A stretch of DNA of 59,182 nt, the filler included, from Porpidia crustulata (taxonomy: Eukaryota), in the NCBI GenBank assembly GCA_964255105.1. It is 3 parts of 3 records of this genome, joined end to end, with 100 filler letters (N's around TTAATTAATTAA, not from the genome) between each part and the next. Parts side by side here need not be neighbours in the genome. Positions count along the whole stretch, not along the records: positions 39,543 to 59,182 come from CAXUWE010000135.1; 2 more parts are not named here. One strand, given 5' to 3'. Below the pieces are notes generated by a model. The model saw only the letters and a list, made by a program, of their open reading frames with translations, was not told the DNA's origin and made no database searches. A program made the position numbers and the translations under genes. Numbering within the stretch: the first letter of the stretch is position 1; each line of letters begins with the position of its first letter. This document shows positions 1 through 59,182 of the stretch, piece after piece.

Positions 1-377
1 CCACCACCTACAAGGGTGGCACCAATACCCTTCTCTGTGCTGTGATCTTTCTTGGGTTTCTTTTCGTCCTCATAGTAGTTGTAATCGCGCGAGTCGGCGT
101 AGGCGCCAGGCCCGGTTGGGGTTGGCTGGGAATAGTGCGAGGGAGAATGTGAACTTGGAGGTCGATTATCATAGTAGGGAGATTGATGTTGCGTTAGTTG
201 TTGCTGATGCTATGAAGTAAAATATATTAGAAAACGTAACCTCTAGAACATGATTAATCAGAAGATTGTGAGGTAGCTACGTACCTGAGGGACATAGCCA
301 GTGCTTCCATGAGGCTGCTGGCCGTAAGATTGTGGAGGAGGGTAGTAGCCTGTATTGGATCGGTAGGGATCGGACAT
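1..377 (-). CDS. Gly-zipper-like hypothetical protein, 3' end outside the window
   Basis: Manual splice: exon 377-285 MSDPYRSNTGYYPPPQSYGQQPHGSTGYVPQ, GT-AG intron 284-210, exon from 209 HQQQ...YYEDEKKPKKDHSTEKGIGATLVGG running off the edge. Confidence 0.6.
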
Positions 378-962
378 GTTGTACAGAACAGATATGACTC
401 AAGATGAGACGGAAAAAGGACTTGGTGTAGCGGGGTGGCCGTTTCAATAACAGCTGACAGGAGGGGCAAGAGCGGGGTTGCGTGGATGAGGAATCGCAAA
501 AGTATCTGAGACGAAACGAGCTGGCGTTCACAAGGTTTTCATGATTTATGCTCAAGTGACAACACAGTTGGACAAATCAGCCTCAGCTGAATGCGACGTG
601 GAGTAAGTCTGCACGGGTCGTGGCGAAGTTTTCTAGGTCTTGACTGCGCCTCCTCCTGAGCGTCCGATACCGACAACTTGAGTCGGAGGGTATGGTGATT
701 CTACAACACATATCTAGCGCAAATACGATTGGCTGAAAGTGCTAGGAAAGCTGTGACAATGGTGGCATTGATTTCCCTGGCCTGGAAATGTCGCTGCTTA
801 TCGATGCAACAAACCCACCTTTAGCAAGAACAAAGGCTGACTTCTTGGGCTTCCTGCGGGGCGCTTGTACCGCCTGGATACCTTACTGTATGTACGCCAT
901 ATTTGAGAGAAAGTCCTAAGCTTTTTCATACTTCAACGTAAGCAGCCATCTCGGCGAAGTAT

Positions 963-2697
963 CTATCTCAGTCTACCACAGCGCTCTACAGTCATTTTCG
1001 CTTTTCGACCACTTGTAGCCACTCGAAGACTGGGCGTCTTTATTACTCTCGAGGTTATGTCAAGGACGGAATCGCTAGCGCGTTGGAACTTCTTCGAGAG
1101 TGGAACTTCATCCTCCCATATGTCGAGGCCGGTTCTCCCCCTCTTTGATGGGGTCAAGGGAAGTGCAGATTCCTCGACGACAGATAGTGGTCTTTTTAAA
1201 CCTGCTGTGAACCTGGCTCTGTGGCCAGATGGTGGCGGGCTAGGTATTTGATGCGAAGCTTTTACGTTAGATTTCGCGCACGAAGGTTCGGTATCGTAGA
1301 TATTAGCTGGGTTCCTGGAACCAGCTCTTACGCTTGCGTCACTCAATGGTCTCCGTTTCTTTCCTGGGATCCCATCTCGCGTCATCCTGGAGATGAAACA
1401 ATGTCGTTGAGTCAAACCAGCATTTTCTTTCTCTTCTTCCACTTTCATTTTGTGCAATTCATCGGAAGGACAGTAGCGAAACTTTTCAGAATTCCGTTTC
1501 GTCACTTGGAGCTTAAGATCTTTCTGTATTTGCCACAGATCTGGTCTGTGCCTTCGAAGCGCACTTACCCATTCATCACAATCCATGGATACCCAGTAGT
1601 CGATGACGTGTTTCCACACACTTTCAGGTGGCTTAGAGAGATTCACAAAGATGACTTTGCCCCTCCCGCCTGGCCTTGCGCGAACAGATTTTGCAAATTC
1701 CTTGACTAATGTTTTCAGACCGTGGACGTGGAGCGACGTCCCAAGTATCAGAAGCACGTCGGGAGCAAGCCTCAGATCATAAGCGGTAATGGCCCCCAGC
1801 ATATCTGCTGATGGGTGTTCTTCGCCATAGAGAACAATGTTTGGCCGAAGCGTGCCGACTTTAGTACCACGTTTCCCTCGATCTCGTCTTTGCTGATCCG
1901 AGACCGCACAGGAGAGACATTCTGGCGCTTCTCCAGCCAATAAGAGACCCTCCCTACCTTTGTCCTCCCATCCACATGTTTTCTGACAGAAGTTGCACCT
2001 TAGCACTTCAAGATCGCCGTGCAACTGAACTACCTCGCAACCACCGTCTTGATCATTGTTGAACGATGATAGTGCAGGTATTGACGGCTTCTGCACCACT
2101 TTTTTGGCGAATCGAGAGCGATTCCCTTTTCCACAACTCAAGTCCGTGCACAGCCCTTGTCGAGCTTCGAGCCCGTCAATGTTCTGTGTATAACAACGGA
2201 CCAACTTCCGGCTATCTCGAAGATTTCGAATAAACCGATGAGTAGGTGTCGAGTGCTTAATGTCTTCACGGATCTTTCTCCGCAGCGACGCAGTAAATTT
2301 GTAAAACACAGACGTGCTTAAAGGGTCTTTCCAAAGCGCGGAGTCAAATAGGTCTTTCCCTTTAACATTGCTTGGCAAGAGGCTGCTTTGTACATCAGGC
2401 AAGGTTTTCAGACCTTGTTCTGGAATGTCGGAAATCGTACAATCTAGTGCTCGATCATATTGTGACTGAATTAAAGCGTACAATCCATCTTCGGAACGAA
2501 AATCCTAGGACAGACAGTCAGGATCTTGAGCGCTTTGTGTAAGCGATGTCTGAACTGCTTCCAATGCTTACAGGAATACCACAATTAGTAGAGATCCCAG
2601 CTCCCGTGATCACAACGACCTTCTTGGAGCTTGCCAGTACATTCGCAATGTTCTGCAGTTGACGGCTATCCTCCTTTCCAACCTTAAGTATGGGCAT
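963..2697 (-). CDS. HST3: NAD-dependent deacetylase, sirtuin Hst3/Hst4 type
   Basis: Exon 1 has VVVITGAGISTNCGIP; intron about 2571-2505; then DFRSEDGLY, YTQNIDGLE, LHGDL, CxxC...CxxC zinc site, LRPNIVLYGE, GTSL. Confidence 0.9.
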
Positions 2698-3415
2698 GAT
2701 GGCAGCTGCGTGGAGATCTGTACGCTGATACGATCATGGCGACAGTCAACAGAGAGAAGATTTACAGGTTCATCCTTTGTACCCGGACGCGCCGGAATAT
2801 CGGAAGACGCGTCGAGATCACGTGCTAGGCTCTAGCGCGATTTACCGTATAGTAGGCGTCAGGAGTACTCTGAGCGCCCGAGGATGTGCGACCATCAACT
2901 GCTTCTGCATGAACCAATTACGTCCGCCGTGAGTGTGACAGGGCCTTATGATCGCCATGATGACGAGTCAGGGGCATCAGAGGAGCCAATGGATGCTTGC
3001 ATGGCCTGCTTCTTCTTGGGTTCGACATTTGTGGGAGACTGGGGATATATCCCTTTTCATAGTGTAGCCGCACTTCAAATTTTCGCCCTCTCGTATGGTC
3101 TTTCCCGATTTGTACTCGTGAATGATTTCTGTTCATATCTCAATTTCCAAAGGTCATTTGTTTCAAGTATATTGATGTCTTAATAGCCCTGGTGGTTGTG
3201 GTCAACGTCTGGATCATCTTGACTGCTGTGGCTTCTCTCCGGAACGTGCGTATTGCTGGGTCAAGAACATCTCAACGATTAAAATGTAAATCTATAACGA
3301 CAGACCACAGTTTCCTGTGGCAGACTCCAACATTCTGACTGATCAGTCATTCCTGTGCCAGCTCCTGTTGGCCTCGAATACTTTCAACAGGAAGTGATAA
3401 CATATGTGTCTTAAC

Positions 3416-6400
3416 ATGGCAGCAAGTGAGAATACTTATCTTCTGTCCATGTAATTTTGTATGTGCTGATGGAAGTCGCAGTACCTACGTTGAAGTCTCG
3501 CCGTCGTGAGTCCCACAAAAGCCTTGTAGTCCCCTCAGAACCAGACACGCATACTTTTATTCCTTTCGGGATCGATGGTACTACAGTAGTAATTAATCGC
3601 TATGGGGAGATTTTGAAGATATTACAATACATCACGGCAAAACCCCCACAGATCATTGCACTTGATACATATAAGCTACAATACCCTTACATGGAACTAC
3701 ACAACCAAGAACTTTATTGGAACTCACAGGACCGAGGAACTGGGTTTCGTCTGAATCTGATGCTTACACACAAGGACGAGAAAATTCATTCAGAGCCAAT
3801 ACTTGAATGGGTGAATGGTCGCTGGCCACGCATATCATATTTGCTTGCCAGGCTCGAAGTTTCGATACAATTTTCGATAGAGCACGGTATCGTATCACAG
3901 CGTTTGCTGATCAAAAACCCGTTCGATGTGGATAAAGACCTGCATTTTGCCTTACAAGCTGGAGGCTCTACAGTAACAACTTTACACATCGAGGATGATA
4001 GGTGGGAAATGAACGAAGTACTCGGACAGCCAGCAACAAAACCTCAGATCATGCAGGACTTAGATGGTCACTTCGTGCTGGGGGAAGAAAGACTAGCGCC
4101 GAAATTGAATGATGACTCTACAAAGAAGAGTGTCACAAGCGAAGCTCTAATAGCCCTATTTCGCAATGGTAATAGCATCAGTCCTAATAATATAGTCTTA
4201 CGGCCTGTCGAAGAGAATAAATCGCCTTATCAAGAGACTCCGTCAACTACCATTCTTCCAACCCCACGAACACCAGATATCATTTCTATTCAACCACACG
4301 GAGTGCAGGAAGTGGACGTCCAGTACATGTTACGACCTTATGGGGACAATTCACGGTCTGTAAGGTATTTTGACGTCGGTATATTCCTTGCCAGCGAACA
4401 ACATGGTATCTGGAACTTCATCAACAACAACGATATCAATACCATTCTCCTACGACACCTTGAACACATACTGTGCACATGTATTGTGCCCATTGCACTA
4501 AATTCCAAGAGCGGTCCGCGCATTCCTTTTGACACTGCGCTAGCCTCAGGATCTAGTCCTTCTAGCGACTTGTAGGACTAAACAACCGTCACAATTTAGC
4601 TCAAGCGTCGCTGACTCTCACAGTTTTGCATTTCGTTACCTTTTATATATGTACCGATATCTTAGTTCAGACAAGCATGTCTCTGGTGATACATCGTATC
4701 TGCAACATTGTATTAAAGAAACCTGTCAAGGTCATTTGCGTTGGTGTTTCAACGACCAAGTATTTGTAGCTAAACAGGGATGGCCTATCTCGGAACCGGA
4801 GCCGAACAAAACTAGAGTCCTAGAAGATGGATCAGGCGCAAAGTCGTTCACCGGAAGCTTGCACTTACTCAAATTATTCGAGTTTTATGAGTTATTCATG
4901 GGTGAGGAAATTCTTGTCGAGGAATGTCTAGAAGCTTGTGCAAACATATGGCTTAATGCCCTTGCTAAGGGACGGGACGCGAAGTCAGGTCTTTGGTACA
5001 GAACTAGGCAGATATATACCCCAGGGAAAGTCCATGAATTTGAGGAGTCGGCGAGGCTCAATATACCAGAATACCGCTTAGGGGACCACGTGTATATCTG
5101 GAAAGCCCTTGAGTCCCTTGAGAAGATCGTCACAAAAACCTATAAACATGAAGGCTCTTTTTCAGGAATTCTAGGAAGACTAGAGAGTCTTAGACTACAA
5201 TCCTGTCAGGTACGGCAGCTCGTCCTCAAGCGCTTCATCTCACAGAACCGTGAGAACACTACGAGCGCCCACGTTGCAATGCCGGCGAACTCGATCCAGA
5301 GCGATCTATGTAACAAAGAAATTCCCAACCCAAAAGGTAAGCAAATCACCTACGCTTACGTTTTTGCTGTCCGCAAATCTCGTATAAGAGACAGGGTATT
5401 ACTCTATGCTAAGGACACAATGGTCTATGAGGGTTTTGCATGGGGTTTCTTTCAAAATAACCTCCACGTCGAAGCTACCGATGCTCAAGATAGGTCAGTA
5501 AAGGTCGATATTTCACTTGCTTGGAAGCAGACTCTCCAAGCCCAGGGTATCTATCGTGAGGTGATTTGGAGTTCGCCATTACGTTACGCTTTAGCCATCT
5601 CCATGGCCAATTACAGCCAGCCATTGGACACCTCTGTTGAATCAGCTCGACTATCAGCAGTCTGCTGGAAACGTCTTCGTAAAATGGTCACCCCTTGTGG
5701 GTTGTATATTAGCAAAGTCAATTGGGAAACAGAACTCCCAGACACAACCACCTTCCTCAACGGGTCAGGCAGTACATGGGAAATTCCGACCCTAATTTTG
5801 CGGCATATATGTGAGATCTCCAGTGAAGACTTGTAAGTGTTTTCTATCATTGATTGAGAATATTTCGAAGTCCGCATGTTACAAGGCTCCTTAGTTCGTA
5901 AGAAGCTCTGGGGTTATCGTTTACTTGAGCAGCACACACTCAAGCGTTAAGCGGCAAAAGGGCTAAGAGCCGGTTGGAAGATCGGCGAATCCACGTTGTC
6001 CACTCCTTCATACGCAATATCTGTCTTGTTTCCTTCTTTAGGGAAAGTAGCTGATATTCTTAGTGGACCAAGGAAGCAGATAACAAGATCAATGTTAGAT
6101 CCATACATTGAAGACCTTGGTAACGACCGCGCAACTGCTGTACAACCCGAAGAAGTCATCTCTCTCGACGACAGAATTGCCTTCAAGAGAAGGATTGATT
6201 TGGAAAGAGGAAATATTGGGTGTCAGAGCGTCGTGAATAAAGACCAAGTACATTAATCTACAGGTGCCTCCCATTTGTGTCTCATGAAATCTGCTCTAAT
6301 CTCTTGGACGCGTACCTAATTTGGTCGTGAAATAATAGCGAGAAAAATGAATGATTGGCTTTACCCATTTCCCAGCTTCATCCATCGGAACGCTCCCTAT

Positions 6401-8823
6401 GAGACTTTATTGGACGAAATAGACAATTTGGACCAAACGCTTGACGTCAACATCAAGGATGACTCTGATGATACTCGAACAAAGCTAGCCATCATTCTCC
6501 GAAAAGGTGCGGCAGAATGGAGTAAAAGCGATGAAGGGCACAGTAGCAAGTTCATGTGGAGCTCTGTCCTCGTCAAAATTGCTCAATATCCACGCGACAT
6601 TTTGAAGGTCTATTGGTGTTTCCCTGAACTATTGGAAGAACATCTCCATGATTCTCGGAGTATCGAGGGAGCTGGAAAGATGTTTCAGTGCCTTCAGTCA
6701 TCGTTAGTCCTGAGGAGAGAAGAATACTATTAACTACCCAACAGTTATTTTGGCCCCTTCCAAGCTGCAGATGCATTAGTAACTTATTTTTCAAGTCCGT
6801 ACGATGATAGACATAATATGGCACGGTTCTTGGTACGCCACAGTAGCTCTGCAGCGTATTTCCATGAGAATGTAGGTTTATGCTTACGGGATCTTGAACA
6901 GAAGACTGATGGGTTGCTCTTTACTAGATCCACCTACTAGCAGACACCTGGACCACAGAAGTTCATCTGACTTTCATTCAATTTGTAAACGAGCACGACA
7001 GAAATTACGCCGAAGCAGCAGGATACGTTGCTGCCTGTAATGGGTACCAACATAAATCTCCGCTGTCTATCAATCGCTCACGGGTTGATGTTTACAAGGC
7101 CTAGCTCAGCTATCGTTTCATTGGAGATATAGCAGATCGCTTTTGGTCTGGCTATACCTTGGTATACTTGCCTGGGGGATGGAGGCTGCTCCGGTACCCA
7201 TATTTCTCCGTTGGTTCAAAAGATGTAAAGAAATGGTTCTATGCATGTAACGCGCATTATCAAAGGGCAATTCTTGAACCCTTCCTAGTCGAAAAGATGG
7301 TGACTGAGATATACGAGAGTACCGGATACATACTGGGCTACATTGATGAATGGTTAAACCCTTCAGCACATCGTGCGCTTAGGCGCAATTTCGATGTACG
7401 ATATGTGCGCTCGACTACATGTATCGAAATTGAATCTATCCTAACCATGATTCGTCGTTGTTCTGAAGCGAATCTCTAATCCCTCGACCAGTGGGTGAAG
7501 CGCGAGGGTGGTAGGCATTCCGGGCAGCGAAATTGGGAGGACGGATCTAGAGATCGAGATCTTGCAGAAGTTCAGAGAAAACGTACGGAACAACAAATTG
7601 CTCTATTATACGATCAGCATCGACGTATTCAAAGTTCTATCGAGCAAGTCAAGAGTCATAGGCAAGAGGTTGTGAAGACACCAATAAATCGGAACTGCCA
7701 ATCGCTAATCTAAGCTACAGTTGATCGACATACTTACTAAGTCTTGCAGAGTCTCGGGTTGCAGCCAATAACGCGGAAAACGTTCGGATTTTTACTTACG
7801 CTACAGTAGTTTTCTACCCTTTGAGCTTTCTATCAGTAAGCTCTTACTTCCTAGATCTTTCGTTTACGCGCCTTGCTAACGAAATTTCCAGAGATTCTTT
7901 AGCATGCAAGGCCTACCGTACGTATCTTTTCCTTGAATAGATAATGTGACTGAAGGCGGAATAGCAACCATGGAATTATCGTCTATTTCGTTCAAGCAAC
8001 AGCAATCGCTCTGGCTGTTACACTCATAATTGTTTTCAATACCGAGACCGTCGCGTACTCAATCCGTCGAATTAGATATGAAATGAGCCAACAGGCAAGG
8101 GGTAAGATGAAGGAGAGTCCAAGCGTGTTCCCATTTGCTTGGAAGATTGCCCTTGACAACATCAACATGAGCGAAGAAGGGGACATATTGCACGACAACG
8201 AGCCTCCTAGACCATTGCGGAGCAAAATCATCTACTTAGTATTTTTGGTTATTTACCTATTTACCGAATATCCAGCACAACGAATTGCTGTCGCGTACGA
8301 ATCTGTGCGAACGGACGACATCAAAGATCCAAACCAGATATTCCGAACCCTTGGTCGACTCGTCTTTGCCGTGCTTCTGATGCCGATATTCGTGCCAGTC
8401 TGGATCATCCTTGTCATCTGGACGCTTCTTCCTTCGGCAATGCGCAGTATCTTGAACGAATCAGGCTTGATATGGAAGGGCCTCCGAGGAAAGGCAGCCG
8501 AAAGACTTGACAAGGATTACCCCGACCAACCTGGACGCGGTGATGAAAATTTAGATACCGATCACGGAAAAGAAAGGGAAATTGACCTGGAAACAACACG
8601 AGGTCCACCCGGCGCACAGGCAAACGGTAACGGAGAAGACCATTCTCCTCCCAGCCACAAGCGTCTACAAGAACAGCATGTCCAAGACTGTCGGGACCGG
8701 GAAGCTCGGATCCGAAGCCAGGTCTCGCTACTGGTCAATCCTCCGGAGATGTTGGATCAGTTTCGAAGTCGGCGCTTTGGCGTGAGGCAAAGATCGAAAT
8801 TGAGTAGCAGCATAAACGTTTAA
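3416..8823 (+). pseudogene. Large multi-exon fungal protein with C-terminal CorA/Mg2+-transporter-like TM hairpin, probably disrupted
   Basis: Collinear + ORFs 3457-4575, 4649-5836, 6347-6733, 7159-7479, 8083-8823 joined by plausible introns; NVRIFTYATVVFYPLSFLS|RFFSM resembles the CorA-type TM motif; in-frame TAG at 7102-7104 and an apparent frameshift near 7735-7745; start codon uncertain. Confidence 0.55.
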
Positions 8824-9133
8824 ATCATAAATGGGAACAGCAGTTGCGATGAAGTAAAAATATGGTCCAGCAAGTAACAGATCTACGTTTTCTGTCTGTA
8901 TATATTTCATTACTTTCGATGCTACTATCTCTATTATGAATATCTGATCAGTAATAAATAGCTATAACATAGAAGATGACAACATACACGTATAAGATTC
9001 CAGGCATTTATTGCCGTAGTAAGACTTGAACCAGCCGAGCGCGTGCACATTCATATCATGCATATGCAGAAATATCCAAATACTCCAGCGACTGACCTCC
9101 AGCCAACTCGGTATTTCCATGTGGATCCCGTAC

Positions 9134-9997
9134 TCACCACCATCCAAAGCTCCCATCAAAAGCATAATCGTCGTCCCCCCGCACTGATTGAAAAGTCGGC
9201 ACAGTCCCCGGCTTGTAGAAGCCCAGGAGCCTTTCCATATCTTCCTCGTCCATCTCCACAAGGTTCTCTAGGCTCCACGATTCGCATACTTTCGATATCC
9301 TAAAAAGTCGTCAGATATGCAAGGCCGGAAAGTCAAGGTCTGAGGCGAAACGTACCACTGCATCCTCTTCGGCCCTTCCTCAATCCCCGGCGCAACTTTG
9401 CGTAACTTCCTCCTTAAGATCCCCACTTTCTGTATCGCTGCTCCGATGTTCTTCGGCAAATTTGCTGCAATTTGCTTACGTACAATACTCGCAAGTTTTG
9501 GCCCGTTTCCATTTGTGCTGACCATTATCTGCAGCGGCCCATCCCGGTGCACGCTACCAAAGTAGAAATCGCATTCTGGCGGCACGTCGGCAATGTTAGC
9601 GGCTATCTTGCGCTCCTTGCAGAGCTTCCATATCTGCGATGAGGCTTCTGGGTCATCAACGGCTGTTAAGACCATATCGACGTCATCGAGGTCTGAGGGT
9701 ATGAATTTGCGATCAACAAATTCAACTTGGGCTTTATCGACACGGTGCGCGACTTCATCGTTCAAACCGTCTCGAGGGGAAACAACGGTGACTTTGGCGT
9801 CCGCATTGAGGACATTCAGGATGCGACCTGCTGCTACCTGGACTTTATTTTACTCGCTGCTAGGATACGGTGTTGGAATTGCTAGAAAGGTGTTTACATA
9901 CCTCACCACCACCAACTACTAGAACCCTTTTATTCTTGATCTGCCAAGCAAGGATGAGTGAGCCACCGCCTTCTATCGTCGGGTAGTCTTCGGGCAT
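9134..9997 (-). CDS. MET8: Precorrin-2 dehydrogenase/sirohydrochlorin ferrochelatase (siroheme biosynthesis)
   Basis: GGSLILAWQIKNKRVLVVGGGE Rossmann start, NIADVPPECDFYF, QIMVSTNGNGPKLA; two introns; TGA at 9134-9136. Confidence 0.92.
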
Positions 9998-10200
9998 GGT
10001 CTGAATTGCGAAGATGTGGTTGACATGTGCAAGCCAGACAATAATGATGGATTTGGACGATTAGATAAGCCTTGTAGGGCGACAGATGTCGGACTGTCGG
10101 ACAGAAGATCCCGCGTTACGTGACAGGCACACGGGCCTGAGAGTCAAGCCGAGACTAGCAAACAAATACAGAACGCCCGGCTTCCAAGGACTGACACAGA

Positions 10201-12409
10201 ATGTCAGCCAGAAAGATTGGGGGAGGTCGGGTCCTTGGCAGTGGCAGGTCTTTAACCCCGGCAGCAGCAGCCTATCCCCAGAGAAGCTCGAGTTTGCTGT
10301 CCCCATCCGCAAGCACAATATCCGTCACTTCCTCTATATCTACCTCTCAGCCATCCTCCGATGCCCAGGACCTAAGCTCCAGGGTATCTTTGGATCATAC
10401 CGACGAGCGAAATATCGTCGTAGCAGCTGCTGGGTCGAGGCTTGTCTGCCCAATATGTAATGAGGATATGGTTAGTTCAAAACTCAGGAACGCGGCTCAT
10501 TTCACTGATACAGCAACAGTTGACATTATTACAACTGAATAGGTATACGACTCTACTGAAGCATCCTTTATTTAGACTTATTGTTGTACAGACACCTAGA
10601 CGATAATCATAAGAACCTGGAGGACGTGAAACAGGATGAGGTCAAAGACTGGTTCAAGTCACAAGTGGTCAAGGCAAAGCGTTTCCAGCCTCTGGCCGTT
10701 CTCAACCAGAAATTCAAAGGCCTCGATGTCTTTGAATCAAATGACGGTCCCCATCCTCCTGGCCTACCTGCGGCAACACCTAGTCCCGATATTAGGCAAC
10801 CGGACCCAGACGAGGTTGTGACGAGAGATCATTGGCAGCGACGAGGACCACATGATTCTTGCTCTGAACCGGCTTGCGGGAAGAGACTCGGAAGCGGCAA
10901 TGGTAGTATCAACTGCAAAAAGTGTGGAAGGTTATTTTGCGACGAACACACTATGTATCAGATGAAGCTCTCGAGGTCGGCTCAACATGAGCCGGTGAGA
11001 GGTTTGTGGTGCCGAGCGTGCGAAACATGCTACAAATCAAGGGAAGGATACAATGATCGGAATGGTGGGCCTGAAAAATTGAGTTCCCTGTATTATGTAG
11101 GGCTTACAGTTCGCAGGCTTCGACCGAGACCACACAGCTGACTTCGACAAATTTCGAAGGCAAACGGTTGACAAAACCTTATTAGAAGTTTCCCGTCTTG
11201 AGAAGCGCCTTACAAAGCTCACGCAGCTGTTAGCAAATCCGGTAGCGGAGCAGAACGTGGGGGCCGGCAATCTGCTATGGTCGCTCTCGGGAGCCAAAAG
11301 CCCAAGAAAGCAATTAGAGCAATCCGTGGTGACTTGGGAAGAGGATGCAAGCGTAGTGCGATGTCCTTTCTGCCAACAAGAATTCTCAAGCTACACTTTT
11401 CGCAGGCATCATTGCCGGCTTTGTGGGCGCATCGTTTGTGGAGACCCATTGACGGATTGTTCGAAGGAAATCGGTATCAATGTCGAATCAAGTAAGTACA
11501 TGCCATTGCCACAGACTCTAGGCTCTGACTGTTCTAGTATCGAATGGTACCACCGAGAAGGTCATGAACGAAGTCGGAGTAGATGTAAGGATGTGCAAAA
11601 GCTGCCGGAATACGGTCTTCAGCAGACGAGACTTTGCTGCTGCACTTGCGGAGAAGCCTCCTGATCTAAAGGCCTATGAAAACCTTATTCAATTTGAACG
11701 AGGTATACGGTTAATGCTACCCAAGTTTCAACGTCTTCTGGTTGCATTGCAGTAAGCTTCGCTGGTCTAAGTATACATTACTAGACCTTGCCCTAATCCG
11801 TGTAGAGACCCTGAAAAACCACCCTCATCGTCTCAAATCGCGGACGCGTCCAAGATACGCAAGCGGCTGGTCGATGCGTTTGGCCAATACAACGTAGCAG
11901 CGCGCCGCTTACGCGATCTGCCCACAGAATCGGCCACACAGACCAAACTCCAAAAAGCTGTATTCCGACAAGCAAGCAATTTTCTACATGTCCACATGCT
12001 ACCACTGAAGTCGCTTCCAAAGGTCATGAAGCATGCCTCAGCCTACGGTATGGGATCGACGGAGCGTCTCATGGTCAACGGTGCACCTAATGGTGCACCT
12101 AACGGTGCCCTCGCATCCATCAAATACAAAGAGGTTGACGCAGCATCTCAGGTCAGTAGCAGCAGCGCTGTATCGGCACTTGAGGCCGAAGAGAAGACGT
12201 TGCGTGAAACGTTGATTGTGCTCGAAGAACAAGCATTCCTTATCAAACAGCAAATCGCAGACGCTAATAAAAGGCGCAAGTTTGATGAAGTCAGCAGCTT
12301 GGCTCAGAATGCCGAGGAGTTGGGGAAGGAAATCGACCGCGTGCAGGGCCAGCTAGGACAGCTCGACTTTGCCGGGCTTTATGGAGGGCAGGTGATACCG
12401 GCGAGGTAA
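10201..12409 (+). CDS. PEP7: Vacuolar segregation protein Pep7/Vac1 (rabenosyn-5-like, C2H2 plus two FYVE domains)
   Basis: CPICNEDM...LNRHLDD zinc finger; FYVE 1 (NCKKCGRLFC); FYVE 2 (FRRHHCRLCGRIVC); C-terminal RKFDEV..L..N..EL Rab-binding motif; multi-exon. Confidence 0.9.
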
Positions 12410-13574
12410 CACACGTGGATATGTAACATTAAGCATGGCAGAGGGGTACGTCGAAGGTCTCGGCGACAACAGCTGGTGGAGGACGTAGGACGTCCGGACT
12501 CGATTGCATGACTGGCGCTTGCTCATGCACGGAGATAGGCCATGCATTGACAATGGCTTTCGACCATTCTACGAGAAATGTTACACATGAACCAACGAGC
12601 ATTCAAAGCATAGATTTAGGGACATTGGTCTTTTATATAATTTAAATCTTTCTGGTGGGCTCTGAATATCTTAAACATGAGAAGAATATGTATGAGTGTA
12701 CAAAAGTATCGGAGCCGCCGAGACGACCGCGACCGTTTGCGTCGGAATCCTCTGGGTGTCACAAACTGCAGGAATAATCCAATAATTTACAGGATGAGGG
12801 CTTGGCAAGGCATGATTCGCCAAGTTCCGAAGCACGCTAACATTATACCTTAATTACGCGCGCATTGATGGAGGTTGGAGGCTGAGACTGACTTTGCCTC
12901 AAGAGATCTCGACGACTCACATCGCTTTGATCCGGTGGTGTCGACGCAGTTCAATCGTGGCGGTGGTTGTGAGTTGGCGATACAAATTGTGGACCGTAGC
13001 TTTACACTTTGGTTCATCGCATGTCCGCTGAATTCTTAAGCGCCCCCAATATCGCCTCTGAGTCCTCTGACCTTCGTACCTCGTCTCAGGTGCTTTAACG
13101 CTTGGTCTTTACTCCTACAATCGTCTCGGAAAGTGCAATGTACTTTTTACTGGCTAGCATGGTCGAGTCAACACTGCAACGGATGTGGCGTGACACTGTA
13201 GATCCACTGCTGGGCTGTGAGCATGATTACAGCATGGTTAATCTCCGACCCTAATCGAATTCTTCTGCTCTATCCTCATCCTCGATCTGTCTTCGCTGTC
13301 TGTGAATTGCTTGCTTTGCTTTCCTTGTGTATAGCTTCCGAGGCTGGACCTTCTTAATCTTATTGTTTCCCCGCACAATACAGGTCACTCTTTCTTTTTC
13401 GGGCACCTGTCTTTACTTCTCACATTCTTTAATTTCTTACACCGCTGGACGGATACAACAGTAACCTGGTACGGCTGTAAGAGGAGTTTGTCCCTCCGTA
13501 GTTCAATTGGTGTTTACTACGGCTTGTCAGCAATATCTGCCACTCCAGTCTTTATGCTACAGGTTTTGCCTGCC

Positions 13575-14807
13575 ATGCAACCTCTTTTTGTTGTCATAGC
13601 TTTGCTGTTCTCTGGAAATTGGATTCATCTAGTACTTGGTGCCGTTGGCCGCATCGTCCCACCGACCGTCATCGATATCGCTAATAATGCCCTCCACCAC
13701 AATTCCTACGTCGATCAGAGGATACGCATGAACCCCCATGATATGCTCAACCATCAGCAATACCACCAACGCAATGTCGACCCAGATGTGGAAGCTCAAG
13801 CATTCAACGGACCTCCAGCATCTGCTGCCGACCCTTCAGCTGCATCCTCGTCATATCAAGCCTCATCGACGGCATCATCAGGGCCAACGTCTTCATCTAT
13901 AATGGTAGCTCCCGCCGCTTCCTCAATAGTAGCGACGGCATCTTCACCTGCGCTGTCCGCCGACCGTCTTTCTCCACTTACAAAAGCCGTCGTTTCTGCC
14001 GATCGAAACACAGCTTGGAACAACCAGACCGATATGGCTTGTATGCAGACCCTGACAGCTCTAAATGGTACTGTGTCGAATCCTGCTGGCATCGCTGCTT
14101 GCTATAATATCCGGACCTTCGACAATTCTACGGGTGCCTTCCAAGTAGGTCTACGCCTGTATCGGATCTGTCCTTCGTCAGGAGATTGGGCCACCCTGAA
14201 AACGCCGGCTGTCAATGTCGCACTGTCATATACTGGAGCAAGTATTGCAACTGGGAGTATGAATAAGGTCAAGAGAGACAGGCAGGTACTTTCTTGGCCG
14301 ATTGACAAACGGGACCCAGCCGGGTTGCCACATATACTTGAGGACCTAACGTTTGTGGGGAAAATACATGAAGATCAACTAGCTGGGATTAAAAATGAGT
14401 ATGTCTGTCGGGGTGGCTACGCATGGAAATCCTGATCGACTGACAAATGTAGTACAAACACTCGTTCATTACTTGTTCCCAATATCGCCCTATCAGGCAC
14501 AGCCCAGAACAACACTCTTATCACCACGCAGCTGTCCTCGAACGACGCATCTTTCGTCAACGGCGTGTTTGCTGACGGCACAAGAGCTGTTGCAGCCTCG
14601 GTCACGGCTTCGTCAGACCCACCCCCAGCATTTGTGCTACCAGGCACCACCCTTGGTATATTTCCTGTAGGCCTTATCATCACCAGTGTATGGACATTGC
14701 TATTTGTTGGTACAGTAGGATACGGGACGTTTGACAGGATACGATTCAGGGAATCGTACAGGCGCAGAGTCAAGGCGAGGATGAATATTGGAGTGGGAAG
14801 GATATGA
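13575..14807 (+). CDS. Secreted/single-pass membrane protein of unknown function
   Basis: Signal-like N-terminus MQPLFVVIALLF, Ser/Ala-rich linker, Cys-containing NPAGIAACYNI domain, intron near 14399-14451, C-terminal TM IFPVGLIITSVWTLLFVGTVGYG followed by a basic tail. Confidence 0.7.
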
Positions 14808-15660
14808 TGAGGAGCATTCTATTCACCATTACGTTTCTTCAATTTTTGGGAGGACGGTTAATCTGCACGGCTTAGACTACGAAGTTTACTTCAGAGGCTT
14901 TTTAAATGGGTGCGATGTGCTGAACTGGGTTGAAGCACAAGCTTTCGCCGAAGAGTCCTTGTATATATTAAGCATAGCTCTACAAGCTACATCTTAGAAG
15001 TTCAGCATTTTAGATGACAGATTCGAGTACAAAGCTTGATCAAGTAGAGAAGGAGAGAGTTCAGTATGAACCATTGCTGAGAAGATGACATTGGTGGCGA
15101 TGACGTGGGTTAGCCATCCGCATTTAGATTCGGGAACACAACGATAAGGGGAAAGTATCACCGCGAAATGATAATGTGCATGCTGATTTCATTGTGAAAA
15201 AGGAAAGACTGTGATTGAGCTTGGTACATAGGTAAGTAGATGACATTGTAGGATGTGACTAAGAAGAAGCATAGAATGAGCATTTGGCGGTGAAAGCTTT
15301 AACATGAAGCATCGGCGTCATTGGGTGATTCCCGGAGCCAGTCCGGAATTGGCTGCTGAGGATAACACTAACTTAGCGCCTTGCGATTTTTTTCTTAGAA
15401 ATTCTTAAAATATTCTTCCAGCCCCCAACATGCTCGCAGTTTCAACTTTTCTTCTCTCAAGCTCACCTCATATCCTTCGTGAATTCAGTTTGATTTCGTT
15501 TCGGCTGCGATAGATCGAGAGTCCTAGAGAGCGACAAATAGAATCTTCTGCGGGTTTCCGCTTTCTAGCCCCCCACAGACACTCCGCCCGATAGATTAAA
15601 CTCGACAGCGAATCTCCATTATTTGGCCACTGTTCTTCTTCAACGACCCTCAATAGAGCC

Positions 15661-18600
15661 ATGCCATCCGTGGACATTATGGAGTCCGCGCCATCTACTG
15701 CCGCAAATACGAAGACTGAGAATCAAAAGTCTGTCAAGGTGCTCGATGAACTTTTGAACAAACTTACCATTTCGAAAACTGCGGACGAGACCAGTGCGGC
15801 TGCCGGCAATATTGCGACTTTCATCAACGGTGAGATTGAAGAGCATGATGCACCCACTAAGTAAGTCCACCTTTCGATCTGTCCTGTAGTCTAAGACGTG
15901 CAGCCGTGTCCTAAATGGTCGCAAAACTGCTCTACGACGCAAATTCCTTCGCTTGCTAATCCGTACCACGTAGGGCCGTTGAGAGTCTCAAGAAACAACT
16001 TTCAAACAAAAAAGATGCTGCTGCACGAGAACGTGCTCTTAGTGCAATCAAGGCAATCGCCTCCCACTCAACAGTTTCGCCCGCCGTTGAGCCATACCTG
16101 ATCGTCCTCCTTCCCTCAGTCCTCGCTGCTGTTGGGGACAAGATTACCGCAGTCAAGACTGAAGCACAAGCGGCCGCCCTTGCGATTACTAAGGCCATCA
16201 ACGCAAATGCCGTTAAGGCTATCCTCCCCCCAATCATCGATTCCTTATCAAACGCCCAGAAATGGCAGGAAAAGATGTCTTGTCTGCAGTGCATCGAAGC
16301 ACTCGCGGAATCTGCCCCGGCCCAACTATCTTTGCGTGTTCCAGACCTCATTCCGATTGTCTCGGCATCCATGTGGGATACTAAGCCTGAGATAAAAAAG
16401 GCGGCATACGGCACTATGGAAAAAGTGTGCAATTTGATATCCAATAAAGATATCGATCGCTTTATCCCGGCCCTCATCAAGTGCATTGCGAAACCTGAGC
16501 TTGTCACCGAGACAGTCCACTTGCTTGGCGCCAGCGTCTTTGTCCAGGATGTTCATGAACCGACCTTAGCCATCATGGTCCCACTTCTCGAGCGCGGTCT
16601 AGCAGAGCGCGAGACAGCCGTTAAGCGAAAAGCTGCCGTTATTGTTGACAACATGTGCAAACTTGTGGACGACCCTCAGATCGTCGCAGCATTCTTACCC
16701 AAGCTTATTCCAGCTCTGCAGAAGAATTATGAGAATCTGGCAGACCCAGAAGCTCGTGACAAGACGAAGGTGGGACTGGACACCTTGATCAGGGTGGGTG
16801 ATGTCAAAGACGGCAAGATTCCCGAAATCTCGCATGCTGGTGACGTTAAGACTGTTGTTGCCATAATGAATCAGATATTGGAACCGAAACATAAGACAGC
16901 CATTTCGAAGTTCGCACCAGTCATCGCCTATGTCTCAGCTATTGCCGGTCAGCTTATCGATGAGAAAGAGCATGAGTCAATTAGCTGGATCGAGAACACG
17001 CTGCCATATATTACTGCAATCGTGGGCGACTCTGATTCAAAAGCAATTGCCGACGCCTTGAGAAAGCGGGCTGATCCCGGTGCCGAGGATGAGGAGGAAG
17101 AGGAGGAGGACGACGATGAGGGCGAGGACCTGTGTAACTGTGTCTTCAACGTGGCGTACGGTGCGAAAATCCTATTGAATAACACACGTCTTCGCTTGAA
17201 GCGCGGCCAGCGCTACGGTCTACTGGGTCCCAACGGTTGCGGTAAATCCACTTTAATGCGCGCCATCAATAATGAGCAGGTAGAGGGCTTCCCCAAAAAG
17301 GATGAGGTGAAGACGGTGTTTGTGGAGCATGACCTTGACTCGGCGGATACCGAGCAGACTGTCATTGGGTGGACGGAGAAGAAGCTCAACGACGTTGGGA
17401 TTTTCACTGACAAAAAGAGTATTGAGGCTCGGCTGGTCGAATTCGGCTTTATGCAGGAGCAAATGGAGGGCCCGATCACGGCATTGTCCGGAGGATGGAA
17501 AATGAAGCTTGCGCTTGCTCGCGCGGTTTTCGAAGACCCTGACATTCTCCTTCTTGACGAACCCACCAACCATTTGGATGTGAAAAATGTCGCCTGGCTT
17601 GAGAAATACCTCATCGAATCACCTTGCACATCCATCATCGTCTCTCACGACAGCAAGTTTCTTAATAACGTACTCCAGCACGTCGTCCATTATGAACGCT
17701 TCAAGCTCAGACGCTACCGTGGCAATCTGAGGTCATTCGTCGACAAAGTCCCGTCTGCCAAATCCTACTACGAGCTAGGTGCTTCTGAGATGGAAATGAA
17801 ATTCCCCGAACCAGGTTTCCTGGAAGGCGTGAAGACTAAGGCCAAGGCCATTGTTCGTGTCAGTAATATGGGCTTCCAATATCCAGGTACATCAAAACCT
17901 CAAATTTCGGACATCACATTTCAATGCTCATTGGGATCTCGTATTGCGGTCATTGGCCCTAACGGGGCCGGCAAATCCACTTTAATCAACGTTCTCACTG
18001 GTGAGCTCATCCCTACAACTGGCAGTGTCTACACGCACGAGAACATTCGAATCGCCTACATCAAGCAGCACGCCTTCTCCCATATTGACCACCACCTGGG
18101 AATGACTCCTTCCGAGTACATCCAATGGCGCTTCCAGACGGGTGAGGACCGCGAAACCATGGATCGAGCCAATAAGATCGTCACCAACGAAGACGAGAAC
18201 GCGATGAATAAGATCTACAGAATCGAAGGTACGCAACGACGAGTCATCGGTATTCACTCACGCAGAAAGTTCAAGAACTCTTATGAATATGAGTGTTCGT
18301 TCGTACTTGGTGAGAATGTGGGTATAAAGGGCGAGAAATGGACCCCCATGATGACCGCCGATAATGCTTGGATCCCGCGTACCGAGATTCTAGTGTCCCA
18401 TTCGAAAATGGTGGCGGATGTTGACCAAAAGGAAGCGCTTGCCAGCGGTCAATTCAGACCACTGGTGCGAAAGGAAATTGAGCAGCATTGTGCCAATTTT
18501 GGACTCGAGGCCGAACTTGTCACGCATTCTCATATGCGTGGTCTCTCGGGTGGGCAGCGTGTCAAAGTTGTTCTTGCAGCCTGTTCGTGGCAGCGACCTC

Positions 18601-19041
18601 ACCTCATCGTTCTTGACGAACCTACCAATTATCTAGACCGTGACTCCCTCGGTGCTTTGTCAAAGGCTCTCAAGGCCTTTGAGGGTGGTGTCATCATTAT
18701 CACCCACTCTGCGGAGTTTACCCGTGACTTGACTGAAGAGGTCTGGGCCGTCCTGGACGGCAAAATGACGCCCAGTGGACATAACTGGGTTCAGGGTCAA
18801 GGTTCGGGGCCGAGGCTGAAGGGTGATGCTGATGATGAGGAGGAGAGATTCGACGCCATGGGTAACAAGATCGAAGGTGGCAAGAAGCAGAAGAAGCTGA
18901 CATCAGCTGAACTTCGAAAGGTAAGACTTGCACTCTGATACGATGCCTATGAGTCCATGCTAACCCCCTAAATAGAAGAAGAAGGATCGCATGGCTCGTC
19001 GCAAGCGTGGTGAAGAAGTATTTTCGGATGAGGACGACTAG
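15661..19041 (+). CDS. TEF3: Translation elongation factor 3 (fungal ABC-F ATPase)
   Basis: HEAT N-terminus; two ABC cassettes ([25 protein letters not shown] and [23 protein letters not shown]); chromodomain insert [11 protein letters not shown]; Lys-rich tail; introns about 15861-15973 and 18921-18975. Confidence 0.97.
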
Positions 19042-19672
19042 ATTCTTGCCTTGATCCTTTTTTTTCAAATGCGCCCCTGTTTTTTTCTCGATTCATCACC
19101 GGAGTCATCGAGTCGAGGCATATGCGACCAACGAAAAGATGCCGATGGAGGCATCAGGGGATTCAAGTTTCGGGGATTTCATCATGCTTACTTGCTACGT
19201 ATGTGCTTGATGTTTTGATGCCAGGGTAAAAGATTAAAAGTGGACGTTGGGGGGGTTTTCGTCTAGTTCATCCGCGCGTTGCCCAATATGACGAACGCGA
19301 GCGAGATCGTGAATAGAATGATAGAGGATAGAATCGATACATTTTATAGCCTTGTACTAACCAGCTGCTCCATTGGCAGGGTGTGATATTCGCCATCGCC
19401 AAAATCCCGCCGTCGCCCGGCTCTTGATGTCGATGGAATAAATTGTTGCGAGAAAAGCGGCACCAACACCGAATATTTCAGGTAAAGCCAATTCCCGCAT
19501 CGTTCATTGCACCAGCGCCATCAGGCGTTGAAACCAAGAACGGTCAATGTCAAGTCTCAGATCTCAAAACAGAACTCGCCCTCGCACACCCGCACAGTAC
19601 GCAGCCCAAGACCGAGCGTATCCAAAAATATCCCATACCCACATCCTCCCATCCCAGGCGACCCAAAATATC

Positions 19673-19772
19673 NNNNNNNNNNNNNNNNNNNNNNNNNNNN
19701 NNNNNNNNNNNNNNNNTTAATTAATTAANNNNNNNNNNNNNNNNNNNNNNNNNNNNNNNNNNNNNNNNNNNN
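19673..19772. other. Assembly gap with artificial TTAATTAATTAA linker
   Basis: N run - ttaattaattaa - N run, 100 nt; identical structure at 39443-39542. Confidence 0.97.
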
Positions 19773-19799
19773 CCCCCGGGTGCACCCCAAGAGACGAAA

Positions 19800-21995
19800 T
19801 ACTAGGAGTTAGACCTAGCCTATGTACTACTATACATGCTTGGGCGTAAACGGATGCACTAGGCACCTCCTAGTGGTCTGCTATTCACGGTAGTTGCCAC
19901 TAGACTAAATTACAAACGAGTCTCTCATGACCAGATAGAACCCACGTCCGGAACTTTCGCTGCCGCGTCTTGTACCGTTTTGTCATATGTGAATTTGGAA
20001 AGCGGTTCGTGTGGATGGTAAAGTGGTGAGCCAACGTACTTGTCGGACAGTAACAGCTTCGCGAAATCGTGATGTGTCTCATGCGCTGCAGAATTCCGTT
20101 GGCCAACGACTTTACCCAGCTTTCTCAGCGTTTTCAGATGTTTGCAGTCCAGTCCTGTAACCTTTTTCCAATCTTTGTTGGGGGTACATACGACGGACTG
20201 TTGAAGCTCTTGCGTTGAATGATGCCCTTCTTGCCCGGTCTGCAAGAGGCCGCATAAGTCTCACTTTCAGCGACGGACTTCGCTGTATGCGTTCTTGATA
20301 TGCGGCGAAAGTACAATCTTGTTCCAAGATTTGAGAATCACAGGGTCTAACAGTAGCCGTTCCTGGGTCGAGGACCCGAATGACAGTGATGCTGCCCATT
20401 CAAGGGTTGATGAAGTTTCTTCTTGTTGTACCCACTCCATAGGTTCTCGCTCCGGGCCTTCTCTGGTAGCGCGAAGCGTTGGAAGTTAATATATACGGTG
20501 GATTGGCAAAAGCACGGGTGCGTTCGCAATTTGTTCAACACGAGGTGGCGAGAGCTGAAAAGAAAAAATGAGCCATTGTGGTGAGACATGGGAATAGAGG
20601 AACGTGTTCAACTAGGCAATTGTCGCCTACTACATAGATAATGAGGAAGGTACGTACGCGGAGAGTAGAAAAATCCATATCGCTACACTCGACCTTCACA
20701 TATATCAATCAGATTTGATGATTGTTCCATCGATAGAACTCGATGAATCAACATAGTCTGGCAGTGTATTGTTCAACCTTGTCTTTGCGTTCAACATTAT
20801 TTAATTTTGTTCAGATGATGTGCACTACAGATACAGTCATAAGCTTGATGAGGATCGAGTTTTGCGGTATTTAAGTCTCCACACGTTATCAAGCAATTTT
20901 CTCAGCGACGAGGGACTTCTTTTGGTGAAGACTTGACGACGCTGCTGATGATAAGTTGAGCGAAATATGGGTAAAGCATTGTATCGAGATGGAAGGACTT
21001 AAAAGACAAAAAACACCTTGCCAATGATAAAACTCCGGTGCCGATCCAAGTCGGGTAATCAAAGATTTATCAGTTCCGAGGCAGGAGAAGATCGGATCCC
21101 TAAGATAATAATACTCATTTGACGAAAATTGACATAGTCGCCGCTCATCCCGATACAGATCGCAAAAGCGCGTACCGGATGCGGCCCATGAAGTACGAAA
21201 GGAACCAATTGAAGTGCTTCATATATGGCATAACGTTCTTTAATAAATTCCCGGCAACAAGGCCACTCATGGGTTTCCAAGAATATGGCGCTTCCAGTGT
21301 TTGCGTTATGCTGTGCAACACTCTACATCACCAGGGGGTGTCAGAAGTCAATGAGCATAAGCGGCTAAGAGGTTACTGAGGCATCTTCAGCCTTATCAAG
21401 ACTTCTGTCATAAATTAAAGGAGAATGAGAGCATACTTATATGAGAGAAATCAGAACGCGCATTCAAGCCAAATCATTATACCGTTTATCAATTTGCCTT
21501 TATCGTAATGCCCATGTAGAAGTAATTAGTTTCGATATTTTGATTGGGCCGAAGACGGCCGCTTATTGTTTGTTGATTCTTTTCACCGCCTGGTGCATGA
21601 GGTCCATACGTGACTCACAGGTCTTCAAGGTTGGAGGTTCGTGGGGCATGCATAATGGCAGCTCGTCGTTGTAATCCTTCAGCAATAGCGAAGCGGAGAT
21701 CATCGTTTGAATCGTAGGATCGGGAGAGAGGTTCAATTATGATTAATTAATCTCTCATTTCCAATTATCAACGAGTTTGCTTCATCTTGGATCTTTTTGG
21801 AATCGAGTATGTACAATGTGCACGACAAAGACATCAAGAAAGCAGGAAGCTTTCAATTATTTGATGGCCAAGTATGTAACCCTAACCCTTGGCACGGTGG
21901 CCGAACTGGCAGTAAATATGAGTACCTTAATTTCAATTTCTAACCCTAGCCCTTGGTAAGGTGGCCGAACTAGGGGTATGGCGAACTAGGCGTTA
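19800..21995 (-). mobile_element. Possible degenerate repeat or gene relic
   Basis: Next to a gap; only short stop-riddled minus-strand ORF fragments; ends in a duplicated TAACCC-containing motif; no recognisable transposase motif. Confidence 0.3.
21877..21990. repeat. Imperfect direct repeat of about 33 bp with telomere-like TAACCC units
   Basis: taaccctaacccttggcacggtggccgaactgg (21877) vs taaccctagcccttggtaaggtggccgaactag (21941), plus a third partial ggcgaactagg (21980). Confidence 0.75.
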
Positions 21996-22189
21996 GTAAG
22001 AGTAGACCCTGTCCAAACGCGGAACCCAAACCCCGTACCCCACTAATTAACTATCTTAGTCGTTTTGATCCTAACATTTACCCTCCTTGCTGCTACAGTA
22101 TACTTACAGTTGTGGTCTTTCCGACGTTGTCAACCGCTATTGTCATATCGCGATCGACCTCTGGAAAGACTCTTCTGCCAACTCCCACC

Positions 22190-23287
22190 ATGCCTGACGT
22201 AAGTAGTTGACTCACGTCTACCTTTTCTGCGACTCGACGAAGCAGTGCAGTAGCTAAAATATGACGATCAATAGGTCAAGCGAACTGTCAAAATAATCAC
22301 AGAGCAGAAGGTCATGTGCGCCAACCATTACTTCACTCTCCCAGTCTGCTTGCTTGACCTGGCTCAGTTGCTGATCAGCGCTCTGCTACAATTACAGTGA
22401 TAAACCTTCGGGCGTTGAGGGTTTCCCATTGCGACGATGGAGTATTCAGATTGTCCTCCTGAACGAGCACGGAGAAGACCTTCCCGCTATGATATTCGAG
22501 AAGGCAACTTACAATCTTCACCCATCTTTCAATGATAGGCAGAAGCAGAGTAAGCTATTTTCCACTCCTCGGGGCGCCCTTGAATATTGGAGCTCTCTGT
22601 AACGTCCACTACAGTAATCAAGAAGGCTCCGTTCCGGATAGAGGAAGAGGGATGGGGCGAATTCGACATGGAAATCATTCTCACTGCAATAGACAAAGGC
22701 GGCGACCACGCGCTAGCGCATGACCTTAATTTCCAGACTGAGCGATATGAGGCGAAACACCCGATTGTGAGATTCTCTGTGCGTCAGCAAGCTTTACAGA
22801 CTTCACGCTGATTTTACCCTTGCAAGACCTTCAAAAACCCAAAGCCTGGCCTACTGGCCGCGCTTAAAGAATCAGGTCCTGCTCCTGGAGATGAGAATGG
22901 CGTGAAGCCAAAGCGGGGCGACGACGGAGCAAAGAAGAAGAAGAGGCCCGACAAGGGAGTGTGTTCACCTCCTATTGAAAACACGCCGCCGATACCTGGC
23001 CGTGTGCTAATACCCTTTTGCGCAGATTGATATGGAGAAATTAGCAGACAATTTACAAAGGCTCGGCGAAGATGACTTGCTACAAGTTGTGGAGATGGTG
23101 CATAACAACAAGACTGCAGAGACATATACTAAGAATGACGTTGAACGTGAGTATCTGATCTAACTATCGCACCTATCATAAGCTGAATCTCTCAATAGAA
23201 GGCGAATTCCACGTCGACCTATATACCCTTCCTGATAGTCTGATTCGGATGCTTTGGGATTTCTCCGCTGAGAAACTAGGATCATAG
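22190..23287 (+). CDS. TAF14: YEATS-domain transcription factor Taf14/Anc1
   Basis: MPD|VKRTVKIITEQ..., YNLHPSF, PFRIEEEGWGEFDM, ET-like C-terminus DMEKLADNLQRLGEDDLLQVV...GEFHVDLYTLPD; several introns. Confidence 0.93.
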
Positions 23288-24187
23288 CACATGGCTCTAA
23301 GGTGAAGCGAGCTGCTGGTTACATCTGTTTTTGAAGATTCCCCCGAGGCCCGTGTACTCACTTAGTTTGTTGAGACCGCTCGCAAAGCCGGCGTTTTCGG
23401 GGTCGGGCAATGAATACGAGGGCGTGTATTAAAAATTTCAGGGCATCTTGGTTGGAGAAATCTGGGTTTTCGAGGCCGATCTAACGAGTCAGGTCGTCTC
23501 ATGAGTTGACCACACGTGTGGTTCAAATTTGCAGTTGGCGGATTTATGGATATATGTAGAGGCATATGATCGTCCCTGATTTGGGAGACAGACTTTGCTA
23601 TATTAGATGAATCTCAAAATCTACCATCTTTTCGATAAGCACCCAGCGCTCGTCCAGACTCCTTATTCATGACCACAGTACAAGCTGTCCATCATCAGCA
23701 GCCTCGGCTCTTCCTGCCCGGACTGAAACCCAATGACAAGACTTTTCTCCCTCCCCTCCCCTTCTCATTCCAAACCCCCAAAAAGCAACCAAAAGCCGCA
23801 TCCTCGTGTTAAGCTGACAGACAATTGACCTGCAACATCTCAGCTTCATGGATCTATCCCATGTGTGAATACCACAATGGCCGGCGGCACTATCATGAGA
23901 AAATTGCATCGGGCTCCCCCGGAAGCCGAGACAGAACCGTAGCTTGCCTTCTCACTCTCTGCGCCAAGTCGGACATACCTTCCAGGGGCGTCGACGGGGA
24001 GTCGTTGCGAGGGGGTACGGATGGGGATGGTGGGTGGGAGACCCTGCTGTGCGAGTGTGAGACGTCGGTCTCGTTCCATGGGCATGGTTCGCTGAGGTGA
24101 GAGGGTTTTGCGGGTGGATTGACCGGGCTGGCGGCGTTGGGGTAGCTCTCTTTCGCGGCTTTAACCGACGAGAATTGGGTGTGTGTG

Positions 24188-24238
24188 GGAGAGAGAGTGA
24201 GAGAGATAGAGAGATAGAGAGATAGAGAGAGAGGAGAA
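24188..24238. repeat. Imperfect (GA)n microsatellite, CT-rich on the minus strand
   Basis: ggagagagagtgagagagatagagagatagagagatagagagagaggagaa. Confidence 0.85.
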
Positions 24239-24595
24239 GGTGGGGAGGATGGATGCAGATGACCAAAGTAGTTCTTGGGCCTCCGAGTAGATTGGCAGTC
24301 AATCGTTAATAGCACAAAGTTTTGCTTGAGCTCTCGATATTACTGCAGCAAAATTATAAACGACTGAATCGAATCGACAGTACTGTATATTCTAGAAGAC
24401 CGCTTTGCAAGTCCCAGTAATATACAATGTTGTCATGAGAAAATATACCCAACCTGCAAGAGTGGTATCATCGCAGTTACACTATGGAAAAGTGATTCAA
24501 CGTAGGCCAAGGATACTCCGCACAAATCTTTTCAACGCCAATGGAAGAAACAAATGAAACCTGCACATCAAAGTTTCGATGAAATGAAGCTCAGA

Positions 24596-25555
24596 CTAAT
24601 ACTTTGTACCTGGCGATGCTGTCAGTACTCTGTGGCTGAACCCGAGTTCGATTTTTTGGAGAGTCTGGAAGACTTACTGCTGCAGTACACTTTCCAACGT
24701 AGATGCGCTTATATCCCGTCCAGTAGGCATCAGACTCATGAGAGATGCTAAATTCGCGAAACAGTCGCCAGCTCTGTAGGCCAAAATGCCGGGCGCGGCA
24801 ATCTCATCCATCTCGGCTTCTATTCGATGAAGCTTGACGAACCGGGTGTAGACATGCTTGCGGGCAAGGCTGTGTAAAGCATCTTCGACCATGCGACTGC
24901 TTTGATACTTTGCGCCGGACTATTAGCAGATGCAGTGTTTAACATGAAGACTAAGGCATACCTGGTCATCGTATATCAAAACAACGACGGTCGTTTCTGC
25001 AGAAACCTTCTCTACCGCGTCGAGGTAGCCTGACGGGTCGACAGCGACCAATGCGCCAAATTTACGCCTGCTAGGACTCTGACGCCTGGTCCGGATATCC
25101 TGGCTTCCGTTGGCCAACTCTTCTAACCTGTTTGCCCTCCACCTTTTCATGAAATCGTCTTCCTCGTCGTCCGCAGAGACATCGGGGCTCGAACTCTTCT
25201 CTCTCGACATGCTCGATCCCTTCTTGCCGAACAATGGTGGTGGTGTGCCATGGGAGAGTGCGTGAAGCGTCTGACGAAAGCTCCTCTTTTTGGCTATCTC
25301 AAAGGACCGCGCATCCGCTATAACACCTTTGGGCCCAGTGTTGGCGTTGAAACTGGAGGTACAAGGTAAATGATATTTTCCTAGGGGCATCGTCGCTGAA
25401 GGCATGGGGGCGGGTATATTTTCGTCCTCGTTGTTGCTAGAATGGAGGGTGGTGCTGCCGTCGTCCGAATCGTGATCCTCGGGATGCTTGTCGCTGGACT
25501 GGTTGGCTTGCTTGTTGTAGAGCGCATTGAACTCTTCATGCGCCGAGCTTGACAT
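24596..25555 (-). CDS. phnA: Phosducin-like protein (PhLP1 class, G-beta-gamma chaperone)
   Basis: ANTGPKGVIADA signature; thioredoxin-like C-domain (GYLDAVE, VVVLIYD, RFVKLH, APGILAYRAGDCFANL); last exon and stop approximate. Confidence 0.88.
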
Positions 25556-26769
25556 CGCGAAGAAAGCCGAACAGGAGGAAGTTTGTAGACCAGATGCCCT
25601 GTCGCTTAATGGTGCCCTTTCGATGCAGGTGTGCTCCTGGACAGCGTTTCACCTGACCCTGTTTATTGGTGGGACAAATGGGGCGAGTGGGTGTGATGCG
25701 CGCTGTTTGACAGATAACTTTTTCAACGACGTCTTGGATCGCAAAGAGAGGACAAGGTCAAAAGGAGCATTGAATACACACAATCTTGGAATTTAAATCA
25801 TAGGCCAATAGGTAGGGCCAGTCAAGAAATGAGAATAAATGAGACAAGAAGTCAACAGACTACTACGGAGATTCTTACTTTTATGGATATGTTAGAACCA
25901 TACTTGGTAGGTAACGGGGGGGGAGGAAGAGTGTAATCAGTCCCTAGTGGGAGGTATCTCTACAATAATCTTTTTTCATTCGGCTACCCGATTGGGGCTG
26001 ATTGATAGTCTCACAAGGCCACCGCGTGGCATGTCAGGGATTCGCGCGGTCGTGAAACACCAACCCCAACCTCCTAAAGTAAAGTAGGCGTTCCGGGTCT
26101 TGATCATGGACATAGTCACATAGTCATCTTGACGGTCACATATTAATATTGTTTGTACTCTATTCTGCGACCACTGGTGTTAATTTATTTGTTGACCATG
26201 TTAAAGAGCCCAGAGGTACAGATTGTTGGACCGAAACACTGCTCTGCAAAAACAAGGTCCTTGTGCATCCCTCTCATGTAATCTGCCGTAGCTCGTAGCT
26301 GCTGAGCAACAGTACCTTAGTGTCTAATTCTGGATTCCCCCCTGCCTCCTTACCAACAGCAAATTTGCCACGTGTTGCTGATCAAACTCGCTCCAAGTGA
26401 GATTGGCGAAGTCGACGAAATTAACCCGGTACAACTATTGACGCACGTGGACGATCACGGTATCTATGACTACCTAATGTACGTTACCTAGGCATCCTTC
26501 TGCAGGTTATGTTCAATCAACAAATTACTGACCCATAGGCTAGTGCATGTCGGAGCAACCTTAAAATGAGAAGGGCCGTTACAAAACAGTCGTGAGACCC
26601 CATTGAGGTGGCTGGTGTGACAGTACAGACAAATCCTAGTCGCCCCATATGGCTGGTGTGGTTTGGGGACAAATGGGGGCTGTCATCGCGCCATGCGGTT
26701 GTGGAATATTTGGCCCCTCGTAAAGTAATCATAAGTAGTTCTACATCGAAATATATGTAATCTATTTAT

Positions 26770-27760
26770 TCGCTGACGACCCTGAGAACTCCAGGGCCAT
26801 TCTTACTGTCAGCTTCCGTATTTTGAGTCAAATCGTAAGACTCCTGATCCACCGTACTCATGGGATTATCACGAGACGGTACCTTGCTCGCTCAAACATC
26901 GCATGGTGTGACATGGGCCTTGAGAGAATCGTTTCCACAGACCCTTTTGCGTACTAGTCCATGACTTTTGAAACTCGTCCTTGAACGTCAGTGTGAGTGA
27001 TGCTTTTCTCCCAGCAAAGAGTATTGTCAGCTCGCAACTTTAGTTCATTGTTTCAAGCCATGGTGGTAATGCCAAGCGCTATCAGAGTAGTATTGAAGTA
27101 AGGTCATACGAGGTTAACGGCTCAACCACTGCGAGTACGGCCAGACTTTCGTTCATCCGTGTCGTGTAAGTTCGGAAACTTGTAGAATTTTTACATGAGC
27201 GGTTTCTGTAAATCACTGGGGACCCCGAGTAGTTCCTTTACTGAGGTCGCTATGTGCTCAGCTCGCTTGCAGGTAATCAACGATGAAAGCGTAGGAAACA
27301 CCTCGGACGCCATCAAAATTACGAAAAGCTCGGACAGAAACTGCTTACTCTGATCGTGGAACAACAACCAACAAGCAGTGGCATTGCCCAGCAAAGGGCA
27401 AAGCATAAAGAAGAAACCTGCATATAGTGGAAGCGCAGCCCAGTGCGCGAAGCACTCTTTATGACTAGACAACTTAGGTAATATCCAGAGGCGTATGCAA
27501 CTACCATAACCAACAGCACAGTGCGCTGACCAAAGTCCTGGAACCGAGTCCTTGTATAGACGTGTGAGCTGGAGGAGGCACCATCAGGAGTATAAGAAGC
27601 GATGACGGAAATTTCCATCATAGGACTCCTGGGGACAAGCGCGGAAGGGGGTTTTAAAGGTAATAATATTCGAAGTCGTTGTAAGCAGCACTATAAGGTT
27701 GTCCCCGTCCCCCGCATACAGTTGTAATTGAGAATAATATAAGAACATACAACATCCTGA
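26770..27760 (-). CDS. Possible orphan or degenerate multi-TM membrane protein
   Basis: Overlapping minus-strand ORFs (27654-27905, 27319-27621, 27191-27472) with hydrophobic stretches; no recognised motif and no clean gene model. Confidence 0.25.
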
Positions 27761-28099
27761 CTGCGTAGTATCGGCTTGAAGAATGACACTTGCGGTTCAG
27801 GTGGTACACACGTACGACAATATTTGAAGATACCCTAGACGACGTCTTGGTATCTTGAAGTTCATAGCCAGGCACTCGCATCCACGCCGTTGTTGCAAAG
27901 ACCATTGACTCGTGTCTCTGTGACTCGTTCCAAAGACCACGTTCAGACAGCGCTCAAGGATCAGACGCCCTCCCAGACTGGACTACTGGAGCGGACATCG
28001 AGATTTTGAAGTTGGGCTATTGATCCATCCGCCAGGGAAAGGCCTTGCCGTGGTTGTCCTCCATGTAAGACGCCCACAAGCTGCCTTGAGCTGACGTTT

Positions 28100-29727
28100 T
28101 CACCAAGCCCAAACCTTGAGCTATCGAAGCGTTAGCGCTCTGTGCAATGACCAATAAATGGTATGTTAATCGAAGGTGAGCTCACAGTAGAATCCCAAGA
28201 CCCGGTACATAGACTCATACCATCATTACTCACACCAAGACAGCTGACTCGATTTTCATGACCATTCAAGCTCCCTACTCGATCACCTCGGAGCACATCC
28301 CATACCTAAAGATAGATCATCAGACTACAAGCCAAATTCAACGTAGCACTACATCAGGATTTCGTTCTGGGTTCCGCTTTCGCAGGTGCATGGCTGGGGG
28401 TTCACTGACCTTGCATTCAAAATCATCGTATCCAGCGAATAGCAGCCGCCCAGAAACAGAAAAGGCGACAGATGTAATACCGCAGAGAATTTGGTCGCTC
28501 TGTCCAAAAATTCGAGTTAGCCAAGTGGCCCTCAAGTTGAGTGCTTGTGAGGATAGCATGATGTATTTCGGAGACTGAACAGCATGTGCAAGCTCGATGA
28601 TGAGGATACCAGAAAGTCCATTTTCAACGTGTGAATATACGAAATCACCAATGAAGTTGGCAGCAGAAACAGCTGTCTGAAAGGAAGCATGACATGAATG
28701 GCGCTGCAGGGTGTTCTAATGTCGGCAAAATATGGGCGACACTGGGACCAGATACGAAGAACGGATAGCTTGGAAAGGTAATTTTTAGAAAGAGACTCAC
28801 AGCGTATGTGTTCAGCTCACGGTCAGCGCGAATGTCGAAAAGCCTACAGGTGGCATCATCTGAACCAGTTCCGAAAGCCTGACCGTCCGGGAAGAACTGC
28901 ACGGCATTGATATCTGACTCATGCCCAGCGAAAGTTTGGACAGCTTTGCCTGTACGAATATCCCACAGCTTCGCGAAGGCATCGCAAGCTCCGGAAACGA
29001 AAACATTCTGGTTGGTAGGGTTGATGCTGATGCTCATAACGTCTCCTAAATGATCCGCGAATTCTGTCACCTTAGAGCCTGACTCCACGTCCCATAGCAT
29101 ACATGTCATGTCGCCAGAGGATGTGAGGATACGTCGGTCATTTATGAATCGACAGCATGACAAATATCCGGAGTGTCCAGAGAGTTCGCGGGCAACTCGA
29201 GTTGGTCCTTCGCGGGAGGAGAGGTTGTACACGGAGCAGATGTTATCAAGACCGCCACAAGCCACGTAATTGCCGCTTGGAGCGTACGCGCAAGTCATAA
29301 CCCATGAGGATCGCAACGGAATGGCATGGACTTTATTAGTCGTATATGCATCCCAAATAATGAGCTTGCCATCCTGGGAAGCAGAGACCAGATGTCTACG
29401 GTCGGTCGACCAGTGCATAGCGTATATTTTAGCTAGATGGCCTTTCAAGACCTTGCGAGATTTCATGCCAATTCGAGGTAACGCATCGGCGTTGCTCTGA
29501 GCCACTGAGCGCACTGTAGACATGTCAGCTGGGACTCTACCCTTCAGATTGAACAATCGTGGTTCTTGCGTGGCTTGAGCTACGGTTGGATGGTCTTCGG
29601 AGGCCTTACAAGACGTATCTGCGAGTTCGTCCTTCTTGCGCTTGATCTTGTCTTTGAGGCCCTCAGCATCGCGTCGGGCAGCCGCGATCTTGGCCTGCAT
29701 TTGCTCTCCAGACATGTCGGTGGACAT
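28100..29727 (-). CDS. sfaD: Heterotrimeric G protein beta subunit
   Basis: [27 protein letters not shown]40 repeats, [11 protein letters not shown]-terminal LKVWAW*; multi-exon. Confidence 0.97.
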
Positions 29728-31727
29728 TTTTGAGAGCTCCTGCTCTTCTAGCAGTGTGGGCTCAGTCTAGTGTACGACAGGGCGCCGGTTGAAGTTGGTT
29801 CGATCGGATGTGAGGACAGCTCCTGAAGAGCAAATCGCATAAAAGCGCCGACCCAAGCCTGATCAAGCCTTCAGATTATGGTACGTTGAAAAAGAGCGAT
29901 GGCACTGAGAAGATACTGGTGTCGACGCATGCGTCTCGAGTGGTCAGCTTCAATCAGATCGCTTTCGAGGTAAATTGTCCTTCGCTGCTGGTGAGGAGCA
30001 ATTGATGTTGGCCTTTGGTGCACAGTTCACCCTGTGCAAGACTACGCTAAGTGCTACGGAGAGTGGTAAACACCGAGATTGTGATTGATCTAACCCGTTT
30101 CAAAGGAATAAACGAAGGGCGGGGACCAGAAGGTGTCGTAGAGCAAAGAGATAAAGTCGTAGGCACTGTATACAGATTCTGAAGAGTTATGCTATTGGTA
30201 AAGTGACAATGGGAAGGGCAATGTCTATCTAGTCGTGGAGCTCAGTCCTATTTACACTGTACACAACTACCGTACTATGGAAATGACTACGGGAGTAACC
30301 TTTAGCCTACGGATCATGTCGTGTCTATCAGTTGTATCCTTACTTGCGCACTTAGACACAAGATAAGGTAAAGGCGAGGCTGAGATCATGAGAGCCTTGT
30401 CCCTGCTCAAGCAGACATACTTGCTGCATCTAGCCCACAGGCCAATCAGAGAATAATGCGAATGCATGAAGGGACGGTGTTGCGTCTACTGCTTCCGAAG
30501 ACCAACGAATCTTGAACCTCCACGTTCACCTCAGCCCATAAGATGGGCCGTAGAATATCAACTTATGTAAAAGGACTGAAGGCTTGGCTGTTTCTGAGAT
30601 TGATTAAAAGCCGTTCCTTCCATCCTGTTGATGGAATCCCATCTCCTTTGACTCGAACGGTATCAATAAGAGTAGAAGTAGACAAGAAATACAGTGACAG
30701 CCATTGACTCTGGCCATTACGGTATCAGGTAGTAGAGATTGAACCAGGGGAGCCATGTTCACCCACAGTCATATATCGATGCCTATCGTACGTTCTGCTC
30801 GACCACAATGCAGTTTAATGCGTATGGGGCATCTACTTGTGTACTATCAACACCATATTATTTCTCGTGCTTTACATCGTCTTGCTCATGAAGAAAGGGT
30901 ACATCAGGACCGTTTTAAATTACTGCGAAGCGCTGAGATAGAGTAAATCAATCTAAAAGTGATATTAATAATGCAAAGAATCCAACGTGACGAATGCCGC
31001 TCTCAGGTATGCCGCATCTGGACCGACTGAACGTGATCGTAGTATTGATTGACAATGTAAAAACGCCTAAAGATAGGTTTACATCTTCGTGCTTTCGAGA
31101 AATGATATAATACGGAATATATTAGCCCATTATCAGACACTGAAGAGTACAATAGATGGAGTAGCACCAAGTACTCCAACAATTAGCGCAGTCCCTTGTA
31201 CCGCCGCGCTAAATTTGGCCTAACAGCACCCAAATCTCTTCCTACCTCCTCATCGAGATATCGTCCAGCCTGACCTCATTTTTATCTGTTCCTCCATAAG
31301 TCAGCCAAGAATCACCTGTGCCTAGACCCAGTGCGTTCTCTATGTGCGTACTTCAACGATACTATTAGCCGCCGCCCGCCTGCAGTCCTCTCATCGTTTC
31401 GTGTTCCCGCTGATTGAGCTACCCCCTCAAAAAACAACCTACCCAGGAGAATGGCAGCTTCCATCTAGATCCTTGTTGTAAACAGGGAGTACACGAGTCA
31501 ATTAGACCGCACCTTCGATAAGACTTAGTATCGCAAAGTTTGAAACGAGGTGTCGGCTCTCAAGCTTCGCTGTTCAGCCAAAAATATCACCAGCGCACCA
31601 CAACACCACTGCATACAATCTTCGTATCTCTGTTTCCATCGGCATCCAAAAGAATACGGTGCGGCGGTACTTACTATATCTTGGTGATTTGGATAGCCTC
31701 GGCATAAGTTGGTTGAAGTCGGTGAAG

Positions 31728-33617
31728 ATGAGAGAAGTCAATTTTAGTATCCCAAATGTCAACAAAGCTTCCGTGGGCATCACTACTGCATTGTACGATC
31801 GTCGAGCGTTAGATTGTACTTCAACGCTACCTCTTATCAACTCACTGAATCATCTCGCATACCTAACAACCTCATCAGCTCGCATACGGGATATACTCAC
31901 TGTGGACGGCGGGGTTGAAAGACTAGTATGTATACTGAAGCAAGGCCGCAGTCAGGAGATGATGGAGATGTGGAAGTGGAATTTGGCATTCCAATGCGTC
32001 GTCAATATTGGAGTCCGAGGGTCCGAAAATGTTCGAACCAGAGTTGTGGAGGCAGACATGGTACCAGTGATTGCCACGATCCTAGATAACTACATCAAGG
32101 TAATCGACAAATGTCGGGAAAAGGTTGAGGCGGACGCACGGCGTAATGCTCTGCAAGCGCTCAATAAACGGTCGAGCAAAGCAGCCCCAAAACCGATGAG
32201 GACGGATCGCCAAAACCTGCAGGACCCCATGACTGAAAATAGATCCCCTCGCCGCCAGGAGCCTCCACAAGCCATAGACATTCCGCAAACGTTGTTTTCA
32301 CAAAGTTACCAACAGCAAGCTCAACAAAATCACCCCCCCGACAGCCTCGGGACGGACCTAACTTCCGCGCCACCTCAATTTGTCATAGCATCTCCGCCAG
32401 AAAGGAGCACGTTTGCCCGCCATCATCACCATCACCATCATTACCACCATAGAAATCAAGATGGGCGACATCAAATGTCCGGATCTATAGGAGTAGGAGA
32501 CCGCCATAATGCTATGCAGTCTGTAGCAGCAGCTGTTCCCTTCATGGATGCCGGGGATGGCTTTGGAATTCGCCCCGTAAGAGATATTGACCGACTTCCG
32601 TCAATGCTGCCAGCTTTACAAACTGGCATTACGTCACAGCCAGAGTCCCCAACTACTCCGAGTGCGCCAACAGCGCCATCTACGATTCCAAGCACAAGGG
32701 AGAGGCGGCGGCCTTCTGCTCGTCACCAACAGTCTAACTCTGGTGATTCTGACGATGCCAATGGAGAGGAAGCCGCCTCAGAGGCCTCTGCTGTAAATGA
32801 AGGTCTTGACGAGCCGATGATCGATATACAAGCCACCGTGGGCATTCAGGGGGTCGAAGATCAGGATTCCATGCTTGATGCAGTGGCTACACCATCGGAT
32901 CTCACGGTACCGAATGTCTCAGAAGGTCAGGAAGCCGAGACTTTCAACATCACCCATCGTTCGGCGATTGATGGAAGCATTATCAACGCGAACGTTACCC
33001 CCACTAACAACACTATCTTCCCACCCCCCCCTAAACCACAGAATGTAGTAAAAATAACACCACCATCCAAACCCCAAAAAATACAAGCAACGTAACTGGT
33101 CGATCGATCTGCTCCTCCTGGAATCTTAGCCGCAACCCCGCGCGATGAAGACGTTCTTATGTCACTACAACTTCTTGCCTATGTTTCCAAATACTGCAAC
33201 CTCCGGGCTTACTTCCAAGAGTCCCATCTCGTACCCAAGCTTAGGATTGGCCAGAACCTACAAATGCTCGACGAAAATCTTTCATCTACCGAACCCATTC
33301 CGCTTGACGAGTCCGATTGCGAGGAATACTTATTGCCGGATGATTTCAATATATTCCCCCTCGTCGAAAAGTTTACCGTTCGCCATCACTCCCAGGACAT
33401 GCAGCATTGGGCTGGTGTTGTGATGAGGAATCTTTGTCGCAAAGATGATGCTCGTGGAGGGATTCGCCAATGTGCGTACTATAAATGCGGCAAATGGGAG
33501 CAATGGACACGACAATTTGCCAAATGTCGTCGTTGTCGCCGTACCAAGTATTGCAGCAAAGAATGCCAAAAGAATGCTTGGGTCTTTCACCGCCATTGGT
33601 GTCAAGTCGCTACCTAA
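31728..33617 (+). CDS. samB: MYND-type zinc finger protein SamB/Mub1, with an in-frame TAA at 33093 that is probably a sequence error
   Basis: MREVNFSIPNVNKASVGITTALYDRRALDCT N-terminus; DVLMSLQLLAYVSKY; MYND finger CAYYKCGK...FAKCRRCRRTKYCSKECQ..AW..HRHWC; the two ORFs are in the same frame. Confidence 0.9.
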
Positions 33618-34273
33618 TCATGATCGACATCATATCCGTCCACCAGGCTTGTCTTGGGACTATAATGAAATTATTCCCACGCGGTTAGCGGCATTAACAC
33701 GCAGTGTCCGGCGTTTCTTCGACCTTGTGGGCGCTCTCAATCGGTTGACTGTCATCGTCTCTCATAGTAGCGTCTTTCGTCAACGAACAGCACATGGGAA
33801 CTCCCCAGCATCACGAATTGATAATTATCCCGATTGGTCTGCACGAAGCATCACGTTCCACGACTTTGTCCCATGTCCTTCACTGGCACTGCATTGGCGG
33901 TCTGGTGGCAGGCGCCAGTGGACTGGGTCTTAAATACTATTATCTGAGTACTAGCAGCTTCTCCAGGCGTACTCCGGTTTATATCTTGTTGAGTCGAAGA
34001 TGAATGTGGTCACTGTTGCCCTCTACGATTGGCGGGGGAGGGGTTCCTTATTCATCCAGGCGTACATAAATATACCTGCGCCTAGGAGGGTTCTTAGCCC
34101 AGATTCGACGACTAGTGCACGTCTAGGCCTTATTAAATATTTATGTCACTATTGCTTCTTGTACCCAATACCAAGCAATACAAAATTGCACTCTGTAGCG
34201 CCCAAATTATATGCACCTCGGTTTAGATATACCACTTTGTTGTATCTGCAATCCAACCAACATACTGCTCTGT

Positions 34274-36316
34274 TCAAGATGTTCCTAATGGGTGATCCTC
34301 GATATGCCACCCGTACGTGGATGCTAGCCTACAAATGCTTTGAGTATGGGTCTTCTGGTGCTACTGTCACCTTTACTGACCTGCTCTGGAGATGTTCAGC
34401 TGCTGTAATCACCTTGACCTTCCCCGCGTTGTTTGATAGCCTAATATCGTTGGGACGTCTGCCGTCAATCAATGCGCTTGGAACCGGTATCAATACCGTA
34501 TCGTCCGCTGGGTGGCAGAAGTAGGCTATGCTGTATCTGTCTTCTTTACTGCCGCCTGGGAGCACAACCCTGTGAATTGTACTCTTCAATAGGCTGTTCG
34601 TCCAGTGATCCAACAAGTCTCCGACATTGACCAGGATAGGTGGGACTTGGTCAGCAGCAGTGCCTTTTGGATAAACCGGCACTGTAGACCAGGTCGACTG
34701 AGGAGTAAGAATCTCTAGACCGGGTTGCTGAGGTCTTTGGAAAAGAAGTGTGAGTGAGCCTTGCAATATGCTCAGTTACAGGACGAGCCAAGAGAAGCCG
34801 CTGAGACGTAGTAAATACCATAATCACTGTGAGCACCAGCACGAATCTCGCTTTTGAGGATCTCGGTAGACGTGGGGTACTAGTTTACAATAAGAAGGGG
34901 AAAGCAGCATAGTCTATAAGGACTCGCGAATTACATATAGAAGTCGAAGAGTACTTCCCGAGGGACAATTGGAGATAGCATGTCGAGAAGAAAACCAGTC
35001 CTTCCCACCGTCGTCGGCTTGGATCTGAGTCAATTATGAACACGGTTCTTGATGATGTATGATGAAAATATTTACGTACCTTTAGGCCAGTCGCAAAAAG
35101 GCCAAGAAGCTTCATACAGAGTTCGCGACACAGATCTGCGAACTGCCTGATCTGCTCCTCACGGGTTTGCAGAGCCTCCGGTAATGGCTGCTGGGCTTTG
35201 CCTGCGACGAACTCACCAATGTTGAAGGCTCTGAGTAGCGTGAGCGTTGGATCTACCAAATCTTGAATGGGGGCCACTATAACTCCTTATTATCTCCCAC
35301 CTTGAAAATCAATTAGTACGGGCCATAATAAGCTTTTTCTAAGAGCAAATCGGTACAAAGTATCATATTCAATCGGCAATGAAGAAATAGCCACCTTCTG
35401 GGTAGTGTGGAAGTAGCTCTGGTTTTTCTCTCTCTTCATATTAATGTGCGTATGCAGCCTGGGGCTATGAAGGACGGTGTTAATCAGATAGAACATTTTC
35501 TGCATGTACATGATTTCCAAATGAAATTTACGTTAGTCGATATTGTATAGCTTAAGCTAGATGAGCTTTTTGACGTGATGTGTGTCCCCCTAGGGCTAGA
35601 GGGGCATTCGACGTTTAGCCACCTAATTAGCCAATAAAGTTAGATAGGCTACTTCTCGTTAGATGTGCCTCCCCGAGCTGTAAGACGACCTGAAGTTTGG
35701 CCTTCTGGGATTAGAAGGCAACCTCGAGTCTAGCCATCCAGCAGTCAGAGCTAGATGGGCTTCTTGTCGTATTATGCGGCCCCCTAGGGCTAGGAGGTAG
35801 AAGTAGCTCTGGATAAGAAGGCCATACCTCGGACTGTTCATAAATCCGAATCTGCACAAAATCGAAAACACCTACTATCTAGTGTAGTGGCAATGACCGC
35901 GAATGAGATATACTAATTACCTTCTGATGCTCAGGGTCTAATATCTCAGAACCCTTTGAGGACCATCCCTTATTCTAACATATGGTAGCGAAGTTCGCTG
36001 CAGAAGATAGGTAGGGGATCCCTACATCAGGCCCGATTGCGTAATGCATTTTTTCTTCAAGGGGTGATTGAAAAAATCCACGAGACCGTTGAAGGGATCA
36101 GCAATCTTTGAGGAAGCCTAGTCAAAGCTAGGCCTTAAGTCTTACCATATCAAATATGCATTTGATGACTTCAGGCGTAAAACCAGACCCTGCACTCTTG
36201 ATATACACAAAACCCCACCGCGACGTAGCCTTTACGAGGTCATCGCCCGTACGTTTGGGAGGGTTGGAGAGATCAATGACTGGAAGTTGGAGTACATCGC
36301 CGTGCAAAGATGCCAT
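34274..36316 (-). CDS. Fe(II)/2-oxoglutarate-dependent oxygenase (IPNS/DIOX family)
   Basis: LPVIDLS...WGFVYI, RAGAHSDYG, LVNVGDLL..WTN..LKSTIHRV, RYSIAYF, EHLQSR|LASTYG; long intron 35920-35301. Confidence 0.88.
35423..35799 (-). mobile_element. Short non-LTR retroposon (5'-truncated LINE or SINE) in an intron, with 13-bp TSD
   Basis: gaagtagctctgg duplicated at 35410-35422 and 35800-35812; degenerate A-rich tail on the minus strand; 3' end matches 39385-39441. Confidence 0.8.
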
Positions 36317-36740
36317 AGTAGGAACAGACTCTCGCGGTACAACAGACGATGTCAGTAGCTACGGGAAGGAGATATTGTTGTGGTAATGGGGAGTTTATTA
36401 TGTGCCTTAGATACCTCAAAAGAGCACCGAGACCCGATGACCCACGTACAACGTAAGCGCCGCTTCATCGCTTGAAGCACTCTTGGCAGTTAAGCTAGTA
36501 GCGGACCGAGCCGATTCGGTTCTTAGCTGCCGGCCATCTACCGAACGAGCGCTTCGGCTATTCTACCTAGGTAGACGATTCTTTGAAAAGCCCCCTAAGC
36601 TCTGAACTGCTGTATTCCCAGACTGCCAGCATCTTGGGTGTAGATTTCAGATGCTCTCCTATCCATCAGCACATACAGTGATTTATCCATGCCAATTGTC
36701 TCCAAGGGCCATTCCCGGTGATTCATGACTTTTGCTCAGC

Positions 36741-39302
36741 ATGGGCAGTAAGTCAAGGTTCATGACCCTTTGTCCTCTTGAATGCTCACTTTACTCCCAA
36801 GTTCCAGCTTTCGACCAATGGGCGGCGCCTCTGGCAAGATCAATGCCACTGAGTAATTTAGAGAATGCCATTGTCGGTGTTGATGCCGCCCACTATCTCG
36901 ACAGCTTTTTGGCACCGCCAGTTAAAGAACCTCTCCTTTCTGCGCTGGGTGGATTTCCGTTGGCGCTTGAGCAGGCAATAATTAAAGATTTGAAATCTCT
37001 GCGAGCGTCAGGCTTGAAGCTCCATTTTGTTTTCCATGGGCTGAATCACGGCACCGTGGATGACCCTTTCGGACCATCAATAATATCAGCCCAGGCAAAT
37101 GCTGCCGCGTTCAAGACCTACGATGCTGATATGGCAAATGATGCAATCATTGAGTTCAAGAAGACTGGTCAGACAATGCGTCGCTAGTATAGAGAATTGG
37201 TGAGCTTGCTAATATAGTACAGGTTCTCCAACTTCTGCAATCTTGGCCGAATTTTTAAAGAAGATATTGCATGAGCAGGATATAACTTATATTGTCGCAC
37301 CATATAGTGCTTTGGCTCAGGTGAGGCTTCAAAATGTCTTGACTTTTAGTTATTAACAATACCCAGCTTGTGTATCTCGAAGACCACCCGAAACAGTTTA
37401 TAGACGCAATCTATGGGCCATCGGAGCTCTTCCTCTACGGCGCTGACAAAATTATCACTAGATTCAAGACTTCCTACCAGACAACTGAGGTCTTAGAGAA
37501 AGGCCACAGCAAAAAAGTTTCGCGCTTCAGCCTCGAAGACTCCTGGTTTCAGTGGATTGATCGTCGGAAATGCATGGAGGAGCTTGGAAGAATAGGTCTC
37601 GGTGTCTTCACAGATGCTTGTTTTCTTGCAGGTTCAAGGCTGCTGATGACCTTTCCCCCGCTGATAAGCCTATCGGTATATCCTAAAGGATTCACTATGA
37701 AAGATATTGTCAGCCTGATCTTGTCATGTGGCCATAGTGTTTCGCAAGTTTGTGCGCAGTATTCTAATGATGCCGCGGTGAAATCCCTTGATTACCTCGA
37801 CAGGTACAAACGGGCAGCCACGAGCGTGAAATACCACATTGTCATCACCGCCGAAGGAGATATACAACCCAGGGATAAGGAGCATGCTCCTCACGACTTG
37901 AACAGCTGCATTGGCAATCGTTTACCTGAGGAGCTGAATTTCTACCTATCGCGGGGCTTGCTCCGCCCTCGCGTACTCAATTGGCTTACTTCCGGTCAGA
38001 TTCTCCTGGACGCTCCTTACGATGGTGGAGACAGCACGGAGTATCAGAACCTCGCCAAGAATCAATTGGAAGCCATGAGGACCCAGGCAATTAGCTTACT
38101 TGCCGATTCCCTGCACCGGTACTACCAGCGAAAAGAACTCTCAACAAGGGTGTGGTTTGACATGGAGTACAAGGCCAAGACTAACGTCAAAGATTTCCTG
38201 CCTTCAGACAAGGACCGTATATCAGAGTGGAATGTGAAAGGTGATATGATAACAGGGCAACGGCGGAAATTAGGGGCAGCTTCCGAAGACTTGTTACCTG
38301 GCTCCCTCTCATTTGCGGTCCGAAGCTTGGCCGACCCAGCATTTGCCTCAAAAACAATAACGCCAAGATTAAAGGGCCTGGATAATTTACTTAAGACACG
38401 CCACGAGATCGGTGCAAATGCCGTTTGGCGCTTTCTCCAACTTCGCGGTTACATAAATAGGAAGCACCAGCTAACAGGTTGGGGCAAAGTTCTTGAAGCT
38501 GCATTGCCCGCTTCCGCCACAAGGCGAGAGCTAGAGGAGGCGACATTCATTGCGATTGAACTATTGCGCCATGACCTACTGAATGCTAACACAATGTTCC
38601 CGGACAGCTCGGGTGCCCCATTGCGTGGCTCAGGTAATCTATCACCATGAGTCTATTTGACGACAGAGCTTAACTATTGGTAGAGGTAGACAAGCGCAAC
38701 TGTATGCTAGTTTCTCGAGTTGCGTGTTTGGGCAAGATTCATCACCAGCCGAGAGGATATAGTGGCCCTCTGAGCCGGCATATGCTGTCTTACTACTCGG
38801 TCATCTCAGCGCTGCAGGCTAGCCTTCGCGATCTGGCCGAAATGAGTATTGCCACTATGTTCCTAGAAGGTTATGTCGAGAGAGATCGTGATGACTGGAT
38901 GGATCTGTCTTTAAGGTATGGGCACCTAGACTATTTGTAGGTTCGTCCTGTCTGACCTGTCGCAGTCTACCATTCTACGAAGAGCATTCCTGTGCACTGG
39001 GTGTAGTGGTTATGACCTATCTTGACGAGCTATCTGGACGTGAAACCCCGACGTTCGAGGATACGCGGAACGAAATGAAGACAAAATGTCAGACCTGGGT
39101 TGAGTATTGTGATCTGCCTGGAAGTTTGAACGATGCTTTCCAATTATGGGATGCGGTATGTAGTGCTCAAACGATGATTGACTTTTATGAGCAATTACTT
39201 AATGTATACCAGGTTTTCAGAGGGGTAAAGGCGGCTGAGAACGAGGTCATGGATGATGGGATGTGGATCGAAGTAGACCAATGGCTTTTTCAGCGAAGAT
39301 AA
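36741..39302 (+). CDS. MKT1: Mkt1 (XPG/PIN-like post-transcriptional regulator)
   Basis: IVGVDAAHYL..KEPLLSALGGFP, VAPYSALAQL.YL, IGNRLPEELNFYLSRGL, WRFLQLRGYI, GYSGPLSRHML; multi-exon. Confidence 0.88.
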
Positions 39303-39369
39303 CGCTACATTCGATACACCGCGGTAACTAGCTGTAAATTGAACCAAAATCATCCACAGCCCGCACAAG

Positions 39370-39442
39370 TTTTTTTTTTTTTCTTTTTTCATTTTTACGT
39401 GCTTATGCAGCCTAGGGCTATGAAGCACGGTGCTATCTAACA
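39370..39442 (-). mobile_element. 3' end and poly(A) tail of a non-LTR retroelement running into the gap
   Basis: Minus strand reads ...gcaccgtgcttcatagccctaggctgcataagcacgtaaaaatgaaaaaagaaaaaaaaaaaaa, homologous to the 3' end of the 35423-35799 element. Confidence 0.75.
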
Positions 39443-39542
39443 NNNNNNNNNNNNNNNNNNNNNNNNNNNNNNNNNNNNNNNNNNNNTTAATTAATTAANN
39501 NNNNNNNNNNNNNNNNNNNNNNNNNNNNNNNNNNNNNNNNNN
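39443..39542. other. Assembly gap with artificial TTAATTAATTAA linker
   Basis: Same 100-nt N-linker-N structure as 19673-19772. Confidence 0.97.
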
Positions 39543-40472
39543 CCCCGATCCAAATCGCCACATCTCCCGCATGATGCTCATACCCCGGCACCACCACCTC
39601 CCTCTTGCCCACAAACCCCACGCTCTCGAAAAACATTTTCCGGTCCGCGGCAGCATCGACGCCAACCGCCACGCCGTCACGGTCCGCGAGGTCCAACGCC
39701 CACTGCAGCAGTGCACGGCCGTACCCGAGGCGCCAGTAGGCCGGGTGCACGGCGATGGCGATGCGCATCGTGGAGCGGAGGTGCCTGCGGGAGGTTGTTA
39801 ATTTTCTTGGGTTGGTTGATTAGGGTTTTGTTGGGGATAGTCTTGAGGTGGCGCCGCTTTGGGGGCTTAAGACTTACAGATGTTTGTCGTGGGCGGTGGC
39901 GTCTGAGAGACGGGCGGTGCCTTCCACGCATTGGTCTCGCTTCTGGGACTTGGGGGGGCGGTGGACCGCGAGCCAGAACGATGATGGGCCTGATGAATGG
40001 TGTCAGTCGGTACGGGAAATATTTGTTTGCGAATCTATCAACCTTCTGGCATAAACGTGCCAATCGACTTGGCACCATCGGGCAGACGGAATGCCGCGAC
40101 GCCCACGATACCCCTATGGCCCTTGGATCCGGACGGAACGAAATCGCCGCTGAGCGTCGGATACAACTTCCTCAAGGACTGGTACGTTCGCAAGGACTCG
40201 TCCGGGTCCAACTCGCCTTCGATCACGATCGCGGCCCGCTTCGGATCCAAGATCGCCTCGCGGAACTTATCGCGTTCACCCGCTAGGGTGTCGGTTGCGT
40301 TTCCGCTGAAGAACGGGGTCTTGTACTGGAAGATGGGGGAATGATAGAACGAAGCGGCGGCAACGACGCTTATACGATCGAGGTCGGCCAAGCGGGCCAG
40401 GCGAACGTTGGAAGGCGGGGACGTTGGTAGAGACATTGTTGAAGACGGGCCTAGTCTTGATGGGCTTGTCAT
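39543..40472 (-). CDS. GNAT-family acetyltransferase, 3' end lost in the gap
   Basis: VRLARLADLDRISVVAAASFYHSPIFQY N-terminus, IVGVAAF, acetyl-CoA motif IAVHPAYWRLGYGRALLQW..DLADRDGVAVGV, FESVGF. Confidence 0.8.
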
Positions 40473-41809
40473 GGTGTTGTTCGAGAGGTCTGGAATTTTC
40501 CGGTGTGTTGCGTCTAAGGAGCTGTTTACGGTAGCCTGTGCGTTCTGTGGTCTTTCTACTAAATCAAATTCTTGAGTAGGTGCAATTGATATTCCTATAG
40601 TGCCACTTATAAGAAAATAGAAGAGTGAGAAGAAACAATGAGCAATAACATTCACTTTGCTAGGAAAGTGCAACCGCACAAGTAGTAACACAAAACAGCA
40701 ACACAACAAACACAAGCTCAACAGATCTTGCGGAAAGAACGTGAATCTTCATCACACTTGCACTTGTGAGAAGCTTCACTGTGAAGGCGACATACTCCCT
40801 TCACAAATCTAGCGATGAGAAGCTTCGTCCGACAATCCCCTATTCATGCTCAGGCGAGTGCCTTGCAATCATTGCTAACGAACAACAAAATCAACTCCGG
40901 AGCTTGCCAGTCGGCACATTAAAACCGATAAGAAGTACATGATAGAACAACTTAGCTGTACCCGGTGTCGTGGGCTATATCCCTTTACATTGCGTAAACG
41001 TAGTGTCATACAGGCACACAGGCTCATCTAAATCAGCTGTGCCCTTGAATCGGCAAGGCTCTTCCACATGACCGTAGCAAGCTCGTAGTATGCTTTTTTC
41101 GAGGTGACTAGCTACTGACTGGTCCCATTATGGCTTATTGAACATCGAACATCGAATATTATGGAAATAGTAATGGAGCTTTTGCAGGACGTAGATACTG
41201 ACCTAGGCTATGCGATCATCGTTATGACCGACCACGCTCCGGAACCATTTGAAGGCAACTTTATGTGCTGCTTTGAGCAAGGAGCTATTTATGCTTGTTT
41301 TCAAGTCAAAGCGTCGATCGGTGGCTAGTGGCCTGAAATATTGGGCAGGACAAGAAGACGGACGGCCCAAAGTGAGGTATCTTCAGGTACGGCAAGATAC
41401 CCGAGGGAATGCATGGAACGTAGTCGGGTGGATAAGGCATATAGATGGACAGGTACCTAGGATGCTAGGCACCTAGGGATCTTACTAAAGTCATGAGAAC
41501 TAAGGAAGCCAAAGTACTTGTCAGGGTTGTGTACAGACCCCAGAAAAGAGGGCAAGGACCGTGTTAATTATTGTGAGAGGTGGAGATGTGAAAAGACAGG
41601 CCGTCACTGTTCATGTTGAAAGCCAGCCGTTGAGAGTATCAAATTCGTTGCCTGCTTGCGTTCCGCCGTTTCTTCACTATCAAATTAAACACAATCTTGA
41701 GGCCTAGTAATCGCAACATAAGAAAACCTGAAACACCCTGAACGCTAATGCTAGAGTGATCAGCGGCTTGCTTGCGTAAGAACGTAGGGAGTCTTTGGTT
41801 TTAAAATGT

Positions 41810-43647
41810 TTACTCCTCGCCCTCCAACGGAGCCTGCTCCTCACTACGACACAGGAACAGTCAGTACCATTTACCCCTGTTACGAGTATTTGTGGGCTTA
41901 CTACTCTTCTTCTCCCTCAGACACAGAAGCCTCCTGATACTGCTGATACTCTGAGACCAGATCGTTCATGTTGCTCTCTGCTTCAGTAAATTCCATCTCA
42001 TCCATTCCTTCGCCAGTGTACCAATGCAAGAAAGCCTTTCGTCGGAACATGGCTGTGAACTGGTCGCCAACACGCTTGAAGAGCTCCTGAATCGAGGTGG
42101 AATTACCAATAAAGGTAGCGGACATCTTCAGCCCACGAGGTGGGATCGAACAAAGCGCGGTCTGGACATTATTGGGGATCCACTCGACAAAGTAGGAAGC
42201 ATTCTTGTTCTGTACGTTCCTCATCTGGTCCTCTACTTCTTTCATAGATACTTTGCCACGGCTGCCATAGAGTTAGCAATTAATGAGAGGCCTAATTGTG
42301 TAAGAAACGTACAAGATGGCAGCACAAGTCAGGTAGCGGCCGTTTCTGAAGTCAGAAGCAGCCATCATGTTCTTTGGATCGTACATCTGTTGCGTCAATT
42401 CTGGGACAGTGACAGCGCGGAACTTGGAAGCACCACGGCTCGTGAGCGGTGCGAAGCCGACCATAAAGAAGTGAAGACGAGGGAAGGGAACCATGTTGAC
42501 GGCCAATTTGCGGAGATCGGAATTCAGCTGACCGGGGAATCTCAAACAAGTTGTAACGCCAGACATGACAGCTGAAACCAGATGGTTAAGATCGCCATAT
42601 GAAGGGTTAGATAGCTTCAAGGTACGGATGCAAATATCGTATAATGCCTAACGTAGTCAATATTCTGTTGCCACAAGCAACTGATTCGGCGTCCATACCT
42701 CGTTGTCGATACAAAACGTCTCGTCCGAATTCTCAACCAGCTGATGCACGGACAAGGTGGCGTTATACGGCTCAACCACAGTGTCCGAGACCTTGGGCGA
42801 CGGTACTACCGAAAAGGTAGCCATCATTCGGTCTGGAAATTCTTCGCGAATCTTCGAAATCAATAAAGTTCCCATACCAGCGCCAGTACCACCACCGAGA
42901 GAGTGAGTGATCTGGAACCCCTGGAGACAGTCACAGCCCTCGGCCTCTCGACGCACAACATCGAGAACTTGGTCCACTAATTCTGCACCTTCTGTGTAAT
43001 GACCCTTCGCCCAGTTGTTGCCAGCTCCAGATTGGCCAAATACAAAGTTGTCGGGACGGAAAAGGTGACCAAATGGGCCAGCACGAACAGCATCCATGGT
43101 GCCGGGCTCAAGGTCCACGAGGACAGCACGAGGAACATATTTATTGTGCTCAGCCTTTGTATTGAGTCAGACAGGTTATTGGTCTTCATATCCAGGGTCA
43201 GCTCTACCTCGTTGAAATAAACGTTCATGCGCTCGAGCTGAAGATCTGAGGTCCCATTGTACCTAGTCAAGTTAGATAATTCGCGGGAGACGGCCATGTC
43301 AATTCACTTACACTCCCTCGCCGTCCAAGCCATGCTCGCCAGAAATTGTTTGCCTATACCGAGGGACAACATAAGTACGTGTTTGGGTTCACGCATGGCT
43401 TGCACGTAAGACGAACCAAAAGGCAGCACCAATTTGATTACCCTAAGCTGGTTAGTCGATGCTCGTACGAATAGATGTGGATTAACATACACATTGGCCT
43501 GTTTGAAGATGGACCTGTTGCACAGAGCTCGATTGTCAGCTACAACTCTCAGTTGGATTGATAGAGGGGTAGGAGCTGTATGTGACGCGTTGGGGGAGAC
43601 TTGTTTGCATCCCACAACCCAGGAAAACCACTCACGATTTCACGCAT
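41810..43647 (-). CDS. benA: Beta-tubulin, 8 introns
   Basis: [44 protein letters not shown], acidic tail [14 protein letters not shown]; paralog identity not established. Confidence 0.97.
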
Positions 43648-44187
43648 ATTTGAGATGCTGGACTATGATGACAGCTTTCAAAGGATGAAAAGGAGTCTAC
43701 GTTGGAAGGAGAAGGAATTGGAGCTGATTTGTAGCTAGGATGTATGTTGCGTCGAGGGAAAAGTGTCAGGGACGTGGTTGTGGGAAAGGGCTCCCTTAGC
43801 GCGTAAACATCTCTCTAGGTAATGCCTTGGCCTTCACGTGATTCGAGCACGAAACTTAGCCATTTTATATCTATGAAGAGCCCCAATCTTGCTAATCAAC
43901 GTTGTTGAAAAAGTATGAGAATATGTATTCAATGATTCTTTTAACACAACAGAATCAACGAGAATGTCACATTCTTACAATCACAGCCTGAGTGTGTTAT
44001 GGTTGCTATCGAGAATCACGAACTCATGCTAGGGTAGCGTCTTAGGAAACTGTCTCGAGTACGCATAAACCATTATAATCTTGTTATATAATTACGTTCA
44101 CCAGTTGACGCTTTGAAATTTTGCCGGATTTTATCTAATAAATCATTTTAAATATGCTTCACGGAAACATTTGACCTGTCGCTTAGC

Positions 44188-44262
44188 GAGGCATCCGGCG
44201 TCGGAAAGACTTTGACGACCGAGGCGGTGGTTGAGCATCTATAAAGGCCGCTCTTTCCGGTC
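44188..44262 (+). pseudogene. Relic fragment of an AAA+ ATPase (Walker A exon)
   Basis: ASGVGKTLTTEAVVEHL*RPLFPV matches the fungal GxxGVGKTLTAEAVAEHLxRPL pattern; TAA at 44242-44244; preceded by an acceptor-like cttag. Confidence 0.65.
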
Positions 44263-44419
44263 GATATATCTACTCTGAGTCTTTCGTTAATCTTGTCTAT
44301 TGCGTTCTATATGTGAATCAGAAACGTCTATATCTGTGTCCTACGCTCGCTCAGAGGGACTGAAGCAATCTGTTCCCAACCTTTTCACCGTATGCTTTTA
44401 TCCAATTTCTAGCCAGCAT

Positions 44420-47400
44420 TTACCTCCTGGACTCCAAAACTTCAATCTTACCCTCCTTCGTCGTACTTTCCATCAAAAACACCTGCGATGCCACGAAATA
44501 TCCAAGTCCAAGCTCCTTCATTCGACGGACAAACCTCATACCCGATATGGTCTCAAGACCCTTCTCCCCTCTCCGCTCTTCCAAAAACGCCACCATCTTC
44601 GAAAGATTAATGCGGACCTCACACTCGTGGTGTAAGAATTTGGCGCTTCCAGTCTCGTTGGTCTGCTCACCAATAAGCGCCTCAGCAATCCTGCCGGCAG
44701 CCTTGTCAACGGGAGTCATATCGAAGTGGCCCTTCGTTCCACTAAACTTGGGCAGCATAGATATTTCATCCACGAAACCTACAAAATGCTCCAGTGCTGG
44801 TACCGTTGAATCAGTGGACGGTACCTTGGCTGGCACGAATCGGTGGATCGAGGTCGGTATTCCTAGCCTCGATGCAGCCCGCTCCAGAATCTGTTCACAG
44901 GCCCATCGAGTTGCGATATAGCCATTTGAGCCATCGGTAGCAGGTGGATTTTCTGCAGCCGACACCGCCACGCCGCCAGCACTTTCTCCAGGCACTAAGC
45001 CGGCGGTAGAAGTGTAATGGATTGGAATACAACGGGCAGCAGCCATCTTGATCAACTGCTTCGTGGGTATTACATTGCTTGGGCGCAGGAGGTGGTAATT
45101 GTCACCGAATGAGCGAACCGCGCCCATGTGCAGGATCGAATCCACTTCGCCGGCAAGGGCCCAGAAATCCGACTCAGTGAGACCAAGCCAGGGCTCGGAA
45201 AGATCACCTGTGTGCGTTATGATCTTTGGTGATGACACAGCCAGCTTACGCGGCGTTCCTGCAGGCTTGTCTCGCAAACCAATACAGTGGATCTTGCTGA
45301 TGTCTGGGCTTGCAACAAGCTGCGTTAGAATGTGCTTCCCGAGGAATCCGCCTGCACCAGTAATAAGCAATACTTTCTCGGTCGTCTTGAGCGGTCCGCG
45401 ATCGACAGGTTTCCAAAAAGCCTCATCATGGAGCGCGATTTCCTTTTCCCAACTGATCAGGTCGATACTAGTGCATTCTTCAATCTGCTCCGCCATCTCA
45501 CCAAGTGTATTGGCTCCGAGAATGTCGTATAGTCGAACAGTCACATTGAAGACATCGCGAATACGAGACTGTAGCCGGACCACGAGCAATGAGTTGCCAC
45601 CAATCGTGAAGAAGCTGGTCGAAGGATTAATACTGAGCCCTAGTTCTTTGGTACCTAGGACATTTTCCCACACTCGTCGGAGCTGGATCATAGTCTCTGT
45701 AAGCTCCTCACCGTCCTCGCTGGACTTGGTGCGCTGCGGGAGGGGCAGAGCCTTGAGTGCTTTGCGATCCACCTTATAGTGATTGCTGAGTGGCATACGG
45801 TCGATTGGAATTGCCATGACAGGAATCATGTATTGCGGGACCTGGAGATGATTCAAAAGTTGCTGCAGGAATGCTTCAGTATCAACAATGTTGTGATGGG
45901 GTGCAAATACGACGTGCGCGACAAGGAATTGGGGATCGCCGTTACGGAGCGTGACCACTGCCTCTCTTAGAGCGCTACCAAAGGCAGTGACAATATTGCT
46001 TTCAATATCGCCGAGCTCGATGCGTAGACCTCGGATCTTGACTTGTGCGTCACCCGCCACACGGTTGTGGAATACCATCGCTCCGTCTTTTTGGAGGTGC
46101 GCGATGTCGCCTGTACGGTACATGGTGGTCCACCCCTGTGCGACATACTCAGGCGCCGCAAACGGATCAGGAACGAAATGATAATCAGTGAGCTCCTTAT
46201 TATTCAGGTAGCCCAAAGAAACCCCAGCGCCACCGATCCAAAGTTCACCGGGCATTCCCACAGGCACCGGCCTGAGCTGCTCGTCCAGAATATACATCAC
46301 ATAATTGGGTAGAGAGTATCCACAGGGAATACGACCTTCGGGAGGCTCTTCACGGTATGCAATCTCCATCTTGGTCGAAGAGATCGAGATTTCAGTGGGA
46401 CCGTATGAGTTGAAGAACCGGAGCTGCGGCAGGCTCAGCGTCGCGAGCTCCTTTGTGAGTGTGCTGGTAAGTGGCTCGCCACCACCGAAAGCAAAGCGCC
46501 AGCTAGAGGCCTGCTTGAGGTTAGAAAGGCCATAATCCAGCCAAAGAGAGTATTCGGCTGGTGTAGCTTTGGTGTACGTAATGCCTTCTTCTTGAATGAT
46601 TTTGGTGACCTCAATGGGATCTCCGCGCTTGCTCCATGGTACAATGTAAACAAAGCCTCCATTGACAAGCCCAGTGTAGATTTGATCAGAAGAGTGGTTA
46701 AAGGTGAAAGCACTTTGCTGGAGCACTCGTTCTGCTTTAAGGCCCCATTGTGTTGTATAGCCTTCAATTTCGTTGCGAAGTCCCGAGTGTTTGACAACGA
46801 TGCCCTTGGGCTTACCAGTCGAACCACTCGTATACAGTATTGCACTAACGGAGTCCGGTCGCGCAGAGTTGGGTACACGTGCAGAGGGCCCGGACTCAAT
46901 GCCTGATACATTGACCACTTTGGCGTTTGCGACGTTCACCTGTGGGGCATCACCGACAGTGCTATCGTCTACAATAATCGCCGCTGGTTGACAACTTACA
47001 GCGACATCTGCGAGTCGTGGCAGGGGATTTCGAAGGTCCAGTGGGATATAGACTGCTCCAATCCGCATAATCGCAAGCAGTGAGCAAGGCCAGTCTGCGG
47101 TTGCATCTTCGAAAACTAGAACCCGGGAACTCTCGCCAACGCCAGCCTTCTTCAATGCCTCGGCGATGGCCTCGATTCGGTCAGTCATGCCAGCGTAAGT
47201 GAAAACTCTGCCGTAGCCATCCTTGAGTGCGACTTTGTCCTTATTCTTCTCAGCAACCTGGTCGATCCGATGGGGCAGTGTTCCTGGCCAGGATGATTCT
47301 AGGTTCAGTCCTAAATTGTCAGCCGCTTTCTCTAAGTTCTCGAGAAAACTTACCACGTCCCATATCGAGCGCGCGTTCTAGCTCCTCGTCGCTGAACAAA

Positions 47401-50400
47401 GGAGGTTCCTGCAATGGTAAAGAGGTATCACTGGAGAAGATTTCGAGCAGATGAATATAGGTATCGAGTAGTAGTTGCGCAGCCGTCTCATCGTAAAGGC
47501 CGCCCTGGGTTCTGAATATTACGCGAGCGCTATCTGAGCTGTCCATTATATCGAGCGTCATGTCGTATGCTGTGCGTCCTGGATGAAGTTCTAGGAATTC
47601 AATTTTGGTGTTGCCGAACGGTTGCTTCTCCTGATGGCCTTGACGGTAGTCGAAGAAGGCTTGGAAGAACGGGCTGTACGAAGAAGACCGGGGCACATTG
47701 AGTTCCTTGAGGAGTACGTCGAAAGGTACTCTCGAATTTGCAAGCGCTTTGTAGGCTTTGTTTCGAGCCTCAGCAATACAGTCGCCGAATTGCTGATTCG
47801 GCTCATACTTGAAGCGCAATGTGAGAAGGTTGAGTAGAAGTCCAACGGTTCCCATAACGTCGCTATCGTTTCTGTTCGCATCAGCAATACCGATCGTCAA
47901 GTCCTGAGCATCCGTGAAGCGGAAAAGCATTGCTTTGAAAGTGGCCAGATAGAAGTGGAACGGCGTAGATTCGTGCGACTTGGAAATTTCCTTGACTCGT
48001 GCTGCCAATTCGGGCTCGAGCCTGTATTCGACCTGGTTGACGTGGAAGGACTTTAGCGGCATACGAGAGCTGACCTTGGCCATGGGAAGTAGCGGTAGTA
48101 CGGGATGGCCACTCGGAAACTCATCTCGCCAATATGCAATCTCATCATCCATGTCACCATTCTGAAAGGCTGCGCGTTGGCTCCTTGAGAAATCGGGGAG
48201 TTGGTGTGGTGGAGCACCGAGAGACTGCCGCTGGTATGCCTTTTCCAGATCAGCCAGGAAAACCTGGAGGCTAACGCCGTCCATCACAATATGATGATAG
48301 TTGAAGATCAGGTAATGTTGAGTCGGGGAAAGCGTGAGCAAAACCAAGCGCATCAGCTTGCCACTTGTAATGTCGAACGGAATGGCTTTTATAGCTGCGT
48401 ACTCAACTTGAAGTTCCTCAATGCTATTGATCTTCTTTCGCTCTAGTCGTATAAGAGAGCCGGGTAAGACTTTTTGGTGAGCCAGATCGGCTTCCTTCTC
48501 GTCCGCCACAAAACAAGTCCGAAGCGATTCGTGCCTGGTGGTGACGAGACGAACGGCTCTTTCAAAGTCGCCAATTCGTAGATTGCCGGTGATACGGTAA
48601 TAGAAACTGACGTTGAAGGCTGTTTGGTCTTCGACTAGAAGTCTCAAGAACCAGAAGCGAGACTGTGCAAAAGAAACGAGCTCGCTCTTCACGTAAGCCG
48701 ATGCTTGATCAACTCGCTGTGAGTTTGAAGCCTTTTCAGCAGCCCCCGCTAGGTCAGCTGTTGACGAGGCCGGGGAGAGATGTGTCGCAGGAGTATCCAC
48801 TGGGGATTGGCTTCCTGACGACGTTCCTACAGATGCCGCGCTGGAGGTTTCACTCTTGGGCGCCGTTTCTCTCTTGGGGGGAGCAGACTCCGCTGCTTTA
48901 AGTTCCGCTCCTCTACGTGGAAGAAGGTTTTCCGGCAATTTCTCCAGTGCCTGCTGACAAAGATCGGCAACCGAGAAACCTCCGAGTATCTTGAGGACAG
49001 GCATATCTGTTTTGAGTTCTTTCAAGAACCAGCTGCGCACTTCAACCGCGACTAAAGAATCGATACCAAGCTTGATGAGAGGAACGTCGTTGCCTACTTG
49101 TTCATCGGCGAGTTGCGATATCATTGTCAATTTGGCGGTGAAACAAGCTGCAGCCAATTTAGCAGATGCGTTTCTTAAGGTAAGGGTTACTGTACCTTTC
49201 AGGATCTCCAGTGCTTCTTCCATGGTAGATGCACCTGCAAGTTGATCGCGAACGGGTTGAGTACTCTTCTTGCCATCACTCTTAGACTCTTCGCCCTGTG
49301 CTTTAACAATTTTGTGTGAGAAGCGAGGATCGTCGAACCAGGCGACTCTCGGCTCTTCATCATCTGATACCGTCCGGCAGCCAGTGGTAAGGACCGGGAC
49401 TGCGCCCAATCCAGGAATACCAGCTCGAATTGCCTCGGCAAGCAACTGATGGAGGTCGGTCTCCGAGGTTGCTATAAAGCCAAATTGTTCCTGGGCTATG
49501 TCACTTGCCTCTATGTTCCCAATGCCGGCAATTCGGCCGATGTCGAGACAAGTGCCAGCCAGGCCGCGTTTCCTCCGTCGATTCACAAGGCCGGTCAAAT
49601 AAGCGTTGCCTGCGGTGTAGTTGGACTGCCCACTGCTACCGATGACGGATGTGAGGGATGAGAACACGATGAAAAAGTCTAGGCTGGTGTCTTTGAATAT
49701 TTCATCGAGATGATTAGTACCGTCAATCTTGGGCTTTATGACCTTCTCCATCGCCTCCAGCGACATCTCCGAAAAGAGCGTTTCCTGTACCACCGCAGCG
49801 CCGTTCAAAACGCCAGCGATAGGTAGACACATGTCCTTAATTTTATCCACGACTCTCTGCAGGTCCTGCTTCTTCGTGATATCACTGGATATTGTCAGTC
49901 CCAGACGACCTATCATGACGGTTCACTTACATCGCGAAAAACTTCACGGTTGTGCCAGCCTTCTCCATCAAAGCCTGCCACTTGACGTCCGATTAACGAC
50001 TACGACTGATCAAGCACAGATGTCCTGCTCCGTTTTGCGACATCCATTCGCAAATGGACTGGGCGAGCTGCCTAGAGAGACCAACAAGAAGATATGTCTT
50101 GTTCCTCGAATACAGAAGATTGGCGTTGAGAGGCTGCACCTGGACTGTAAGAGTATCATCTGATGACCAATCGACAATACTTGTCGGATATCTTGGCACA
50201 GACTCATCACTAATCTGGTCGGAACGGAGTAATGCGCTTGTCGTCTTGTCAATTGTAGTTGCCTTCGCATAGCTTACTGCGTTCTCAAGAGCTTTGAGAA
50301 TAGCACCATTATCGCTTAATGGTAGCAGCGACTGATAACGGAACAGATCAGAAACGTTCATTTGTTTGCATCCTGATGGTAGGCATTCCCGAATACCCAG

Positions 50401-53400
50401 AGTGGTGTCATCATCGGCTACGAGTTCGAGGTAATGCGTGAGCTTCGCTGGAATCCACTTCTTGATAAGGTGCTTCGAGGTCCAAGGATCTAATTTGAGC
50501 CATGCCAGGTCCTTCGTGTCAGGCTTCGTTGTACTGAAAGTGACGCGAATGTTCTTAGCAGCCGCTTGCCTCGCCAATGCTGAGGCGAAGAACTCATCTG
50601 GCTCGTGCACGAGCACATGGCATTTTGTCGGTACTTTGGAAATCACTGATGCCGCCAGAAGCTCACTCCCCGTGGTAGCGAGGAAAGCTGATGCTTGACA
50701 TGGAGGAAATTTTGCAGACACACTTAATAAGCTGATAATTTTGGACGAGTTATTGTCGGAAAGACTGACGAGAGTGTCGCCAGTTGCTTCATTGGTACCA
50801 ACTCCAAGGAACAAGAATGTTTCAGGTGCGACGTTCAGCGCGGATAAAGTTGATTTGGTGACCTGGACGGAGCCAAGAGGTTGTGGCATCGGTTGTTCCC
50901 GCAAGACAAGTGATGCATCGGTAGTCTGGACAATTTGGACTGTAGAGCTATAAGGATTCACGGCCTTCGTGACAGACCGCCGTAAAGAGTTGATTCTGTC
51001 ATTCTGGTCATCGTTAGGGAGTATACGAGGCACCAATAGTTGCCCATCTTCTACGTAATATTCTGGCTCCTTTGACCATAGCAGCTCCTCACGCAAAGTA
51101 CCTTTGGTGTCCCATTCATCCATGGCAGCAAGTCGTAAGACAGCCTCAGCTATGAGACTAGAGGCCGTTTGTTCCCCATATGCTAAGTCGAGGAATTGGA
51201 GAGATAGGTGTGGCATCTCATAGGCGATAGAACGACCAAAGCCAATGCTAGCGTTGTGGTATGGCTCATCTGCCCTAGCGCCTTCAGTGATCCAGAGAAC
51301 GTTCTTCGAGAGCTCAAAGAGACATTTCAAACCCTCCATCTTCTCCTCGGTAACATTCTTGAAGATTGGCTCGTCAAGGTCAACTAGATTGATAAACGTA
51401 GTCATCGGAGGAATCACATCATCATCGGTTGGCAGGCCTTCGAGGACGGTAACCTTACCGCAGAATCTTTCGACCAGCTCAGCTATCTCTTCGGCAATGC
51501 GAGAGGTCTTCAGTGACCTGTTTCCAAGAATAACCAGCTCGTCTAAATATACAGATGAGGAAGACGATAGCGGTTTTCGCAAGAACTTGATCCGATTATC
51601 CACGGCTTGGGTAGTGATGATAGAGAATGGCCATGCAACTTCGTGGAGTTCCGGTGTAATGGTATCCACTCCCGAGAATCCAGCTTTGTGCAGAGCACTA
51701 TGCCACATCACTGTCCCCGTGGGCCCCATTATGCCGCTATCGCTAAGGCTACCTAGACATTCTATCATGGTTTGAATTCTAATGGGCCCATTATCAGTGA
51801 TATCGGATATCAAGAGATAGCCACCTGGTTTCAAGAGGCGACGAGTATTTTCCAAGGCTTTTTGAAGGGATGAGATAGCATGCCGAGCGTTAGATGCGAT
51901 GACCACATCGTACGAATTCTCCTCGAACCCTTGGGACGATGGTGTTTTCTCGGCGTCGAAAATCTTGTAAGTCATTTCCTGGCTGTGCGCCTTGAATAGC
52001 TCTGCGGCCTTCTCGAAGAAGTCTCCCGAACTATCTGTATAAGTGTAGGATGAGAAGGTTTTGCCTATGGATTCCAACACTGCCTTCGTTGCATGGCCCG
52101 CCCGAGCACCTAATCAGGATACTTTAGCAACTCATGTATATATGTGTGCGGCAGTCCTCACCTATTTCTATGATCTTTGCATGCGGGTACCGGTGTGTAA
52201 CCTGCTTCATCATTCGGGCCAAATTGATATTGTATTGAGCAAACCCAAGACCTTTCTCGTAGAGGTCATCAAGCATGTGCTCCAAGATGGTGGACTGGCC
52301 TTGTACGACGGCAGGTATGTTCTCTCCAACGGCAGAGATCACTTTGAGATCGACACTTTCCGGGTATCTGCTGCTGAGTTAGTAGTTTAGCCCCCTATAC
52401 GGTAGGGATGTGCTACACACTTGCTTATCAAGGCTTTGACATGGTCATAATCATCACTAGCCCATTCTCTCGTCACGGAAGGATGTCGTCCATTGTCAAT
52501 GTTAGATAGCGCGCGGATTGTTGAGTCCCGCAGAGATTGGTGACGTGTCTCGCCATTATCACATTGCTCATCCGTAATCTCTGACTTCCATTTTTGGAGG
52601 TAGTAGTACGCCAATCTCTCGCAGAGGAAAGCAATCTCAACCTCTTCTGCGGAGGGGCGGTCATTGCTCACAATGGCGTTGCCATTTGGCGACGCCAGGC
52701 CATATTGAGTCTTGGAAAACATGGGACGATCATCTGCTGCCGTAGCAGTTGAGAATGGCTTCATGACTAGGTCTTCAACCTGGATGAGCGTCTGTTGGCC
52801 ATCTTCACTAAAGATATCGACGCTGCTGCGGATGGAGATAGAGTCGGGTTCATGTAGAACGGCAGAAAGGGGTAAGTTGGTTGATGAGGTTGACAGCGAA
52901 GCACAGAGCTCAGGATTCACTCGAATGCATTTGATCGATGTGGGGACATGCAGTGACCACAGCTGGTCATCACCTGGACTCGATTGCGCAAGGAAGGAGG
53001 CCTGGAAGGCGACGTCCAGCATGGTGGGGTGAACCATCAGGATATTGTTATTATCATCGTAATTGTAAGTAGAAACAACGGCCCGTGCCTGGTCAAATCT
53101 TCTTTCCATGGAGGACAAAGTCCTGAAAGGACCGTTGTATCCATACCCAAGTGCAGCGAGTGACGAGTAGAAGCTGTTACTGTCGATCTCCGTCATTTTT
53201 GAATTGTCGTTTGGCGTCGAAGAGAGGGTTGAGAATGACGGGGTGCCAAAAATTATGTTGACCTTTCCACTCGACACCAGTTCCATATCCGTAGACCCAG
53301 TATTCGGGCACGAGTAGACAGCAAAATCGGCTGTTTGGTTCTTCACATTCTGGCGGGTAGAAACACCTGTCAGGGTGACGAGTGTCTCGACCGCGAAGTT

Positions 53401-56400
53401 CGAACCTTTGTCAAAGCTAATGGCCTTGCCAATGGTGAGATTGTGCACTTCGAAAACTTTGACATTCCTGTTACCAGCGAGTTTCTTTGCTGCTTCCAAG
53501 GCCATAGCTACGTATCCTGCTGCAGGAAATACAGTCTGGCCCTGCAGCTGATGTCCATCTAGCCATGGGATCTCGGTCGCCTTGAGGAAATTCGTCCAGC
53601 GAAGGTCAAGATCTGTATTGTTTGGAGACGGAACACCCAACAGCTCATGAAAAGCAGCACCTCTTAGTCGCATCTTCTTAGCGAGGCGTGATTCGTGCCA
53701 GTGAATTCTTCCACGGTCCCATTGGTATAAAGGCAAACCGACCGCCAGCTTTGGAGATTGACCAGGCAACACCAGTCTACCATATGACTGGAAGTCAACT
53801 GCACCTGGGCCAAGCTGGGTCCATACGAAACCCAGTGCATCCGAAAAAGCTTCAACATCGTTCTTGCCCCGGCTTAAGACACTAACGTATGAGAGTGGCG
53901 ATCGAACATCTGATATACTCTGTTGGGCTGGGCCCTTTAGCGCTGGGTGGGGACCAACCTCCATGGCGAAGTTTAGGTTCTCATTTGCAGCACTCTTGAT
54001 GGCATCCGCGAACAAAACTGAATTGACCATGTTGTCTTTCCAGTATAGATCACAAAGCTCATCGATAGGCTCCATTACTTGGCCAGACTTGACACTTGAG
54101 TACCAGGAACAGGATGTGCCGCGGTTTTTATTGACTTGGATCCCACAAGCTCGCAAAGAATCGATATATGGCTCGCTGCAAGGAACCATGTGGTGAGAGT
54201 GATATGCGGTGTCTACTTGGAGCATTTTAGCAAACTTCTTCTCTTCGTCAAAGACCTTTTTAACATGAGCTAGGGCATCAACATCTCCGGAAAGTGTTAT
54301 GCTGGCGGGAGAGTTGTGAGCAGCAATCTTCACGCGCCCTTTGAAAGCCGGGAGCTCTATTAATTCCTTGGCAGCTTCCCACGACGTCCCGACAGCAAGC
54401 ATGGCACCTTTCTGCCCTTTGGAGCCTTTAGCAAGTGTAGCATGTACACCTCTGTAGTAGGCAATGCGAATGGCATCATGAGCGGAAATGAAGTCAGCGG
54501 CGTATGCAGCTGCAATTTCTCCGGAAGAATGCCCTACAACTGCCTCAAATGTAATGCCCGCACTCCGTAATAAATTGACCAGGACAAGTTGAATGGCTGT
54601 GCAAAGCGGCTGCGATAACGCGGCTTCACCTAGGCGAGAAACCTCTTTGCTTGCGCAAAGCTGATCTGCAATCCGCCATGACGGACGGTTTGCCTCAGGC
54701 AAAGTTGCTAAAGAATGATCGAGTTGCTCAATCTCCTCGCGGATACTGGCCGAAGAGCGGATCAGCTGTGCACCCACAGTTGCCCATTGCGCGCCTTGTC
54801 CGGTGAAAACACCTAGCATCCGGGGTTTGGCAGGAGCTGATTGAACACCGATCTTAGTTCCGGGAACACTTTTCGTCTCTGCAAGGCTTTTGTCAATCTT
54901 GGAGACAAGTCCTTCAAGAGTGAGCGCTGAGAAGGCTATCTTGGATGGAAGTACGGATCTACGTGACTGGAGCGTCCAGGCCAAGTCACAGAGGTTGATT
55001 GTGTCGTTCGTCATCAAGAAGTCTAAGTAGCTATGCAAGAGCGCATCCAGTGATTCATTTGAAGCTGCAGAGAAAGTAAAAGGTGTGAACGGCGTGGTCT
55101 GTAGGTCTTGGGTCTCGTTTGAGGCCTGGTAGCTCTCCAGGATTGCATGTCCATTGGTGCCTCCGAAACCTGTGGTATGTCAACACAGACTCACATGTCC
55201 TGGCAACTCTACATACCAAAGCTATTCACACTCACTCGTCGCGGTACTCCTTCTGGCAACGTGGGCCATTTTATTGCGGTAATTGGAATGTGCAGATTGT
55301 GATAGTGCTGCTCGATGTCGGGATTCAAGCGATTGAAGAGCATGTTTGGAGGTATTATGCCGTTTTGTATTGCCAGACTAGCCTTGAGAACGCCAGCGAG
55401 CCCGGCAGTACCCTCTGTATGGCCAATAATAGTCTTTATTAATCCGACGTAAAGAGAATTTCCGTTAATAGACTAACCTCCAAAACACTCACTAATAGCT
55501 GCAGCCTCGCGAGGATCGCCGACTTTGGTGCCAGTACCATGAGCCTCGAAGAATTGTGGCCAATTTTGAGGATTTGAGATATCTAAGCCGGCTCTGGCGT
55601 ATGTGCCCCTAATCAAGGCTGCCTGAGCTTCGGAGCTTGGGACCGTCAAGCCAGTGGAATTTCCGTCTTGATTGACTCCCGTCTCACGAATGAGGCATTC
55701 AATGTAGTCACCATCAGCAACGGCGTCACTCAACTTCTTCAACACAACTGCTGCAATGCCGTCGCCTCGCGCATATCCGTCTGCATCAGCATCCCACATG
55801 CGCGAACGGCCGGTGGGCGAAAGCAGGTTCATCTTACTTGGGCCAACAAATTGTTCTACATCTGTCAGCTTTCCCCACCCCGTCTGATTGCGAAGACTTA
55901 CCTGGTCCTAAGAGCAACTCTGTGCCGCCAGCAATGGCTACACGCGACTCGCCCGCGCGCAGAGACCGGACGCTCTGATGTAAGGCAACCATACTCGACG
56001 AACAGGCAGTGTCAATAGTCATCGAGGGCCCATGCCAATCGAAGAAGTATGACAATCGGTTCGAGAGAATAGCGCGGGAAGTGCCGGTGGCAAAGTAAGT
56101 GGGTGTGCTGTGGATATCCCGCATAATAATGTCATTGTAGTCGACGGACATAGTGCCGATGTAGACGGCGGTGTCAGAGCCGCGGAGGCTCTCGACGGGG
56201 TGCCCGCCAGCTTCGAGGGCCTCATACACCGCTTCCATCAGCAGGCGCTGCTGCGGATCAATCGAATCTGCTTCATTGGGGCTGATGTTGAAAAAGTTGG
56301 CGTCGAATACACGCACGTCCTCATCCAGCATGTACGAACGCTGTACGTTGGTTGTCCCATGATGTGAGCCCTTGGGATGATAGTACCCCTGCAATTCAAA

Positions 56401-56538
56401 CCTTTCGTCAGGAATCCCTTTCGACACATCCCTAGGCTTCTCCAGAAGCTTCCATAACGATGATGGGGAGCTCGAGCTCCCTGGGAAGCGACAACCGCTA
56501 CCCACAACAGCGATGGGTTCAGGCTGTTGAAAAATCAT
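44420..56538 (-). pseudogene. Hybrid PKS-NRPS (KS-AT-DH-MT0-KR-ACP-C-A-T-R) with two in-frame stops, tetronate-synthetase-like
   Basis: [98 protein letters not shown]. In-frame TAG at 55473-55475 and TAA at 49993-49995. Domain call is firm; pseudogene status is less so. Confidence 0.8.
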
Positions 56539-57461
56539 GACTCAAGATATCCTCTTCAGACAACATTCGAAAGGGTTCTGAGAAGTTAGACCCGTCATAC
56601 AGTACAAGAACCTAGTTCAAATAATCTTTTCATTTGGAAGCTCAGGTGATGCACTCAAGTGTCTTACCTAGGCATCTATGAGTTTAATCTATCTCATATT
56701 CTGTTTCATAGCGCGTCGAAGTAATGGAAATCGCCGACAATCTCGGGACCTACAGCCATCATGGTGCGGGTGTTTATCAACAGTCTTCGCACTCGATTCA
56801 ACTTGGTTCAACTTGATTTCCAATTCGGCGATTGTACCTCGAGTAATCTGATGGAAATTAAGGTCGGCTAATGGCTTTCGCCATAATCGTCTGATCTTGG
56901 CCATCCGCCTATTAGACTGGGAGTATGCGTCTAGGTCGATCTGGAAGTAATGCACATGTGTTTTTTCTATTCGTGGTGTATTTTGAGAGACTCGTCAATG
57001 TATAGCTACTGAAGGCGTTACCTAGGCTTTGCCTTTTAGCGTCCTGTTTACGCATGTATAGGTACTTTATGTAAGACTAAGTGCGTTCAATTGAAGATTG
57101 CGGCTGTTGAGAACCGTTACCTCTGGCTTGCTATGACGTACAATGACGCAGTTAATCCTAGCTCTGAAAGTACTCGTTTCGGTGGTTAATGTACAACCCC
57201 TGGAATTATCATAGGCGATTTTCAATTTCTACATAGAAGACGTCGGGCAATCTTTTTCCAGCTCTAATCCACATGGAGATAAGATCTGAAAACCACCGAG
57301 GGACGTATGATAGAATGTTTATTCCTGTCCTCGCTCTATGGTTAGTACACTTGAGATCAAAGACCACTAGAAGGTGCGGATAGCTAATATATATATTCGA
57401 GCCATGGAACCCCGTACGGAAGTTATTCTCAGGACCACACATTCGCCATATAAAATTTACC

Positions 57462-58535
57462 ATGGCTGACATAATCAAAGCCGTTCAGATCGATGACTAT
57501 ATCCCGAGCATCGACCTTCGTGGATATTTCGAACCAAATTCTCCTACGAGCAAAGATGAAGTTATTGCGAAAGTGAGAGCGGCATGTTTGGAACACGGCT
57601 TCTTCCAAATTGTGGAACATGGGGTACCGATCGATATTCAGCGGCGAATGCTTGCCTGCTGCAAAACTTTCTTCGATATGCCAAATGAGCAAAAGACTGC
57701 GCTTTCACTTCGCAAATTTTCGTGGCGACGTGGATATGAGTACAATGAGCAGAAGCCGAGTGAAGATGTCCTACCGGACATGAAAGAGGTAAGCGGAGTG
57801 AGATTCTCCTTCGAATCAATTTAGCTCACGTCAGACAGGGGTTCTTTGTAGGACGGGAATTGCCCGTCGAGAAGATCGACTTTTTCAAGGGACCGAACGT
57901 CTGGCCAGACCTTGCAGAAAGTGAGTTCCGTCAGCCTGTTCTGGAGTACTACGAACACATCTTGCACCTTGGAAGGAAAGTCTGGGAGGTGCTTGTCGTT
58001 AGCTTAGGACATCCGCCCACTGTATTGGACAAGTTTACGAAGGAGGTTGCCATGTAAGGGAGACAGTCCATATACCTAGATCTTTGCCTTCACTAATCAA
58101 TTCCTTAGGCTTCTCAAACTTCTCCACTACCCGGCACATACCTCCACAGACCCACGGCAATTTGGTTCCGGTGAACACACAGATTACGGCGGTATCACCA
58201 TACTTTTGCAAGAACCTGGAAAGGATGGTCTTGAGGTGTGGCACGCTGCAACCAAACAATGGATCTATGTTCCTGCAGTCGAAGATAAATACGTCATCAA
58301 CTTGGGCGACATGGTGCAAAAGTGGACTGGAGGTGAGTACAAAAGCACGGTCCATCGAGTCCTCAACAAAGTACGTGGCGAGCGATTCACTGTGCCGGCG
58401 TTCTGGTACGGTGATCTCGACGCTACGAATCCTTTGGATCCAAATGACAAGAGCGGGGAGACGGTATCGCAGCATATCCAGAAGAAGTTTAGCAGGGACT
58501 ATGCATTGCCACCAGAGGCCATTACGGTAGCCTGA
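57462..58535 (+). CDS. Fe(II)/2-oxoglutarate-dependent oxygenase, probable tailoring enzyme of the PKS-NRPS locus
   Basis: IPSIDL...ACLEHGFFQI..HGV, GPNVWP, LLHYP, HTDYG, INLGDM..WTGG.YKSTVHRV; introns about 57789-57838 and 58054-58108; reading frame intact. Confidence 0.92.
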
Positions 58536-59182
58536 CATGTCGAAAGAAGGGTCTAGCTCACGTAGGTAGCTGATGTGTCTTTTTCCGAGGGATCTCGTCA
58601 TATTTTCCTTGCGCAATTTTCTCTGCAGCAACTTCCCTATTTCTGGCTGCGCCACTTGAAAGAACTCTCCCAGGCAAGGCATGAAGGTTGCTTGACAAGG
58701 GGTGTCTTGGCATCGTTGACTCGATCATGGCAAGATTTCTTCCGTGCCTTACAGCAGTCTACAATTATAATCGATCTGACTGACTGGTTGACTGGACACC
58801 TTTCGATATAAACTTTGTAACGGCAATATGTTGATAATTAACCGCCTATGTAATCTTACCTATAGCGTATGAACTGAAAATCATTTGCTAGCATGTTAGC
58901 TAACCGAGCCGCTTTATTCGAGCCGCGGGCCACTCCTTCCGGGCCGTTCTAGGTACCACGCCTGCACGCGTATCTACCTTAGCTTCATGTTGCGCGACTG
59001 CACATGTTAGTGATTTTCACCCAGGCTTCTGTCCGGACAACTGCTGTCCGCGGATCATGTCACAATACTCCTTGTCATACTATCCTCGCCTTCAGTCATT
59101 GTTCTGATTGGATGTTTGTCAATCTTGCCCAGATCGAAAAGCGCCTGTACCTTGGCAGTCAACTTTACGCTAGACCTGCTGT

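What the first reader, a model, noticed from the sequence alone, without database searches (positions are those of the whole stretch)
44420..58535. Candidate tetronic-acid cluster: PKS-NRPS predicted to load a hydroxy acid, paired with a divergent 2OG oxygenase
Seen: the A-domain segment reads [13 protein letters not shown], with Asn (codon 46697-46699) in the usual FDxS position, and an intact Fe/2OG oxygenase is head-to-head across about 920 bp. Known: that Asp (GrsA D235) binds the substrate alpha-amino group and is typically replaced in hydroxy/keto-acid-activating A domains. Fungal acyltetronate hybrids (TraA, CaaA) use L-malate, and TraH, a 2OG oxygenase, oxidatively decarboxylates the product. 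Inference: this is an ester-forming acyltetronate pathway rather than the common tetramic-acid type.
Basis: partly seen in the sequence, partly recalled or inferred. Interest (0 to 1): 0.78.

Follow-up and report, generated by a model that had tools for sequence, protein, structure and literature searches.

The report
Broken fungal tetronic-acid synthase gene
This is a fungal copy of a known pathway for tetronic-acid metabolites, and its giant core gene has been switched off by two premature stop codons, so it is ordinary and probably inactive in this strain.

Summary
The chemistry call is right, but this is known biology and the gene is broken. The Asn (46697-46699) aligns with the conserved Asp of LgrA and PsoA. 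The ten-residue pocket code NHDKFGSISK is identical to that of Aspergillus niger CaaA and Trichoderma ThnA. The A domain is 80% and the whole protein 68% identical to CaaA, and KS, C and A trees group it with CaaA. The divergent oxygenase (923 bp away) has TraH as best solved-structure match (about 65%). It keeps the iron, 2OG and key Lys/Tyr residues, but has a shorter lid and His288→Tyr.

A second assembly, probably of the same reads, shows the same letters. A relative (L016, 86% DNA identity) has sense codons at both sites. dN/dS of 0.20 points to a recent loss. The cluster is bounded by beta-tubulin and continues with a Zn2Cys6 regulator; no trans-enoyl reductase lies in the DNA seen.

Verdict: a new, recently pseudogenised member of the CaaA acyltetronate family.

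The parts
44420..56538 (-). Hybrid PKS-NRPS gene, CaaA orthologue: KS-AT-DH-MT(degenerate)-ER0-KR-ACP-C-A-T-R*(Dieckmann type). 8 exons: 56538-55902, 55855-55217, 55169-52421, 52367-52162, 52109-49931, 49884-49196, 49147-47354, 47310-44420; 3927 codons before the terminal stop; pseudogene
   Evidence: Pfam; gene model; 67.6% identity to CaaA, 72.7% to a Letharia lupina protein, 54.5% to ThnA
55473..55475 (-). Premature stop TAG at codon 340, inside the KS between the two catalytic His motifs
   Evidence: sense codon in relative L016; no rescuing intron
49993..49995 (-). Premature stop TAA at codon 2116, inside the KR
   Evidence: sense codon in relative L016
46697..46699 (-). Asn codon at the D235-equivalent position of the A domain (pocket code NHDKFGSISK)
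45698..47290 (-). Adenylation domain, 79.8% identical to CaaA and 68.7% to ThnA; Tyr before the catalytic Lys where 80 of 83 homologues have Ser
56539..57461 (.). Divergent intergenic region, 923 bp (shared promoter inferred)
   Evidence: same layout in L016 and in contigs of runs X2 and X3
57462..58535 (+). Fe(II)/2-oxoglutarate oxygenase, TraH subclade, 3 exons, 322 aa, intact, with remodelled lid loop
41809..43648 (-). Housekeeping beta-tubulin gene (approximate ends); left boundary of the cluster, not part of it
   Evidence: Pfam Tubulin; the only close copy found in G000; read
39443..39542 (.). N spacer between unrelated contigs; the cluster's contig (G000:C135) is window 39543-59182

Best explanation
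A small acyltetronate cluster of the CaaA type whose core gene has recently died in this strain. How the intact version most likely works (inferred from CaaA, TraA and TraH): the iterative PKS half builds a short, probably unmethylated beta-keto acyl chain. The A domain, with Asn in place of the amine-binding Asp and His/Lys in the side-chain pocket, activates malate and loads it on T. The C domain joins the acyl chain to malate's hydroxyl as an ester. The terminal R* domain closes the ring by Dieckmann condensation, releasing a 3-acyl-5-carboxymethyl tetronic acid. The divergent TraH-like oxygenase then removes the carboxyl oxidatively to give an exocyclic methylene. A Zn2Cys6 regulator follows. 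With no trans-ER in the cluster, the side chain would stay unsaturated unless an unlinked reductase serves. Shown here: anatomy, orthology, pocket code, catalytic motifs and the two stops. Inferred: substrate, product and oxygenase reaction. In this genome translation ends at codon 340 in the KS, so no synthetase is made, while the oxygenase and regulator still have open frames.
For: Pocket code identical in the window, CaaA (P0126, P0134) and ThnA (P0146), and in 81 of 83 fungal hits; the other 2 differ only by missing positions (names). Quick trees place the window with CaaA and apart from ThnA: A domain 12 rows, SH-aLRT 98; KS 8 rows, 100; C 8 rows, 99. CaaA makes carlosic acid and agglomerin F and is suggested to activate malic acid, form an ester and release by Dieckmann cyclisation (PMC5381763, passages). 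Oxygenase versus TraH: E 4e-68 for exon 3 and top hit for all three exons. It keeps the HxD...H triad and R280, Y195, K191, Y214, G215, F286, D112, K114 named in PMC13083874. 22 of the 83 Asn-type hybrids share a contig length with such an oxygenase, 21 of them also the organism name (counted by eye; a lower bound). Stops: the contigs of run X1 covering both show 0 differences; L016 reads Gln and Thr there; every frame-keeping intron candidate over stop 1 (7 of 7) removes the KS GHT motif, and the 1 candidate over stop 2 removes 29 aa of KR. Recent loss: no frameshifts, dN/dS 0.20, and derived amino-acid changes 31 (window) versus 30 (L016).
Against: Malate activation was not assayed, and the paper I read words it as a suggestion even for CaaA. 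X1 is probably the window's own read set, so it rules out an assembly slip but not a read-level error or a second allele; depth is only about 10. There is no excess of derived changes in the window lineage, so the stops are the only firm sign of death. The other odd substitutions (S351L, G2090R, G2093A) are no more numerous than in other members (20 private changes versus 1-55; 8 versus 7 at invariant columns). The oxygenase lacks TraH H288 and Y85 and has a 15-residue lid (TraH 20, ThnC 16); Q99 is kept or replaced by Lys depending on gap placement, and Q99K kills TraH. Trees are quick trees without bootstrap, and one Asp-type paralogue (L003) sits on a very long branch next to the Asn clade.
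Confidence: 0.85

Rival explanations
1. The gene is functional in this fungus: the stops are read errors, one allele of a mixed population, or are rescued by A-to-I editing or readthrough.
For: Selection signature still purifying (dN/dS 0.20; KS 0.056), no frameshifts, and KS, AT, DH, ACP, C, A and T motifs present; oxygenase and regulator are open. Fungal A-to-I editing corrects premature UAG codons (PMC11156358, passages).
Against: Two independent stops in contigs at depth about 10 with no variant listed there. The second stop is UAA, whose editing to UGA keeps a stop. The relative's residues are Gln and Thr, not Trp. Editing is reported as sexual-stage specific in Sordariomycetes and Pezizomycetes and was not found in A. 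nidulans or B. cinerea; the class of this fungus was not determined. No rescuing intron.
Confidence: 0.07
2. The A domain loads an amino acid such as aspartate, and the product is a tetramic acid.
For: Lys at position 278 fits an acidic side chain (recalled for Asp-activating domains), and the catalytic Lys is kept; no assay here.
Against: Asp235 is the amine-binding residue (PMC11355689, passage) and is replaced. The code is identical to two enzymes with tetronate products. Amino-acid-loading PsoA and 8 of 8 other G000 A domains examined keep D.
Confidence: 0.04
3. The hybrid is as described, but the oxygenase is not a TraH-type decarboxylase: its remodelled lid makes it a desaturase or hydroxylase on a different tetronate. 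This can hold together with the best explanation.
For: Lid 15 aa, N102 region lost, H288→Y and Y85→R, all shared with L016 and under purifying selection (dN/dS 0.083). TraH itself desaturates the methyl ester without the lid network (PMC13083874).
Against: K191, Y214, D112 and K114 are kept. ThnC decarboxylates with a 16-residue lid and no Q99. The enzyme is sister to the clade holding a close TraH homologue (P0183; SH-aLRT 98).
Confidence: 0.2

Closest known systems
CaaA (An08g03790), Aspergillus niger carlosic acid / agglomerin F synthetase
   Same: Domain order, identical pocket code, degenerate MT motif (GAGRG there, GARAG here), R* motif GYIASRW versus GYIATRW, 67.6% overall and 79.8% A-domain identity, same clade in three trees
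   Different: Window gene has two premature stops. No trans-ER (CaaB) or P450 (CaaC) homologue in the DNA seen around it. No A. niger oxygenase appeared among the 120 of 560 listed oxygenase hits, so CaaD (name recalled) was not compared.
TraA/TraH, Penicillium crustosum terrestric acid cluster
   Same: Oxygenase about 65% identical to TraH (194 of 297 aligned residues, counted by hand), same catalytic set
   Different: Lid 15 versus 20 residues, H288→Y, Y85→R; no TraG (trans-ER), TraB (P450) or TraD-like gene seen. The TraA sequence was not among my named hits and was not compared.
ThnA/ThnC, Trichoderma harzianum trihazone cluster
   Same: Identical pocket code; hybrid and 2OG decarboxylase two accession numbers apart on one contig
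   Different: Separate subclade; 54.5% (hybrid) and 46.7% (oxygenase) identity; ThnA has an intact MT motif GAGTGG
PsoA and other amino-acid-loading (tetramic-acid type) fungal hybrids
   Same: Same overall PKS-NRPS architecture
   Different: Keep Asp (FDAA); PsoA scores 334 bits against the A domain, the A. niger CaaA cluster representative 961 bits in a separate search

Membership tests
Fungal acyltetronate PKS-NRPS (CaaA/TraA/ThnA) | KS-AT-DH-MT-ER0-KR-ACP-C-A-T-R*/D architecture | tested here: met
Fungal acyltetronate PKS-NRPS (CaaA/TraA/ThnA) | Asp235 replaced; pocket code as in characterised members | tested here: met
   NHDKFGSISK in window, CaaA and ThnA. Position 235 checked against LgrA and PsoA; the other nine positions placed by recalled motif offsets, GrsA itself not aligned
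Fungal acyltetronate PKS-NRPS (CaaA/TraA/ThnA) | Groups with characterised tetronate synthetases | tested here: met
   With CaaA in A, KS and C quick trees; TraA, TenS, EqiS and CcsA not available
Fungal acyltetronate PKS-NRPS (CaaA/TraA/ThnA) | Uninterrupted reading frame giving a full-length enzyme | tested here: not met
   Stops at codons 340 and 2116. It is a pseudogene of the family, not a working member; L016 is open over the 2651 codons compared
Fungal acyltetronate PKS-NRPS (CaaA/TraA/ThnA) | Clustered trans-enoyl reductase (CaaB/TraG/ThoB) | tested here: inconclusive
   None between beta-tubulin and the regulator in G000, nor up to chitin synthase in L016. A contig gap and the DNA beyond C1814 are unseen. 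An unlinked LovC-like gene lies on C245 among housekeeping-type genes
Fungal acyltetronate PKS-NRPS (CaaA/TraA/ThnA) | Activates malate and yields a tetronic acid | not testable with these tools
   needs an assay or heterologous expression
TraH/ThnC Fe/2OG decarboxylases (clade A4 of PMC13083874) | HxD...H triad, 2OG-binding R280 and Y195 | tested here: met
TraH/ThnC Fe/2OG decarboxylases (clade A4 of PMC13083874) | K191, Y/F214, D112, K114 | tested here: met
TraH/ThnC Fe/2OG decarboxylases (clade A4 of PMC13083874) | Lid position 99 = Q, S or T | tested here: inconclusive
   Gln if a one-residue gap is placed after GYE, Lys if ungapped
TraH/ThnC Fe/2OG decarboxylases (clade A4 of PMC13083874) | Substrate-contacting H288 | tested here: not met
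   Tyr in window and L016; His in TraH and in all other TraH- and ThnC-clade rows
TraH/ThnC Fe/2OG decarboxylases (clade A4 of PMC13083874) | Oxidative decarboxylation of a 5-carboxymethyl tetronate | not testable with these tools
   needs an enzyme assay

The most novel reading that the evidence does not exclude
In this lineage (intact in L016 as far as seen) the pathway has shrunk to hybrid, oxygenase and regulator, with no trans-ER or P450. It makes an undescribed unsaturated acyl-tetronate, and the TraH-like enzyme, with its shortened lid and His288→Tyr, performs a different oxidation or decarboxylates without the Q99 water network.
Probability: 0.25. Interest if true: 0.4.

Novelty: new member of a known kind. 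Interest (0 to 1): 0.2.

Why it matters
Modestly. The Asn motif FNHSSDQ is a clean marker for fungal tetronate synthetases (83 of 83 close homologues), and the locus catches one such cluster just after loss of its core gene. The useful lead is not this copy but the relative's minimal cluster and the natural lid variant of TraH. That variant could test the lid-and-water decarboxylation mechanism proposed in PMC13083874.

Tried and rejected
Next contig by number (C136) as continuation: it carries housekeeping-type genes, and contig numbers appear to follow length, so rejected. DNA search with the contig end found no overlapping contig. Beta-tubulin as a self-resistance copy: it is the only close copy found and has a normal tail once a last intron is allowed for, so rejected. 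Splicing out of the stops: rejected. Long decay of the gene: not supported; E218P, R1551H, D2171E and E2408K are shared with L016. A motif scan for trans-ER over 30 of 32 ADH_N loci plus C253 found nothing, but the recalled pattern was too tight: it missed the C245 gene found by eye, so that blank means little. The SDR downstream in L016 has its best G000 match on another contig (C35, 68%) and was not assigned to the cluster. No RNA holder listed. The codons at the two stop sites in runs X2 and X3 could not be read, because the difference table was cut (1423 rows not shown). The rest of the L016 record is not held, so its A domain and left flank are unseen. The careful A-domain tree did not finish; the quick tree is used. 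Paper searches listed none of the primary CaaA, TraA or ThnA papers, and one search listed no paper on such a pseudogene or on a tetronate cluster in lichens; the library lacks most subscription papers. No supplements were read; those of PMC13083874 may already include relatives of this oxygenase.

Full report
Context. The window is three contigs joined by N spacers. The finding lies on G000:C135, window 39543-59182, which ends about 650 bp after the oxygenase. To the left of the hybrid is a housekeeping beta-tubulin gene, which bounds the cluster.

Observation. The motif [13 protein letters not shown] and the Asn codon at 46697-46699 are as stated. The Asn aligns without gaps to the Asp of LgrA FDGS/FDIS and PsoA FDAA; Asp235 binds the alpha-amino group (PMC11355689, passage). 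Among the 120 listed homologues (of 2916 found), all 83 with at least 60% identity have Asn and all 37 below 60% have Asp. Eight other A domains of G000 keep Asp. The oxygenase is intact (322 aa) and 923 bp away, head-to-head.

What the hybrid is. The best hits include the cluster holding An08g03790, named caaA by UniRef, and the cluster holding T. harzianum thnA. The pocket code, placed by recalled motif offsets, is NHDKFGSISK in the window, CaaA, ThnA and 81 of 83 close homologues. The spliced model (8 exons, all introns GT-AG) is 67.6% identical to CaaA, 72.7% to a Letharia lupina protein, 72.1% to a Bombardia protein and 54.5% to ThnA. Quick trees of the A (42 rows), KS and C (21 rows each) domains put it in a supported group with CaaA, apart from ThnA. 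Rows were a hand-picked subset of the hits, and TraA, TenS, EqiS and CcsA were not available. The MT motif is degenerate as in CaaA.

What is in print. [quoted passage not shown] TraA forms carboxylcrustic acid (PMC11269504, passages), and with the trans-ER TraG viridicatic acid (PMC8648635 and PMC8948627, passages). ThoE gave no product without its trans-ER (PMC12843353, passages). ThnA's tetronate products are taken from a passage and a reference title (PMC10455296).

The gene is broken. The model has two in-frame stops: TAG at codon 340 in the KS (55473-55475) and TAA at codon 2116 in the KR (49993-49995). Both sit in regions collinear with the 17 homologues aligned. The contigs of run X1 that cover them show 0 differences at depth about 10; X1 is probably the same read set, so this is not independent. 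A relative found in metagenome contigs (L016, JAABUK010000368.1; 1 of 5 loci; 86% DNA identity) has the same layout and reads Gln and Thr at these codons. All 7 frame-keeping intron candidates over the first stop delete the KS GHT motif, and the single candidate over the second deletes 29 KR residues.

Against long decay. There are no frameshifts, pairwise dN/dS is 0.20 over 2649 codons, and polarised amino-acid changes are 31 in the window versus 30 in L016. The 20 private changes at otherwise invariant columns lie within the 1-55 range of the other rows. The loss is therefore recent. A-to-I rescue is unlikely because single editing of UAA keeps a stop (PMC11156358, passages).

The oxygenase. 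TraH (PDB 9ig3) is the top solved-structure hit for each exon, about 65% identical by hand count; ThnC is 46.7%. In the tree it is sister to a clade with a close TraH homologue. Of the residues named in PMC13083874 (parts 1-2 of 8 and passages read) it keeps the iron triad, R280, Y195, K191, Y214, G215, F286, D112 and K114. It has Tyr for H288, Arg for Y85 and a 15-residue lid (TraH 20, ThnC 16). Position 99 is Gln or Lys depending on the gap. These differences are shared with L016 and dN/dS is 0.083, so they are a lineage feature and not decay. Pairing of Asn-type hybrids with such oxygenases is common: 22 of 83 share a contig length with one (counted by eye).

Rest of the cluster. In L016 the oxygenase is followed by what looks like a broken SnoaL-like remnant (recognised by eye, no Pfam hit), a Zn2Cys6 regulator, an SDR and chitin synthase. 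G000 has the regulator on C1814, 89% identical in its middle exon and collinear with L016, so C1814 probably continues C135 across a small gap; this is not proven. No trans-ER or P450 lies in the DNA seen. An unlinked LovC-like gene exists on C245; its role is unknown.

Mechanism. Inferred for the intact cluster: acyl chain from the PKS, malate activation, ester formation by C, Dieckmann release of a 5-carboxymethyl-3-acyl tetronic acid, then oxidative decarboxylation. In this strain the synthetase is truncated in the KS, so the pathway is predicted silent (0.85). Rivals: functional through error or editing (0.07), amino-acid loading (0.04), and, not exclusive of the main reading, a different oxygenase reaction (0.2).

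Verdict. Observation confirmed; interpretation right about the class and wrong in implying a working or new pathway. New, pseudogenised member of a known kind; interest 0.2.

Noticed in passing
window 19673-19772 and 39443-39542: Two identical spacers (44 N, TTAATTAATTAA, 44 N) join three separate contigs; genes on either side are not neighbours
   Followed up: yes
L016 about 12200-12630 (-): Apparently frameshifted SnoaL-like remnant between oxygenase and regulator, recognised by eye from a recalled motif; no Pfam hit and no match on G000 C1814
   Followed up: partly
L025 (G000:C1814) about 2370-5037 (+): Zn2Cys6 regulator with open exons, likely the cluster's activator; orthology to CaaR not tested
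   Followed up: partly
G000:C253 (L014, L015): A second PKS-NRPS hybrid in this genome, with the ordinary Asp (FDAS), about 42% identical in the A domain
   Followed up: partly
L062 5445-6494 (G000:C245): Stand-alone LovC-like medium-chain reductase among housekeeping-type genes
   Followed up: partly
window 34329-34775 (-): Another 2OG-Fe(II) oxygenase fragment, on the middle contig and so unrelated to the cluster
   Followed up: no
window 39543-40440 (-): GNAT-acetyltransferase-like gene by eye, cut by the contig end; no Pfam hit
   Followed up: no
window 963-38650: Housekeeping-type genes on the other two contigs: Sir2, sirohaem synthase, rabenosyn/FYVE, elongation factor 3, phosducin, G-protein beta, MYND finger, MKT1
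   Followed up: no
runs X2 and X3 laid on window 44000-59182: Two further samples hold relatives about 90% alike that cover both the hybrid and the oxygenase; no frame-shifting indel among the listed rows for the long contigs (tables cut)
   Followed up: partly
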